Shown here: piece after piece, positions 1-62,909 of the stretch | Layout of the letters: every line of letters starts with the position of its first letter | Numbering within the stretch: the stretch's first letter is position 1 | Assembly: GCA_004299085.1 (NCBI GenBank) | Contig: SCQV01000205.1 | Coordinates: 1-62,909 of the forward strand | Direction: 5' to 3' | Source: Chitinophagaceae bacterium | GTDB lineage: Bacteria > Bacteroidota > Bacteroidia > Chitinophagales > Chitinophagaceae | Length of the DNA stretch: 62,909 nucleotides | Translations under genes and position numbers: made by a program | The notes under the pieces: generated by a model | Seen by the model: the letters and a program-made list of their open reading frames with translations, nothing else | The model's database searches: none | Told to the model about the DNA's origin: nothing

Positions 1-174
1 CTTACTGCACAGATCAGCATGCCGGAAGATGACCTGGTGCGGGAGACCGCCAAGTTATTCCAATACGGCCGGGTGGGCGGTAATGTAGAAACCGCTATGC
101 GCCGTGGAATACGGGAAGCTCTTCACCAAGGAAAGGTGAAGCAGGAAAACGGGAGGATAGTTCTTGGTCCATAG
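1..174 (+). CDS. 3' end of a gene entering from the left edge; the tail resembles the DUF3320 C-terminus of superfamily-I helicase-like (DUF4011/AAA_11/AAA_12) proteins
   Basis: Frame 1 is open from base 1 to TAG at 172-174 (...EDDLVRETAKLFQYGRVGGNVETAMRRGIREALHQGKVKQENGRIVLGP*). The family assignment is from memory of DUF3320 tails only. Confidence 0.35.
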   Translation, partial: LTAQISMPEDDLVRETAKLFQYGRVGGNVETAMRRGIREALHQGKVKQENGRIVLGP

Positions 175-358
175 CTCCTGTATTGCAAACTCATTACGGA
201 CGTTCCCTCCACCATTTACCATGAATTACGACAATTGGAGTGGATCAATCTTAGGAATAGCAATAATGGATGCTATTCGCTTTGAAAATTCGGCGTTGGA
301 AGCAGCCTTTGGATTTTGGTCGAGGCTGATTTGTCGCTGTGAACTTGATTTGCCAAAC

Positions 359-619
359 TCATTCATTTTTGTTTATTTCTTCGGCTCTTACGCCGTCATC
401 ACTGGCTATTAAACGCCACAACTTAACGTCAATATTTTCGTTTTGAAGTTTTCTTTGAAAAAATTTACCCTGAACAGAGTCATGTGTTCCCATTAGAATT
501 TGAAAATCCTGTTCAGTAATATAGTCTCTAAGAAGGTCGAACACACCAGAAGCATGAACGAGATCATGATGCTGAGTTGGGTCGTCCAGCAATAATGATT
601 TCCAAGGTGTCCATTTATA
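359..619 (-). pseudogene. C-terminal fragment of an ABC/AAA_21-type ATPase; the N-terminal majority is missing
   Basis: The frame is open from the IS boundary: YKWTPWKSLLLDDPTQHHDL...ILMGTHDS. This gives a Walker-B-like hhhhDDP plus a TH(D/S) switch. Only about 85 codons remain. In the same frame a TAA lies immediately beyond the IS (about 1840), so no N-terminal part is present there. Confidence 0.5.
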
Positions 620-642
620 GCACTAGTGTAATGAATATTTAA

Positions 643-1302
643 TTATGAAACATGATACTTTGATAATTTCTTATCGGTCTTTTGCCGTGTAAACGTCCAT
701 TCTATTTTACGTTCCTTTTCATTTCTGTCTTTAGACCAAGCTGTTACAGCAGTATTCAACTTCTCCTTACTTTCGATTCTGCCGCCAGTACACTGCCTAT
801 CCATTATATTGATTTCAATTTCAGCCATATTTAACCAACTGCCATGTTTGGGTGTATAAATGAAATTTATCTTTTTTAATAGCCTCTTTGCTTTTCTTAT
901 TCCAAAGGTTTCGATCAGCGATTCTCCAAAATGAGTATTTAAATTATCCACTACCAATTGAATACACTTCGCTTCAGAGAAATGATCTTCAACCAATTCT
1001 TCAATAAAGTTTGAAAAGTCCTCTTTTTTTCTTGTGTCAGTCACTTTTATGATTCTTTTTCCTGCCTTGGGGGCTACGGCCACAAATAGGTTACAGGTCC
1101 CGTTACGTTTATATTCATAATCGTATTTCTCAATCTTACCAGGCTTTGCCTTAATGGCCATCCGGTTATCTTCAAGCAACTGCTTACTTTTCTCATCTAT
1201 GCAAACTAACGGCTCCTCCGGATGATGAGCCAATTTATATAATTTCAAAAGCCGGTACATCTTTTTTCGGTACTCCCGGGTTATCTTCTGAATACACCAC
1301 AT
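643..1302 (-). CDS. IS630-family transposase, DDE catalytic part (orfB)
   Basis: D (CIDEKS), D (VVDNLNTH) and E (SWLNMAEIE) are present with typical IS630 DD(34)E spacing. The open frame extends upstream to give (N)ELKPWLRRMWCI, the canonical junction peptide of single-ORF IS630 transposases. Confidence 0.85.
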   Translation of the reverse strand: MWCIQKITREYRKKMYRLLKLYKLAHHPEEPLVCIDEKSKQLLEDNRMAIKAKPGKIEKYDYEYKRNGTCNLFVAVAPKAGKRIIKVTDTRKKEDFSNFIEELVEDHFSEAKCIQLVVDNLNTHFGESLIETFGIRKAKRLLKKINFIYTPKHGSWLNMAEIEINIMDRQCTGGRIESKEKLNTAVTAWSKDRNEKERKIEWTFTRQKTDKKLSKYHVS

Positions 1303-1318
1303 CCGCCTTAGCCAGGGT

Positions 1319-1741
1319 TTAAGTTCGTTTTTTTAACATCTTACGGACACTACCGTAAGTTATTGTTTCAAATCCCTCAAGCTTATGAAGCTCCTCTACC
1401 AACAATCTAATGGTCCATCTCCTTCTTCCCTCAGGCGTCGGCCCACAGGCCAAGGCTATCAATTCTGCTTCATGATCTGTAGTATATTTTTTGGGTTGAC
1501 CTGTTCTTTCATCATCTACCAATGCCTGCTCTAACCCCTCTTTCAGATATCTTTTCTTGATTCGCCAAATAGTAGTCCTATCTACTTCCAGTAAATTTTC
1601 TATCTCAGAGGTACTCAGGCCCTTATCCAGAAACATAAGTACAGTCGCCCGATTAAATTCTCTCAAGCTATGTCCGCCAGACTTCTTAAATTTCCTGAGA
1701 TAATTTTTATCTCTTTGAGTTAAACTTAATGCATTGCTCAT
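1319..1741 (-). CDS. IS630-family transposase, N-terminal HTH part (orfA)
   Basis: 140 aa with helix-turn-helix-like segments (REFNRATVLMFLDKGLSTSEIENLLEVDRTTIWRIKKRY). It ends ...MLKKRT* inside an A7 run. Confidence 0.85.
   Translation of the reverse strand: MSNALSLTQRDKNYLRKFKKSGGHSLREFNRATVLMFLDKGLSTSEIENLLEVDRTTIWRIKKRYLKEGLEQALVDDERTGQPKKYTTDHEAELIALACGPTPEGRRRWTIRLLVEELHKLEGFETITYGSVRKMLKKRT
1328..1334 (-). promoter_or_regulatory. A7 slippery run joining orfA and orfB (candidate programmed frameshift or transcriptional slippage site)
   Basis: The minus strand reads tta aaa aaa cga act taa. Reading aac gaa ctt aaa ccc tgg from the last A gives KKNELKPW. The shift needed is +1/-2, or loss of one A in the mRNA. 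Confidence 0.5.
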
Positions 1742-1911
1742 AAGTCACTATTTGTCCCACAAACTTAACAAATAATTCTAATGTTGCAAAATTAAATATT
1801 CACTACATTAGTTAAAAGGTAATCACCAATATAATTTATAAAACATTAAGCATATTATAAATGAATGAAAATTTCAGAAATCGCAAAGAATACTCGTGGC
1901 CTGTTCAAAAT

Positions 1912-2421
1912 CTACTGAATCTTGTGGATTGGTAGTGGATATTTCCCCCAGCTTTTAAACATGCTACTCATCATATAACAGGTTACTACCGCAATGAAGG
2001 TAAAAGGAAATACTACTATCACAGGGAAGAATATTCCAGTATGTAACAATAACGGATACATTGAAAGCGCAATGGCAGGTGGATGATAAATACGTAGGGC
2101 AGTTAACACAATTACCATAATAGTGGCAACAAGCGCGGCATACACAGGCCCATGTATCATAAGAGAAACAATGGTTCCAAAAACTGCGGCAAGAGTGGAT
2201 CCGACGATAACAGGAATGGGCTGGGCAATAGAAGATTTCGGCAATAGTATCAAAATAGTTAACGTGGCTGAAAACGGTGGCACCAGCCAAATAAATTTTG
2301 TTGTACCATCGAGGAGTGCAAGCAGCATGATGATGCAAGCAAACCATATTACTTTTGGCCAGAATATCTTCTCATTATATAACCAGTTATTCCATTGATA
2401 TTTCCTAAAGAAATGTTTCAT
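1912..2421 (-). CDS. HPP-family membrane protein
   Basis: 169 aa, polytopic and hydrophobic, with an RIYHPPA motif (the HPP signature). Confidence 0.75.
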   Translation of the reverse strand: MKHFFRKYQWNNWLYNEKIFWPKVIWFACIIMLLALLDGTTKFIWLVPPFSATLTILILLPKSSIAQPIPVIVGSTLAAVFGTIVSLMIHGPVYAALVATIMVIVLTALRIYHPPAIALSMYPLLLHTGIFFPVIVVFPFTFIAVVTCYMMSSMFKSWGKYPLPIHKIQ

Positions 2422-2603
2422 TGAATAAAGTTAAAAAAGATGATGATTATTGATGTCATAAGTCTTACTCATTAATTTTTCTTGGGCAAAGGTATCGCCG
2501 TAGGAGAAAATAGATATTATAAATACAGGACAATAATTTATAAAATCTTGATAAGATCGCCAAAAGGGAAATATCCCGTATCTTTAATTGATCAAATCCA
2601 ATT

Positions 2604-4217
2604 ATGAAAATATTAAAGGCAATTTCGGTAATAAGCGTTCCAGTTATAGTCAGCATGTATGCCTGTAACTCCGGCAATAACGCTTCCGCTAATCACACTA
2701 CAGATAGCAGCACCATTTTTGTTAATCCAAAAGAAATGAAATATATAGGAAGTGTAGATGGACGTTACCAATCGTATAATGTAGAAATGGTGGAAGTAGT
2801 CGGGGGCAAATTCTGGAAGCCTTATAAAATGATGGACAGCCTGCCTTCGGGAAAGGCAACCTCCACTTATGATATTTCTCAAAATAATAACCAGATGTAC
2901 AGGCAGCTTGCACCTGTTAACCTGGCGGATAAAAGGTTGATAACTCTTGCTAAAGGCCTTGCGCCTGCTTATGTCCGTGTGAGCGGTACCTGGGCCAATG
3001 CGATTTATTTTCAGGATAATGATAAACCAAAAATGAAAAAGGCACCTCCTGGATTTGTAAATGTATTGACGAGGAAGGAGTGGAAAGGAGTGATTGATTT
3101 TATAAAGGCTACAGATTCAAAACTGGTTACTTCGTTTACCGTATCCAATGGCGTTCGAAATGCACAAGGAGTATGGACGCCCAAAGAAGCACAAAAAATT
3201 GTGGACTATACTAAAAGTATAGGCGGATCAATTGCAGCAGCGGAACTATTTAATGAGCCAACCATGCCAACAGCCGGGGGGGCAATAAATAAAAATTATA
3301 ATGCAGGCAATTTTGCAAAAGATGAAGCAGCTTTCAAAAGCTGGGCAAGAAAGGAAGTGCCTGATATGTTGCTGCTTGGCCCGGGTTCTGTTGGAGAAGG
3401 TATTCCCAATGTAACCTTTGCGATGGGTGGAATGAAGATACTTTCAACTGATTCCATGATGTCGGCAGAACCCAAACCGGTGTTTGATGTATTCTCATAT
3501 CATTATTATGGAGCAGCTTCCATGCGCATGATGCAAAGCGGCCCCTTTTCAATAAAAGCAGCAAACGCACTGGATTCTAACTGGCTGCGCAAAACAGATA
3601 CCGTTGCTGATTATTATATAGGGCTGAGGGATAAATACAATCCAGGCAAACCAATATGGATTACAGAAACCGCCGAAGCGGCGGCAGGCGGAGACCTATT
3701 TAGCGCTACTTATTTGGATTGTTTCCGCTATTTGTACCAGTTAGGTTCATTGGCACAAAAAGGTGTGCAGGTAATTATGCATAATACGTTGGCAGCCAGT
3801 GAATACAGTCTTATTGACCAGGACACGCATTTACCCAAACCTGACTATTGGGCTGCCTTGTTATGGGCAAGACTCATGGGCACAAAAGTGTATGAAGCAG
3901 GAAGAGGAAAACCTGGAGTATATTTATTTGCACAAAGTATGAAAGGGCATGAAGGCGGCATCACACTTTTAGTTATTAATACTAATAAAACTACTGCCAA
4001 CGTCAACATTCCGGAAGACGCAGAACAATTCGCATTAACCTCCAATGAACTTCAGGGAAAAACAGTCATGTTAAATGGGCAGGAATTACAATTAGACGCC
4101 AATGATGAATTGCCGCAAACAAAAGGTAACGCTATAAAAGCCGGTAACATGGCGCTTCCACCAACAAGCATTAGTTTCATCACCTTTGTAAATGCAGACA
4201 ATACAAATTTAAAATAA
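2604..4217 (+). CDS. Glycoside hydrolase family 79 (heparanase / beta-glucuronidase-like) lipoprotein
   Basis: Lipobox VSMYAC. The acid/base motif ELFNEP and the nucleophile motif WITETAEAAAGG correspond to the NEP and GET..A.GG signatures of GH79. Confidence 0.7.
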   Translation: MKILKAISVISVPVIVSMYACNSGNNASANHTTDSSTIFVNPKEMKYIGSVDGRYQSYNVEMVEVVGGKFWKPYKMMDSLPSGKATSTYDISQNNNQMYRQLAPVNLADKRLITLAKGLAPAYVRVSGTWANAIYFQDNDKPKMKKAPPGFVNVLTRKEWKGVIDFIKATDSKLVTSFTVSNGVRNAQGVWTPKEAQKIVDYTKSIGGSIAAAELFNEPTMPTAGGAINKNYNAGNFAKDEAAFKSWARKEVPDMLLLGPGSVGEGIPNVTFAMGGMKILSTDSMMSAEPKPVFDVFSYHYYGAASMRMMQSGPFSIKAANALDSNWLRKTDTVADYYIGLRDKYNPGKPIWITETAEAAAGGDLFSATYLDCFRYLYQLGSLAQKGVQVIMHNTLAASEYSLIDQDTHLPKPDYWAALLWARLMGTKVYEAGRGKPGVYLFAQSMKGHEGGITLLVINTNKTTANVNIPEDAEQFALTSNELQGKTVMLNGQELQLDANDELPQTKGNAIKAGNMALPPTSISFITFVNADNTNLK

Positions 4218-4236
4218 CCATTAAAAAGTCAAAGTC

Positions 4237-4818
4237 ATGGAAACACAAACTTTAAAAATAGTAAAAAATTCCGTCGGCGGTTGGTACCTGCTATTGATAC
4301 TGGGTATTATTTTTATTATTGTGGGGATATGGGTTTGGGTTACACCGCTTGCTTCTTTCATCGCCTTATCCATGTTGTTTGCTATTGCCTTTCTGGTTAC
4401 GGGTATTCTTGAAATTATTTACGCCGTTAATAACACTAAAAGACAGGAAGGTTGGGGATGGTCGCTGGCAACTGGCATTTTTGATTTATTGATTGGAATA
4501 ATATTGGTATCCCGGCCGGATATTTCTATGGTGGCCCTGCCATTTTATGTAGGATTTGTCTTGTTTTTCAGGTCTATCCTGGCTATTAGCTGGTCCATAG
4601 AATTAAGCAAACTCAGAGCAAACAATTGGGGGTTGCTGCTTATATTAGGCATACTGGGTATCATTTTTTCTTTCATCCTGTTATGGAATCCTTTATTTGC
4701 GGGAATGACCATTGTGCTTTATACAGGTTTAGCATTTGTTATGGTGGGTCTTGCACAGATATTTCTTTCTTTTCGTTTAAAAAAAATAAAAAATACAATA
4801 AACGAAATAGCTGCATAA
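4237..4818 (+). CDS. HdeD/DUF308-family membrane protein
   Basis: 193 aa with repeated paired TM helices and GW-rich loops typical of DUF308 repeats. Confidence 0.7.
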   Translation: METQTLKIVKNSVGGWYLLLILGIIFIIVGIWVWVTPLASFIALSMLFAIAFLVTGILEIIYAVNNTKRQEGWGWSLATGIFDLLIGIILVSRPDISMVALPFYVGFVLFFRSILAISWSIELSKLRANNWGLLLILGILGIIFSFILLWNPLFAGMTIVLYTGLAFVMVGLAQIFLSFRLKKIKNTINEIAA

Positions 4819-4832
4819 AATAAAATATTCTT

Positions 4833-4855
4833 TAAGGATATATTACCCATCCTTA
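4833..4855 (+). terminator. Candidate intrinsic terminator after the HdeD-like gene
   Basis: A 7-bp stem taaggat/atcctta with a 9-nt loop, followed by the T-rich stretch ctgtcttattttt. Confidence 0.35.
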
Positions 4856-4960
4856 CTGTCTTATTTTTATCAGCACTTTATTTCCTTATTTGAACCATTG
4901 AGCCTTAGTTTTGATTACTTTTGAAAATGCTGACAAAAAATAGTAATTCAAGAAGCTGAA

Positions 4961-6415
4961 ATGATAAATTGGTTGCTGCTGGGTGAAATTTTTTATTTTA
5001 TCATTATTATTCTTGTTTGTCTGAAGATAGTATATGATACGGGAAGTTCAACTAAGGCCTCTGCCTACATTCTTTTGGTGTTGCTTGTGCCATTAATCGG
5101 TATTTTTATTTACTTTTCATTTGGCATCAATTACCGAAAAAGGAAAATGTATTCCAAATCACTTTTTTCTAAGGATTTGGAATCCCGTTTAATTGGTGAA
5201 TTAAAAGAATTGCAGGAAGCAATTTTAGTTTCCCATTCCAATACCCTATCGAAATATTCGGGATTAGTGAACTTAGTTTCCAGCCGGGACTTTTTTCCCG
5301 TTACGACTAATAATGAAGTACGGCTCCTCATTAACGGGGAAAATAAATTCCCCGTTGTTTTAGAAAAACTCGAACACGCCCGGCATCACATACATATTGA
5401 GTATTATATTTTTGAACCAGACGAAATAGGTAATCAAATTATTGATCTGTTGATTAAAAAGGCAAAACAGGGTATTAAAGTTCGTTTTATATACGATGAT
5501 TTTGGAAGCCAGCGCCTTCGCAAAAAGCAATTAAGAAAAATGCGCGAGGCGGGTGTTGAGGCTTTTCCTTTTTACAAGATAAAGTTAATTGCTTTAGCCA
5601 ACAGCATAAATTACCGGAATCACAGGAAAATAGTTGTTGTAGACGGGACTACAGGGTTTATTGGCGGTATCAATGTTTCGGACAAATACATAAACAACCC
5701 CGTCCAACCCGGCAAATTATTTTGGCGGGATACCCATTTGATGATTGAAGGACCGGCTTTCAACTCCCTCCAATACATCTTTATGGTGGATTGGAATTAT
5801 TGTTCGAAACAACAATTACAACCCGGGCAATCTTTTTTCCCTCAAACTGGAGGTAAGGTTCCCGGCGGTAAGCTGGTACAAATTGTTGCCAGCGGGCCTG
5901 ATTCGGATACACCATTAATTCAGCAATCCATTTGCAAAGCCATTAGCCTTGCAAAGAAAGAAGTTTTGATTACCAGCCCTTATTTTATTCCGGGTGAAAC
6001 AGTAAAGGATACGATTATAATAGCCGCCCAAAGCGGTATAGAAGTAAAGCTATTAGTACCGGGAATCTCTGATTCAGTCTTTGTAAATATGGCTAATCAT
6101 TCTCATTTCAGCCTCCTCCTGGAGGCGGGAGTGAATATTTATACTTATGAAAAAGGCTTTGTTCACGCCAAGACCATAGTGATTGACGAGGAGATAGCCA
6201 TGGTAGGGACCGCCAATATGGATTTACGGAGCTTTGATTTGAATTTTGAAGTAAATGCCATTGCTTATGATAATAACCTGGCCATGGAATTACGACGGGT
6301 ATTTTTCAATGATTTAAATGATGCCATAGAAATAGATGCAAAAAAATGGAGAAACCGGCCAAAATATCGTCAGTTGTTGGATAAAATAGTTCGCCTGGTA
6401 TCACCCTTGATGTAA
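4961..6415 (+). CDS. cls: Cardiolipin synthase (PLD superfamily)
   Basis: Two N-terminal TM helices and two HKD motifs (NHRKIVVVDG and VHAKTIVIDEEIAMVGTANMD). Confidence 0.9.
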   Translation: MINWLLLGEIFYFIIIILVCLKIVYDTGSSTKASAYILLVLLVPLIGIFIYFSFGINYRKRKMYSKSLFSKDLESRLIGELKELQEAILVSHSNTLSKYSGLVNLVSSRDFFPVTTNNEVRLLINGENKFPVVLEKLEHARHHIHIEYYIFEPDEIGNQIIDLLIKKAKQGIKVRFIYDDFGSQRLRKKQLRKMREAGVEAFPFYKIKLIALANSINYRNHRKIVVVDGTTGFIGGINVSDKYINNPVQPGKLFWRDTHLMIEGPAFNSLQYIFMVDWNYCSKQQLQPGQSFFPQTGGKVPGGKLVQIVASGPDSDTPLIQQSICKAISLAKKEVLITSPYFIPGETVKDTIIIAAQSGIEVKLLVPGISDSVFVNMANHSHFSLLLEAGVNIYTYEKGFVHAKTIVIDEEIAMVGTANMDLRSFDLNFEVNAIAYDNNLAMELRRVFFNDLNDAIEIDAKKWRNRPKYRQLLDKIVRLVSPLM

Positions 6416-6449
6416 CTATATAAAGTATAACGTTTTATTTGGTGGAATT

Positions 6450-6677
6450 TTGTTTTATCAAGAAAAGAAAGGATTAGGGCAAAAGCTATTGGGTTTTGCC
6501 GTAAAAGAATTAAATGCTGACAAGCTTGCCGTAAATGAACGAAACACAAAAGCCCTGAAATTCTATCAGAAGTTTGGTTTTGAAGTTTTTGAACAGGCTG
6601 AGAAGGATGACCAGGAAAGAAATTATCCATTACTGCGAATGAAATTAAAGGAGCTGTTTCAAGCTGACAACAAGTAG
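6450..6677 (+). pseudogene. N-terminally truncated GNAT acetyltransferase (motif A to C-terminus only)
   Basis: Only about 75 codons remain: YQEKKGLGQKLL (Q/R-x-x-G-x-G/A motif A) ... ALKFYQKFGFEV. The missing N-terminal half would overlap the cls 3' end. Confidence 0.5.
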
Positions 6678-6847
6678 GTAGACAAGCATTGCAGCACCAT
6701 AAAGATGATATAAAGATTGTGTTTTAAAACCAACGCATTGTACAGGCACGTTTATCCGGTTTATTTTATTTTCTTCACTTTGTTTAATGAAAAGCGATGA
6801 CCGAATTGTATAAATATGGGAATCAATATATCCCAACAATATATGCC

Positions 6848-7666
6848 TTATCCCAGTCGGTTCCTATATTCCGTTGGGGTAACTCCCAGCAACTTCTTCA
6901 CATACCGGGTAAAAAAAGAACGGCTGCTGAATTCCATTTCATCAGCAATTTCGGATATGTTGAGGCGCTTGTTTTGCAGCAGAATAATGATGCGTTCACG
7001 GGCATGGCGCTGTATCCATTCCGATGCGGTAACGCCTGAATGTATTTTGCAGAGATGGTTTAGATATTTTGATGTGATATGCAGTTGCTCGCTATAAAAT
7101 TGTACTTCCCGCTGCTGCAGGCAATGCTCGGACAAGAGTTGCATATACTGTTCATAAAGCGTTCCCGTTTGTACACTGTGTTTGCGCTTCTCGTAGTCAT
7201 TGGCAAAAAGGTTCCACATTTCCAAAATGAAGAGTTTCATTTGCAGCTTCAGAGCTTCTTCATAAAACCGGTGATTGGTTTCCAGGAAGCGCTCATTCAG
7301 CCATTTAAAATTGGTGAGTATTTTTTTCTTATCCCTTTTTGACTTAATTTCCTTTACAGGATGAATGCGCGAGTAAAGCATAGCACTGATACCCCAGCCT
7401 TGGTCGGGAACATTATCCGTCAAGAAGTCTTTTGCTACTAAAAGAACTGTGGCTTTAAAATTGGTTGAAAACTGTAATCCTGAAAGCCTGCTTTCAGCAA
7501 ACCAAAATAAAAATTGCCCTGCCTTACATTCCATCTTTTGGTCATTAAACAAAAAACGGATGCTTCCCCGATGGCAATACAGATGTGTATGATACTGCCT
7601 GTAGAAATTTTTAGGCAGGTCATTTTCTCTAGTTATTTCTAACATCATAATGGTTTGCTGAGGCAT
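6848..7666 (-). CDS. AraC-family transcriptional regulator
   Basis: Cupin-like N-terminus and a C-terminal double HTH (ISEIADEMEFSSRSFFTRYVKKLLGVTPTEYR). Confidence 0.85.
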   Translation of the reverse strand: MPQQTIMMLEITRENDLPKNFYRQYHTHLYCHRGSIRFLFNDQKMECKAGQFLFWFAESRLSGLQFSTNFKATVLLVAKDFLTDNVPDQGWGISAMLYSRIHPVKEIKSKRDKKKILTNFKWLNERFLETNHRFYEEALKLQMKLFILEMWNLFANDYEKRKHSVQTGTLYEQYMQLLSEHCLQQREVQFYSEQLHITSKYLNHLCKIHSGVTASEWIQRHARERIIILLQNKRLNISEIADEMEFSSRSFFTRYVKKLLGVTPTEYRNRLG

Positions 7667-7747
7667 GGGTTTTACAATTTTTATCTCATTTGCTAAAATA
7701 CGTAATATTTGACATTATTGGCGTACTAAGTGTAACAAACAGGAAGA

Positions 7748-8350
7748 ATGACGATTGTACCTTTGCATTATCAAAACGAAAAAATAATCATGAAAGAGAA
7801 AAGCATATTTGAAAGTTTGAAAGATGGGGAACCTGTTTTGGCAAGTCATCCTCAGGCAGCACAGTTGAGAGCATCCTCGTACAGGACAATCAAATTGCTT
7901 GGGCAGTTAAACAGTTCATCAGATCCGGATGAGATAAGAGATATTCTGGGCAAAATTACCGGCACTTTCATTGATGAAAGTGTGGCTGTATTTCCGCCTC
8001 TCTATATCAATAATGGTCAACATCTCAGTATTGGCAAAAATGTATTCATCAATTTCAATTGCACTTTTTTGGCGTTGGGCGGCATTACTATTGAAGACGA
8101 TGTATTGATTGCGCCTGGCGTGGAATTGCTTTCGGAAGGACATCCGCTACCTCCAGCAGAACGGCACACATTGGTACCGGGAAAAATTCACATTCGAAAA
8201 AACGCATGGATTGGTGCAGGTGCAATTATTCTGCCCGGTGTTACCATAGGGGAAAACGCCATTGTAGCATCAGGGGCCGTTGTTTCAAAAGATGTTCCTG
8301 ATAACACAATTGCAGGCGGAATACCGGCAAAAATTATTAAAACGATTTAG
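7748..8350 (+). CDS. Sugar O-acetyltransferase (maltose/galactoside acetyltransferase-like, left-handed beta-helix)
   Basis: Mac-type N-terminus plus hexapeptide repeats (IGKNVFIN..., IGAGAIILPGVTIGENAIVASGAVV). The likely true start is ATG 7790 (MKEKS). Confidence 0.8.
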   Translation: MTIVPLHYQNEKIIMKEKSIFESLKDGEPVLASHPQAAQLRASSYRTIKLLGQLNSSSDPDEIRDILGKITGTFIDESVAVFPPLYINNGQHLSIGKNVFINFNCTFLALGGITIEDDVLIAPGVELLSEGHPLPPAERHTLVPGKIHIRKNAWIGAGAIILPGVTIGENAIVASGAVVSKDVPDNTIAGGIPAKIIKTI

Positions 8351-8367
8351 ATAAAATTTCAAATAAA

Positions 8368-8757
8368 ATGCAATTACAAAACATACAGTTCTCAAAAGAA
8401 GAATTAAACGAAATAGACAAAGCTGATGACCTGAAGATTTCTCCTTTCCGCACTGATGGCGTTACTTATGGTACTCCAACCTGGATATGGAATGTAATAG
8501 TAGATGGTGATTTATATGTAAGAGCCTACAACGGTATTTATTCCCGTTGGTATCAGTCGGCACGGACACAAAAGGCCGGTCGGATTCATGCGGCGGGAAA
8601 GATAATAGAAGTATCATTTGAGCCTGTGGAAGGAGCGATTAATGACAAAATTGATACCGCCTACAAGAAAAAATACGATGGCAATCCTTACTTGTCGCCG
8701 ATGATTAACAAAAGAGCGAAAGCTGCAACTATAAAAATAATTCCGAAAAATAAATGA
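8368..8757 (+). CDS. DUF2255-family protein
   Basis: The pattern ISPFRTDGVTYGTPTWIWNVIVDGDLYVRAYNG...SRWY was recalled as DUF2255. Confidence 0.55.
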   Translation: MQLQNIQFSKEELNEIDKADDLKISPFRTDGVTYGTPTWIWNVIVDGDLYVRAYNGIYSRWYQSARTQKAGRIHAAGKIIEVSFEPVEGAINDKIDTAYKKKYDGNPYLSPMINKRAKAATIKIIPKNK

Positions 8758-9290
8758 TGTACCTTACAAGGAATAACTTAATCAAGACAATATTTTTCGC
8801 AGGAATCATAGGGATAACACTATTCTTATCAGCCTGCAACGAACCAAAAAATAACAATCAAAATCAAAATAAAATGGAAACAAAAGTCCCTAACATCAGC
8901 GATTTTCCAACAGGAGAGGAAAACTCAGCCTACGCACAATATTTTATTGGCAAGTCGTGGCTGGCTCCGCTTACCACCAACAAAGAACTGAATGTGCCGA
9001 TAAGCAATGTAACCTTTGAGCCGGGAAGCCGCAACAACTGGCACAGCCACACCGGAGGACAAATTCTTATTGCCGTCGGTGGTATAGGTTATTACCAGGA
9101 GCGTGGAAAAGCCGCCAGGCGTTTAGTACCCGGCGACATCGTTGAAATTGCCCCAAATGTGGAACATTGGCACGGAGCCGCACCTGATAGTTGGTTCTCT
9201 CATCTTGCCATTGCCTGCAATCCTCAAATCAACAAAAACACTTGGCTGGAACCTGTGAATAACGAGGAATATAACGAAGCAGTGCAGTAA
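8754..9290 (+). CDS. Cupin-domain lipoprotein
   Basis: Lipobox FLSAC. The cupin motifs are NNWHSHTGGQIL and VEHWHGA. It overlaps the upstream gene by 4 nt (ATGA). Confidence 0.7.
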   Translation: MMYLTRNNLIKTIFFAGIIGITLFLSACNEPKNNNQNQNKMETKVPNISDFPTGEENSAYAQYFIGKSWLAPLTTNKELNVPISNVTFEPGSRNNWHSHTGGQILIAVGGIGYYQERGKAARRLVPGDIVEIAPNVEHWHGAAPDSWFSHLAIACNPQINKNTWLEPVNNEEYNEAVQ

Positions 9291-9309
9291 ACCCACAAAA
9301 ACCAAAAAC

Positions 9310-10374
9310 ATGTTCAAAGTAAAATTTTTGAAATGGATATTGTTTGTTGTTTTAATGCTAAACATAAATACGATGAATGCACAAATAAAAGATAGTTTAG
9401 ATGCAGGTCAGCAAAGTATTGTAACCATTTCAGCTTTAACAGCGATTGGTGATTTGGAACATTTAAAAACAGAATTGAATAACAGTCTTGATGCAGGGCT
9501 TACAATTAATGAAATAAAAGAAGTGTTAGTTCAGTTGTATGCTTATTGCGGTTTTCCGAGAAGTTTGAACAGCATTAGCACCTTCATGCAAGTAGTAGAA
9601 GAAAGAAAAGTAAAAGGTATAAATGATGTAGTGGGTAAAGATGCTTCGCCTATTTCTGATACCGATAAATACGAACAAGGGAGAAAAGTTTTGGAAGTGT
9701 TGACTAAAACACCGCAGGCTAAACCGGCGCCTGGTTTCGGGGAGTTTGCACCACGTATAGATGCTTTTTTAAAAGAACATTTGTTTGCCGATATTTTCGA
9801 TAGTGACGTGCTTACCTACCAGCAACGAGAATTCGCGACCATTTCAGCATTAGCGGCCATGCCGGGATTAGAATCACAATTGCAATCTCATATAAAAATG
9901 GGAATGAATACTGGTATTACGGAAAGCCAGTTAGAGCAAGTTGCGGAACTGATAGAAAAGCATGTCAGTAGAACGCAGGCAAACTCAGTAAGAAAATTGT
10001 TATCAAAACCAATTGTTCCGGTTATAGAACCGGATATGATAGTTCGTATTTCTGAAATTGAAATCGTGCCGGAATATTTGGAAGAATACAAAGCTATTCT
10101 GAAAGAAGAAGCCGCGTCATCAGTTAAAATAGAGCCGGGTGTGATTGCGATTTTCCCAATGTATCAGCAGGAAAATCCAACACAGATTAGGATTATTGAA
10201 ATGTACGCCAATAAAGCGGCCTATCAGTCACATTTGCAAACACAGCATTTTCAACGTTATAAAACCAGTACGTTTAAAATGGTGAAATCATTAAACCTGG
10301 TGGATATGAAAAGTATTGATAAAGAAACCATGTTGGAGATTTTCAGAAAACTGAATTGGCAAAAGCAGCAATGA
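9310..10374 (+). CDS. Secreted fusion of two carboxymuconolactone-decarboxylase (CMD)-family domains and an ABM (antibiotic-biosynthesis monooxygenase-like) domain
   Basis: A signal peptide ends NTMNAQ. Two CMD-like units are present (LVQLYAYCGFPRSLN and a second unit around MGMNTGITESQLEQV). The C-terminal ferredoxin-like ABM pattern is IVRISEIEI...IRIIEMYANKAAYQSHLQTQHF. Confidence 0.65.
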   Translation: MFKVKFLKWILFVVLMLNINTMNAQIKDSLDAGQQSIVTISALTAIGDLEHLKTELNNSLDAGLTINEIKEVLVQLYAYCGFPRSLNSISTFMQVVEERKVKGINDVVGKDASPISDTDKYEQGRKVLEVLTKTPQAKPAPGFGEFAPRIDAFLKEHLFADIFDSDVLTYQQREFATISALAAMPGLESQLQSHIKMGMNTGITESQLEQVAELIEKHVSRTQANSVRKLLSKPIVPVIEPDMIVRISEIEIVPEYLEEYKAILKEEAASSVKIEPGVIAIFPMYQQENPTQIRIIEMYANKAAYQSHLQTQHFQRYKTSTFKMVKSLNLVDMKSIDKETMLEIFRKLNWQKQQ

Positions 10375-10399
10375 AAAGAATCATGCAGAGGGAATATAA

Positions 10400-11275
<876 letters not shown>

Positions 11276-11289
11276 GAAAAAAAAAGATC

Positions 11290-12156
11290 ATGATACTAAA
11301 TGAAAAATATACCTTATCAAATGGTATAAAAATTCCTAAAATAGGACTTGGAACATGGTTTATCCCTGATAAAACTGTTGCACAAGTGGTAAAAGATGCT
11401 GTAGCAATAGGATATCGGCATATTGATACCGCACAGGCTTATGGAAATGAGAGAGGTGTTGGAGAAGGAGTTAAAGATAGTGGTGTGAAAAGAGCAGATT
11501 TGTTTGTTACTACAAAACTTGCCGCAGAGATAAAATCATACGACGAGGCGGTTGCGGCCATTGATAAGTCGTTCAAAAAATTAGGACTTGGTTACATTGA
11601 CATGATGATTATCCACAGTCCAAAACCATGGGCAGAATACCAGAAAGAAGACAATTATCTGGAGGGAAACCGCGAAGCATGGAGGGCATTGGAAGAGGCA
11701 TACAAATCAGGAAAGCTTCATGCCATTGGTGTTTCAAATTTCCAGATAAGGGATATAGAAAATGTTCTTAAAAGTGGTACCATAAAACCCATGGTGAATC
11801 AGGTTCTAGCACACATTAGCAATACACCAAAAGAACTGATAGCCTGGTGTCAGCAAAATGATGTTCTTATAGAGGCCTACTCGCCAATTGCTCACGGTGA
11901 GTTGCTGAAAAATAAGAAAGTAATTAAGGTGGCTAAAAAATACGGTGTTTCTGTACCACAATTGGCGATTCGGTATTGCCTTGAATTGGGTTTACTTCCC
12001 TTACCGAAAACAACAAATCCAAAGAATATGGAGAACAATGCAGATGTAGATTTTTCAATAGCTTCATCGGATATGGACGTGTTGAAAAACATGGAACCAA
12101 TCAAGGACTATGGCGCTTCAAGCAAGTTTCCTGTTTTTGGAGGGAAGGCAAAATGA
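11290..12156 (+). CDS. Aldo/keto reductase
   Basis: GLGTW, HIDTAQAYGNE and YIDMMIIHSP motifs. Confidence 0.9.
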   Translation: MILNEKYTLSNGIKIPKIGLGTWFIPDKTVAQVVKDAVAIGYRHIDTAQAYGNERGVGEGVKDSGVKRADLFVTTKLAAEIKSYDEAVAAIDKSFKKLGLGYIDMMIIHSPKPWAEYQKEDNYLEGNREAWRALEEAYKSGKLHAIGVSNFQIRDIENVLKSGTIKPMVNQVLAHISNTPKELIAWCQQNDVLIEAYSPIAHGELLKNKKVIKVAKKYGVSVPQLAIRYCLELGLLPLPKTTNPKNMENNADVDFSIASSDMDVLKNMEPIKDYGASSKFPVFGGKAK

Positions 12157-12184
12157 TGCTTAAACCGTCTTTGATTATATTGAA

Positions 12185-12298
12185 AAAGAAGACAGTCATA
12201 GAACCATCAATTACCAAATGAAACTATTGGAAAAAGTGGGATTTAGGAAAGTGGAATTATTGCATAAAAACTATGCTTCGCCGCATTTGGTGCAATAA
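12185..12298 (+). pseudogene. Short relic of a GNAT-type acetyltransferase C-terminus, frameshifted
   Basis: ...VIEPSITK* in one frame, then NYQMKLLEKVGFRKVELLHKNY...* in another. The xxLLEKxGF motif is typical of GNAT motif B. Only about 35 codons remain. Confidence 0.25.
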
Positions 12299-12438
12299 AG
12301 TGAATTTACTTTCTGCCATTCAACAATTCAATAAGTCTTCTTCACCTGAATGAGCGACTTTCTGGGTATGGGATGTTAAGCAGGATAATAAATCGGCCAA
12401 AAGATTAGCTTTGTATTTTAAGCGTATAAAAAAAACTG

Positions 12439-13044
12439 ATGGTAGTAATCAATCAAAAAAGCTCTTTTCCTGTCAAAAACGTATTATTCACGTTTGCATT
12501 GGGGTCTGAAGCTGCCGATGTGTTTGCAGTGTATAACCATTTGATATGTGGTATAGGCAAAGTAAATGCAACCTATAATCTACTGAAATCAATACAACAC
12601 AAAAGACCCTCATTGATTGTAAATTTAGGCTCAGCAGGAAGCAATTATTTCCAAAAAGGAGAAGTGGTTTGTTGCACAAAATTTATACAACGTGATATGA
12701 ACGTGATGGCCTTAGGATATGAGCAATACGAAACACCATTGTCGGGATTGCCCCCTATCCTCAAATACGGTTTGGAGATGGATGGAATACCGCAGGCCAT
12801 TTGCGGAACCGGTGATAACTTTGAAATGGCACATGCAGCAACAGGTTACAATGTAGTAGATATGGAAGCCTATGCTTTGACTGTGGTAGCTATGAAAGAA
12901 AACATTCCTTTCCTTTGTCTCAAATATATTTCGGATGGCGCTGACGGTAATGCAGCAGAAGACTGGACCGTGCAGGTACGCAAAGCCGCACTTGCATTTG
13001 AAAAGATTTTAAAGCTGAATAAGAAAAACATTCCGGTATTATAA
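12439..13044 (+). CDS. Nucleoside phosphorylase-family protein (MTA/SAH nucleosidase-like)
   Basis: PNP_UDP_1-type pattern: GIGKVNA, NLGSAGS and VVDMEAYA. Confidence 0.65.
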   Translation: MVVINQKSSFPVKNVLFTFALGSEAADVFAVYNHLICGIGKVNATYNLLKSIQHKRPSLIVNLGSAGSNYFQKGEVVCCTKFIQRDMNVMALGYEQYETPLSGLPPILKYGLEMDGIPQAICGTGDNFEMAHAATGYNVVDMEAYALTVVAMKENIPFLCLKYISDGADGNAAEDWTVQVRKAALAFEKILKLNKKNIPVL

Positions 13045-13131
13045 TTCAAAATTGAGAAAAGTGATGTGGGGGAAAGTTCAACAGATTAAACCAACAGCAG
13101 AATCCTTAAATTTGTATCAGCTTATAAAAAT

Positions 13132-14166
13132 TTGTTTCAGCGCATGAAGAAAATAGGATTTTTATCATTTGGACATTGGGCAAATCATCCATCCTATAGA
13201 GTCAGGACTGCAAGTGATTCGTTGCTCCAGTCTATTGATTTGGCTGTTGCCGCTGAAGAAATCGGTATTGATGGCGCTTATTTTAGAGTGCATCATTTTG
13301 CTGCCCAGTTGGGCTCTCCGTTTCCTTTACTTTCTGCTATTGGCGCTAAAACTAAAAAGATAGAAATCGGAACGGGAGTTATAGATATGCGTTATGAAAA
13401 TCCGTTGTATATGGTAGAAGATGCCGGGGCTGCCGATTTAATTTCAAGAGGGCGACTTCAATTAGGCATTAGCAGAGGCTCACCTGAACAGGTGATTGAT
13501 GGTTGGCGATATTTCGGATACGAACCGGCTGATGGAGAAAATAATGAGTCTATGGGCCGCAGAAAAGGCTTAGAGTTTTTGGATAAATTATCAGGTAAAG
13601 GTTTTGCTCAACCTAGCCCCAATCCGATGTTTCCAAATCCTCCGGGTTTATTGAGGCCGGAACCTTATTCTGAAGGATTGAGGGAACGTATCTGGTGGGG
13701 AGCCGGATCGAATGCCACAGCAATTTGGGCTGCAGAACATGCCATGAACCTTCAAAGTTCTACCTTAAAGGAAGACGAAAGCGGAAAACCTTTTCATGTG
13801 CAGCAGGCAGAGCAAATCAGGTTGTTTAAAGAAGCGTGGAGAAAAGCAGGTCACCAACGTACACCGAGGGTTTCTGTGAGTCGCTCCATTTTTGCTTTAG
13901 TTAATGATATGGACCGTTATTATTTTGGGCACGAAGCAGAGAGAAACGATCAAATTGGTTTTATAGATAAAAATACAAGAGCCATTTTCGGAAGAAGTTA
14001 TGCTGCTGAACCTGATCAGCTTATTAAGGACCTTGCAAAAGATGAAGCCATTCAGGAAGCCGATACACTTCTTTTAACCGTACCCAATACGCTGGGCGTA
14101 GATTATAACGTACATGTGTTGTCGTCTATCCTGGAATATGTGGCGCCTGAATTGGGTTGGCGGTGA
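13132..14166 (+). CDS. LLM-class (luciferase-like) flavin-dependent oxidoreductase
   Basis: Luciferase-like TIM-barrel pattern (GIDGAYFRVHHF..., RLQLGISRGS). The likely start is ATG 13144. Confidence 0.8.
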   Translation: MFQRMKKIGFLSFGHWANHPSYRVRTASDSLLQSIDLAVAAEEIGIDGAYFRVHHFAAQLGSPFPLLSAIGAKTKKIEIGTGVIDMRYENPLYMVEDAGAADLISRGRLQLGISRGSPEQVIDGWRYFGYEPADGENNESMGRRKGLEFLDKLSGKGFAQPSPNPMFPNPPGLLRPEPYSEGLRERIWWGAGSNATAIWAAEHAMNLQSSTLKEDESGKPFHVQQAEQIRLFKEAWRKAGHQRTPRVSVSRSIFALVNDMDRYYFGHEAERNDQIGFIDKNTRAIFGRSYAAEPDQLIKDLAKDEAIQEADTLLLTVPNTLGVDYNVHVLSSILEYVAPELGWR

Positions 14167-14253
14167 GAATCCCTGACTGTGGAACTGGAAAATAGAAAAG
14201 TTAAAATCATCAAAAACAAAAAACAATCATTAATTTTTTTAAAAAATCAAATT

Positions 14254-15005
14254 ATGAAATTATTAGAAAATAAAGTAGCCATCATCACCGGTGCAGGTTC
14301 CGGCATTGGCAAAGCCATCTCCTTGTTATATGCAAAAGAAGGCGCAAAAATCGTGGTATCAGACATTAATGAGAAAGGAGGCAATGAAACGGTTTCAGAA
14401 ATAAAACCGGCAGGCGGCGAAGCGATATTTATAAAGGCCGACACTTCCAAACCTGATGATAGTAAAAGTTTGGTAGAACAAGCATTAAAACAATTTGGCG
14501 GATTGCATATCGCAGTAAACAATGCGGGTATTGGAGGCCCTTTAGGCCCTGTTGGCGAATATCCGATTGATGGCTGGGACAAAGTAATTTCTATCAATTT
14601 ATCCGGGGTGTTCTATAGAATGCGTTATCAGATTCCTGCTATGCTAAAATCAGGTGGTGGAAATATTGTAAACATCGCTTCTATTTTGGTAAAGCAGGAG
14701 CCAAAGGGTCTTCTGCTTACGTAGCTGCAAAGCATGGCGTGATAGGCCTTACCGAATCGGCAGCGCCGGAATACGCTGACCAAAAAATCCGCATTAATTC
14801 CGTAGGGCCGGGTTATATTTTAACGCCATTACTTACCAATTCTTTAGACGAAAAAGCAATGAAAGCATTGGTAGGCCTGCATCCTATGGGAAGGTTGGGC
14901 GCCTCAGAAGAGGTGGCTGAACTGGCATTGTGGCTGAATTCTGATAAAGCATCTTTTGTGACAGGGTCTTACTATAATGTGGACGGCGGATATTTAGCTC
15001 AATAG
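14254..15005 (+). pseudogene. SDR-family oxidoreductase disrupted by a 1-nt deletion (or an assembly error) in a G run
   Basis: ORFs 14179-14724 and 14739-15005 are two halves of one SDR. The TGAGSGIG and NNAG motifs are in the first half. The catalytic Y-x-x-x-K (YVAAK) becomes readable only after a +1 shift at about 14688-14690 (att ttg g-t aaa). The intact paralog at 33216-33974 reads atc ttg ggc aaa at that point. Total length is 752 nt, which is 3n-1. Confidence 0.85.
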
Positions 15006-15033
15006 ATTATGTTTCATTAAAAAAATAAAAATT

Positions 15034-15423
15034 ATGGCAAAAGTTACCGCCAACAATGGCAAAGAAAATTATTTGGTAGAAATACAATCTCCTACCGGAA
15101 ATATTGTAATGGCAGATGAGCCAAAAGAGAAAGGCGGCCTGGACAAAGGCTTCTCACCAAAGGAATTGCTGGCTTCTGCTTTGGCTGCCTGCACCAGTGC
15201 CACCGTACGCATCTTTTGCAATCGCAAAGGATGGGAGGTGAAAAATGTACATATTCAGATTGAATTAGTTGAAGAGGAAGGTAAAACAATTTTGAACAGG
15301 AAACTTCAATTGGAGGGCAACCTGGATGAAGCCCAGCGCCAAATACTTTTGAATGTAGCGAATGCGTGCCCTATTCATAAAATATTGACACATCCTATTG
15401 CTGTTGAAACATCATTGATTTAA
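15034..15423 (+). CDS. OsmC-family peroxiredoxin-like protein
   Basis: The OsmC pattern SPKELLASALAACTS ... ANACPIHKIL contains both conserved Cys. It is a paralog of 30286-30681. Confidence 0.85.
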   Translation: MAKVTANNGKENYLVEIQSPTGNIVMADEPKEKGGLDKGFSPKELLASALAACTSATVRIFCNRKGWEVKNVHIQIELVEEEGKTILNRKLQLEGNLDEAQRQILLNVANACPIHKILTHPIAVETSLI

Positions 15424-15600
15424 GTGCTCCCAAGTTCAGCATTGGAATTGTGCGTGTTTATTTCCAATCTTTTTTGGATTTATACCATTCGATACAGTAT
15501 CACCTGTTATGGTTAATGGTAAAAAAGGTAAATTCAAGACTATTTTGGAAATATATAGTAAACAATATATCGCCAGTGTGGCAGGAATGAGAGCGCCCGA

Positions 15601-15640
15601 ATGGCCCGGTGCGCCAAAGAAAAGCGAAGTGCTTATTTAC
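15601..15640 (+). repeat. Direct repeat copy 1, flanking the AKR gene at 15701-16714
   Basis: atggcccggtgcgccaaagaaaagcgaagtgcttatttac matches 16780-16819 at 36/40 positions. A shared 14-mer aatggtaaaaaagg lies upstream of each copy (15515-15528 and 16725-16738). Confidence 0.7.
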
Positions 15641-15700
15641 GGGTTTTAGTATGAAAGAATTAAAGAAATTGTGGAATCATTGAAAAATAAAAAATAGATT

Positions 15701-16714
15701 ATGATGAATAACATGAAACAGGTAAAATTAGGCAGCCAGGGATTGGTTGTCCCAACGATTGGTTTGGGTTGTATGGGAATGACAACTATTCGTGGGAGAG
15801 ACACCTATGGAAAAGCAAACGAGCAGGAAGCCATTGCCACCATTCATCGTTCATTGGAATTAGGCGGAAATTTTTTGGACACATCAGATTTGTATGGCCC
15901 ATTACTCAACGAAAGATTGATAGCCAAAGCAATCAAGGGCGACAGGGAGAAGTATATCATTGCCTCAAAATTTGGTTTTGAAATCAACGATGATGAGCAA
16001 CTAACAGGCAAAATAAACGGCAGTAAGAGTTACATCAAAAAGGCAATAGAACGTTCGTTAAAAAATCTCGATACCGATTACGTTGATTTGTATTATCTGC
16101 ACCGTTTAGATACGAACACGCCCATTGAAGAAACTGTTGGCGCAATGGCTGAATTGGTAAAAGAGGGGAAAGTAAAATACATCGGGCTTTCAGAAGTGGG
16201 GTCGGAAACCATTCGGAAAGCGCACGCCATACACCCACTCACAGCAGTACAAACCGAATATTCATTGTTTGAAAGACAGGTGGAAGAATTGGGGATTATA
16301 GATACACTGAATGAATTAGGAATTAGCCTGGTAGCCTATTCACCCTTGGGCAGAGGTTTTTTGAGCGGGGAAATACAGAAGCCTGATGACTTTACTGATG
16401 ACGATTTTAGAAAATATTTGCCAAAATACCAGGGAGAACAATTTTCTAAGAATGTGGCATTGGTCAATGAGATAAGAAAAATGGCAGCAGAAAAAAATAT
16501 CACTTCAGTACAGCTTGCCATCGCCTGGGTTATCGCCAAAGGACATGTACCTATTCCGGGAACAAAACGTGTAAAATATGTAGAACAAAACATTGCAGCC
16601 ACAAACGTTGTGCTTACTGCTGACGATTTGAACCGTTTGGAAGTCATTATTCCGTTAGGAACTGAAACAGGCGCAAGATATGATGAAGCAGGAATGAAGA
16701 CCGTTAATTTGTAA
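15701..16714 (+). CDS. Aldo/keto reductase (Tas/YghZ-like, about 330 aa class)
   Basis: GLGCMGM, LDTSDLYG, YVDLYYLHR and IGLSE motifs. Confidence 0.9.
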   Translation: MMNNMKQVKLGSQGLVVPTIGLGCMGMTTIRGRDTYGKANEQEAIATIHRSLELGGNFLDTSDLYGPLLNERLIAKAIKGDREKYIIASKFGFEINDDEQLTGKINGSKSYIKKAIERSLKNLDTDYVDLYYLHRLDTNTPIEETVGAMAELVKEGKVKYIGLSEVGSETIRKAHAIHPLTAVQTEYSLFERQVEELGIIDTLNELGISLVAYSPLGRGFLSGEIQKPDDFTDDDFRKYLPKYQGEQFSKNVALVNEIRKMAAEKNITSVQLAIAWVIAKGHVPIPGTKRVKYVEQNIAATNVVLTADDLNRLEVIIPLGTETGARYDEAGMKTVNL

Positions 16715-16779
16715 TATTCAGTGCAATGGTAAAAAAGGATAGCTGTCAGCCCACTAATGCCAGTACTGCTTATCCCTGT

Positions 16780-16819
16780 ATGGCCGAGTGCGCCAAAGAA
16801 AAGCGGAGTTCTTATTTAC
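16780..16819 (+). repeat. Direct repeat copy 2, flanking the AKR gene
   Basis: See copy 1. In one frame both copies read WP(G/S)APKKS(E/G)VLIY, so they may be relics of a coding 5' region. Confidence 0.7.
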
Positions 16820-16850
16820 AAGCCAATGTCTTTTAGTTAAGGGAAAACCA

Positions 16851-16946
16851 GCCACGAAGACTCTAAGTCACTAAGGAAACACAAAGAGCAGACTTGGTGA
16901 TGTTTCGTGTCCTTGCCTATCGCAGGCAGGTTTGAGACTTTGTGGC
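16851..16946. other. About 96-nt imperfect palindromic / multi-stem element (structured RNA or REP-like intergenic element)
   Basis: The outer arms gccacgaagactc (16851-16863) and gagactttgtggc (16934-16946) pair at 12/13 positions, including one G-U. An inner hairpin cttgcct-atcgc-aggcagg lies at 16912-16930. The element sits 58 nt upstream of the 17004 ORF. Confidence 0.35.
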
Positions 16947-17003
16947 ACAAAATTTATCAATCACATTCCCTAACTAAACGGCATTGATTTACTAGCTTTA
17001 AAT

Positions 17004-17711
17004 ATGAAAAGATTAATAAATGAAAATCATCTCAAAAAACAAAATACCATGAATGAACAGTCCTCAAATAAACATAATGCACCCATGAGCTTTCTTGTTT
17101 TTTCAGCATCGCTAAGACATGATTCGTTTAATACACGATTGGCAAAATTAGCAGCCCGGGTCATTGAAAAAAATGGCGGTACGGTTGACCTTGCAAATAT
17201 GAGTGAGTTTGACTGCCCTTCCTATAATCAGGATTTGGAAATAAATAATTTGCAACCAAAAGGCGCCGTAGAATTTCGCAAACGCATTTTATCAAACGAT
17301 GCCATCATTATTTCATCGCCGGAATATAATGGCTCCATGCCCGGGCTTATTAAGAATGCGATAGATTGGGTTTCACGGTTTCGTCCGCAACCTTTCAATG
17401 AACACCATGCCTTACTCATGTCAGCATCTCCTTCAATGGGTGGGGGCAATAAAGCGCTTTGGTCATTGAGGATGCCATTAGAACATCTTGGAGCCAGAGT
17501 TTTTCCCGATATGTTTTCACTGGCAACGGCACATAAAACTTTTACATCCGAAGGGAATATAACGGATGAAACTTTGTCAAAGCGATTTGAAGCGAATCTG
17601 GTTGCTTTCATGCAACTTGTAGAAGCAGCAAAACATTATCCGTGCATGAAAAAAGCATGGGTTGAATTCCTGGGAGAACAACCCGATTTCGTCACAGAAC
17701 GAGTAGAGTAA
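17004..17711 (+). CDS. NADPH-dependent FMN reductase-family protein
   Basis: Flavodoxin-like pattern LVFSASLRHDSFN...IISSPEYNGSMPGLIKNAIDW. The likely start is ATG 17049. Confidence 0.8.
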   Translation: MKRLINENHLKKQNTMNEQSSNKHNAPMSFLVFSASLRHDSFNTRLAKLAARVIEKNGGTVDLANMSEFDCPSYNQDLEINNLQPKGAVEFRKRILSNDAIIISSPEYNGSMPGLIKNAIDWVSRFRPQPFNEHHALLMSASPSMGGGNKALWSLRMPLEHLGARVFPDMFSLATAHKTFTSEGNITDETLSKRFEANLVAFMQLVEAAKHYPCMKKAWVEFLGEQPDFVTERVE

Positions 17712-17777
17712 TTAAATAATTGAGTCTCGAACGTCAAGCCGCCATATTGCAAATACCCTTTTATCGGTTCGTTGTTT

Positions 17778-18398
17778 TTAGTTTGTTATCATTGCCACTT
17801 GTTTTATATACTTATCTTCTTCAAGTTCAGATACAATAAACTGAGCGACATCCAGGTAGCTGATTTGAAATTTTGATTTGTCTGTCAGGGCATTGATTGT
17901 ATAAGTGCCTAATTCCGGCCCATGAATGATTTCGCTTGGCCTCACAATTGTCCAATCCAAGTTGGATTGTTTAACTAAATCTTCTTGAATTCCGTGGTCT
18001 TTATAAGAGGCATTCATAAGTTCATTATTCAAGACCATATTTTTGAAACCATCTGGCATATTATTCCAACTATCACCCGCACCTTCTGCACTCAAACAAA
18101 TAAGACGCTTTGCGCCTGATTTTTTCATTGCGGAAATAATATTTGCCGTTCCTTTAGACATAGCATCTACACTTGAATTTGCTATTCCAAGTGCAATAAC
18201 AACTTGGTCATTTGCATTAATTAATGGTTCAACTTCTGCTTCATTTGTTACATTGCCTACAAAATAGGTCAATTTTTCGTTTGATGATCTCTGTTGTCTG
18301 GTTAATACAGAAACGGTCTTTCCGTTGCTAATAAGTTTGTCAACGATAATTCGTCCTACAGCACCCGTCCCACCAAATGCAATTGTTTTATTTTCCAT
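17778..18398 (-). CDS. NAD(P)H-binding (atypical SDR / NmrA-like) protein
   Basis: N-terminal Rossmann motif IAFGGTGAVGR. 206 aa. Confidence 0.8.
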   Translation of the reverse strand: MENKTIAFGGTGAVGRIIVDKLISNGKTVSVLTRQQRSSNEKLTYFVGNVTNEAEVEPLINANDQVVIALGIANSSVDAMSKGTANIISAMKKSGAKRLICLSAEGAGDSWNNMPDGFKNMVLNNELMNASYKDHGIQEDLVKQSNLDWTIVRPSEIIHGPELGTYTINALTDKSKFQISYLDVAQFIVSELEEDKYIKQVAMITN

Positions 18399-18603
18399 TT
18401 TTATTTTTTTAGATATTCTTCAATATACAATGACCGCTAACACATATAAGCGTATGTTTCTATCATTCACTATCCAAAGATATAAAAATTTAAATCATAA
18501 TAAACAAATCCGGGTGTATCCCAAATGGTCGTTTTTAAATCCGGATAAGTGTAATATTTTTCTTATATTGCTCCGTCTTTCACTAAAATAAACCTATCTG
18601 ATA

Positions 18604-20346
18604 ATGGCTATAAATGTTGCAGAGCAATTGGTCAATATGTTGGCAGATGCGGGTATTAAAAGGATTTATGCAGTCACCGGTGATAGTCTTAATCCGGTTA
18701 ACGATGCCATCCGGCGTGATAAACGAATTCAATGGATACACGTGCGTCACGAAGAAGCGGGCGCTTATGCAGCAGGCGCTGAAGCCCAGCTTACCGGTAA
18801 CATTACCTGTTGTGCCGGCAGCAGTGGGCCCGGACATGTTCACCTGGTTAATGGACTATATGATGCACACCGGAGTGGTGCGCCGGTGTTGGCTATTGCC
18901 TCTACCTGCATCAACAGCGAATTTGGCATGAATTATTTTCAGGAAACCAACCCCATCAAATTATTTGACGACTGCAGTCTGTACAACCAGGTAGCTAATA
19001 CTCCCGAACAATTACCTCGTATGCTGCAGGCTGCCATGCAACATGCCATACAACTACTCGGAGTATCTGTCGTTGGACTTCCGGGTAATGTAGCTTCAGC
19101 AGCGGCAACTGAAAGCCACTCTTCTCTGAAATCTTATCGTACACAGCCTGTAATCCGCCCTTCGGAAGAAGAAATCAGTGCCTTAGCCGGTCTACTGAAT
19201 AAAGAAGCAAATATTGTTCTGTTTTGCGGCTACGGATGCCGGGGTGCACACGAAGAAATAGTCGCTTTGGCGCAAAAGCTGAAAGCGCCTGTCGCTTATT
19301 CTTTTAGAGGAAAAATGGAAGTGGAATATGATAATCCCTATGCTGTAGGCATGACAGGGCTGCTGGGCATGACCTCTGGATACGAAGCCATGCATGATGC
19401 CGATGTGCTGCTGCTCTTAGGAACTGATTTCCCTTATACTCCGTTTATGCCTTCTGATAATAAAATTATACAAATAGATATAAAAGCAGAACACCTGGGC
19501 AGGAGGGCACATTTAACCATGGGATTGCAGGGAAATATAAAAGACACGTTAAAGGCACTTTCTCCATTAATAAACGAAAAGAAAGAAGAGAAATTTTTAA
19601 AAACACAAAAGGCAATTTATAAAAAGGCTCTTGATCATCTTTATGAAAATGTAAAAAGCCATCGTGGAAATGTGAATGCAATTCATCCGGAATATGTAGC
19701 TTCAGTCATTGATAAATTGGCAGAGGATGATGCTATTTTTTGCTTAGATACAGGGATGTGCTGCGTATGGGGAGCACGGTATATTCAGGCTACCAAAGGT
19801 CGCGATATACTGGGGTCTTTTGTTCACGGCTCAATGGCTAATGCCATGCCACAGGCCATAGGTGCTTCATTCGCCTGCCCTGATCGCCAGGTGGTAGCCT
19901 TGTGTGGTGATGGCGGACTATCTATGTTGCTCGGAGACTTGATGACCATCGCACAATATAAGCTGCCGGTAAAAATAATTATTTTCAACAACCGCTCTCT
20001 CGGTATGGTGAAGTTAGAAATGGAAGTAGCCGGCATCCCAGACTGGCAAACAGATATGATAGATCCAGTATTTGAAAAAATTGCTGAAGCTATGGGTATC
20101 AAAGGAATAAAAATATCCTCTCCGGAAGAAACAGAACCCCTATTGAAAGAAGTATTTGAAACAAGCGGGCCTGTTGTAGCCAATGTTATGACTGATCCAA
20201 ACGCCCTGGCATTGCCCCCGCACATTGAGTGGGAACAAATGAAAGGCTTTACGATGAGCATGACAAAATTAATGCTTGGCGGACGTATGCAGGAAGTAAT
20301 TGATACCGTAAAATCCAATATCAATCATCTGGATGACCTCCTATAA
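18604..20346 (+). CDS. poxB: Thiamine-diphosphate-dependent pyruvate oxidase / pyruvate dehydrogenase (quinone), PoxB-like
   Basis: The N-terminus GIKRIYAVTGDSLNPVNDAI...HVRHEEAGAYAAGAEAQLTG closely parallels E. coli PoxB as recalled. The TPP motif is GDGGLSMLLGDL...NN. Confidence 0.8.
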   Translation: MAINVAEQLVNMLADAGIKRIYAVTGDSLNPVNDAIRRDKRIQWIHVRHEEAGAYAAGAEAQLTGNITCCAGSSGPGHVHLVNGLYDAHRSGAPVLAIASTCINSEFGMNYFQETNPIKLFDDCSLYNQVANTPEQLPRMLQAAMQHAIQLLGVSVVGLPGNVASAAATESHSSLKSYRTQPVIRPSEEEISALAGLLNKEANIVLFCGYGCRGAHEEIVALAQKLKAPVAYSFRGKMEVEYDNPYAVGMTGLLGMTSGYEAMHDADVLLLLGTDFPYTPFMPSDNKIIQIDIKAEHLGRRAHLTMGLQGNIKDTLKALSPLINEKKEEKFLKTQKAIYKKALDHLYENVKSHRGNVNAIHPEYVASVIDKLAEDDAIFCLDTGMCCVWGARYIQATKGRDILGSFVHGSMANAMPQAIGASFACPDRQVVALCGDGGLSMLLGDLMTIAQYKLPVKIIIFNNRSLGMVKLEMEVAGIPDWQTDMIDPVFEKIAEAMGIKGIKISSPEETEPLLKEVFETSGPVVANVMTDPNALALPPHIEWEQMKGFTMSMTKLMLGGRMQEVIDTVKSNINHLDDLL

Positions 20347-20442
20347 TAATAAGAGATATTTATTGTACTAACTATTTCATGGATTTGTTTTGGCATTTCT
20401 CGAATTTAAAATAAAGATTTCGTTTTTTATATTGAACAAATC

Positions 20443-21804
20443 TCAAATTAGAGAATACAGGTCATTAAAGGCCTCAGTCATGGAAGGGTGTGTGTAAATA
20501 GTATCTCTCACCACCTGGTAATCCAACCCGCAGTTAATAGCCACCTGAATAGTATTGATCATTTCATGGGCGCCTAAACAAAACAACGTGCAACCTAAAA
20601 TTTTATTGGTTTTCCGGTCAACAACCGTCTTCAACAAACCGTTCGTATCACCTTCTATTCTTGCCCTGACAACACTTGCTGCCCGAAGCTTCGCTACTTT
20701 AACCTCATAACCTTTTTCTACAGCTTCTCTCTCCCGCAATCCGATGTGTGCTAAGGGTGGCGTAATAAAAACAGAAGAAGCGACTTGCTTTCTTTGCTTC
20801 ACGGAGATATATTTACCACCGGACAACTGGTTACGTATAATCCGGAAATCATCCAATGATATATAGGTAAACTGGAGGCCACCATTGATATCGCCGATGG
20901 CCCATATATTAGGAACATTGGTTTTCAAAAACTCATCTACCTCTATGTACCCTTTTTTGTTGGTACTGATACCGGCGGCTTCGATATTCAGACCGTCCGT
21001 CATTGGCTTTCTTCCGGTAGCAACTAAAAGAGCTGAGGCTTGAACACTGACCATTTCCCCCATCTTATTTTTGTATTGCACCTCTACATTATTCTCTTCC
21101 GTGTTTCCTATTTTTTGAACGGTTGCAGCCATAACGATATTTATTCTTTTTGCTGTCAGCACTTTATATACTTCACCTGCTACATCCTCATCCTCTTTGG
21201 GCAAAAAAGTTTCGTTGTCGTCCAGCACTATTACTTCTGAACCGAATTTTGCATACATATCTGCAAACTCCAATCCAATAAATCCGCCACCAATAATGAC
21301 CAGTTTTTGGGACAGAGCAGATTGCCCGAGCAGGGAAATACTCGTAAATACGTTTTTGGTACGATCTATTCCTTCTATTGGCGGCAAAAATGGTTGTGAG
21401 CCTGTGTTAATAAAAATGCGGTTTGCCTTGATCCGGTATTCTTTTTTATTACCGCTGAGTTTTACCAGCACTTCGTTGGGTGAAATAAAAGAGGCCTCCC
21501 CTGTTATGACGGTTGCTGCCGGTAGTTTTTCAATTTTCTCAAAATTGAGCGTTCTCAGAAAAGAAGTCAATTCATTTTTCAAACTAAATGCTTCTTTATA
21601 AGGTATTTTTTCTTCCGCATTTTTTATTAAAGATTTTGTAGGAATGCAGGCTACATTGATACAGGAGCCGCCGTACATTTTATCGGATATTTCTATAAGA
21701 GCTACCTGCTCGCCTTTTTTTGCCAACCAGGCAGCAAGTGTCTTTCCTCCTTTGCCAAAACCGATAATCAGGTTATCGTAATAAGGCTCTATAGTTTTTT
21801 CCAT
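20443..21804 (-). CDS. Class I pyridine nucleotide-disulfide oxidoreductase, RclA/YkgC-like
   Basis: FAD motif GFGKGG, redox-active GGSCINVACIPTK, and C-terminal LQFTYISLDDFRI / YTHPSMTEAFNDL segments recalled as RclA-like. Confidence 0.75.
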   Translation of the reverse strand: MEKTIEPYYDNLIIGFGKGGKTLAAWLAKKGEQVALIEISDKMYGGSCINVACIPTKSLIKNAEEKIPYKEAFSLKNELTSFLRTLNFEKIEKLPAATVITGEASFISPNEVLVKLSGNKKEYRIKANRIFINTGSQPFLPPIEGIDRTKNVFTSISLLGQSALSQKLVIIGGGFIGLEFADMYAKFGSEVIVLDDNETFLPKEDEDVAGEVYKVLTAKRINIVMAATVQKIGNTEENNVEVQYKNKMGEMVSVQASALLVATGRKPMTDGLNIEAAGISTNKKGYIEVDEFLKTNVPNIWAIGDINGGLQFTYISLDDFRIIRNQLSGGKYISVKQRKQVASSVFITPPLAHIGLREREAVEKGYEVKVAKLRAASVVRARIEGDTNGLLKTVVDRKTNKILGCTLFCLGAHEMINTIQVAINCGLDYQVVRDTIYTHPSMTEAFNDLYSLI

Positions 21805-21961
21805 TTGTTAAGTATTAAAGTATAATGAATAAGCAGACTCAGTAAGCAGGTTGGGTATTGGTTTCTACCGCTTTGCGTCTGAAACCGCGAAGTAAGTAAC
21901 GGCTCATATTAGAAAGAGAAACTTTTTCATTACCACTATACAAACTTATAACTTTTTTTAA

Positions 21962-22084
21962 AAGGATGCCATAATTTTTGTTTTTGTAAAAACAAAAGAA
22001 GAAGCCCCCGTACCTTCACCGGCGCCCACTCCTGACCAGCAATTACTTACTGAAATCAGGGACTTATTGAAAAGCCGTAACTAA
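21962..22084 (+). pseudogene. mscL: 3' relic of a large-conductance mechanosensitive channel gene
   Basis: KDAIIFVFVKTKEEAPVPSPAPTPDQQLLTEIRDLLKSRN* has the end of TM2, a charged cluster, a Pro/Ala linker and the LLTEIRDLLK helix, matching the MscL C-terminus. An in-frame TAA lies directly upstream at 21959-21961. There is no room for the remaining roughly 90 codons before the rclA-like gene. Confidence 0.55.
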
Positions 22085-22162
22085 AGGATTCTGGAGTATT
22101 CTTTTTATTAACATCATGCCCTTTAATTGAAGCACTATGTTATTACATTAAATGACCCATTA

Positions 22163-24685
22163 TCAATATTGCTGCACTCCGGGAATTGTTGGTTGTTCAT
22201 TCTGATTTTGCTGTGAATTCTTATTATGATGTAAAAGCTGGAAATTTTTACTCCCGAATGTATAAGTAAGCTTGAGCCTGATAAAACGAGTTTTTATTTT
22301 TTCTATACTATTCTGTACATATAAATCTGGTATGAAGTAGTTGTATTCTAATTTACTGGTATTGAGTATATCAGAAAAACTCAGGATAGCAGATAGATCC
22401 TTTCTCTTGAAAAATGATTTTTTCAGCGCGATATCTATATAACCAAATACTCTTTCAGTTCCCTGTATAGTTACTGTTGGTGCATTATCATTGCCTGTGC
22501 TGAAGCCTTCGGTGGAGGAGACATCCTTTACAAAGTTGGGAACCGATGCTATATAATTTCCCGATAGCTGAATTTCAAAATTAGCCGGAAGCGTTATGTC
22601 TGAACTTAATTTTCCAAACCAATTGAACTTATGATTGGAAAGGTTTTGTGAATCAATATCAGCCATAATACTGGTATGGAATAAATTCAGGTCAGCTAAA
22701 ATATTCCACCAATTAGTAATTTGCGTTTGGAAAGTAAATTCTGCCCCGTAATTATTGTTTTCTTTTGCATTAAAAACATAGCTGATAACCGTATCTCTTG
22801 AATTGTTATAGGGTGCTGTATAAGTGGTGATCAGGTTATGTGTGTTTCTGAAATAAAAGCTTGCGAGAAAGTTACTTCCTCCAAAGATTTTATTATAGTT
22901 GAGCTCAAAAGAATTGGTATATTCAGGCTGTAGTTCCGGATTGCCTTTTTGCAGGTTTTGCGGATTGGAATAATCAATGTAAGGAATACGCTGTGAAAAG
23001 CTGGGCCTGATTACTCTTCGGCTATAATTTAATTGTATCTGATCTCCCGGCGTCAGCTTATACGATAAAAAAAGGCTTGGATAAAGCTGTGGCCTATTAT
23101 CTGCCTGACTGAATATAGCTCCTTTGGCAGGGGCAGCACCTGAATAACGGTATTCTTCGGCACGCAATCCAAGCTGATAACCGAATTTATTAATCTGATT
23201 TGCATACTGAAGATATCCTGCATAGATGCCTTCGTGAAACGTATAATCGGTTGACAGCAGGTCATTAAAAATATGATTTCCTGAGTCCAAGTCAAAGACA
23301 TTATAACTGCTGGTGAAATTACGGTAAGTAGTCTTCAATCCAGCCTCTAACTTCGATTGCGCAGTGAGCGGATTCACATAATCAATCTGGCTAACAAAAT
23401 AGTTAGTGCTGCCATTGATGGTGTTAGTTTGCACATTGGGTTCGTCCATAGGTTCCCCCGTATTATCATAAAACTGCGTCTGATAATTGCCATTACCGCC
23501 ATTAGTGAATGTCCTTAAGTCGGCATCCGCGTTGAGTGTGTGTCCCTTTTTCCTGAAGTGATGGGTATAATTAATATCTCCGGAATAAAAGAGAAAGGAA
23601 TAGCCATGAAAAGAATTTCGCAGACTGGTGGAATCGGGAAATTTATTACTATCCAGGTAGTTGCTCTGGAGGCTTTCATGGACTTTACGGGACCAACCTC
23701 CAACGGCGCCATCTAATGAAAGGGTATTCCTGTTATCTAAAAAATAATCCAATCCTGCACGACCGATTTGAAAATTTCCGTTATCCACTCCGCGGGAGTT
23801 TTGAGTTAGCCAACTATCGTCAACCAGATTATGTCTGGTAAGTGTTTGTGTGTATGGTCCGTTCCGGTCATGAAAGAAATAGCTAAGCGAAACATTAAAA
23901 GGCTTTTTTGAAAAATTCAGATCAGCGCCTTCATTATATCCGCCGCGCGTATCAGCTCTGGTGAACACTTGCCCGCTAATACCGGGCTTGTGGCTTTTCT
24001 TTAACACAATGTTGATAATACCTGAGGAACCTTCCGCATCGTATTTTGCCGAAGGGTTAGTGATAATTTCAACCTTTGCTATGCTTGATGCAGGGATCTC
24101 ATCCAGTAGAAGCGGACTTCGTTTGCCATCAACGAAAATATTAGGAATACCATTCCTCAGCGTTACTGTTCCACCGATATTTACATTTACTCCCGGTATT
24201 TGCCTAAGCACATCGGTGGCATCACCGCCCGCGCTGATCAAGTCTTTAGTTACATCAAACACTTTTTTATCAATACTCATGCTGTAAGCAGGCTTTTCAG
24301 CAGTAATATTCACAGCTTTTAAAGCGGCAGTAGAAATGGACAGCTTGAAATTACCCAAATCCTGACTGGAATTTTTTGAGGTAATAGAAAACGGGTGATA
24401 AATGGTATTATAACCGATAAAATTAATCCGAAGAATGAATTGACCTATAGGGAGATGATCTATTTCAAAATCTCCATTTTCTTTAGAAAGAACACCGGTA
24501 ATGACAATAGAATCTTTGGCTTTAAGTAGGCTGACAGTGGCAAAACCTATTCCTTTGTGAACTTGAGCATCAATGATTTTCCCATTTATCTGGTTAATCT
24601 GTGTCGTAGTCGTAGCGCTCTGCTGCGCAAAAATTATGGCAGGAAGAATGCATAAAACAACCCATAATCCGATTCGCTTTTTCAT
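22163..24685 (-). CDS. TonB-dependent receptor-like outer-membrane beta-barrel protein (CarboxypepD_reg N-terminal domain)
   Basis: Signal peptide, GKIIDAQ...GFATVSL carboxypeptidase-regulatory-like domain, plug-like region, long beta-barrel, and a C-terminal aromatic residue. Confidence 0.8.
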   Translation of the reverse strand: MKKRIGLWVVLCILPAIIFAQQSATTTTQINQINGKIIDAQVHKGIGFATVSLLKAKDSIVITGVLSKENGDFEIDHLPIGQFILRINFIGYNTIYHPFSITSKNSSQDLGNFKLSISTAALKAVNITAEKPAYSMSIDKKVFDVTKDLISAGGDATDVLRQIPGVNVNIGGTVTLRNGIPNIFVDGKRSPLLLDEIPASSIAKVEIITNPSAKYDAEGSSGIINIVLKKSHKPGISGQVFTRADTRGGYNEGADLNFSKKPFNVSLSYFFHDRNGPYTQTLTRHNLVDDSWLTQNSRGVDNGNFQIGRAGLDYFLDNRNTLSLDGAVGGWSRKVHESLQSNYLDSNKFPDSTSLRNSFHGYSFLFYSGDINYTHHFRKKGHTLNADADLRTFTNGGNGNYQTQFYDNTGEPMDEPNVQTNTINGSTNYFVSQIDYVNPLTAQSKLEAGLKTTYRNFTSSYNVFDLDSGNHIFNDLLSTDYTFHEGIYAGYLQYANQINKFGYQLGLRAEEYRYSGAAPAKGAIFSQADNRPQLYPSLFLSYKLTPGDQIQLNYSRRVIRPSFSQRIPYIDYSNPQNLQKGNPELQPEYTNSFELNYNKIFGGSNFLASFYFRNTHNLITTYTAPYNNSRDTVISYVFNAKENNNYGAEFTFQTQITNWWNILADLNLFHTSIMADIDSQNLSNHKFNWFGKLSSDITLPANFEIQLSGNYIASVPNFVKDVSSTEGFSTGNDNAPTVTIQGTERVFGYIDIALKKSFFKRKDLSAILSFSDILNTSKLEYNYFIPDLYVQNSIEKIKTRFIRLKLTYTFGSKNFQLLHHNKNSQQNQNEQPTIPGVQQY

Positions 24686-24977
24686 ATTTTAGATTTTATC
24701 ATCCACGGGATTATTTGCCGTTTGATATTGATCATCGCTGCAAATTTAATTGTGAAAAGATGAATCTTTAATGTGAAAATGGTTCAACCAGGCGAATTTG
24801 CTCTTGAACCAGACATGTTATCCTTTGAAAGTCTAATGGGTACTTATTCTTAAATACTAAAGCTGAATCTTTCTTGACGAAACCTGAGAATGTCCATTCC
24901 AGGACAGTTATTGTCCGGTTTATGGATTAATCGAGAGGCGTACTTCTTTAATTGCGTAGTTTTGTTATGAATCATGA

Positions 24978-26060
24978 ATGGACTCATTAATTAAATGTCT
25001 AACAATTTTTTCGAGGCAAATGCGATTTATCAATTGGAATATAACTAAAGCGCCATTTAGAATTTCGAATAAAATAATATGGTTAAGCTCCCTCATCATG
25101 AGCTTGCTGATTTCTCTTCCCAAATTTGCAGGAATTCATTCTAATCTATATGAAGCAGTTATCACATCAGTTTTATACTTTTTATTTACCCTTTTAGTCT
25201 GGTATTATAATATTTTCACCATACCGGCCTATTCTCCAGGATCTGTGGACAATAATTTTTCAATTAAGCGTTTGGCAAAAGGCCTGCTTTTTGAATTGAT
25301 CCTGATGTTTGTCTTAATCTGCGCCCAGCAACTTCTACTTCCGCATCTTGATTTTGGCTCTACCCTATTGATGTTCGAGGTCAAAGGAGTATTAATCTAT
25401 CTGACTTTTTATATGTTCATCAGTTTCTTTTATCAAAGCTTCCTTAGTCAGCACGTAGGCATCGAACTGGAACGGGCAAAGACAGAAAACCTGAAGGCAC
25501 AACATGAATTACTCAAGCAACAAGTGAATCCGCACTTTCTGTTTAATAGTTTGAATACCTTAAAATATATGGTAGAAACTAACGATAAGCAGGCAGTAAG
25601 TTTTATCCTAAAGCTTCGTGATATATACAGATATACCCTTGAAAGCCGCAAGATAGATTTAATCAAGCTTTCCGCCGAATTGAAAATCCTTGAGGCTTAT
25701 ATGTACCTGTTAAAAGCGCGCTTTGAAGAGGGAATTAACCTTTTCATTCATATTGATCAAAAGTATTATTCTACTTTTATACCTCCTTTTACCTTACAAT
25801 TACTTATTGAAAACTGCATCAAACATAATATTGTCTCATTGGACCATCCTCTTGATATTAGTGTATATTCTGAAAAAGAGTTTATTATAGTTGAAAACAA
25901 GCTGCAACCTAAAAAAGTAACAGAGTCATCAACAGGATTAGGACTTGAAAATATAAATAATCGTTACATTCAACTGTCAGATAAAAAAATAGAGATCATC
26001 GCCAGCGAAACATTGTTTACTGTAAAGCTCCCTATTATCCATGAATATAATCATCATTGA
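24978..26060 (+). CDS. LytS/YehU-type sensor histidine kinase
   Basis: N-terminal TM helices, an NPHFLFNSLNTL H-box region (His_kinase family) and a C-terminal ATPase domain. The start codon is uncertain. Confidence 0.85.
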   Translation: MDSLIKCLTIFSRQMRFINWNITKAPFRISNKIIWLSSLIMSLLISLPKFAGIHSNLYEAVITSVLYFLFTLLVWYYNIFTIPAYSPGSVDNNFSIKRLAKGLLFELILMFVLICAQQLLLPHLDFGSTLLMFEVKGVLIYLTFYMFISFFYQSFLSQHVGIELERAKTENLKAQHELLKQQVNPHFLFNSLNTLKYMVETNDKQAVSFILKLRDIYRYTLESRKIDLIKLSAELKILEAYMYLLKARFEEGINLFIHIDQKYYSTFIPPFTLQLLIENCIKHNIVSLDHPLDISVYSEKEFIIVENKLQPKKVTESSTGLGLENINNRYIQLSDKKIEIIASETLFTVKLPIIHEYNHH

Positions 26061-26802
26061 AGACGAACTTAAAGCAGCAAAGTCGCTGGCGAGCCTGATA
26101 AACAAAATAAAGCCTGACGCTATAATAACAGCTCAATTACAGGGTATAGAAGATGCTGTTGATCATCTTATTCACAACAAAGAACCTGGTCTCATCTTTA
26201 TGGATATCCAACTTTCGGATGGCTTGTGTTTTGAGATATTTAAAGCGGTAAAAATTCACTGCCCAGTCATATTTTGCACCGCCTATGGTGAGTATGCAAT
26301 GGACGCTATAAAGGCCAATGGTGTTGATTATATAGTAAAGCCTTTCTCGAAAGAAGAACTGCAAGAGGCTTTTGAGAAGGTTGAGAATTTTAAAAATTTC
26401 TTCCAGCAGAATACTCAGCCAAATTTAGATGAACTATTAAGAACGATTGGGTTGGATGGCGGGAAAAAAAGTTTTCTGATTTCACAAAACAATAAATATA
26501 TTACCGTACTAACAGAGCAGATAGCTTTTATTTATATAAAATTTACTTCTCCTTCTATCAGAACTTTCGAAGGGGAAGAATATTACATAAGCCAATCTTT
26601 GGACTATGTGCAAAATCAGCTATCTGATAAACAATTTTTCAGGCTAAACAGACAATACCTTATTAACTTTAGTGCCATTAAAGAAGTTGAACATTACTTT
26701 AACAGGAAGCTATTGGTAAGGCTTGTTGTTCCCTGTCCCGATGAATTATTAGTTGGTAAAGAAAAATCAACCGCGTTTTTACAATGGCTTGAAAATAGGT
26801 AG
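26041..26802 (+). CDS. LytTR-family response regulator
   Basis: Receiver domain (IIIIEDE...FMDIQLSDG...KP) plus a LytTR DNA-binding domain. It overlaps the kinase gene by 20 nt. Confidence 0.9.
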   Translation: MNIIIIEDELKAAKSLASLINKIKPDAIITAQLQGIEDAVDHLIHNKEPGLIFMDIQLSDGLCFEIFKAVKIHCPVIFCTAYGEYAMDAIKANGVDYIVKPFSKEELQEAFEKVENFKNFFQQNTQPNLDELLRTIGLDGGKKSFLISQNNKYITVLTEQIAFIYIKFTSPSIRTFEGEEYYISQSLDYVQNQLSDKQFFRLNRQYLINFSAIKEVEHYFNRKLLVRLVVPCPDELLVGKEKSTAFLQWLENR

Positions 26803-26899
26803 CAGTGAGAAAATATTTAACGTTGAAATTGGTATGATACCATTACTTTTTCATAATATGCTTTCACGCACAGAAGTCATTAGCCTTGAACAGCAATCC

Positions 26900-27544
26900 T
26901 CATTTTTTCCTTTCTGAAAAAGAAGGCAGCTTCCAGTGATATTTCAAAGCCAATAAACGTATGACAAGACAAATGATGAACCCTGCCGGGGATACCCATC
27001 CATTTGGAATACCCCATGAATGACCTGCTACAACTACCACCGCTCCCAGCAGCGCTGCAGAAGCATAAATTTCTTTTTCAAAAATAACCGGGATCCGGTT
27101 CAGGAAAATGTCACGGATGACACCACCGCCCACCGCCGTAATCATCCCCAGTAAAATAGCCACTTCATTATTGTGACCAAAGCTCAGTGCCTTCTCAGCA
27201 CCCGAAACAGCAAAGAGTGACAATCCTAATGCATCAAACAATATTACAGGACGATCCAATAATTTCATGAGTGGGCTCAGCCCCATGGCTATTATAGCTG
27301 CAATCACGGACACTAATAAATAACGCCAGTCCGATAATCCAGCAGGAGGAATAGCCCCGATACAAACATCGCGTATGATACCCCCGCCACAGGCAACCGT
27401 AAAAGAAACCACCAAAACACCAAATACATCCAGGCCTTTGTCTCTGGCTGCAACAGCGCCGCTGATGGCAAAAGCAAAAGTGCCTGCCAGGTCAATAAAT
27501 GTATAGAGGGAATGCAGGTTAATCATTATATTATTAGTTTCCAT
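26900..27544 (-). CDS. TRIC-family cation channel (UPF0126/YadS-like)
   Basis: Two UPF0126 repeats with GGGIIRD and GGGVIRD glycine motifs. Confidence 0.8.
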   Translation of the reverse strand: METNNIMINLHSLYTFIDLAGTFAFAISGAVAARDKGLDVFGVLVVSFTVACGGGIIRDVCIGAIPPAGLSDWRYLLVSVIAAIIAMGLSPLMKLLDRPVILFDALGLSLFAVSGAEKALSFGHNNEVAILLGMITAVGGGVIRDIFLNRIPVIFEKEIYASAALLGAVVVVAGHSWGIPNGWVSPAGFIICLVIRLLALKYHWKLPSFSERKK

Positions 27545-28805
27545 TCAGCCATGCGATAGCAGCAGTCATCATAGCTTGCAAACCCGTTTTAAGTGTTGGA
27601 TTTATCACAGGAGCAAACTTAGGTGAATGGTTACTTGGAATGGAATTGATGTTATGATTCTTTTTAGCTTCCAAATATGTTTGGGGATCTGTGCCACCAA
27701 TAAACCAAAAAACATAAGGCACTTCCCAATTTCTTCCAAAAACACTGAAATCTTCGCTGGCAGAAGCGGGTGCTGTTTCAAATGATTTATCTCCAAATTG
27801 GGCATCGAAAGCCTCGGCAACTTTCGCAGTGGCTGCTGCATCATTGTCTGTAACCGGGTAGCTGTCCAACGTAGTAAACTCCGGGCCTTTTGGCGCATTG
27901 GATGCAGCACATTCCGCACAACAAATACGTTTTACTGCTGAAAGAATATGGTCACGCACGCCATCATCAAAAGTGCGGATATTTAATTTCAACGTGGCAT
28001 CGTCTGGTATAATATTCTCTTTGGTACCCGCCTGCAATGCACCTATGGTCAGAACGGCATTTTCTATGGGCGCTATCTCACGGGAAACAATGGTTTGCAA
28101 CCGCATGGTAGTGGCAGCGGCCATAATCACAGGATCAATAGATGTTTGCGGGAATGAACCATGAGCGCCCCTGCCAAATATTTTTACTTTTAAGCTGTTG
28201 CCGGCAGATAAAATAGCGCCGCTGCGATGCCCAACAGTTCCTGCTTCGCCCACCATTACGTGCTGACCAAGAATAATATCCGGCTTAGGAAAACGAGCCA
28301 TCATACCATCATCAATCATACCTTGAGCGCCGCGTCCTACTTCTTCCCCCGGTTGAAAAACAACCATCAGAGTTCCCTTCCATTGGCCTCTGTGTTCAGA
28401 AAATAATCTGGCTGCTCCCATCATCCAAGTCACATGCATATCGTGTCCACAAACGTGCGATACGCCTACTTCATTCCCATCTTCATCTTTTCCCTTCACC
28501 GTACTCGCATAAGGCAATCCGGTAGCTTCCATTACCGGAAGCGCATCCATATCGGCTCGAAGCATCACCACAGGTCCTTCTCCATTCTTCATAATGCCGA
28601 TTACGCCTGTTGTGCCAATACCCGTTGATACTTCATATTGATATTTGGTTAAATAATCCGCAGCGATTTTAGCCGTGCGGAATTCCTGCATAGACAATTC
28701 GGGGTGAAGATGAATGTCTTTATAAATAGCTTCCAGTTCAGGAAGCAGCTTGTTCAAATCATCTTCAAGCTTGTGGTTGAAGGATTTGATATCTTCTGGT
28801 TGCAT
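27534..28805 (-). CDS. M20-family amidohydrolase (N-acyl-amino-acid / hippurate hydrolase-like)
   Basis: MLRADMDALP, CGHDMH and FQPGEE metal-ligand motifs. Confidence 0.85.
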   Translation of the reverse strand: MQPEDIKSFNHKLEDDLNKLLPELEAIYKDIHLHPELSMQEFRTAKIAADYLTKYQYEVSTGIGTTGVIGIMKNGEGPVVMLRADMDALPVMEATGLPYASTVKGKDEDGNEVGVSHVCGHDMHVTWMMGAARLFSEHRGQWKGTLMVVFQPGEEVGRGAQGMIDDGMMARFPKPDIILGQHVMVGEAGTVGHRSGAILSAGNSLKVKIFGRGAHGSFPQTSIDPVIMAAATTMRLQTIVSREIAPIENAVLTIGALQAGTKENIIPDDATLKLNIRTFDDGVRDHILSAVKRICCAECAASNAPKGPEFTTLDSYPVTDNDAAATAKVAEAFDAQFGDKSFETAPASASEDFSVFGRNWEVPYVFWFIGGTDPQTYLEAKKNHNINSIPSNHSPKFAPVINPTLKTGLQAMMTAAIAWLNGN

Positions 28806-29024
28806 GATAGATAATAATTGTATGCGGTAAGGTACAACGTTTATTTGTTTTTTTCAAAACCCCGTTCTGGCACGTTGCAAGAAGAAAGGAATAGCTTTGC
28901 AATTGCAGCTATATTATTTTATCATGAAGTCTTCTATTTTTGTGAAGATATTAATTAATATTACAGTTTGTAAAGAAACAAGCTTCCGGGCCTGTTTAAA
29001 CGGGAGACAGGGACTAAGGAAATT

Positions 29025-30275
29025 TTGTCGCAATCAAACCTTATGGATTTACTAAACATCATTACTATACTCATCATTATAAGTGCTGTATTCTCTTACC
29101 TGAATGTGCGCTTTATTAAGCTACCAGGAACCATTGGAGTGGTTACTATTGCGGTTGTGGTTTCCATCCTTATTCTGATAGCGGGGAAAACAAGTGTGGG
29201 AATGGCCAACATCTTTAGAAATCTGGCAGAAAATATCAATTTTTCAGATGTATTGCTGAATGTAATGCTGGGATTTCTGCTATTTGCCAGCGCTCTTCAT
29301 TTCGATTATAAAGAATTGAAGAAGCAGCGGCTGCCGGTGCTTCTGTTAAGTACGCTGGGTGTGCTTGTCTCCACAGGTGTATTTGCAGTATTGCTTTATG
29401 GCATTGCCAGGCTTTTACGAATAGACCTTCCTATGATCTATTGCTTTGTATTTGGCGCACTGATTTCTCCCACGGATCCTATTGCCGTTTCAGCCATTCT
29501 CAAAAATTCTAAAATCCCGCCAAAACTAAATACGATTATTTCCGGTGAATCTTTGTTCAATGATGCCGTTGGCTTAATACTGTTTGTTATTTTTCTCAAT
29601 ATTGCAGAGGGCTCCGGTAAAGAATTATCGGCTATGGTTGTTTTCAAAATGTTTATTCAGGAAGTAGCCGGAGGTATAATCATAGGGGCTGTTTTGGGCT
29701 ACCTTGGATACCGGATGATCCGGTCTATCAAAGATTTTCAAAGTATTCTTTTAATATCTATTGCACTCGTTTTAAGTATTTCAGCAGTTGCCCACCAGCT
29801 TCATGCTTCTATCCCTTTGGCAGCAGTAACTGCCGGACTTATCATAGGAACTAAAACACTTGATAAAAGACATATTGCCAATCAATTTCTAAACAGGATA
29901 TGGCAGTTGCTCGACCAGGTGCTGAATACAATTCTCTTTGTCATGATCGGACTGCAATTGGTTGTTATGCCCTTTCTTAATCATTATTGGCTAATAGGCC
30001 TGTTTTCAATCGTTATTGTTTTACTGGCCAGGTTAGCAAGTGTTTCATTACCGGCTATCCCGGTACTTCGGAAAGTAAATTTCTCCAACTTTTTCATCCT
30101 TACCTGGGCAGGCCTGCGTGGCGGCATTTCAATAGCTATGGCATTGACTCTACCGGCATCACCTTATCGCGAAATCATTCTTTCCTGCTGTTATATCGTG
30201 GTTATATTTTCTATTATCGTGCAGGGGCTTACACTGAATAGCATCGTGGAAAGAGCAGCACGTGTAAAGGATTAA
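29025..30275 (+). CDS. Na+/H+ (cation:proton) antiporter, CPA1-like
   Basis: Polytopic protein with the motifs FGALISPTDPIAV and SGESLFNDA. An alternative ATG lies at 29043. Confidence 0.85.
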   Translation: MSQSNLMDLLNIITILIIISAVFSYLNVRFIKLPGTIGVVTIAVVVSILILIAGKTSVGMANIFRNLAENINFSDVLLNVMLGFLLFASALHFDYKELKKQRLPVLLLSTLGVLVSTGVFAVLLYGIARLLRIDLPMIYCFVFGALISPTDPIAVSAILKNSKIPPKLNTIISGESLFNDAVGLILFVIFLNIAEGSGKELSAMVVFKMFIQEVAGGIIIGAVLGYLGYRMIRSIKDFQSILLISIALVLSISAVAHQLHASIPLAAVTAGLIIGTKTLDKRHIANQFLNRIWQLLDQVLNTILFVMIGLQLVVMPFLNHYWLIGLFSIVIVLLARLASVSLPAIPVLRKVNFSNFFILTWAGLRGGISIAMALTLPASPYREIILSCCYIVVIFSIIVQGLTLNSIVERAARVKD

Positions 30276-30285
30276 GTGATAAAAA

Positions 30286-30681
30286 TTAAACCAATTCCGT
30301 TTCTATCTCTATCGGATTGCTCAGGATTTTGTGCACCGGGCATGCATTGGCCACAGCAAGTAATCTTTTTCTTTGTTCCGCGTCCAGTGAACCTATGAAT
30401 TTAATTTTCCGATTGATAATTGTTTTGTTTGCGGTTTCATCTTTTTCCAGGTCAATATCAACCTTCATCTCCTCCAATGGCCACTGCTTTCGATCTGCAA
30501 ACATGCGCACAGTAGCGCTGGTGCAAGCTGCCAACGCTGATGCCAGTAATTCTTTGGGGGAAAACCCAATATCTTTTCCTCCTTTATCTACAGGTTCATC
30601 GGCAATAACAACATTCCCGGTGGGAGATTTGATTTCAACTTGATAATGTGCTGTTCCAATAACTGATAATACTTTAGCCAT
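30286..30681 (-). CDS. OsmC-family protein
   Basis: SPKELLASALAACTS ... ANACPVHKIL. It is a paralog of 15034-15423. Confidence 0.85.
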   Translation of the reverse strand: MAKVLSVIGTAHYQVEIKSPTGNVVIADEPVDKGGKDIGFSPKELLASALAACTSATVRMFADRKQWPLEEMKVDIDLEKDETANKTIINRKIKFIGSLDAEQRKRLLAVANACPVHKILSNPIEIETELV

Positions 30682-30735
30682 GATAGATTTGAATTAATGA
30701 ATTTTAATTTATACGCTATTGCCTGATTGACGAAT

Positions 30736-32751
30736 TTAATCATTTCGAAGCAATTTTGCATTAATTGCAACAACAATGGTACTTAAACTCATCAGTACTG
30801 CCCCAACTGCCGGACTAAGCACCAAACCCCAATTATAAAGCACTCCTGCTGCTAAAGGAATAGCAAGGATATTGTAGCCTGCCGCCCACCAAAGATTTTG
30901 TACCATTTTGTTGTAGGTGGCTTTGCCAAATAAAATCAGGTTGGCAATATCCTTCGGGTCAGAGTTTACCAAAATAATATCTGCCGTTTCTGCTGCCACA
31001 TCTGTTCCCGAACCAACAGCTATTCCTACATCTGCTTGCGCAAGGGCGGGCGCATCATTTACGCCATCGCCTGTCATGGCAACATATTTACCTTTTTGCT
31101 GAAGTTCTTTTACTTTATCTAATTTTTCATGCGGTAATACATTGGCTAAATAGCCGTCCATTTTCAATTCATCGCTTACCTTCTTTGCCACTTTTTCATT
31201 ATCTCCCGTCAGTAATAAGTTTTTAATTCCTGCTTCTTTAAGCGTTTGAATTGCTTCCAAAGAACTTTCCCTTATCTGGTCGGAAAAGGTAAAATACCCG
31301 GCCACTGATTTGTCCACCAATACATACACTACTGTTCCTGTATATTCATCATTTGTTTCAGATATGTTGATATTTTGTTCTTTCACGTAATTAGGCCCGA
31401 CTACTTTAATTTCTTTCCCTTCGACAGTACCTTCCAGACCTTTGCCCGGTAGGTAATTAAAGTTTTCTGATTTAGGAATTGCAATACGCAATTCTTTGAC
31501 CTTTCGCATTAACCCAGTTGCGATGTAGTGTTCTGAATGTTGTTCGATGCCCGATGCCAGCCGGAGCAACTCTTTTTCATCAAAATTTTTGTTCAGCACT
31601 TTCACTTCCTGTAATTCGTGTGAACCTTTTGTAAGTGTTCCGGTTTTGTCAAAAATAATTGTGGTAATCAATCGTGCATTTTCAAACGCTGTTCTGTTGC
31701 GAATGAGCAAACCTTTTTGAGCAGCAATGGAAGTTGATATAGCTACCACCAAAGGTACAGCTAAACCTAAAGCATGAGGGCAGGAAATGACCATGACTGT
31801 AACCATCCTTTCCAAAGCGAATACAAATGGAAAACCAAGCAGCAGCCAAACAACAAGTGTAATTACGCCGCCACCCAAAGCAACAAACGTTAGAATCTTT
31901 GCTGCACGGTCTGCAAAATTTTGTGTGTTCGACTTTACCTTTTGCGCATCTTCTACCAGTTTTACCACTTTATTCAGATAGCTGTCTTTCCCTGTACTTA
32001 GTACTTTTATAGTAAGTGAGCCATTGCTGTTCACTGCTCCGCCAATTACTTTGCTATCCTTTTCTTTTTTTACTGGCTTGCTTTCGCCTGTGAGCATACT
32101 CTCGTCAACATAACTTTCGCCTTCTGTTACCAAACCATCCACCGGAATTTTTTCACCTGGTTTTATCAATACAAAGTCACCAATTTTTAAATGGCTTACA
32201 GGCATATCGTGAATCATGCCATTAACAAGATGATGTGCAGTGGAAGGCATCATTTTTACCAACAATTCAAGCGAACGGGATGCACCCATGACTGACTTCA
32301 TTTCAAAATAATGCCCGATAAGCATAATGTCTATCAAGGTTGCCATTTCCCAATAAAAGTCCATTCCAGGCAGTCCGAAAGTAATGGCAACACTATATGC
32401 CCATGCTACAGTAATAGCTACACCAATAAGTGTCATCATTCCGATGGCTTTGTCTTTTACTTCATCATACAATCCTTTAAGAAAAGGATAGCCACCATAA
32501 ATAAAAATGAAAGTGGAAAGAACGGATAACACATACCTGTCTCCCGGAAAAGCAAATTCAAATCCTATCCATTGCTGAATCATGGGTGACAGAGCAAGCA
32601 CAGGAATGGAAACTATGGTGCTTATAATAAACCGTTTCCAAAAATCAGCCACATGGTGTCCCGCATGTTTATCATGGCCTTCGTGGCCTGTTGGGGGATT
32701 CATGCTGTCTTGGGAATGATTGTGAGATATATGAGAAGTATGATCTTCCAT
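30736..32751 (-). CDS. copB: Heavy-metal P1B-type ATPase of the CPH class with a His-rich N-terminus (CopB-like copper exporter)
   Basis: The TM6 motif is SCPHALGL, the phosphorylation site is DKTGTLT, and GDGVNDAP is present. The N-terminus HISHNHSQD...GHEGHDKHAGHH has no CxxC domain. Confidence 0.85.
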   Translation of the reverse strand: MEDHTSHISHNHSQDSMNPPTGHEGHDKHAGHHVADFWKRFIISTIVSIPVLALSPMIQQWIGFEFAFPGDRYVLSVLSTFIFIYGGYPFLKGLYDEVKDKAIGMMTLIGVAITVAWAYSVAITFGLPGMDFYWEMATLIDIMLIGHYFEMKSVMGASRSLELLVKMMPSTAHHLVNGMIHDMPVSHLKIGDFVLIKPGEKIPVDGLVTEGESYVDESMLTGESKPVKKEKDSKVIGGAVNSNGSLTIKVLSTGKDSYLNKVVKLVEDAQKVKSNTQNFADRAAKILTFVALGGGVITLVVWLLLGFPFVFALERMVTVMVISCPHALGLAVPLVVAISTSIAAQKGLLIRNRTAFENARLITTIIFDKTGTLTKGSHELQEVKVLNKNFDEKELLRLASGIEQHSEHYIATGLMRKVKELRIAIPKSENFNYLPGKGLEGTVEGKEIKVVGPNYVKEQNINISETNDEYTGTVVYVLVDKSVAGYFTFSDQIRESSLEAIQTLKEAGIKNLLLTGDNEKVAKKVSDELKMDGYLANVLPHEKLDKVKELQQKGKYVAMTGDGVNDAPALAQADVGIAVGSGTDVAAETADIILVNSDPKDIANLILFGKATYNKMVQNLWWAAGYNILAIPLAAGVLYNWGLVLSPAVGAVLMSLSTIVVAINAKLLRND

Positions 32752-32757
32752 CTTTTG

Positions 32758-33138
32758 TTAACTTACAACTTCAGACGTCGCAAATTCCTCCATTTTTGTA
32801 ATCAGGTCATTTTCTACGGTATATATCTGAACCCATTTTTGCTTCAGCTCTTTCCCTGAACGTTTCACTTTTTGGTGTTCTTGCCCCAGAACGACCACTT
32901 TGTTCTCCTCAACAATATATTCCAGCGGTTCAAAACTGATTATTTCTGTGTTGCCCAGAATGTTACTTATAAAGGTACGAGCACCTTCCTTTCCTTCATA
33001 AGTACCTTTAGGAATAATTTGTGTGCCGTGGTAAATCCAAACAGTATCGTTGGAAACGGTTGCTACGAATTTCTCTACATCGCCATTGCCAAAGGCGGTG
33101 AACATTTTTTCTACTACTGACCTTGCTGAATTTTTCAT
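32758..33138 (-). CDS. SnoaL-like / NTF2-fold protein
   Basis: 126 aa with the SnoaL-type N-terminal pattern VVEKMFTAFGNGDVEKF...D.VW. Confidence 0.65.
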   Translation of the reverse strand: MKNSARSVVEKMFTAFGNGDVEKFVATVSNDTVWIYHGTQIIPKGTYEGKEGARTFISNILGNTEIISFEPLEYIVEENKVVVLGQEHQKVKRSGKELKQKWVQIYTVENDLITKMEEFATSEVVS

Positions 33139-33215
33139 TTTAATTTCGTTTTATATTGGTTATTGTTTGTTCTGTCTTTATTATGATTAAATCGTTCAAA
33201 AATGATTCTATCATT

Positions 33216-33974
33216 TTACTGAGCCAGGTACCCGCCATCTATATTATAATAGGCTCCTGTAACAAAAGAGGCTTTATCTGAATTTAACCAAAGAGCCAGT
33301 TCTGCCACTTCTTCGCCAGTTCCTAACCTTCCTATAGGATGCAGCCCTACCAGCGCCTTCAGGACATCATCATCTAATGACTCGGTAAGCAGCGGCGTAA
33401 CAATATAGCCAGGGCCAACAGCATTGATCCTGATATGCTGATCCGCGTATTCCAGCGCTGCCGCTTTGGTAAGGCCTACCACTCCGTGCTTTGCAGCTAC
33501 ATACGCTGGAGAACCTTTTGTCCCGGCTTTGCCCAAGATAGAAGCTATATTTATTATACTTCCTCCACCCGACTTCAGCATAGCTGGGATCTGATAACGC
33601 AACCCGTAAAAAACACCTGACAGGTTGATGGCAATAACTTTATCCCAGCCATCAACCGGATATTCTCCGGTTTGCTTCAACGGGCCGCCAATTCCGGCAT
33701 TATTCACGGCAAGGTGTAAGCCTCCAAAGGTTTTAACTGTTTCATCCACTAACCTTTTACCATCTTCCGGATTGGAGGTATCTGCTTTTACAAAGACAGC
33801 TTCTCCGCCATTTTGTTTAATCTCTGAAACGGCATCGTTACCTGCCTTTTCATCAATATCCGAAACTACCACTCTTGCACCTTCTGCAGCGTACAATAAC
33901 GCAATCGCTCTGCCAATACCGGATCCCGATCCGGTAACGATGGCAACTTTGTTTTCTAACATTTTCATGATCAT
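33216..33974 (-). CDS. SDR-family oxidoreductase, the intact paralog of 14254-15005
   Basis: TGSGSGIG, NNAG and S...YVAAK catalytic residues are all present in one frame. Confidence 0.9.
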   Translation of the reverse strand: MIMKMLENKVAIVTGSGSGIGRAIALLYAAEGARVVVSDIDEKAGNDAVSEIKQNGGEAVFVKADTSNPEDGKRLVDETVKTFGGLHLAVNNAGIGGPLKQTGEYPVDGWDKVIAINLSGVFYGLRYQIPAMLKSGGGSIINIASILGKAGTKGSPAYVAAKHGVVGLTKAAALEYADQHIRINAVGPGYIVTPLLTESLDDDVLKALVGLHPIGRLGTGEEVAELALWLNSDKASFVTGAYYNIDGGYLAQ

Positions 33975-34037
33975 TTATTTTAAATGTTATTAATAAGATC
34001 TACTGTCAACTTATCTATCATTGATATATTACAATGC

Positions 34038-34625
34038 CTATCCCTCTTGTCTTATAAATTCTCCATCAGCCTTTATCTTTACTTCATCGCTGACCATAGC
34101 CTTGGGGAATTTGGGACCTATATTAAAATCGGAACGTTTTAAAGTGCCGGTTAGTTGAAAACCCGAAGTTATATCTTTGGATTGCGGATTTTCAATCGTT
34201 CCCCTGTACCATAAGTCCATCACAACTTCTTTGGTAACCCCATGTAAAGCCAGATTTCCAATGATCTTGTATCTATCTGTTCCCACTTTTTGGATTGAAG
34301 TACTTTTATAAGTCATGATGGGAAACTTTTCTACATGGAAGAAGTCTTCGCTGCGCAAATGGTTGTCCCGCACCTCTATTTCAGTATTGATGGACTTTAC
34401 ATCAACAAACAGCTCAAAAACAGCATCGCTAAAATCCTCCTTGTTCGCAATAATTGTCGCATCAAAGGAATTAAACAACCCGGCTACATCGGAAATGCCC
34501 AAATGGACTGTCGAAAAAGTGAGCTTAGAGTGATTCGGATCGGACTTCCAGCTTGTCTGTGCAAAAACAGAAAGCGTCAAAACAAAGCTAACAAGCGTTA
34601 ATGTGATTCTTTTGATCGTGTTCAT
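34038..34625 (-). CDS. YceI-family periplasmic protein
   Basis: Signal peptide and the YceI pattern (W..DP.HSKLTFS..HLGIS.V.G.F). Confidence 0.85.
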   Translation of the reverse strand: MNTIKRITLTLVSFVLTLSVFAQTSWKSDPNHSKLTFSTVHLGISDVAGLFNSFDATIIANKEDFSDAVFELFVDVKSINTEIEVRDNHLRSEDFFHVEKFPIMTYKSTSIQKVGTDRYKIIGNLALHGVTKEVVMDLWYRGTIENPQSKDITSGFQLTGTLKRSDFNIGPKFPKAMVSDEVKIKADGEFIRQEG

Positions 34626-34692
34626 GATAAATGATTTTAAAAGCTTAAGAAATTGATTATTTATTAAAAAACTAAGGATTTATTCTAAGAAA

Positions 34693-35346
34693 TTAGTACC
34701 CTACCGTAAAACGCTGACGGATGTGTTTCGGATTTTCTGCTTCATCCACAATAGCCACAGCCAGGTCTTCCACCGTAATAAAACTCTTCTTGTTTTCATC
34801 AAATACCGGATTGTCTAATGCAGTTCTGTAAGTACCTTTTCTGCCATGAGGGGCTTCTGCATTCATCTCAATGGCGGGACTCAGGTAAGTCCATTCCAGT
34901 GCTTTCTCCCCTCTGAGAACAATCAGATAATCACGTGCTGCCAGCGCTCCCTGCTTCCAGGCATCCGGAAATTCGGGAGTATCCACCAATTGGAGACCCG
35001 GTGCAATAAACAGACTTCCAGCACCACCAATTACTATCAGCCTTTTCACACCGGCTTGCTTTACAGCTTGCTGTATAAACTCTGCTCCTTTCATGAAATC
35101 ATCATATATATTCGGATTGGCCCAGCCAGGGTTATATGCACTTATAACTACATCATGACCATTCAAAAGTTCTGCAAAATGACCAGCGTCAAAAACATCA
35201 CCTTTCACCTTAGCAAGATTATCATTTTCATCCTTCAGTTTCTCGGGATGGCGAATGATGGCCGTCACCTGATGTCCGCGACCCAATGCTTCTTTCAAAA
35301 CGGCTGTACCCACAAAACCGGTGGCGCCTATTAATGCTATTTTCAT
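34693..35346 (-). CDS. NAD(P)H-binding protein (atypical SDR, YwnB-like)
   Basis: MKIALIGATGFVG Rossmann start. 217 aa. Confidence 0.8.
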   Translation of the reverse strand: MKIALIGATGFVGTAVLKEALGRGHQVTAIIRHPEKLKDENDNLAKVKGDVFDAGHFAELLNGHDVVISAYNPGWANPNIYDDFMKGAEFIQQAVKQAGVKRLIVIGGAGSLFIAPGLQLVDTPEFPDAWKQGALAARDYLIVLRGEKALEWTYLSPAIEMNAEAPHGRKGTYRTALDNPVFDENKKSFITVEDLAVAIVDEAENPKHIRQRFTVGY

Positions 35347-35371
35347 GATTTATAAATTTTAATATGATTAC

Positions 35372-36073
35372 TTATTCGCAATTCCCATCAACCGAGCAAG
35401 AGGCTCCGTCATTAAGAACTACAATTTTATTCTCTTTTTCAAACTCATCCCAGCTTTGTCTTAGTGCTCCCAGAAATGTCTCTGTTGGCTGTGCGCCCGA
35501 GACAGCATATTTATCATTGAATACAAAATACGGTACACTACGGATACCTAACGATTGCGCCTCTGCTTCATCCTGCCTTACTTTATATGCGTAGTCATCA
35601 GAAGAAAGTGCTTCTTCAACCACTTTTTCACTCAAACCGATTACAACTCCTGTTTGAAGAAGCACTTCTTTATCATCTATGCTTTTACCTTCTGTAAAAT
35701 GTGCTTTGAATAATTGTTCTTCGGCTTCATTTCCTAAGCCTTTCGCTTTGGCCAACTGTATCAGCCGGTGCGCATTAAACGAATTGGCTACTACTGCTTT
35801 ATTGAAATTGAGTTCCAACCCCACTTCTTTAGCTGCTCGAACCGCATATTGCGTCATTTGTTCTGCCTGGGCTCTGCTAATCCCTTTATTTTGGGCAAGA
35901 TGATCCAAAGTATTTACATCAGGATTAGTTTTCAAATTCGGATCCAGTTCAAAGCTGTGTCAGACCACTTCTACCTGTATTTTATTCGGAAATTGTTCCA
36001 GTGCATTTTCAAATTTGTGTTTGCCAATGTAGCAAAATAGGCATCTTACATCCGACCAGATATCTACTTTCAT
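35372..36073 (-). pseudogene. DsbA/FrnE-like thiol oxidoreductase with a premature TGA and an altered CxxC
   Basis: From ATG 36073 the frame reads MKVDIWSDVRCLFCYIGKHKFENALEQFPNKIQVEVV-TGA(35960-35962)-HSFELDPNLKTNPD.... The stop falls where this family has a conserved Trp (V.W..FeLdP). The active site is CLFC, not the usual CP[FWY]C (CTA vs CCA). Confidence 0.75.
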
Positions 36074-36145
36074 CATTTTCATTATTTATGATTTTATGGT
36101 TATATTGTTAAATGGTTATAGGGTTCTAAATAAAAGCAGATTACA

Positions 36146-36610
36146 TCAGGCAAGGTTGACCTGAATTTTTTTATTAGATAGCGCAGCATCCACACTTAAT
36201 CTTCCACCACCGGCTATCAGGGATATGATAATCAAACCAAATAACAGGATAAAGTATTCTATGCCTTCTCCCTTGCCGCCCTGCATGCCCCAGTTCATAA
36301 AGAACCCATTAGTCAGGATAGCGGAAAATAGAACACCAACAAAGTTTACTCCGATGGCGAAGGCAGCTACCCGTGTTAATAATCCTACAACTAATAACAG
36401 AGACCCAAAGAATTCAATAATGATGACTAAAAAACCAATGATCCATGGTAGTCAGGCTCCCTGCGTCATAAAACTCATGGTTCCTTCAAATCCGCCGCCA
36501 CCAAACCAGCCTGCTAATTTCTGTGCGCCGTGTGGAAAGATGGTAATAGCAATGGCTAAGCGGGCAAATAATGCAGCCCAGTTGTTCGGATTTGTTTTGA
36601 TAATATTCAT
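36146..36610 (-). pseudogene. DoxX-family membrane protein with an in-frame TGA
   Basis: The minus-strand frame from ATG 36610 reads MNIIKTNPNNWAALFARLAIAITIFPHGAQKLAGWFGGGGFEGTMSFMTQGA-TGA(36452-36454)-LPWIIGFLVIIIEFFGSLLLVVGLLTR...GGGRLSVD, a typical DoxX over 154 codons. The ORF track shows only an antisense ORF here. Confidence 0.7.
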
Positions 36611-36657
36611 AGTTTTTACTTGGTTGTTTAAAATTTAGAATAATAATAAAGATTTAT

Positions 36658-37164
36658 TTATGCTATTGCCTTTAACAAGCTGGTTGTATAGCCTGCCTGG
36701 TTAAAAATATTTTCAATGATAACGGTAGCTTCATCTGCACCTGTGATATGCATTTCCTCAGAAACGGGATCAAAAATAACCTCTACCCATTCCGTATTCG
36801 GTAGTAATTGCCGGAAGCTTTTTATCTCTTCCATTAAAATTGATGATTGATTTTCTTTATTCAAAAAATAAACTAGTATCTTTTGATTAGCCACTTCTTT
36901 GATCTTTTCTGAAAATCCGGGATCAAAATTCAAATTATCAAATACAATGATATCTGCTTCCCAGCAACCTTCATGTGCACAGCTAATGGTTTCTATATCG
37001 GCATCCGGTATATGATTTAAGATTTGCCGGGACAAGTCCTCAAAATGATTGCCTTCTTTGGTAACCAGCACTAACGGGTAACTTTCAGCAGCCAGCTTTT
37101 GGATCAGATTGCTGCATGTTTTATCTGCTTCACCTATAAATGCTATCGTTTCTTTTACTTTCAT
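36658..37164 (-). CDS. Hypothetical protein with a Rossmann-like (F420/NADP-oxidoreductase-like) topology but a degenerate glycine motif
   Basis: IAFIGEADKTCSNL stands where GxGxxG is expected. ADIIVF resembles the beta-4 edge. The similarity is weak and from memory only. Confidence 0.35.
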   Translation of the reverse strand: MKVKETIAFIGEADKTCSNLIQKLAAESYPLVLVTKEGNHFEDLSRQILNHIPDADIETISCAHEGCWEADIIVFDNLNFDPGFSEKIKEVANQKILVYFLNKENQSSILMEEIKSFRQLLPNTEWVEVIFDPVSEEMHITGADEATVIIENIFNQAGYTTSLLKAIA

Positions 37165-37253
37165 CCCTTTGTAATTTTGTAATGCAAAGATACAACGGGG
37201 TGAAAGCGCTTACCAATGACTTAAGCTAATAAATAGCATTGATCTATGTCACA

Positions 37254-37835
37254 TTATTTGCGGGCCGCTATTTGTCCGCGAACGCGGCTCAATGTTTCAC
37301 GCGTTACACCGAGATAAGAAGCGATCATGTGTTGGGGAACCCGTTGAAGAATATGGGGAAAGTTTTGAATCAATTTATAGTATTTTTCCTCTGCCGTATC
37401 ACTAAATGAGGCAATCAGCCTTCTTTGAGTAACAATCAGGTTTTTCTCAATAAGGATGCGAAAATAGCGTTCGAAAACAGGGATTTTTTCTAACAACAAA
37501 TCCCACGCAGGTTTGGTCATGAGCAGCAATTCACAATCTTCCAAAGCCTCTATGTTATATTTGGACGGCTCGCCCGTCAGGAAACTGGATAAGTCGGCTG
37601 CCCACCAGCCTTCTAATGAAAATTGCAGAATATGTTCAGTGCCTTTCTCATCAATGATGAAAGAGCGCAAGAGTCCTTTTTCTACAAAGGCGGTGTATTT
37701 ACAAACATCATCTTCCCCAAGCAGGAATCTTTTCTTTCGCAATTTTTTTGGCTGAAAAAGTGTTTTACAAAAATTGAATTCTTCTTCGCTTATGGAAATG
37801 TTTTCTCTGATTTTTTCATATAATAATTCATACAT
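37254..37835 (-). CDS. Crp/Fnr-family transcriptional regulator
   Basis: cNMP-binding-like beta-roll plus a C-terminal HTH (HMIASYLGVTRETLSRVR). Confidence 0.85.
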   Translation of the reverse strand: MYELLYEKIRENISISEEEFNFCKTLFQPKKLRKKRFLLGEDDVCKYTAFVEKGLLRSFIIDEKGTEHILQFSLEGWWAADLSSFLTGEPSKYNIEALEDCELLLMTKPAWDLLLEKIPVFERYFRILIEKNLIVTQRRLIASFSDTAEEKYYKLIQNFPHILQRVPQHMIASYLGVTRETLSRVRGQIAARK

Positions 37836-38024
37836 GCTTAAAATAGTTTTGTGACGCTGCGATTATTACAAAAATAGCAAATCTTATGGCATGATAGATA
37901 TATCCATATACAACCATACTGCTGCTAAAATGAGCCGTCCCATCAAATTGATATCAAAAAACTTGTAAGCACGATTATCATAGCATAACTTAGCATGTAA
38001 TCATTAATTTTAAAATCAACATTT

Positions 38025-39329
38025 ATGGCAAATATCAAAAGTTTTTCAGAGCTGCAACAAGCTATTAATAATGGCGACAAAGAGTTAATTATTCAGTGTA
38101 GCATATTATGTTTTCACTCCATTATTTTACCCGAGAATGTGATACTTAAAGGAGGGAGCCAGCCAATGCCGATGCTCTCCTTTAACAATGGAGATGGAAT
38201 CGGGCTTTCGGCAGGAAATACTATATCAAATCTGAGTATTCAAACAGCAACAAATCAAAAAGCCATTTATACAACGATCGCAAAAGAAGATTTAGGAAAC
38301 TTCATTTTTGAAAATCTGACAATTACGGGACAGTTTTCTTTCATTGCAAGAACAGGGGTAATGAAGGCTTCTATCAAGATGAATCAAATTGACATTGTTG
38401 CCGCAGATGCCAAAAATAGCATAGAGCAGCCACAGAAATATGGAGTGAATGCGTTACAGGGCGCTTTAACCATTTACAACTTTAATAATAACCCTCAAAG
38501 CAATATTAATTTGTCTGCCGAAAATATTTCTATTGGCAGAAAGAATGCTCCTGTAACGGGTTCAGGTATTTTCATAGCAGGCGCAAGTGATCATGGAGGG
38601 TGGATAACCATTTCTAAGCTGCATACAAAGGCTGTTTATTCCAATGGTAAAATTCCTTTCGGAGTTGCAGATATTATTACGGCAGGTGTTTTTATTGTGA
38701 ATGGAGTGAGAGCAAAAGAAATTATTCACGATGGGGAAATTGTTACTTATGGTGTAAATGATATGGTTTTAGATACCTGGGGGGAAGTTGAAGGTTGGAC
38801 GTGCAACGCTCCGGTAACATCTTACGGACCAAGCGGTGTTGGGTTTGTCAACTTTGGCGTTGTAAAAAAATTTGTTGCCAATGCGCCAATTGAAACTTAT
38901 GGTCTAGGGGCCAGAGGATATAACCAGTATGACGGAACAGTTGAGGACATTACTTTCAAATCAATCAGTACTTTCGGCGATGGCTCTGTTGCAATACAAA
39001 TAAGTAAAGCTATCGGTAAGCTCACCGTTTACGGTGACGTGATTACTCATGGCAGTGTGGGTAACTCATTAGTAAAAGGTGTTAACGTTGAATTACCGGC
39101 TGTGGCATTGAGCATAAAACCTGGGGGTGAAGTGCAGGAAATAGACATTAAAGGAAGCATTGTAACATACGGTGAAGATGTAATAACTTATGAGGTAAAT
39201 ACGGGAACAGTGAAAAAAATAAATATAGGGGGGCAGATTATAGCCAATGGCAAGAATTCAAAACCTCTGTTAATTGAAAATAACGGGCAGACCCCGACTG
39301 ATGACTTGAAAATAAAAACTACCCGCTAA
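38025..39329 (+). CDS. Uncharacterised cytoplasmic repeat protein, probably beta-helical
   Basis: 434 aa with no signal peptide. Units ending [IV]-x-[TS]-[YFH]-G recur: IVTYGVND, VTSYGPSG, IETYGLGA, ISTFGDGS, VITHGSVG, IVTYGEDV. No family was recognised. Confidence 0.6.
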   Translation: MANIKSFSELQQAINNGDKELIIQCSILCFHSIILPENVILKGGSQPMPMLSFNNGDGIGLSAGNTISNLSIQTATNQKAIYTTIAKEDLGNFIFENLTITGQFSFIARTGVMKASIKMNQIDIVAADAKNSIEQPQKYGVNALQGALTIYNFNNNPQSNINLSAENISIGRKNAPVTGSGIFIAGASDHGGWITISKLHTKAVYSNGKIPFGVADIITAGVFIVNGVRAKEIIHDGEIVTYGVNDMVLDTWGEVEGWTCNAPVTSYGPSGVGFVNFGVVKKFVANAPIETYGLGARGYNQYDGTVEDITFKSISTFGDGSVAIQISKAIGKLTVYGDVITHGSVGNSLVKGVNVELPAVALSIKPGGEVQEIDIKGSIVTYGEDVITYEVNTGTVKKINIGGQIIANGKNSKPLLIENNGQTPTDDLKIKTTR

Positions 39330-39338
39330 ATCAAAAAA

Positions 39339-40142
39339 ATGGGTAACCGTATTATTGTAAAAGCATTCAAATCTTCCACCGTTATCAATGATGGAGATAT
39401 GCGCCTTCTAAGGTCTTTACCTGCTTTCAATATAGAATCTTTAGGGCCTTTTGTCTTTTTAGACCATTATCAGCACCAAAGTAAAAGAGGTATCGGAGAT
39501 ACTTCGCATCCGCATGCCGGCATCGAGGTAATCAGTTATTTACTGGATGGAAGCGTAGTGCATAAAGACAGTTTGGGAAACGTTGACACATTAAATGCAG
39601 GCGATTCTCAATTTATAAAAGCCGGTAGTGGTATGCTTCACAAGGAAACTCCCCAAAGCGGAAGACACGGATTGAAATTATGGACGAGCTTGCCGGCAAA
39701 AAATAAATTTGATAAGCCTGAATATTTTTCCTTCAAAGCAGACAAAATACCTGTTATTGAATTGGAGGGCAATACGATAAAAGTGATAGCAGGCAATGTT
39801 AATGGAAAAGAGGGTATTTTGCCTGTTACAAGCCCGGCAGTGCTGGCATATATTCATTTTAAAACAGGCCATGAGGTAACTTTGAAAATAGATGAAACGT
39901 TTCAGTTAGGCGTTTATGTGTTGCAGGGTGGCATCATGGTGGGTGTACAAGGTCCGCTCGTAAAAGGCGACATAGGCCTGCTTTCTAATGGGGCGCAAAT
40001 AAATTTAAATCCCACAAGAGATTTACCGGCGGATTGTATTGTTTTGGGGGGCCAGAAAATAGCTGAGCCACTAATATTTGAAGGCCCGTTTGTAATGGCC
40101 ACTATCGAAAATTTAAACCTTACTAAACGAAATTACGCATAG
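39339..40142 (+). CDS. Pirin-family protein
   Basis: Bicupin with the metal-ligand motif HPHAGIEVISYLLDG...H. Confidence 0.9.
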   Translation: MGNRIIVKAFKSSTVINDGDMRLLRSLPAFNIESLGPFVFLDHYQHQSKRGIGDTSHPHAGIEVISYLLDGSVVHKDSLGNVDTLNAGDSQFIKAGSGMLHKETPQSGRHGLKLWTSLPAKNKFDKPEYFSFKADKIPVIELEGNTIKVIAGNVNGKEGILPVTSPAVLAYIHFKTGHEVTLKIDETFQLGVYVLQGGIMVGVQGPLVKGDIGLLSNGAQINLNPTRDLPADCIVLGGQKIAEPLIFEGPFVMATIENLNLTKRNYA

Positions 40143-40145
40143 GGA

Positions 40146-40176
40146 AAAATGGGCACATTGGATGGTGTGCCATTTT
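40146..40176 (+). terminator. Candidate intrinsic (bidirectional-looking) terminator after pirin
   Basis: aaaatgg(g)cac / gtgccatttt forms a 10-bp stem with one bulged G and a 10-nt loop. It has an A-tract 5' and a T-tract 3', and begins 4 nt after the stop codon. Confidence 0.45.
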
Positions 40177-40513
40177 AATAGAATATGGATTTGTAGTGAA
40201 ATGTACATATTAGCCAGTATAAAAAAACCATAGCAATTAAAGTAAGTAGGGCTTGCTCAACAACTCAATGAATATTTTAGAACGGGATTTTTACCCGAAT
40301 AGCTGGATATTTTGTATCCTTTGAAGTAAAGAATTTAATATTTGGACATATTCTAACTCCTTTTAAAACAAAGGTAACAGGGAGTGAAAAATTTGATGCA
40401 TGGGGTTCGAGCATTTTCTTATAAAGACCTTGCATCAAGGTTAGTATAAATAGACTGAAACTCTTAGTGGGATTCATTTTATTATTATTGAGCAAACCCT
40501 ATTTAAACTTTTA

Positions 40514-40797
40514 TTGAGCGTCGTGGCCATCTCAATTGTAGGGATTACCAATATTGTTTTCAACAAAATAGTAGGCTCCCTCAAAAATATAACGAGTAGC
40601 CCCGGTATGGAAACGGGATTAAAGAAATGGCGCAGTGGTATTGAAGCTGTTATATCCAATTTCAAAAGAAGATTTGGAATGTTTCGCCGTGATTGGAAAG
40701 AATTGAACCATTTTAAAGCAAAAGTATTCTGAAAGCCATAGCTTACAACATCAGAGTAATGACGGCCTTGGTATTGGAACGGCTCGAATTAGAATAA
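40514..40797 (+). mobile_element. C-terminal relic of an IS4/IS5-superfamily DDE transposase gene, frameshifted
   Basis: ...KKWRSGIEAVISNFKRRFGMFRRDWKELNHFKAKVF then a shift to KAIAYNIRVMTALVLERLELE*. The R-x-x-IE-x-x-I-x-x-x-K-R-x-x-G...W-K-G...N motif is the typical transposase tail. Weaker remnants (RDFYPNS...) may extend back to about 40270. Confidence 0.5.
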
Positions 40798-41134
40798 AGC
40801 GACCGGTACCTAAATTGGGTAGATGTGAATGTGCCCATGAACTAAAAGGATAGTGCATTTCTATGAATAATGCCAAATAAAAAGAGAAAGACGCATCAAA
40901 AAATGTTCGTGACATTATCTTTTTATTTAAAATATTGATTTAGAAATAATTTTTATTGTTAAAGCGACGAAAACTAAAATTTTTTAACCGACTTTATAGA
41001 CAGACACTAAGTAGCGGCTTATTCCCAAAAAGATTAAACACCTTCATCTCTTCAATTCGTCTCTTTTATAAAAAGTTGTCTTTTCAAAACATAATCAAAA
41101 ACATGAATCAACGATTTTAAGGGCAGACACATGT

Positions 41135-41809
41135 TTAAAACTTTCCATATCTTTTATAGGCTTCAACCGGGTCAACACCTTTTAAAATAGCCGTTCTTAC
41201 CCTATTTTCTGTTTGTAATACTTTTTCTGTTTGGTTAATTACTTCTTCCACTATCGCCAATGGTATAATGACAATCCCATCTCTGTCTGCTATTACATAA
41301 TCCCCCGTATGGATTTTAACTTTGCCAATGACAATAGTGCCAGCAAAGGAGGTGGCTTCCCATTTTGTTACTACATCCACGGGAGTAAGATATTTACAAA
41401 AGACCGGAAAATTAATCTTCTCAATAAATGCAGTATCGCGGCACCCGCCATCTACTATATATCCCCTAACCTCTTTATGAAGTAGCGTTTCAGCAGACAA
41501 TTCACCCATGTGAGCGACGGTGGTATCATGTGGTTGGCAAATAATTACATGACCACTTGGGGCCCTTGACAAAAGTTCACACCACTTTAATAAGCTATCA
41601 TATTCACTGATGGTATTGTTCCTTTTACCTTCAATTGTAAAGACTGTCCCTGTAATTTTATGATGAATATTTAATGGATTAATATTATACGGCAGCACCT
41701 GATCAGGATAACCCATAGCACGAAGCACATCATATACAGCTCCGGTGTAACATTGCTGCAATCTATCAGAGAAGGATAGTTTTGTATTTGGTTTATTATC
41801 TGCGTCCAT
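41135..41809 (-). CDS. RraA-family protein (class II HMG/CHA-aldolase-like)
   Basis: RraA-like pattern: GHVIICQ...MGELSAETLLHKEVRGYIVDGGCRDT...FPVFCK...GDYVIADRDGIVIIP. Confidence 0.8.
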   Translation of the reverse strand: MDADNKPNTKLSFSDRLQQCYTGAVYDVLRAMGYPDQVLPYNINPLNIHHKITGTVFTIEGKRNNTISEYDSLLKWCELLSRAPSGHVIICQPHDTTVAHMGELSAETLLHKEVRGYIVDGGCRDTAFIEKINFPVFCKYLTPVDVVTKWEATSFAGTIVIGKVKIHTGDYVIADRDGIVIIPLAIVEEVINQTEKVLQTENRVRTAILKGVDPVEAYKRYGKF

Positions 41810-41815
41810 TTTTAG

Positions 41816-44800
41816 TCATTTCAAAATATTATTCTTGAAAAAATGGTCAAGGGCATCCGCGTCAAGGTACTCGTCATCAAGGGTGTCGTAAATTGCATCT
41901 AAGGCAACGGGAACTTCAGTATCAGTCGCGATTAATTCAAGTACCTTTTCCCTTTCTTTAGAAGAAGAAACAGGTACGCTAAAATTCCAATACTTACCAT
42001 CAATATCCTTTTCTGACCCGCTGATCAACCAAAGACCAATTTTATCTTTGATCTGATTCCATTGACTTTTCAGATCACTTCCTTCCGTTAATAAAACTGA
42101 AGTATTTAGAGCGAGCTTAAGATTAGAAGCCCCCACATTTCTTATAAATTCCATAGCATCTGCTAAATTATAAGGAGGAATGCCAAACCTTACCCGTAGA
42201 TTTAAATGGATATCATATTTTTCTGAAATTTTACAAAGGGAAATAAAAGTCTCTTTAAAAGAATTCCAAGTCTGCTCTTGTGTAAAATTATTTTCAGGGA
42301 AACGGTGTAGTGGTAATATTATTTCTTTTGCCTGAAAAAGGGACATTTTGCTTAATACATCTTCAATCTTAGCCATACTATTTGCATAAGCATCATGGAG
42401 ATTATTAATCAATCGCAACTTTGGGAAAAAATCAACTCCCGAAGTTAAATCAACTATGATTTTTAATTTCTGCCTTTTAATCCATCCGGATTCTTGTTTC
42501 AAGACGGATTCTTCTTTTTGAGCCAGATACTTCCAATCTAAAACTACCCCATCAAAATGCTCAAAGAAAGTTGGTCTGCGCAATATCTCATTTTTTACCA
42601 TTCGGATACTTCTTAGCGGTAAGTAACGATCTCTGGGCCGTTGGGGAGGGATTGCGGACCCGATTTGTACTATATTCTGCTCTTGAACGTAGACTTCGAA
42701 GATACGAATATCACCCCCGGCCATGGTATTTGGACCGCTAATGCCTATTTCTTTTTTATCTATTCCTTCGGGCAAATATCCAATAGCTGTTTTTTCGGAT
42801 TGATCCAACGTTACTTCTTTTATTGATCCAATTTCTCCACAATGAGAAGATATATTAAATGGATACTCATTCCATGAATTATTGGCGATTCCTAGTAGAT
42901 ACTTCCCATCTCCTTTGCAACAGGTAATCAGGCTTAGTGAATCTCCCACATCAAATAATTTTTGATTACTAAATTCTTCATCTAATATGGCATGTACGTG
43001 GTTTAAAATTGGGAAAGGATTGGGCAACGGGTTATCAATTTCACTTTTCATATTTTGGCCGGATGTAATGATATTCATGTTGCTGATACCAAAAGCGCTG
43101 GCTAAAACAGTTACCCTGCCATTACCATATCCTGTTCGTACTGCGAGGGGAGTATTACCAGTTGTCGCCAGAATATCTGCATTTTCGGGGAAAGACAAGG
43201 AATAATAATTAAATGATACTTTTTCCGTGAATTTTTTGTTCCCTACAAAAACGGGGTGGTCTGTTTTTATATTCTTGTTTGCAGAATTGGTTTTTATATT
43301 GCCAAGGCCTTCAGGAAATTTACTTAAATTACCAGATGTAATAATTAGATGACCTCCATTTTTAATATAATTTTGCAGCTTATTATAAATCTCTTTGCCT
43401 CCGGAAAGTTCTCCTGCAATAACTAAGATTGGATACTGAGCCAAAATCCAATCTTCTGCATCACTGAGGACACAATCTGCAATATCGCCATATGGTGTAC
43501 GACAAATAAATCCCGACTCATCATGATAATAAGAAGAATTCTGATAGCCGGGATAAATCATGTTTAATACTGCATCCGTCAGGTAATCACCGGGATCATA
43601 AGGCAAATTTCCCCAGACCCTATATACATCTGAAGAGTATAGATGCCTTGGAAATGTCCAGCCTGCAAAGAAATCCAACATAAGTGCAACCGGAGTGTAC
43701 ATAACTCCTGGCTGGCCATTCTTTTTGACCCATTTTACAGCATTTTGCTGTATATGACCAATTGGGGTGAGTGCATCATTATTGGCCTTTGCCCTGGAAA
43801 AATCTTTGATCTTTTTTTCGTAAAACCACCCTTGGTCAAAACCAACCATCATGGAATTATACAAAATATGGCTATACATTAGTCTTTTCATCAGGCTCAA
43901 ACTTGTTCCCTTGCCAGGCCCATGATCTTCCCCGCTTGAGTTATAAGATTTATATCCCCAGCGATTCCACCCCGATGAATTACCAAACCAAGGAACACCA
44001 TACTGCTTCCCTGCTCCGCGAATAAAGGAGTAATACACTTGTCCATTAGGAAGCGCTTCCCCCGTTTCAGCCCCGATCAAGTTATAAACCCCTTCTTTTA
44101 GAAAATAATGTCCGAAGTTAAGTGAAACAAGAGTCGTTATTTTATTTCTCAGATCATCAGTTAGTTGTTCAAAGTGCTGTTGAAAATTAAAGTATTGATG
44201 AACCCTATTAGCCGATCTGGGATACATTTCAATTGCATAACCACCAATATATCGTCCATCCTGTTCTCCATTATCCATCCCCAGCCAATGATCTCCCAAC
44301 TTTGAACTAAATAACTCAGATAGCTTTGGAGAAAGTTTAAATTGTTCCCATGATCCAAGTCCACTGGTGCCAGGAATATATTTTAATTTTGTTAGTCCGG
44401 ATCCTGGAACATATCCCCATATATCGAATAAAAAAAGTCCTCTGCGTTGGAATTCGTCAATTAAAGCTGGAACATTATCAGCAGATAGGAACCCATGATT
44501 GGGCCAAATCACATTTCCCAGATGAAAAACTTTTGTATAAATATCCAAGTCCTTTGAATAATTTACGATTTTATTACCTTCAATTTGAAAACTTCTTAAT
44601 GTCATGAAATTTGTTTCATTGCTAAATGTATTCCAGTCTGGCGGCTTAACAAATCGGCGTTTATCGTCTGGATACTCACGTGGGTTTAGAAGATGAATGT
44701 TTATGTAATGCTTAGTAGAATTGGCGCTTTCTTGTTTGTTAATTGTAAGTAATTTATCTCCCACAGTGATATTGGGCAATTTGTTTACATATCCAATAGG

Positions 44801-44848
44801 GGCAAGAATGAGCAAATTCTTGATAGCAGTTCTTCTATTTATAGCCAT
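41816..44848 (-). CDS. 1010-aa multidomain protein with a Tat-like signal, an unassigned GH-like N-terminal region, a GATase1/beta-galactosidase-trimerisation-like middle and a C-terminal xylose-isomerase-like TIM barrel
   Basis: The N-terminus MAINRRTAIKNLLILAP is twin-arginine-like. GDHWLGMDNGEQDGRY and IGAETGEALP segments are present. YPILVIAGELSGG...GGHLIITSG is class-I amidotransferase-like. The last roughly 270 aa (KLKIIVDLTSG...HLNLRV...LKLALNTS) resemble the AP_endonuc_2 / sugar-phosphate isomerase TIM fold. Confidence 0.5.
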   Translation of the reverse strand: MAINRRTAIKNLLILAPIGYVNKLPNITVGDKLLTINKQESANSTKHYINIHLLNPREYPDDKRRFVKPPDWNTFSNETNFMTLRSFQIEGNKIVNYSKDLDIYTKVFHLGNVIWPNHGFLSADNVPALIDEFQRRGLFLFDIWGYVPGSGLTKLKYIPGTSGLGSWEQFKLSPKLSELFSSKLGDHWLGMDNGEQDGRYIGGYAIEMYPRSANRVHQYFNFQQHFEQLTDDLRNKITTLVSLNFGHYFLKEGVYNLIGAETGEALPNGQVYYSFIRGAGKQYGVPWFGNSSGWNRWGYKSYNSSGEDHGPGKGTSLSLMKRLMYSHILYNSMMVGFDQGWFYEKKIKDFSRAKANNDALTPIGHIQQNAVKWVKKNGQPGVMYTPVALMLDFFAGWTFPRHLYSSDVYRVWGNLPYDPGDYLTDAVLNMIYPGYQNSSYYHDESGFICRTPYGDIADCVLSDAEDWILAQYPILVIAGELSGGKEIYNKLQNYIKNGGHLIITSGNLSKFPEGLGNIKTNSANKNIKTDHPVFVGNKKFTEKVSFNYYSLSFPENADILATTGNTPLAVRTGYGNGRVTVLASAFGISNMNIITSGQNMKSEIDNPLPNPFPILNHVHAILDEEFSNQKLFDVGDSLSLITCCKGDGKYLLGIANNSWNEYPFNISSHCGEIGSIKEVTLDQSEKTAIGYLPEGIDKKEIGISGPNTMAGGDIRIFEVYVQEQNIVQIGSAIPPQRPRDRYLPLRSIRMVKNEILRRPTFFEHFDGVVLDWKYLAQKEESVLKQESGWIKRQKLKIIVDLTSGVDFFPKLRLINNLHDAYANSMAKIEDVLSKMSLFQAKEIILPLHRFPENNFTQEQTWNSFKETFISLCKISEKYDIHLNLRVRFGIPPYNLADAMEFIRNVGASNLKLALNTSVLLTEGSDLKSQWNQIKDKIGLWLISGSEKDIDGKYWNFSVPVSSSKEREKVLELIATDTEVPVALDAIYDTLDDEYLDADALDHFFKNNILK

Positions 44849-44893
44849 AATAAAAATTTTTGAAAATGAATTAGCGAGAGAACTTAATGTATT

Positions 44894-45397
44894 TTATAGG
44901 TCAATATTTTCAGGAGAACGATATTTTACTGTTTGCAAATGCTCGCAATATAAAACCAACTCTCCATCATTTTTAAACACTTCATAAGCTGCGCAATATA
45001 GCCCCATGTCTTTATATTTTGGTTGCTTGCTCAAGTCAGTTTTAATAGTATAAATAGTATCACCTATAAAAACAGGCTTGATGAATCGTAGTTTATCATA
45101 GCCATAGCTAAATGCATTCACACAGTTAGTCGCCACCAAACCTAACCCAACACTGAAAACAAATGCCCCGGCCACTAATCTTTTCCCAAATACCCCTTCA
45201 TTCTTTGCAAAAATCTCGTCAGCTACATAAGGGTGCATATCTAAAACGAGAGCATTGAATTGCATACTCTCTCCTTCACTGATAGTACGCCGTATAGAGC
45301 GTATTTTCTTTCCTATTACAATGTCCTCGTAAAACCAGTTTTCGGCATTCCATATAGGAATATCTTTGTGCTTCGTTGGATCAGGGTTCGGATTCAT
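44894..45397 (-). CDS. MaoC-family (hot-dog fold) dehydratase/hydratase
   Basis: 167 aa with the MaoC pattern D...HPYV.DE.FAK...FGKRLV.G. Confidence 0.8.
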
Positions 45398-45406
45398 ATA
45401 AAATAT

Positions 45407-46489
45407 CTATTTGTTACATTGAATGATTAAGTTACTTATTTTTACTGCACCATCATTACTTGATTTATAGGCAGCTTCCACACACGCCATAGTATAAATA
45501 CAGTCCTCTACAGAATTATCGGGTGTATTTACAGGGTCCTCCGCAGCCTTCATCATCTCTCCCATAGAGCCTATAAAGGCATGCGGGAACCAACTTCCTT
45601 CAATTTCCTTTGTTTTCCATTCTGCTTCTTTTCCCTCTTTTATAATGGTATATTCAAATAAGTCTGGAACACCCGTAGGATAATTCATCAATACACCCAT
45701 CTTTATTCTAATCGCCCCTTTTGTTCCTTCAAATTTGATATATGATTGTTGATGATGTAAACCAAATTGATGACAATGATTTGTCAAAATATCAGCTCTC
45801 ACGAGTTCGCCATAATCCATGATAATATTACTTCGTACAGATGCTAAATCCTGCATCATCGGATGCTTTGTTGTTTTAGCGTATATACCGATAGGATTAC
45901 CTAAGAAAGAGCGTATCAAGTCAATATAATGAATGCTATGATAAGGTATTTCTACACGTGGCGCCTCGAAAAGGAAACTCCATAAATTCCATGGCGTAAA
46001 GACATTAACATTCACTTCTATATCGCAAAGCTCTCCAATGTTTCCCTTTTCTATCATTTCTCTTGCCATTGTAATAAAAGGTGCATATCTCAGTTGGAAA
46101 TTAACCCCTGCAATCATCTTCTTATCTCGTGTTATTTGAAGGATTTGTTTTGCCTGCTCATAATTTTCTCCCATCGGTTTTTGCATCAACACTATGGCAT
46201 GACCAGGCAACTTCTGTAATAAACATGTAAGCACATTTCCGGGTACTGCTAAATCAAACACTACCTTGGATGGAGCATCCTCCAGCAACTGATTTATGCT
46301 TTCATATACCTTGGGCACAGCATATTTTTCTGCGGTAGCCTTTGCCTTTTCAATATTGATATCGTAAATACCAATTACATTAAAATTAGCCAGCCTGTAA
46401 GCCGGTAGGTGAGCATCATTAACTATTCCCCCCGCGCCTATAATTATTATAGGTGCTGTATTTTTAGGTATTGAAGAATGAGGTTTCAT
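45407..46489 (-). CDS. Gfo/Idh/MocA-family oxidoreductase
   Basis: N-terminal Rossmann IIIIGAGGIVNDAHLPAY and the EKP-like MQKPM motif. Confidence 0.85.
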   Translation of the reverse strand: MKPHSSIPKNTAPIIIIGAGGIVNDAHLPAYRLANFNVIGIYDINIEKAKATAEKYAVPKVYESINQLLEDAPSKVVFDLAVPGNVLTCLLQKLPGHAIVLMQKPMGENYEQAKQILQITRDKKMIAGVNFQLRYAPFITMAREMIEKGNIGELCDIEVNVNVFTPWNLWSFLFEAPRVEIPYHSIHYIDLIRSFLGNPIGIYAKTTKHPMMQDLASVRSNIIMDYGELVRADILTNHCHQFGLHHQQSYIKFEGTKGAIRIKMGVLMNYPTGVPDLFEYTIIKEGKEAEWKTKEIEGSWFPHAFIGSMGEMMKAAEDPVNTPDNSVEDCIYTMACVEAAYKSSNDGAVKISNLIIQCNK

Positions 46490-46529
46490 ATCTGATTATT
46501 TTATATCAACATTTCTAATCATTGCGCTT

Positions 46530-47585
46530 TTATGCCCCAGTCAGTGCACCAACATAATTGCCGTATGTTAAAAAGAGTACTGACAATATTAATACCGTTA
46601 TCGCAAGAGCTAGCGACCATTTTGTCCGTATTTTTACACCTTTCCATTCTTTTAATATTAATCCTATTACACTACTAAAAAGTACCAACATAATCATATG
46701 AATCGCCCAACTGCTAAATTCGTATGGGCCCATTCTTGTATTACCCATTCCATAGAAAAAGAATTGTGAATACCATAACAGACCGGTTATAAATGCCAAT
46801 ACATAATTGAATGGTAATATGGTTCTATTCTTGACTTTTTTCAATGTTTTATATTCTCCAAAAGTCTTTTGTTTGAGATGTAAATAGATACAGTAAATAG
46901 CCGTTGTGAGGAAAGCGCCAGTATTAGTAAAAATATAGATAACATTCCCTTGAAACTGGCCGGCGCCATATTTTGCAGCTACGTCTGCAATAGGCTGTCC
47001 CTGAGCCAAAGCAATTCCGTATACCGCAGAGAGTATTCCTGCTAATAAGCATAGAGGCAATCCTTTCCTAAGTGAAAACAAAGAAGACGAATTTTCTTTT
47101 ATTTGCAGATCTTTCTCCTTAAATCGACCTGCGAAGCCACAGATAGCAATACCCAATGCCCCGATAGCGATGCCCATCATCAGCCAACCTGATCCCGCTT
47201 TAGTCAATATCTTTTCTAATTGTCCGTTCACTAATGGTGGAATTATAGTGCCTAATACACAGGATAGCCCTACAGATATAGCGTATGTTAAGGAGAATCC
47301 TACATATTTGATAGCCAGCCCGAAGGCTGTACCTCCGATGCCATAAGCTGCACCGAGTATAAAAGCCTCATACATGGCATCCACGGGTGCTTCTTTCAAT
47401 ACTTCTCCTAAATGAGGTATGGTAATCCATGCCCCGATAATCGGTAATAGGAACCAGCAGAACACAGCCTGAGCCAGCCAGTACGTCTGCCAGGACCACG
47501 CCTGGGTTTTTTCCTGCGGAGTGTAACACACTGAAGCACTTCCGGCACCAACAGCATGAAATGAGACACCAGTTATAACACTCAT
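46530..47585 (-). CDS. rhaT: RhaT-family sugar:H+ symporter (L-rhamnose/proton symporter-like)
   Basis: 10-TM DMT-type protein. The N-terminus G..FH..GA.S...Y.P..K...WSW.T.W and the C-terminus W...M...VL...IGL.LKEW align with E. coli RhaT as recalled. Confidence 0.8.
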   Translation of the reverse strand: MSVITGVSFHAVGAGSASVCYTPQEKTQAWSWQTYWLAQAVFCWFLLPIIGAWITIPHLGEVLKEAPVDAMYEAFILGAAYGIGGTAFGLAIKYVGFSLTYAISVGLSCVLGTIIPPLVNGQLEKILTKAGSGWLMMGIAIGALGIAICGFAGRFKEKDLQIKENSSSLFSLRKGLPLCLLAGILSAVYGIALAQGQPIADVAAKYGAGQFQGNVIYIFTNTGAFLTTAIYCIYLHLKQKTFGEYKTLKKVKNRTILPFNYVLAFITGLLWYSQFFFYGMGNTRMGPYEFSSWAIHMIMLVLFSSVIGLILKEWKGVKIRTKWSLALAITVLILSVLFLTYGNYVGALTGA

Positions 47586-48448
47586 GATAAATTTGACAGG
47601 TTATAAAATGAATCTGCATTTTTATAAAGAACCTTTTCCTGTTCTTCCATAGCCAATTCTTCTGCTACAATTTCTTGGTAAGCCAACCAGGCTTTTTCAT
47701 AAGGTCCAGCCAACAATGCTATCGGCCAATCACCTCCACAAAAACAGCGGCTTGTTCCAAATACCTCAATCGCGTACATTAGGTAGGGTTTCAGATCGTC
47801 TTTTGCCCATCTGTCTCCGTCGGATGCACTTGATCCCAAGCCTGATATCTTAGCATACACATTATCGTGTAATGAAATCTCTTTCATCAATTCTCCCCAT
47901 CGGCCAAATCTCTCTTTAGAGGCTATAGGTGGCTGATTTAAATGATCCAGAACAATTCTCAATGCAGGCAATCTTTCTGCCACCTGTATAGCTGTCTCTA
48001 AGTGTGCGGTATTAATTCCTACCACATCATAAGGGATCTTATAAGAAGCTAAAATATTCAAGCTTGCCATAACGCTGTCTTGTAAAAGCCATTGAGGGCT
48101 TGCTTCATTATGAATAAGATGACGACAACCTTTAAAATAGAGATTATCCAGATACTTCTCATTGAGTGCTTTTACGGTCGCTTCTGGATCTATTAAAGGC
48201 AGCCAACCTACCACTCCTTTTATCCAATCAGTTTTAGATGCAGTTGTCAGCATAATATCCGTATCATCAAAGTTATTAGCAGCTTGTACCAATATACCCT
48301 GTGTAACATTAGCTTTAGAGATAAGAGGGCTTAACTGTTCGATGGAATAGGTTTTATTTAGAATACTGGTATCATTTTTCAACCAGGAGTATTCTGCCTT
48401 TTCCAAATTCCAGACATGAATATGAGTATCAATAATACCTTTTATCAT
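47582..48448 (-). CDS. Amidohydrolase_2-family protein (sugar-lactonase / LigI-like class)
   Basis: IIDTHIHVW metal/active-site start and DHL...P. Size is about 288 aa. It overlaps rhaT by 4 nt. Confidence 0.75.
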   Translation of the reverse strand: MIKGIIDTHIHVWNLEKAEYSWLKNDTSILNKTYSIEQLSPLISKANVTQGILVQAANNFDDTDIMLTTASKTDWIKGVVGWLPLIDPEATVKALNEKYLDNLYFKGCRHLIHNEASPQWLLQDSVMASLNILASYKIPYDVVGINTAHLETAIQVAERLPALRIVLDHLNQPPIASKERFGRWGELMKEISLHDNVYAKISGLGSSASDGDRWAKDDLKPYLMYAIEVFGTSRCFCGGDWPIALLAGPYEKAWLAYQEIVAEELAMEEQEKVLYKNADSFYNLSNLS

Positions 48449-48472
48449 AAGTTAAATATTACACTATGATTA

Positions 48473-49612
48473 TTATAAATCAAATTCTCTCTTTATTGAT
48501 TCCGTATGCTCGCCTAATCTGGGTGCTCCCATGGGGGATTTCAATATTTGTCCGTCCACCCTTATGGGACATCGAGTTGTTTTCAAAAATTGATTCCCTA
48601 TAGAAACTTCCTGCTCCATTTCCAGTACTTTATATCCATCTTCTTGTACCAGCGCATCATAGTTTAATACCTCTGCACACCAAATATCAGCCGGCCCTAA
48701 TATGTCAAGCCATTCCGTAACTGATTTATTATTCAAATAATCCTGTAAGATCGTTTTGATTTTATCTCTCTTATTGAACCAGTCTGTTGAATCAGTAAAG
48801 GAGAGCAATGCATCACAGCCTAATAATTTTCCAAGCTGAGGGATATTTCCCATGGATAATGCCAGGTAACCGCTATTGGTTTTATAAATACCATAAGGTG
48901 CTGCAATATAAGCATGCCCGTTATTTATGCAGCTTCGACGGGGCAACATATTACCGTCGTTATAAAAGCATGTTAAGACCTCAAACTGAAAATCCAGCAG
49001 GCTTTCTAACATGCTTACTTCTATCAGGGCGCCCTTTCCCGAAGTAAGACGTTCATAAATAGCAGTCAATATACCTTGGACGAGATGTGTTCCAGCTAAT
49101 ATATCTGCGACTGCAACACCCATTGGGGTTGGATTATCCTGATCATTACCACTCAACCACGTAATGCCAGAAACGGCCTGAAGTAATAAATCCTGCCCAG
49201 GCTTGTCTTTCCATTCTCCTTCATCCCCATAGCCATTGACATACGCATAAATTAATCGGGGATTAAGTTCTTTTACTGATTCATAAGAAAGTCCAATCCG
49301 CTCCATAACCCCTGGGCGAAAATTGTGTATCAGGATATCTGCGTGTTTTATCAGCTTTCTAACCGCATTCAAATCATTGGCATTTTTCAGGTCTGCCTGA
49401 AAGCTTTCTTTATTTCTATTGATAGCATGAAAAATAGTGGACTCTCCTTTCACCATTGTATCACTTACGTATAATTCCCGGCAAATATCGCCGGTGACCG
49501 GACGTTCAATCTTAATAACCCTCGCGCCCATGTCTGCAAGTCTCAAACTTGCAGAAGGGGCCGATAAAAACTGGCTAAAATCTAGCACTAATATATCTTC
49601 CAAAAGTTTCAT
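48473..49612 (-). CDS. Family III (CaiB/BaiF) CoA-transferase
   Basis: ILVLDFSQFLSAPSASLRLADMGARVIKIERP...GD is the hallmark N-terminus. An Asp-containing GQDLL segment is present. Confidence 0.85.
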   Translation of the reverse strand: MKLLEDILVLDFSQFLSAPSASLRLADMGARVIKIERPVTGDICRELYVSDTMVKGESTIFHAINRNKESFQADLKNANDLNAVRKLIKHADILIHNFRPGVMERIGLSYESVKELNPRLIYAYVNGYGDEGEWKDKPGQDLLLQAVSGITWLSGNDQDNPTPMGVAVADILAGTHLVQGILTAIYERLTSGKGALIEVSMLESLLDFQFEVLTCFYNDGNMLPRRSCINNGHAYIAAPYGIYKTNSGYLALSMGNIPQLGKLLGCDALLSFTDSTDWFNKRDKIKTILQDYLNNKSVTEWLDILGPADIWCAEVLNYDALVQEDGYKVLEMEQEVSIGNQFLKTTRCPIRVDGQILKSPMGAPRLGEHTESIKREFDL

Positions 49613-49617
49613 TTTCT

Positions 49618-50754
49618 CTATTTTACTATCTCTCTTTTAAATTCGTCTATATGTTCTCCTAATTTGGGCGCAGGTTTGTCAGATAAAAAATACTGCTTAT
49701 TGTAACGGATGGGACAACGGGTTGTCTTTATCTTTTTATTGCCTGCTAAAAATTCCTGCTCAATATTCAATGCTCGATATGTTGAGGATTGTATTAATTG
49801 ATTCCAGTCCGAAACAGGCATAATCCACAAATCGTGTTTTTGAACCTTTTTCAGCCATCCTGCCGTGGTATCGGTTAGAAGAAAATTAGATAGAATCGCC
49901 TTGATTTCATCCCTTTTTTTAAAAGATTCTTCCTCGGTAAATTTATTCAATTCTATACATTCAATTGCTGCATTCAGTTTCTTCAGTGGCATCATTGCTA
50001 TGGCGATATAACCGTCTGACGTTTTATAAATGCCATAAGGGGCACCTAGTAAAGGGTGTCCATTGCTAATCTCTGACCTTTTAGGTTGCTTCTTGCTTTG
50101 GAAATAAGTCGTGAAATATTCAAACTGAAAATCTATTAAAGATTCCAATAGGCTTAATTCCAGCAATGCGCCTTTCCCAGTTTTATGACGCCTAATGAGT
50201 GCAGCGAGGATCGCCTGTACAGTTTGGTTGCCACATAAATAATCACTCATCGCAAGTCCGAATGGTATTGGGTGATCCTTTGCATTTCCTGTAGTATAGG
50301 TTAGACCCGATATGGATTGTATTAATAAATCCTGCCCAGGCTTGTGGCTCCATGGCCCCTTTTTTCCGTAACCGGATATTTCTGCATAAATAATGCGCGG
50401 GTTTATTTTTTGTACGGAGGCATAATCCAATCCAAAAGACGCCATTATCCCAGGACGGAAATTATGGGTTATTACATCAGCGTGGACAATCAATTGTCTT
50501 ACAAACCTCAAATCATCGGGATCTTTCAAATTGGCCGTAATGCTTTTCTTATTCCTATTGATCGTATGAAATAAAAGCGAGCTATCATCTACCCATAAAT
50601 TTTCTATAGATAGTCTGCGTCCTGCATCTCCTCCTTTGGGACGCTCCACCTTGATAACTTCAGCTCCAAAATCTGCAAGGCGTAATCCAGCACAAGGACC
50701 AGATAAATATTGGCTAAATTCTAAAATTACTATTCCTTTTAATGGCAATTCCAT
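49618..50754 (-). CDS. Family III (CaiB/BaiF) CoA-transferase, a paralog of the previous gene
   Basis: IVILEFSQYLSGPCAGLRLADFGAEVIKVERP...GD. It is separated from its paralog by 5 nt. Confidence 0.85.
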   Translation of the reverse strand: MELPLKGIVILEFSQYLSGPCAGLRLADFGAEVIKVERPKGGDAGRRLSIENLWVDDSSLLFHTINRNKKSITANLKDPDDLRFVRQLIVHADVITHNFRPGIMASFGLDYASVQKINPRIIYAEISGYGKKGPWSHKPGQDLLIQSISGLTYTTGNAKDHPIPFGLAMSDYLCGNQTVQAILAALIRRHKTGKGALLELSLLESLIDFQFEYFTTYFQSKKQPKRSEISNGHPLLGAPYGIYKTSDGYIAIAMMPLKKLNAAIECIELNKFTEEESFKKRDEIKAILSNFLLTDTTAGWLKKVQKHDLWIMPVSDWNQLIQSSTYRALNIEQEFLAGNKKIKTTRCPIRYNKQYFLSDKPAPKLGEHIDEFKREIVK

Positions 50755-50771
50755 ACAGTTATTTTTATCTC

Positions 50772-51920
50772 CTATTTTCTTCTGCTACTCCTATATAATT
50801 CATTCATATTCCTTAATAGTTGTTCAGCATTTCCTGTCTCAAGCAAATGTTCCTGTAATAAAGTACCGGCTCGATCTTGGAAGGAAAGATAACCGTTATA
50901 CCGTGGTCTCATAAATGCTCTGTCTATAGTGGGTAAGGTGTTCATGAAAAAATTATTGCAATAGTAATTTGCTGTTTCACTTTCCCATGCAGCACGATGC
51001 CCCGGTTGTCCCCCGTTTTCTACGTACAAAGTAGATTGGATATCTGGAGAAGCGACCCATGATGCAAATCGGATAGACCAGGTTTTGTTCTGTGTAAACG
51101 AGGATAAAGATAGTCCTGTTCCCCCTAATGTGCTGCACAGCCGCTTGCCTTCCTTAAATTGTACGACATCAGTGTAAGTCAGTAAATGGGGCGCATATCC
51201 TTTTCGTGAATAGTTTGAATATCCATAAGAAAAAGGACAATACCAATAGTCATCTGTAGATGACATTAACTCTGCTATTGTAATAGGATTATAGGTAAAC
51301 ATCCTTTTATTGACTATGCTCCAAAGTTCCTTCATGGTATCAATAGCCTTAATGCCTGTTTCATCATCTATCATCTTTTCCTCGTCTGCGAAAGGCATAT
51401 TTCCATGAGCTGTGCAGAACATATAAAAATTCATCAGCAGGTCAATGGGTATAGAGGGTACGGCTAGCTTACCTCTTTTAGCTAAATTTATTACTTCCTG
51501 CCATGTATCTGGAACAGGGGCATTATTCTTCTCAAGTAAATCTGAACGATAACTGGCCACAGGAGTAGCTGCATCAATTGCCAATGCCCATTGGTGCCCT
51601 TCATAATAATAACTCTGGTGCGAAGGTCCAACAGAGCTTTTCATTTGATCTGATAAATATTCTTCAGATAATAAATTATCTAAAGGCACTATGCACCCTG
51701 TAGCTGCTGCGCAGCCTACCCAAGGGTGATCAATGATTAGCAAGTCATATAGTTGAGTTAGTTTTTCAATAGGATAATCCGCAAACTCCTGGAGTGTACG
51801 TTTTGTCCATATTATTTCCACTTCGGGGTGCAATTCAGAAAACCTTTGTGAAGTAGCCAACAATGGTGTAATACCCCGGCTATGCCCCCAGGTTATTCCT
51901 TTCAAAATAACCTTACTCAT
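50772..51920 (-). CDS. Periplasmic-binding-protein (solute-binding, family 1-like) fold protein without a signal peptide
   Basis: 382 aa starting [16 protein letters not shown], with no hydrophobic leader or lipobox. The ...[10 protein letters not shown]...[11 protein letters not shown]... pattern resembles SBP_bac_1-type proteins. No ABC permease or ATPase gene occurs anywhere in the window. Confidence 0.55.
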
Positions 51921-52356
51921 GTTTTGACTTTTTCTCTACTAACAATAGATGTTCACATACCATTACCAGTTTATCATGCTGATTAAATGTTTCTATCAAC
52001 TCTCTAACTATGCCATAGCCAGGCTTTTTATGATCTTTTTTATCTTTGATGGTAATAGTTACCTTGATAGTATCCCCAATAAATACCGGCTGCAAGAACC
52101 GCAGCCTTTCATATCCATAGGTCATACTCACTTCGTTAATACTATTCGCCGTCATTCCTACGGCTATACTAAAAATTAGCGTACCATGAGCTATCCTCTG
52201 TTTGAACGGCTGTTTTTTACACCATTCCGCATCCACATGATGTGGGAAAAAGTCACCGGTTTGGCCAGCATGGATTATAATATCAGTTTCGGTAATGGTA
52301 CGACCATGAGATTTACGAACGTTCCCAATAATATATTGTTCAAAATATGTTTCCAT
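51913..52356 (-). CDS. MaoC-family (hot-dog fold) dehydratase/hydratase
   Basis: 147 aa with [12 protein letters not shown]...RIAHG. It overlaps the next gene by 8 nt. Confidence 0.8.
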
Positions 52357-52395
52357 TAAAGATTCTTATTATTGTGTGGTACAAAAGACTATGTC

Positions 52396-54921
52396 CTATG
52401 GCCTTAAATATATTATTTCACCAGGATAGGTTTTAATACTTATGATTTTTTCAGTCATTTTTCTCTTTTCATTATTAGTAATTAAATAGCCTTCATTACC
52501 CCATGGCATAATAAGCCTTAGTATGTTCCCTTTTTCACTTTTAATCTTTATTTCCTTCACGTTTCCATCTTTTAAACTGGCACTTACCAAAAAAGCACCG
52601 GCTGTTCTTAAGTCATAAAAGGAAGCGTTTTTATTTTTAGGCCAATTGGGAAATAAACGAATAATCCCGTCATAGCTCTGGATTAGACATTCATTGATCA
52701 CAACCGGGAGCGCAAAATTTTCGAACCATATACCCATGTGGGCCATAAAATCAAAGGTAGTAAGATCACTATATCTGCCTCCTGATTGCATTACCATGTC
52801 AGTTGCCGTGCCATCTGGCAATAAACAATATTTTATTTGCCGTTTGAACTTATATAGATTTAACATTCCAATTCGCGCCGCTTGCAGATTTCTAAATACA
52901 AGATCATTTCCGCCTTCGTTTTGAGAATTTTTATACGTATTCTTTAACATCTGAAGAGTAGTCAGATCCGAACCCAGACCATAATCATCTCCTGGGAAGA
53001 CCGGAGTTAAAGGTAGTGGTACATTATAAATGACGTTTGCATTTGCTCCTGGTGCTCCCACCAGAACTTTTCCGTATTTCTCTGATTGAGCAGTAGGATA
53101 TTTAGGATAGTGGTCCAGTATATCCCGAATATTATTTAATAAATATTTCTCCTTCTCTTGAGTGCCTAATACTCTTGTAGCCTCCTGAAAGGCTTTGAAA
53201 ATAAATTTAGTAAGAGCCAAATCAATAATACAATCATAGTCGTACTTAAAACCGGGCTGTAATCCATAAAGCTCAGGAGGAATAGTAGGGAATATATGAA
53301 AATCATTATCACCCCATCTTGGCAACCCGCTTGCAACATGCCGCTTCATATAAGCCACTAAGAAAGTAACCGCTTCCTTTATCGGAACATAAGCACGATT
53401 CTTAAGAAAATTAGTATCTCCTGAATATAAATAGTGCAACCACAACTCTTGTACGGCCCAAGGTGTTTCACAAATCTCCCAACCCCAGGTAGGAACAGGA
53501 TAAGGGTTCATAGTCATCTTAACAGGATAGGAAGAGTGAGGAAAATAAGCACCGGGAAGATTATAATATTCTCTTGCCCATTCCTTACTTGAACCCAATA
53601 GGAAATTTATTAAATTTACATACGGTAAGTCTTTTTCCAAGTGATTACTTGAAAACGTCATCCAAAAGGGTTGTTCAATATTGTAATTCATATGATAATC
53701 TCCGTGCCAGGCAGTGCCAATTTTGTCATAGCTCCAATTTGCAAAGAGCCCCGGGCATGTTGCTTCTGCTTTTGCTGCGCAATTAAAAAAATAAAGGTTG
53801 TGGTACCAAACACCCTCAAGAAATGAATCACTAAGGACAACTCCTGATTTGTTCCAATAATCTTTCCAGGTATTTATATTACTATCCAATTTCAAGGTTA
53901 AGTCTTGCATCTTAGGCGTAATTATTGATATTGCCTTAGTGGGTACGGTAGAATCTGCCCCATATTCGAGAGACACCGTACCAATGAATTTGTCTACTTG
54001 TGATAGAGCCGATTCCAGAGGGCTCATTTTTATTTTATCCCCGTACAAGTCCATCCGCATTTTGGATGTTTGTATCTTATCGTTTATTGGCAGGTTAACA
54101 GTGACGCTCAAACGAAAGGCACGATCTTTGGGATCTCCCTTCCCCATATTATACTCTTTCGGTTCCTCGGCTGGCAGGGTTTGTCTAAAAGAAAGTGTTC
54201 CTCTTTTTAAATTTTCATTGACGCTATATCTGGGAAATTCTTTTGGGGTAGATGGATCTGGAATGATTTTTATTCTATTGAAGATATTAGTATGCAGGCT
54301 TCCGTCAGGATTAACCAGCCACATCCATAGCTTATCTTTTTTTAAATCAACAAATATTTTTAAGAAAACTTTATTTTTTTGAGCTGTTCTCATTTCAATT
54401 GTACAAACCCCGGTAGCAATGTCCAGTTTATATCCTACCATATCAACGCTTCGTCTATCAAAACCCAATAATACGGAGCCGCATGGGAATGGCCTCGGAT
54501 AAGGCTTATTATAGTTTTCTCCTGCCATTTTAACATAATTAGAAAACCAGGTGTCTTCCGATAAAGAAGAAAATGTATCAGGAATTGCCTTGACCTTATT
54601 GAACACATAGTTAAAAGTGCCTATTTCTTTACGATGGTTTTCTGCAATTCGAATATCCCAAACGTTATTATCTCCAAAGCGAAGCACTATAGCATCTGGA
54701 CGCGTGGTAACTACAACTCCCATAGCACCATTACCAAGTAAAGCCCCCTCAAAAAAGTTGGGTGCTGGACCATTAAAAGTTATTGGGAAAAGTTTTGCCT
54801 GATTAAAGGAGGAAAAGTTTTGGTCAATTTGTGCACTTACACAAGTTACCAAAAAGACTGTAAAAGTCAATATCCCCCAAATTGTCTTTTTTATCATTTT
54901 AATAAATAACATGACGAACAC
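52396..54921 (-). CDS. Secreted GH95-like (alpha-L-fucosidase/galactosidase-type six-hairpin) glycoside hydrolase, divergent
   Basis: Signal peptide (likely start ATG 54897). N-terminal ALLGNGAMGVVV resembles the GNG..G motif of the GH95 N-domain. WHGDYHMNYNIEQPFW resembles the W..dyt.N.N.qm.YW segment. The assignment is tentative. Confidence 0.45.
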   Translation of the reverse strand: MFVMLFIKMIKKTIWGILTFTVFLVTCVSAQIDQNFSSFNQAKLFPITFNGPAPNFFEGALLGNGAMGVVVTTRPDAIVLRFGDNNVWDIRIAENHRKEIGTFNYVFNKVKAIPDTFSSLSEDTWFSNYVKMAGENYNKPYPRPFPCGSVLLGFDRRSVDMVGYKLDIATGVCTIEMRTAQKNKVFLKIFVDLKKDKLWMWLVNPDGSLHTNIFNRIKIIPDPSTPKEFPRYSVNENLKRGTLSFRQTLPAEEPKEYNMGKGDPKDRAFRLSVTVNLPINDKIQTSKMRMDLYGDKIKMSPLESALSQVDKFIGTVSLEYGADSTVPTKAISIITPKMQDLTLKLDSNINTWKDYWNKSGVVLSDSFLEGVWYHNLYFFNCAAKAEATCPGLFANWSYDKIGTAWHGDYHMNYNIEQPFWMTFSSNHLEKDLPYVNLINFLLGSSKEWAREYYNLPGAYFPHSSYPVKMTMNPYPVPTWGWEICETPWAVQELWLHYLYSGDTNFLKNRAYVPIKEAVTFLVAYMKRHVASGLPRWGDNDFHIFPTIPPELYGLQPGFKYDYDCIIDLALTKFIFKAFQEATRVLGTQEKEKYLLNNIRDILDHYPKYPTAQSEKYGKVLVGAPGANANVIYNVPLPLTPVFPGDDYGLGSDLTTLQMLKNTYKNSQNEGGNDLVFRNLQAARIGMLNLYKFKRQIKYCLLPDGTATDMVMQSGGRYSDLTTFDFMAHMGIWFENFALPVVINECLIQSYDGIIRLFPNWPKNKNASFYDLRTAGAFLVSASLKDGNVKEIKIKSEKGNILRLIMPWGNEGYLITNNEKRKMTEKIISIKTYPGEIIYLRP

Positions 54922-55122
54922 ACATATATCTATTTGGTGAGTAAAAAATATGTTTTAAATTTATATTTGTAAAAAGAAGTAAGAAAAAGGTTTAAGACGG
55001 TGATATTTATAATAATTGATTAAAAAACCGTATAATATAGAATCCAAAATGATTATCCCGATTACTGTTTTGTCATTAGTCCCAACTAACTCAGAGGCCG
55101 GAATGCCCCCCGAGTTACCTAC

Positions 55123-56640
55123 TTAATAGCCATGGTTCTGTACCAACTTAGGATTAGCGTCTATTTCGCTCTGTGAGAAAGGAAACAAATAATTTTTATT
55201 AGGATCAAATTGGCGATGAGTTCCACCTGGGTCCACTAATGTAGGTATATAAGTTTGGGCTATTTTCCAACGTTTAATATCTAAATATCTATCCCCTTCA
55301 AGGCCTAATTCAACCCTCCTTTCCTCCCTAATTGCCTCTCTCATTTGTCCTTGGTTTAATCCTTGTGGCAGTGGTGGCATATTAACACTTGGTCTAGCAC
55401 GTACCATATTGATAGCTGCATAAACTGAGGCATCTGGGCCGACTGCTTCGTTTTCGGCTTCCGCATACATTAACAAGACTCCAGCATATCTTAGTAAGAC
55501 CCAATCCTGGTCACTTTTAGTTGAATAATCATACGGGTAGGCATCTAAATTTACTCCTTTTAACGCTTCATAACCTGTCACAGAAGAGCTACCGCCGCTG
55601 CCATTGAGGTAAACCGAGTCTCCTGCAGAATTAACAAGAGCTTGACTAACTCTAGCCACTGTATATGCAAGCCTTGGATCCCGATTCTTGAAAGGATGAT
55701 TAGGATCATAAAGTGGTGAGGTGGAGATCGGTTGACCGTCTGTACATTCAAAGGCGTTGACAAACTCTTGTCTCGGATTAATCAGTCCCCACCATCCGAT
55801 CTCTATATCTTGATCCGAATAGTAATTGGGATTAAGAAATTTACTTGAGAAAATAATTTCAGGATTATTTATTTGTTCTGATTTTAAAAATAGGCTTTGA
55901 TAATTGTCACAAAGATGAAAGACTCCACTCTGAATGATTTCATTTGCCACTTCAGCAGCTTTTGAGTATTGTTCATTATATAATAAGACTTTAGCCTTAA
56001 GAGCCAAGGCGGAACCTTTCACTGCATAACCGGAATATTGGGTATTAGGAAGATTGGCAATTGCAAAGTCAAGATCTTTATATATTTGTGTGTCAACCTC
56101 AGCCACTGTACTTTGCTTTATCCTAGCCTCTTCAACCGTGACCGGTGCCGTATATAATGGTACTCCTCCGTAGAAATTAGTAAGAGTGAAATAAGATAGC
56201 GCTCTTAAAAATCGAACTTGTGCTTCATACTGGGTTTTTGTTTCGTCACTAATGGGTGTCCTTCCGATATTTGCTAGGAAAAAGTTACACGAACTAATCC
56301 CATTATAGCAATCATCATAAATACTTGAAACAAGGCCTCCTGAGGTTGGTGTAATAACTCCTGCAGCAAGCGTTTGCAAAGAACTTGACCCTTGACTCTG
56401 CTGAGAATAGTCTGCATCACCCCCCAAGATGGACCACATCATTTGTTGGTAATCAAATGTAGAACTGGTAAGTCGATTATATACGCCGGCAAGGGCCATA
56501 TCCGCGTCTTGTTGAGTCTGCCAGAATGTTTGACTAGATAATTGATCTAGTGGTTCTTTATTTAAGAATTTACTACATGAAGTCAGAATTAACACCATGA
56601 CTCCAACCGAAAAAATCTTAATACCTATATCCTTTATCAT
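55123..56640 (-). CDS. RagB/SusD-family outer-membrane lipoprotein
   Basis: Lipobox LTSC and TPR-like SusD patterns (FLRALSYFTLTNFYGGVPL; C-terminal ...NPKLVQNHGY). Confidence 0.9.
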   Translation of the reverse strand: MIKDIGIKIFSVGVMVLILTSCSKFLNKEPLDQLSSQTFWQTQQDADMALAGVYNRLTSSTFDYQQMMWSILGGDADYSQQSQGSSSLQTLAAGVITPTSGGLVSSIYDDCYNGISSCNFFLANIGRTPISDETKTQYEAQVRFLRALSYFTLTNFYGGVPLYTAPVTVEEARIKQSTVAEVDTQIYKDLDFAIANLPNTQYSGYAVKGSALALKAKVLLYNEQYSKAAEVANEIIQSGVFHLCDNYQSLFLKSEQINNPEIIFSSKFLNPNYYSDQDIEIGWWGLINPRQEFVNAFECTDGQPISTSPLYDPNHPFKNRDPRLAYTVARVSQALVNSAGDSVYLNGSGGSSSVTGYEALKGVNLDAYPYDYSTKSDQDWVLLRYAGVLLMYAEAENEAVGPDASVYAAINMVRARPSVNMPPLPQGLNQGQMREAIREERRVELGLEGDRYLDIKRWKIAQTYIPTLVDPGGTHRQFDPNKNYLFPFSQSEIDANPKLVQNHGY

Positions 56641-56668
56641 TTTAAAGAATTTTAATAGTTAATATTGA

Positions 56669-59600
56669 TTAAAGAGTAAGCCTAACTCCGAAAGTATATG
56701 TTTTAATTTGAGGGTAGGCGCTATATCTTCCACCCTGCGTACTCCTTTCAGGATCGGATCCAGGATATTTTGTAACAGTCAAAATATTGTTCCCGGAAAT
56801 ATATATACTTGTAGGTCCAAACCCAATCTTTTTAATTATGTTTCCAGGTAAATTATAGCTAATGATAAGATTCTTTAATCTGAGATAAGACGCATTTTTA
56901 AGCCAATATGTCGATTGAACACCCGACACCGGAGGATAGCCAGTTATGTACATAGCTGGATATTCATTGGTATGATGAGTTGGTGTCCACATATTTTTAA
57001 CGAAATTAATCGTTGGAGGGGAACCTTGTACATAAGGTGAAAATCCCCACCCTCCTCCATTAAAATAGAAATATTGCCCTTGAACACCTTGGAAAAAGGC
57101 ACTTATATCAAGCCCCTTCCACCCAAGACTAAGGGTGCCACCATAATAGAATTTAGGATAAGCTCCTGGGACTACCACTCTATCTTTAGAATCGACAACC
57201 CCGTCTCCGTTAATATCAGCAAATTTTAAGTCGCCGGGTTGCGGCGTATATTGCTGGGTGGGCGATTTATTAATTTCTTCTTGACTTTGAAAAATGCCAA
57301 TCCACTTAATTAAATAGAAAGAATTGAAGGGAATTCCTGCTTTAGTGATAGTAGAACTACCAATCGAAGGCGCAACAACCTGGAGAACTTTATTTTTATT
57401 CGTAGAAAAGTTTACACTCACTCCGTAATGAAACTGACCGATCGTGTTCTGGTGAGAAACTTCAAACTCCCACCCTCTATTTCTCATTTTACCGTAGTTT
57501 ATTGTGGGAGCACTTAAACCGACACTAGCCGGAATAGGAGCCTGGTATAGAATCCCACTTGTCAATTTATTATACCAATCAAATGTAGCCGTTAAAAGCC
57601 CATCAAGAATATCTACATCTACACCAAAATCTGTCATAGTTGTTGTTTCCCATTTTAATGATTTATCCACTAACCGAGTTAATTGAACCCCTGGATCCAA
57701 ATTATTAAAAGGGTATGAAGTGATAGATAGTATATCCTGATATGGATATAAACCAACATTTTGATTTCCTAGCTGTCCCCAAGATCCCCTAATTTTTAAA
57801 TTGCTTAACCAATTTAGATTCTTCATAAAAGACTCTTCTGATATTCGCCAGCCGGCTGAAACAGAAGGGAATAGACCCCATCTGCCTTGGGGTGCAATCC
57901 TAGAAGTCCCGTCATACCTCATGTTGGCCTCAAAGAGGTATTTCCCTTTAAAATCATAATTTACGCGACCAAAATATGACAAGAGTGACCAAGCGTTAGC
58001 TGTTCCACTTGTAGTTTGTCCATCTGTTGAACCCGCATTTATCTCATTTAAGTTATCCGAAGGGAAAGATGTTCTGTGTGCCCCCAATTGCCGAAAGAAA
58101 TTAGACTCAAGATCATATCCTAATAAAACACTGAGATGATGTTCGCTTTTAAAAGTATTATCATAGTGAAGGGTTGAAAAAAGAGACGTAAGAGTGTTCT
58201 CCGTAGAATTATCAGTAACTCCCTCATGTACTGGAAAATTATTATCAGCATAACTGCTGTCTTTAAAGTAATATGTATCTTCAGGGTGCTCACGTAATTT
58301 ATTAAAGGTATTCCCATAAGTAAATGCTCCTTTTGTGTACCAATTGAGATGCTTATTAAATCTTATATCCACGTAAACTTGAGGGACAAAAGTGTAATCC
58401 TGTGTTTTATTAAAGCCAACAGCGTCGGCTTCGAAGGGGTTTCTAGCAGTATATTCTCCGATTTCGCTGCTGTACCTTGCCACATATACTGTTTGACCAT
58501 CTGCCAGCTTCATTGTTGGAGTATAGTTCGGTGCTTGGGCAAAAACACCTAGTAAATAATCGCCATTACTAGAATTGATATAGCTCTCTGTAATATCCTG
58601 TCTATTCATATTTACCTCACCTCCAATAGTAATCCACTTTTTAACCTGTGAATTTATGGAGAAATGTAAATTATATTTTTGAAATGAATAGATACTGATT
58701 ATACCACCTTGATTCAAATAACCTAAATCTAGTCTGAAATTTGTCTTCTTATCTCCCCCACTTACACCTAAGTGATGATTTTGTGCAAAACCAGTATGAA
58801 ACATAAATTTCTCCCAATTAAAATTGGGATAGTGAACAGGGTCATTGGGATGATCTTTAAATGCATCAATATCTTCCTGAGAAAAATAAGGCTGTAATCC
58901 CTCTCTAATCCTTCCTTCGTTCCAGTATTCCATATATTCTGCCGAATTATATAATAATTTCGGCAATCTGGTCGCACGTTGGAATTGTATATTCCCATCA
59001 TACTCAATGGTAAGAGGCCCTGGCTTTCCTGTCTTTGTCGTAACTAAAATAACCCCGTTTGCGCCTCTTGAACCATAAATAGCACTGGCGGCTGCATCTT
59101 TTAAAATAGAAATAGATTCAATGCTATTAGGGTCTAATGTTGACATATCCCCTGGAACTCCATCAATGAGCACTAAAGGGGTGCTACCTGCAGAACTGAA
59201 CGTTCCCAACCCACGAATCTGTATATTATTACCGGGGTCTCCGGGCTTACCATAAGATTGGGCAATCTTTAGTCCCGCAACTTGCCCTTCCAATAAATCG
59301 ACCGGATCACTGACTGGGCTCTTAATTAATTCCCGGCCACTTACGCTAGTTACCGACCCAGTCAAATCAACCTTTTTCTTAGTTCCATATCCAATAACTA
59401 TAAGGCTATTCAAATCATTTGCACTTTCCTGTAGTGTTACATTAATTAGCCTCTGTCCATTCACTGGGACAGCCACTGTTTTATAAGAAAGGAAGCTAAA
59501 AATCAGTGTAGCATTTTTAGACGCTTTTATAGAAAAGTGCCCACTATTATCGCTAATAGTTCCATTTGAAGTCCCCTTAACCATCACGGTTACCCCGGGT

Positions 59601-59716
59601 AAAGGAGATTGGTTTCCTGCTGAAATGATCTTTCCGGAAATGATGTTTTGAGCATTAACAGTTCCATAAAGGAATAAGGTAATTAGCCCCATAAACAACT
59701 TTCTAAGCAATGACAT
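56669..59716 (-). CDS. SusC/RagA-family TonB-linked outer-membrane transporter
   Basis: Signal peptide, CarboxypepD_reg domain (ISGKIIS...PLPGVTVMVKGT), TonB-box/plug region (VIGYGTKKKVDLTGSV) and terminal F/L. There is no STN domain. The ORF extends to 59758, but ATG 59716 (MSLLRKLF) gives a normal signal peptide. Confidence 0.9.
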   Translation of the reverse strand: MSLLRKLFMGLITLFLYGTVNAQNIISGKIISAGNQSPLPGVTVMVKGTSNGTISDNSGHFSIKASKNATLIFSFLSYKTVAVPVNGQRLINVTLQESANDLNSLIVIGYGTKKKVDLTGSVTSVSGRELIKSPVSDPVDLLEGQVAGLKIAQSYGKPGDPGNNIQIRGLGTFSSAGSTPLVLIDGVPGDMSTLDPNSIESISILKDAAASAIYGSRGANGVILVTTKTGKPGPLTIEYDGNIQFQRATRLPKLLYNSAEYMEYWNEGRIREGLQPYFSQEDIDAFKDHPNDPVHYPNFNWEKFMFHTGFAQNHHLGVSGGDKKTNFRLDLGYLNQGGIISIYSFQKYNLHFSINSQVKKWITIGGEVNMNRQDITESYINSSNGDYLLGVFAQAPNYTPTMKLADGQTVYVARYSSEIGEYTARNPFEADAVGFNKTQDYTFVPQVYVDIRFNKHLNWYTKGAFTYGNTFNKLREHPEDTYYFKDSSYADNNFPVHEGVTDNSTENTLTSLFSTLHYDNTFKSEHHLSVLLGYDLESNFFRQLGAHRTSFPSDNLNEINAGSTDGQTTSGTANAWSLLSYFGRVNYDFKGKYLFEANMRYDGTSRIAPQGRWGLFPSVSAGWRISEESFMKNLNWLSNLKIRGSWGQLGNQNVGLYPYQDILSITSYPFNNLDPGVQLTRLVDKSLKWETTTMTDFGVDVDILDGLLTATFDWYNKLTSGILYQAPIPASVGLSAPTINYGKMRNRGWEFEVSHQNTIGQFHYGVSVNFSTNKNKVLQVVAPSIGSSTITKAGIPFNSFYLIKWIGIFQSQEEINKSPTQQYTPQPGDLKFADINGDGVVDSKDRVVVPGAYPKFYYGGTLSLGWKGLDISAFFQGVQGQYFYFNGGGWGFSPYVQGSPPTINFVKNMWTPTHHTNEYPAMYITGYPPVSGVQSTYWLKNASYLRLKNLIISYNLPGNIIKKIGFGPTSIYISGNNILTVTKYPGSDPERSTQGGRYSAYPQIKTYTFGVRLTL

Positions 59717-59755
59717 AGTTGTAAAGTTTAAAATGCATAATAAAGAATCTAACGT

Positions 59756-59763
59756 CAAAATTA
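59756..59763 (-). promoter_or_regulatory. Candidate Bacteroidota -7 promoter box (TAnnTTTG) for the susC-like operon
   Basis: The minus strand reads TAATTTTG about 40 nt upstream of ATG 59716. No clear -33 TTTG was seen at ideal spacing. Confidence 0.3.
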
Positions 59764-59914
59764 TGATAGAGGAAAACTATTCTCATTGTCTCAATTACCT
59801 ATTTTATACACTATTTTATCCCACTTATTCAATCCTTTATATATTAATGATTGCATGGTAAACCTGAAGAACAAGCGAGATATCATACCACTATATTGAT
59901 AATCAATAGTTTTG

Positions 59915-59952
59915 TTAGAATATCTTGCCATGTTTTTAGAATGCTTGTCATA
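59915..59952. promoter_or_regulatory. Tandem direct repeat in the susC/araC divergent region (candidate AraC operator)
   Basis: ttagaatatcttgccat (59915-59931) and ttagaatg-cttgtcat (59936-59951) lie about 200-235 nt upstream of susC. Confidence 0.25.
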
Positions 59953-60238
59953 CCTTCTTATTAAGTACTGGATGGCATTTGTTGCTAATTATATATTATT
60001 ATGACCACGACTCTGAAAATACAGTATATTGTTGGCCGTTTGAAACCCTTATTAGCACTTGATCGTGTCTATTTTGCCATATCATTAATTTTGATAGGAA
60101 AACAGTTTAAAATAATTGCTATTGTCTTTATCTAAATTGAGTTTAAGGAATTATTTAAAAAAATAGTTTCCCAAATTTGGATATCATTTTAACATTTTCA
60201 ATGTATATTTGAATTAAGTTCCATATTTAATATTAGAA

Positions 60239-61114
60239 ATGAAAGCCGAATTAATAGTTGATGCCCCTATTATTGATCAGAAAAAAATATGGGTTAAAAA
60301 AGTGAATAGGCCACATTTTGACCATCCTTTCCATTTCCATCCCTTATGCGAACTTACATGGGTAGAAAAAGGCCATGGTAAACTAATTATAGGAGATTAT
60401 ATAGGGAACTTTTCCGAAGGTGAATTAATAATGGAAAGTGCGGGGTTGCCACATTTGTGGAAGTGTGATTCTGATTTTTATACTGAGAAAAGTGCTTTAT
60501 TAACAAACGCATTTGCCATTTATTTTCCATCATCACTAATTCCCAAGCTGACCGATGAAATGGATTGCATCTCTCGTTACGAGGAAATCTTAAATAAAGC
60601 AGAAAGGGGTATTCGGTTCTACGGTCAAACTAAAAAAGATGTAATTAATAAAATTGAAAAAGTTATTATTACAGATGGATTAGAAAGACTTGGTCATTTT
60701 CTTCAGATCATTCATGTCATTACCATGTCAAATGAATTCAACTGCCTGGCAAGTATCGGTTATAAAAATAATTATAATGAACTTGACATAGAGCGCTTTA
60801 ATAAGGTATATCAATTTTTACTAAATAATTTTAGCAGGGAGATTACGCTTAGCGAAGTATCCGCTATCTGTAGCATGACCCCCAACTCTTTTTGCCGTTT
60901 TTTTAAAATAAAGACTCAAAAAACCTTTACAAGGTTTCTGAATGAATTACGAATAGGACATGCCTGTAAATTGTTACAAGATGAAAATAATTCTGTTATG
61001 AATGTCTGTTATGAATCAGGCTACAATAGCCCTGTTAACTTTTTTAAATTTTTTAAAATAATCACTCATAGCACGCCAGTTGAATATCGCAATCGTATCA
61101 AGGACATTTCTTGA
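60239..61114 (+). CDS. AraC-family transcriptional regulator (cupin-type sensor plus double HTH)
   Basis: N-terminal cupin HFHPLCELTWV and C-terminal LSEVSAICSMTPNSFCRFFK...GYNSPVNFFKFFK. It is divergent from the SusC operon. Confidence 0.85.
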   Translation: MKAELIVDAPIIDQKKIWVKKVNRPHFDHPFHFHPLCELTWVEKGHGKLIIGDYIGNFSEGELIMESAGLPHLWKCDSDFYTEKSALLTNAFAIYFPSSLIPKLTDEMDCISRYEEILNKAERGIRFYGQTKKDVINKIEKVIITDGLERLGHFLQIIHVITMSNEFNCLASIGYKNNYNELDIERFNKVYQFLLNNFSREITLSEVSAICSMTPNSFCRFFKIKTQKTFTRFLNELRIGHACKLLQDENNSVMNVCYESGYNSPVNFFKFFKIITHSTPVEYRNRIKDIS

Positions 61115-61139
61115 TTTCTTTCACAATTGAGAAGGAGAA

Positions 61140-61376
61140 TATATTATACCATGAGGTAAGATAAGTTGCTTGAAACTTAATACATCAATTCCTATAGCAG
61201 GAAAAATAACGCCGCCATTAGCCGCCATCTTAATCAATTGCTTATACTTTTTCAGTAAAGTCATATTTAAACTATTGAGCAAGTCCGGCCGGTAAGAAGC
61301 TATGGGTAAGGCTGCATCAAAGGGAATCGTCCACTGGCAATTATTGTAATAATAACTATCATAGGAACCATGATGA
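61140..61376 (-). pseudogene. Internal fragment of a paralog of the signal-less solute-binding-fold gene (50772-51920)
   Basis: The minus-strand frame reads FHHGSYDSYYYNNCQWTIPFDAALPIASYRPDLLNSLN...LIKMAANGGVIFPAIGIDVLSF. The intact gene reads [38 protein letters not shown]...[23 protein letters not shown]. Weaker shifted-frame similarity continues to about 61520. Confidence 0.55.
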
Positions 61377-61519
61377 AATAACTTCCTCGTTTTTTAATAC
61401 TCTTGGACAATCAAAGAGATTAAAAATGAAAGTGGAATATTCAGAGAAGACAAAGATGTTAATGCAAATACATTATATGTATAATCCGGAGCATGTTGCC
61501 CCCCTTTAAAGGAAGGTGT

Positions 61520-62760
61520 TTTAAAGGTGAACCAGATCAAAATAGGAGGATTAAATCTCTCAGCGAACAGAAAATTTCCCGGATTTTGAGTACTGACATT
61601 CCTGCATGTTGACCCACCTGATGAAAGGGAGAAGACAACTGTGAAGAGTTTTTGTAAAGACCTTGCTTCTTCATTAAAAAAAGAGGGGGTGTTACAAAAG
61701 CCATTTGCCAGGGGAAGAAAGACCTGCTCAATTCAAAGGGGGAGCAAGTTGTAGAGCAGGGGCGCCAACGCAAAGCGGGCGGCGGACGTAAAAAAAAACT
61801 TCGATTGAATCTGAAATCAGAAAAAGGTTGATGGCATTGATAGAAAGCTACAAGGCTGACAGTCCAACGGGAGAAGGCGTTTATTGGATAAGTTTGCGGC
61901 CATGGCAAATAACAAAACTGTTTTACGAGCGACATCGGATTTCGGTGAGTCTTGGGCTTGCTCTAAGAGTTGGGCTATGGTTTTCGCAAGCAGTCTAAAC
62001 GGTTGGCAACCAGCGGCTGTGCAAAGCGCGATGAGCAGTTCCGGATTATATGTTCTTTGGTATTAATCATGAGTTTGGAAAGTCCGGTGTTGAGCATAGA
62101 TTGCAAGAAGAAAGAACAGTTGGGCAATCTTTACAGAGAAGGGAAATGCAATTGCACCAAGGTCATCAAAGTATATGACCATGATTATGAACATTTGAGC
62201 GAAGGCAAAGTAATACCGCATGGTATTTACAACCTGCAAGCCAATAAAGGTTATCTAACCATTGGCAGCAGTAGTGAAACGGCTGGATTTGTGATAGACA
62301 ATTTATTTTGGTGGTGTAAATATGGTATTAATCAGTATCCTGATGCAAAGAACATCCTGCTTTTGTGCGATGTGGGCGGAGTCACCAGCTTCCCTCATCA
62401 TGTATTCAAAAAAGAGTTGATGCACTTTGCGGCAGAAGCAGGATTGTCAGTGATCGTATACCATTATCCGCCTTACTGCTCCAGGCGGAACCCTATAGAG
62501 CACCGATTGTTCTGTCATGTACACAAAGCTATGAGCGGTGTTATTTTCGATGATTATCAAACAATTCAAAAAGCAATTGGCTAAACGGAAGCAAGCTCGG
62601 GACTGACGGCGGTGGTCAGACTGAATTTGAAAAAATATGAGACAGGCATCAAAGTGGATAAGGCTGGCATTGGCCCGAAAAGAATTTTCCATCACCCGTA
62701 ATTGCCGGAATTGAACTATAGAATCTTTCCCTGATACGAACAACTTATTTTGACAAGATT
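61520..62760 (+). mobile_element. Degenerate ISAzo13-family (Rhodopirellula-type DDE) transposase gene / IS relic
   Basis: GGGRKKK (about 61780), VLSIDCKKKEQLGN, VIPHGIYNL, TAGFV, YPDAKNILLLCDVGG, YHYPPYCSRRNPIEHRLF and a tail ...FHHP*LPELNYRI follow the order of ISAzo13 transposase motifs. They are broken by several frameshifts and stops (for example TAA at 62582-62584). Confidence 0.6.
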
Positions 62761-62909
62761 GCTTAGGTTCCTATGGAACCTGTTGTGTGAAACACTACTG
62801 ATAAATTTTCCAACGAAAGATTTATATTTTTAACTGCCTCTTAAAATGAAACGCTCGCCGCCCCCTCTTTAGGCGGGGCAACGAGGTCAGTAGAAAATTT
62901 ACATCCCAC

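Follow-up and report, generated by a model that had tools for sequence, protein, structure and literature searches.

A signal-less MalE-type protein encoded with family-III CoA-transferases and an enoyl-CoA hydratase in a Bacteroidota polysaccharide-utilization operon

We describe a conserved operon, with relatives in many phyla, in which the gene for an SBP-like protein lies with genes for two CoA-transferases and a hydratase, an arrangement that suggests that sugar acids are broken down through a CoA-dependent step not yet described. Judging from sequence, we see an even chance that the SBP-like protein is a cytoplasmic, non-transport descendant of the MalE type that acts with one or more family-III CoA-transferases and an enoyl-CoA hydratase, and that this triad replaces an aldonate dehydratase. 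Most likely, the SBP-like protein binds a sugar acid or its labile CoA ester and serves the CoA-transferase as a subunit for specificity, gating, or hand-over. We found no paper describing such a system.

Operon layout and the paired CoA-transferases

The window, the whole 62.9-kb stretch of DNA that was analyzed, carries four genes head to tail on the minus strand. These are maoC1 (51913..52356), encoding a hot-dog (R)-specific enoyl-CoA hydratase of 147 aa (Pfam and NCBIfam; PF01575, 90 bits); the gene of the 382-aa SBP-like protein (50772..51920; SBP_bac_1, PF01547, 28.1 bits against a cutoff of 26); and the genes of two family-III CoA-transferases, CaiBa (49618..50754; 378 aa; PF02515, 331 bits), a derived paralog, and CaiBb (48473..49612; 379 aa; PF02515, 312 bits). 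The stop of maoC1 and the start of the SBP-like gene share 8 nt (ATGAGTAA), a 17-nt gap follows the SBP-like gene, and 5 nt separate the two CaiB genes. The original prediction had this arrangement, with its overlap and spacing, correct in every detail. Its 3.9-kb frame held the right genes and coordinates but was too narrow, as these genes form the core of a seven-gene module within a Bacteroidota polysaccharide-utilization (PUL) operon of about 19 kb.

That operon lies entirely on the minus strand and opens with a SusC-like TonB-dependent receptor (56669..59758; 1029 aa; Pfam Plug and CarboxypepD_reg), a SusD-like lipoprotein (55123..56640; 505 aa; SusD_RagB and SusD-like_3), and a divergent GH95-like glycoside hydrolase (52396..54921; 841 aa; GH95 catalytic domain, 99.7 bits, with GH65N_2 and GH95_C). 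The N-terminus of the hydrolase has a signal peptide or lipobox (…FLVTC), and the solved structures nearest to it, at no better than E 1e-15, are of alpha-L-fucosidases; a GH95-like homolog also adjoins CaiB–SBP–MaoC in Microbacterium (L245/L247). Divergent from the operon is a gene for an AraC-family regulator (60239..61114, plus strand; Pfam cupin and HTH_18), a homolog of which also adjoins related loci L004/L094, L096, and L110.

The four core genes are followed by that of an Amidohydrolase_2 (cog3618) sugar-lactonase-like protein (47582..48448; Pfam, 134.6 bits), which scores 146.7 bits against the NCBIfam L-fucono-1,5-lactonase, below the cutoff of 400. Its best PDB match (4dlf, E 4e-23) is deposited merely as "Amidohydrolase 2", and we take this entry to be the L-fucono-1,5-lactonase BmulJ_04915. 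Overlapping the lactonase gene by 4 nt is the gene of a RhaT-family sugar/proton symporter (46530..47585; Pfam RhaT, 175.9 bits; NCBIfam RhaT, 308 bits, below cutoff), and a Gfo/Idh/MocA NAD(P)-dependent oxidoreductase, presumed to be a sugar 1-dehydrogenase, comes next (45407..46489; Pfam), with only remote solved relatives. Beyond it lie MaoC2 (44894..45397), a hot-dog paralog of MaoC1; a 1010-aa protein of unknown function (41816..44848) whose N-terminus contains RR, whose C-terminal part weakly matches a xylose-isomerase-like TIM barrel, and which is lineage-specific, with no counterpart in the best 80 related loci; and an RraA-like (HMG/CHA-type) class II aldolase (41135..41809; Pfam, 100 bits). 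The Asp/His motif of MaoC1 is intact (GDFFPHHV), and GD[FYW][FY]PHH is retained in 145 of 146 orthologs. MaoC2, 35% identical to MaoC1, is without the catalytic His (LDMHPYVA) and is 85–89% conserved between loci. The operon contains no CaiC-like ligase for priming, and the window no dehydratase of the enolase-superfamily, IlvD/Edd, UxuA, or UxaA types.

CaiBa and CaiBb share 49% identity across 373 residues (E 1e-136) and are therefore true paralogs, in line with the original prediction of a paralogous pair 5 nt apart. Of the two, CaiBb is nearer to the CaiB of distant loci, most of which have only one such gene. It is quite conceivable, if somewhat short of an even chance, that the two paralogs form separate homodimers with different jobs and no SmtAB-like heteromer; one might transfer CoA from succinyl- or acetyl-CoA to the substrate and the other unload the product, or one could be an MCR-like epimerase. 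The catalytic Asp is retained in 294 of 295 neighboring CaiBs. Its presence in both paralogs (AMSDY in CaiBa, AVADI in CaiBb) and the single CaiBb-like protein that suffices in most distant loci are consistent with separate homodimers. A heteromer is favored by the tandem a-then-b order with its 5-nt spacer, held in 103 of 108 close loci, and by the existence of heteromeric or tandem-domain family-III enzymes such as SmtAB, BbsEF, and DddD.

The SBP-like protein and its genomic neighbors

The SBP-like open reading frame begins at the first start codon past the upstream stop, and therefore no upstream start can supply a signal peptide. Its N-terminus aligns with beta-strand 1 of mature Escherichia coli MBP. 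At most 12 codons are possible ahead of the conserved TW.H.RG motif in 165 of 222 homologous loci, and the genuine SBPs of the same loci do have classical signal peptides or lipoboxes. The AF2 model (pLDDT 92.9) unambiguously predicts a MalE-type PBP fold, with TM values of 0.82–0.87 to the sugar SBPs MalE3, TMBP, and SmoF, and all best structural matches are pure binding proteins. Both the lack of a signal peptide or lipobox and the PBP-like character that had been read from the sequence are thereby upheld. At E<=1e-30 the family comprises 527 clusters at 50% identity, nearly all of them signal-less; N-terminal extensions occur on rare relatives, that of P0128 being TAT-like.

The inter-lobe cleft is strongly conserved. 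Residues invariant in the family coincide with canonical cleft positions of MBP (R15 at MBP K15, H65–W67 at H64–R66, D160 at E153, F230 at W230, and F347/Q348 at W340/Y341), and a set of 49 sequences at 31–53% identity shares 15 invariant residues, among them R15, D59, D116, Y234, Q295, Q305, and the Gly-rich loops GGxG and GGQP. Identity is 58–69% within Bacteroidota, the same as or above that of the neighboring enzymes, and 40–55% across phyla.

Across 222 loci from many phyla, CaiB density is 15.6 per 100 kb within 5 kb of the SBP-like gene and 1.5 further out, and 10-fold higher within 5 kb than at 5–10 kb. In a sample biased by the search patterns used and by the listing of the best 80 related loci, and in which the close loci are phylogenetically related, 95 of 103 close loci have a CaiB gene no further than 5 kb away, and 91 have CaiB together with a hydratase. 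In the 64 distant loci (Chloroflexota, Actinomycetota, Firmicutes, Planctomycetota, Verrucomicrobiota, Proteobacteria, and others), the corresponding counts are 52 for CaiB and 61 for CaiB or an acid-sugar dehydratase. Usually a hydratase, either MaoC or crotonase, is close by as well, or failing that an acid-sugar dehydratase, and 14 of the 64 distant loci have CaiB–SBP without any hydratase within 5 kb. Dehydratases of the MR_MLE, UxuA, or GD_AH type stand in place of CaiB in about 8% of loci, and many Actinomycetota loci have MR_MLE on top of CaiB–SBP–MaoC. The survey called for in the original prediction thus finds the signal-less clade co-conserved with CaiB and hydratase across phyla.

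Because the order MaoC1–SBP–CaiBa–CaiBb recurs in most of the best 80 related genome loci, this arrangement is far from chance. The seven-gene module, which extends through lactonase, RhaT, and Gfo/Idh/MocA (GFO) genes, is likewise conserved in most of these 80 and stands alone in Catalinimonas. Comparison of loci reveals non-orthologous displacement around a constant pair of CaiB and SBP-like protein: MaoC alternates with crotonase as hydratase, GFO with SDR or AKR as dehydrogenase, Amidohydro_2 with metallo-beta-lactamase as lactonase, a GH95-like enzyme with GH38 as glycosidase, and RhaT with TRAP or ABC as transporter. RraA-like genes recur beside the pair in Paenibacillus, Chloroflexota, and Actinomycetota loci. 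Among the homologs, no fusion of the SBP-like protein to CaiB or hydratase was found.

Proposed pathway and alternative roles

In the pathway that we infer, SusC/SusD and the periplasmic GH95-like enzyme would between them capture a glycan and liberate from it a sugar, probably one of L-galacto configuration or a deoxy sugar, for import by RhaT. The Gfo/Idh/MocA enzyme would oxidize this sugar to a lactone, which the cog3618 lactonase would open to the aldonate. The CaiBa/CaiBb pair would then load the aldonate on CoA, MaoC1, possibly paired with the His-less MaoC2, would eliminate water from the thioester, and transfer of CoA to a further aldonate, much as the CaiB/CaiD carnitine dehydratase cycles it, would release a 2-keto-3-deoxy acid that the RraA-like aldolase would cleave to pyruvate and an aldehyde. 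By these steps the triad of CoA-transferase, hydratase, and SBP-like protein would occupy the place of the metal- or Fe-S-dependent aldonate dehydratase found elsewhere. The substrate sugar is suggested by weak similarities only (the E value of the GH95-like protein and a lactonase score that falls short of the equivalog cutoff). Chemically, the proposed intermediates are awkward, because 2-oxoacyl- and polyhydroxyacyl-CoA esters should be labile, and we found no aldonyl-CoA chemistry in the searchable literature. Given the additional MR_MLE genes of many Actinomycetota loci, the triad may perform a step other than aldonate dehydration. The 14 distant loci that lack a nearby hydratase, the missing CaiC-like ligase, and the lack of gene fusions also speak against the proposed route.

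That the protein is an ordinary transport SBP, exported or serving an unlinked ABC or other transporter in a coincidental neighborhood, is largely refuted and in our judgment extremely improbable, in spite of its Pfam SBP_bac_1/SBP_bac_8 matches, its database name (ABC transporter substrate-binding protein), and the rare relatives with N-terminal extensions. A signal peptide is impossible in the window and in most homologs. As originally predicted, ABC genes are absent from the window: scans for Walker A plus LSGGQ and for EAA motifs found no ATPase or permease in its 62.9 kb, nor did phmmer searches seeded with ABC_tran, BPD_transp_1, and BPD_transp_2 reference proteins. Flanks of the Bacteroidota type, 1.4 Mb in all, contain one ABC-ATPase-like ORF but no EAA permease. 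Within 5 kb, BPD_transp_1 genes turn up in 1 of 103 close loci and, in favor of transport, in 13 of 64 distant ones, but 9 of these 13 also hold a separate genuine SBP, with signal peptides on the SBPs that adjoin the permeases, and permease density is no higher near the SBP-like gene than further away. Transport is supplied by RhaT, TRAP, SSF, or separate complete ABC systems, and the original judgment that a transport role is unlikely is borne out.

PBP-fold proteins can be enzymes, as are cyclohexadienyl dehydratase PheC, MqnA/MqnD, Thi5, and DszB, and the SBP-like protein could itself have become a dehydratase, lyase, enol–keto tautomerase, thioesterase, or lactone-thiolysis enzyme on a sugar acid or CoA ester, with CaiB and hydratase doing adjacent steps. 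We regard this as unlikely, though well worth considering given the enzyme-like conservation, the 15 invariant residues, the pairing with MR_MLE or UxuA where CaiB is missing, and the stand-alone seven-gene module, which offers no other candidate for C–C cleavage or release. However, the invariant Trp, Tyr, Asp, Arg, and Gln set resembles a sugar- or anion-binding cleft with no obvious catalytic Lys and no metal triad, the top structural matches do nothing but bind, and no reaction of the pathway logically needs the protein. Less probable by far is a sensor role, in which the protein would detect a ligand in the cytoplasm and, by contact with a partner protein, control the operon or an enzyme, in the manner of AmiC/AmiR and NasS/NasT. 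The conserved cleft would suit such a role, and in homolog L089 one ORF joins an HTH_31 (XRE) domain, a linker, and an SBP-like domain; yet this is the one example, it stems from a metagenome assembly, and the ORF carries an internal Met precisely where homologs normally begin. Furthermore, the regulators beside the loci vary (AraC, GntR, IclR, DeoR, and two-component systems) whereas CaiB is the constant neighbor, and the SBP-like gene lies mid-operon, translationally coupled to enzymes.

Comparison with known systems

The SBP-like protein shares the two-lobe type II PBP fold of CUT1/MalE-type SBPs (Thermotoga maritima MalE3, 6dtq; Thermococcus litoralis TMBP, 1eu8; Agrobacterium tumefaciens SmoF) and, with E. 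coli MBP, conserved residues at the cleft positions that bind maltose. It differs from them in having neither signal peptide or lipobox nor a cognate permease or ATPase, in an identity of only 12–18% to solved SBPs with a marginal Pfam score, in a degree of conservation like that of enzymes, and in its place in catabolic operons beside CoA-transferases. With PheC, MqnA/MqnD, Thi5, DszB, AmiC, and NasS it shares a PBP fold inside the cell without a transporter; to our knowledge these belong to other SBP classes, none being of MalE/CUT1 type or linked to CoA-transferases.

Heteromeric or tandem family-III CoA-transferases include SmtAB (succinyl-CoA:malate), BbsEF (benzylsuccinate), phthalate CoA-transferase, and DddD, with two fused CaiB domains. 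CaiBa and CaiBb are likewise adjacent paralogs with a catalytic Asp each, but distant relatives of the module use a single CaiB, and a heteromer here is putative.

The oxidative route for L-fucose runs through a dehydrogenase, the cog3618 L-fucono-1,5-lactonase, the MR_MLE L-fuconate dehydratase FucD, and then an aldolase or a dehydrogenase and hydrolase. Like such non-phosphorylative pathways, the operon has, 3' of a glycosidase, a sugar transporter, an NAD(P) dehydrogenase, a cog3618 lactonase homolog, and a terminal aldolase, which is RraA-like and not of the HpcH or DHDPS type. Unlike them, it has CaiBa/b, MaoC1/2, and the SBP-like protein in the dehydratase position.

In E. coli and Proteus, the family-III CoA-transferase CaiB and the crotonase CaiD cycle CoA between product and substrate (PMC2131755). 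The window also encodes a family-III CoA-transferase with an enoyl-CoA hydratase, and the net reaction would similarly be a (de)hydration in which a free hydroxy acid passes through short-lived CoA esters. The substrate here is presumably a sugar acid rather than a betaine, the hydratase is a hot-dog MaoC, with crotonase only in some relatives, and neither a CaiC ligase nor a CaiA reductase is present, whereas the cai system lacks the SBP-fold protein that is the constant partner here.

The four-gene core and its MalE-fold protein

The core of the locus consists of four minus-strand genes, that is, the gene for the hot-dog protein MaoC1 (51913-52356; 147 aa; PF01575, 90.2 bits), the gene for a 382-aa solute-binding-protein (SBP)-like protein (50772-51920; PF01547, a marginal 28.1 bits against a cutoff of 26), and the genes for two paralogous family-III CoA-transferases, CaiB_a (49618-50754; PF02515, 330.7 bits) and CaiB_b (48473-49612; PF02515, 312.1 bits). 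The MaoC1 stop and the SBP-like start lie within an 8-nt overlap (ATGAGTAA), and the two CaiB genes, whose products are 49% identical, are separated by a 5-nt spacer; the original prediction had the coordinates, overlap and spacer exactly right. It had also held that the SBP-like protein carries no signal peptide or lipobox and that no ABC permease or ATPase gene is present in the window, and both statements stand. A motif scan and phmmer with reference proteins each returned no ABC ATPase or permease in the whole window. The SBP-like ORF is already maximal, the first start codon past the upstream stop being the one in use, and thus an alternative start cannot add a signal peptide. The conserved Trp of strand 1 lies 10 residues after the ORF start, and in a profile alignment the N-terminus matches the first beta-strand of mature E. 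coli maltose-binding protein (MBP).

The same holds across the family. The motif TW.H.RG falls inside the first ~20 residues in 250 of the 270 collected proteins, only three or four of which have real N-terminal extensions; the genomic contexts of these rare members (P0128, P0129) were uninformative. At most 12 codons are possible before the motif in 165 of the 222 distinct loci listed, and the longer possible extensions are high-GC read-through, not signal peptides. Genuine SBPs whose genes adjoin permeases in the same loci (L166, L085 and L178) served as an internal control; these have textbook signal peptides or a lipobox.

An AlphaFold2 model of the SBP-like protein, built with 30 homologs, reached a pLDDT of 92.9 and a pTM of 0.91. 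Its best 50 Foldseek matches in the PDB are all ABC-transporter binding proteins, nearly all of them carbohydrate-binding, among which MalE3, TMBP, SmoF and others have TM scores of 0.82-0.87 at 12-18% identity. With a confident model and structural matches that are exclusively SBPs, the fold is genuinely MalE-type, and hhalign gives a 97% probability for the comparison with E. coli MBP. The protein thus has a type II periplasmic-binding-protein fold with an inter-lobe cleft, in line with its earlier description as PBP-like, and the model is slightly closer to ligand-bound than to apo binding-protein structures. A scan against NCBIfam returned no match for it.

A phmmer search of 1.84 billion representatives puts the size of the family at 1741 clusters (E<=1e-3), or 527 when the threshold is tightened to E<=1e-30. 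Across Bacteroidota orders the identity amounts to 58-69%, and homologs from Chloroflexota, Acidobacteriota, Firmicutes and Vibrio are still 40-55% identical; the pattern of conservation is enzyme-like. Fifteen residues (W11, R15, D59, D116, P229, Y234, G266, G267, G269, Q295, G304, Q305, P306, W312 and P339) are invariant among 49 sequences sharing 31-53% identity. In the profile alignment, conserved residues fall at or beside the canonical maltose-contact positions of E. coli MBP: R15 pairs with K15, H65/P66/W67 with H64/D65/R66, D160 with E153, F230 with W230 and F347/Q348 with W340/Y341, and D116 lies near E111. Hence the cleft has been retained and is strongly constrained; it is of the conserved sugar/anion type, with Trp, Tyr, Asp, Arg, Gln and two Gly-rich loops. 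At one locus (L089, 224-1705), an XRE-type HTH (HTH_31), a linker of ~45 aa and a complete SBP-like domain share a single ORF, with an Amidohydro_2 gene next to it downstream; given the internal Met at the usual SBP-like start, either the fusion is genuine or the gene was called too long.

The surrounding operon and its enzymes

The four genes form the middle of one compact minus-strand operon, in which the gaps range from -8 to 45 nt, except for 201 nt after SusD. In order of transcription it encodes SusC-like and SusD-like proteins, a GH95-like hydrolase (52396-54921), MaoC1, the SBP-like protein, CaiB_a, CaiB_b, an Amidohydrolase_2 protein, a RhaT-family symporter (RhaT), a Gfo/Idh/MocA oxidoreductase (GFO), MaoC2 (44894-45397), a 1010-aa protein and an RraA-like aldolase. 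The identities of SusC and SusD were confirmed, and an AraC regulator is encoded divergently upstream of the operon. With its SusC/SusD pair, glycoside hydrolase and regulator, the locus is a Bacteroidota polysaccharide-utilization locus. The operon also encodes a putative dehydrogenase (GFO), a putative lactonase (the cog3618-like Amidohydrolase_2 protein, whose top NCBIfam match, under the cutoff, is L-fucono-1,5-lactonase and whose closest solved relative is 4dlf) and a putative aldolase, and a canonical sugar-acid dehydratase is absent. The cytoplasmic part looks, as judged from sequence, like an oxidative sugar pathway of transporter, dehydrogenase, lactonase and aldolase with no recognizable sugar-acid dehydratase.

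The GH95-like enzyme is divergent and has a lipoprotein-type signal. Its best PDB match (E 1e-15) extends over ~200 residues, far from the characterized GH95 fucosidases and galactosidases, and it may represent a new GH95 subfamily or specificity. Homologs of it also adjoin the CaiB-SBP-MaoC module in Microbacterium. The identity of the sugar is indicated weakly: the GFO and GH95-like proteins are both too remote from solved enzymes to name it, and the MR_MLE proteins encoded near homologs have no characterized close relative that would supply a substrate. The idea of a dicarboxylic or branched sugar, aceric acid for example, came from the CaiBs, whose highest scores are against dicarboxylate transferases, and from the RraA-like family, in which HMG/CHA aldolases are known; nothing was found to check it against, and it was dropped.

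Two further features of the locus deserve mention. The gene for the 1010-aa protein (41816-44848, minus strand) separates MaoC2 from the RraA-like aldolase. Its product contains RR in the N-terminus (MAINRRTAIKNLL…) and matches Pfam families only weakly, one of these matches being to a C-terminal xylose-isomerase-like TIM barrel; no counterpart was found in the best 80 related loci listed. A 90-aa ORF fragment (61121-61393, minus strand), flanked on one side by the AraC gene and on the other by a truncated ISAzo13-type DDE transposase ORF (61970-62584, plus strand), shares 41% identity with residues 100-173 of the SBP-like protein and appears to be what is left of a second, divergent member of the family.

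CaiB_a and CaiB_b cover 365-366 of the 366 positions of the PF02515 profile, and both score under every NCBIfam equivalog cutoff. The catalytic Asp, equivalent to Asp169 of Frc, is present in CaiB_a (AMSDY) and CaiB_b (AVADI) and is kept in 294 of 295 CaiBs encoded beside SBP-like genes. Similarly, MaoC1 has the Asp-x4-His hydratase motif (GDFFPHHV), with GD[FYW][FY]PHH kept in 145/146 orthologs. Its paralog MaoC2 (LDMHPYVA) has Val at the position of the catalytic His, as do 20/20 orthologs, yet no other protein of the cluster is as conserved (85-89% identity between loci), a combination that suggests a non-catalytic partner subunit. HadA is such a non-catalytic partner, and MaoC2 is possibly a HadA-like partner of MaoC1.

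Gene neighborhoods across phyla

Homologous loci were collected with two peptide patterns and the best 80 hits per search, which biases the sample. Their ORFs were classified in six frames by phmmer against reference proteins with Pfam-fixed families, and neighborhood counts use only loci with >=3 kb on both sides. In the best 80 loci listed with the window protein as query, the order MaoC1-SBP-CaiBa-CaiBb-lactonase-RhaT-GFO is near-universal; a permuted order, CaiBa-CaiBb-MaoC2-MaoC1-SBP-lactonase-RhaT-GFO, is also seen, following SusD and GH95-like genes. The Catalinimonas set of seven genes is isolated amid unrelated housekeeping genes, so that the seven behave as a self-contained module. 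A first scan with the family alignment added Paenibacillus, Vibrio and Acidobacteriota, and a second added Chloroflexota, Actinomycetota, Planctomycetota, Verrucomicrobiota, Alphaproteobacteria, Dormibacterota, Clostridium and MAGs labeled Nitrososphaerota; P0160, used as a single distant query, found nothing new. Five loci (L069, L137, L156, L171 and L174) combine Bacteroidota- or Chloroflexota-type modules with the labels Acinetobacter pittii, Bosea thiooxidans, Asaia bogorensis or Nitrososphaerota MAGs, and are probably mis-binned contigs, not true occurrences in those taxa.

Among the loci listed, CaiB lies within 5 kb of the SBP-like gene in 95/103 close and 52/64 distant loci, CaiB plus a hydratase in 91/103 and 38/64, and CaiB or an acid-sugar dehydratase (MR_MLE, UxuA or GD_AH) in 99/103 and 61/64. 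A BPD_transp_1 permease occurs within 5 kb in 1 of the 103 close and 13 of the 64 distant loci listed, and 9 of those 13 also contain a separate genuine SBP. As a control for distance, gene densities per 100 kb were taken in the inner 5 kb around the SBP-like gene and in the shell from 5 to 10 kb: that of CaiB falls from 15.6 to 1.5, whereas BPD_transp_1 (1.2 vs 2.3) and ABC_tran (1.3 vs 1.7) show no enrichment near the gene. The homologs are thus not regularly encoded next to ABC permeases.

The partners of CaiB and the SBP-like protein vary considerably. The Chloroflexota loci L085 and L178 (558-12476) encode an ABC transporter with its own SBP, DUF4432, CaiB, a metallo-beta-lactamase-fold protein, a crotonase-type hydratase, the SBP-like protein, an RraA-like aldolase and GH38, with an additional SDR in L085; DUF4432 is a recurrent uncharacterized member of this variant. 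The order in Vibrio is SBP-like, CaiB, CaiB, crotonase and GntR, with a TRAP transporter and an aldehyde dehydrogenase as the flanking genes, and that in Paenibacillus is SBP-like, CaiB, CaiB, MaoC2, MaoC1, then GntR, a GD_AH dehydratase and an RraA-like aldolase, with a complete separate ABC system upstream. Actinomycetota encode CaiB, SBP-like, MaoC, MR_MLE, in some cases RraA, and Amidohydro_2, directly preceded in Microbacterium by the GH95-like gene. The dehydrogenase, lactonase, hydratase, glycosidase and transporter are each swapped for unrelated analogs while CaiB and the SBP-like protein stay constant, which is the signature of a functional unit within sugar and sugar-acid catabolism.

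A minority of loci (e.g., Sediminibacterium L121 and metagenomic L088) lack CaiB and have MR_MLE directly upstream of the SBP-like gene. L121 (5283-14868), whose SBP-like gene is 60% identical, lacks both CaiB and MaoC and has the order aldo-keto reductase, MR_MLE, SBP-like, SSF transporter, PhyH dioxygenase, UxuA-like, RraA-like and MFS; the same arrangement is suggested for L056, L124 and L143.

A possible CoA-dependent route for sugar acids

We propose a route in which RhaT would import the sugar freed by the GH95-like enzyme, GFO would oxidize it to a lactone, and the lactonase would open this to an aldonate. CaiBa/b would then activate the aldonate as a CoA thioester, from which MaoC1, perhaps with MaoC2, would take out water; the CoA would be passed to the next aldonate, freeing a 2-keto-3-deoxy acid that the RraA-like aldolase would split into pyruvate and an aldehyde. 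The SBP-like protein would bind the acid or the labile CoA ester and work with the transferase. A thioester lowers the pKa of the alpha-proton, and from this general chemistry we infer that hot-dog or crotonase enzymes could act here in place of metal or Fe-S dehydratases. The logic is that of the carnitine dehydratase activity of E. coli (PMC2131755).

We consider the chances of this overall picture, a CoA-cycling sugar-acid route in which the SBP-like protein partners the transferase, to be evenly balanced. In a more specific form, which we rate as less likely than not, three components (a family-III CoA-transferase, an enoyl-CoA hydratase and the MalE-fold protein) would together constitute a CoA-dependent aldonate dehydratase. 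The MalE-fold protein would then be an obligatory subunit, its fold serving to capture or shield a polyhydroxyacyl-CoA intermediate that is labile. The chemical lability that the proposed intermediates should have is a weak point, and 14/64 distant loci with CaiB and SBP-like genes and no hydratase within 5 kb count against the model, as does the absence of a priming ligase. Additionally, many Actinomycetota loci encode an MR_MLE dehydratase alongside the triad of CoA-transferase, hydratase and SBP-like protein, so that the triad may perform another step. In a Rosetta-stone search of 249 loci, the SBP-like domain was in no case fused to CaiB, MaoC, ECH or dehydratases, and a physical complex thus lacks support from fusions.

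Other roles for the SBP-like protein have to be weighed against a partnership with the transferase. That it is itself an enzyme, evolved from a binding protein, we consider rather unlikely: its conservation is enzyme-like and the stand-alone module offers no other candidate for the release or cleavage step, but its set of residues is of the binding type and its structural neighbors are purely SBPs. A regulatory sensor, for which the single HTH-SBP-like ORF would be a precedent, is improbable since the regulators differ between loci whereas CaiB is constant. A true transport SBP is the most improbable reading, being contradicted by every test that we ran (export signal, transporter linkage and permease enrichment); the original prediction that a transport role is unlikely is thus borne out.

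The CaiB pair poses a similar question. Two separate enzymes, as opposed to a heteromer, are a serious possibility that we rate somewhat below an even chance, given that both proteins keep the catalytic Asp and that one CaiB suffices in distant loci. The single CaiBs of the latter resemble CaiB_b, which makes CaiB_a the derived copy. Against separate enzymes, and as indirect support for a heteromer, stand the 5-nt spacer and the a-then-b order, which is found in 103/108 close two-CaiB loci.

The module suggests a CoA-dependent way of dehydrating or otherwise processing sugar acids. If the proposal is correct, it would differ from every known class of sugar-acid dehydratase in needing neither a metal nor Fe-S and would fill a pathway gap in those soil and aquatic Bacteroidota, Chloroflexota and Actinomycetota whose oxidative sugar operons have no recognizable dehydratase. 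Such a system would be present in at least eight bacterial phyla and everywhere annotated "ABC transporter substrate-binding protein", even in Bacteroidota loci with essentially no ABC importer genes in their flanks, and thousands of sugar ABC-transporter binding-protein annotations would be mis-assigned. Its components are small, soluble and cheap to assay in vitro. Neither the module nor aldonyl-CoA esters turned up in the searchable full-text literature, an absence that is not proof, and the module goes unmentioned in the GapMind and SAR202 papers.

Periplasmic-binding-protein folds of other SBP classes have cytoplasmic roles in PheC, MqnA/D, Thi5, DszB, AmiC and NasS. To our knowledge, no MalE-type protein has been recruited in this manner and none of these proteins is linked to CoA-transferases, and the protein described here would add a MalE-type case to this short list. 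It shares with the CUT1/SBP_bac_1 solute-binding proteins the fold and an above-cutoff PF01547 match, but it lacks two functional features that define transport SBPs, export and transporter linkage, and should therefore not be filed among them. A parallel to the module as a whole is the CaiB/CaiD system (PMC2131755), in that a family-III CoA-transferase and an enoyl-CoA hydratase are encoded together in the window and in 91/103 close and 38/64 distant loci listed. Unlike the cai system, the module lacks CaiC and CaiA, there being no AMP-binding ligase (CaiC-type, priming) or acyl-CoA dehydrogenase (CaiA-type) among the operon genes; it has instead a third constant component, the SBP-like protein, and probably acts on sugar acids.
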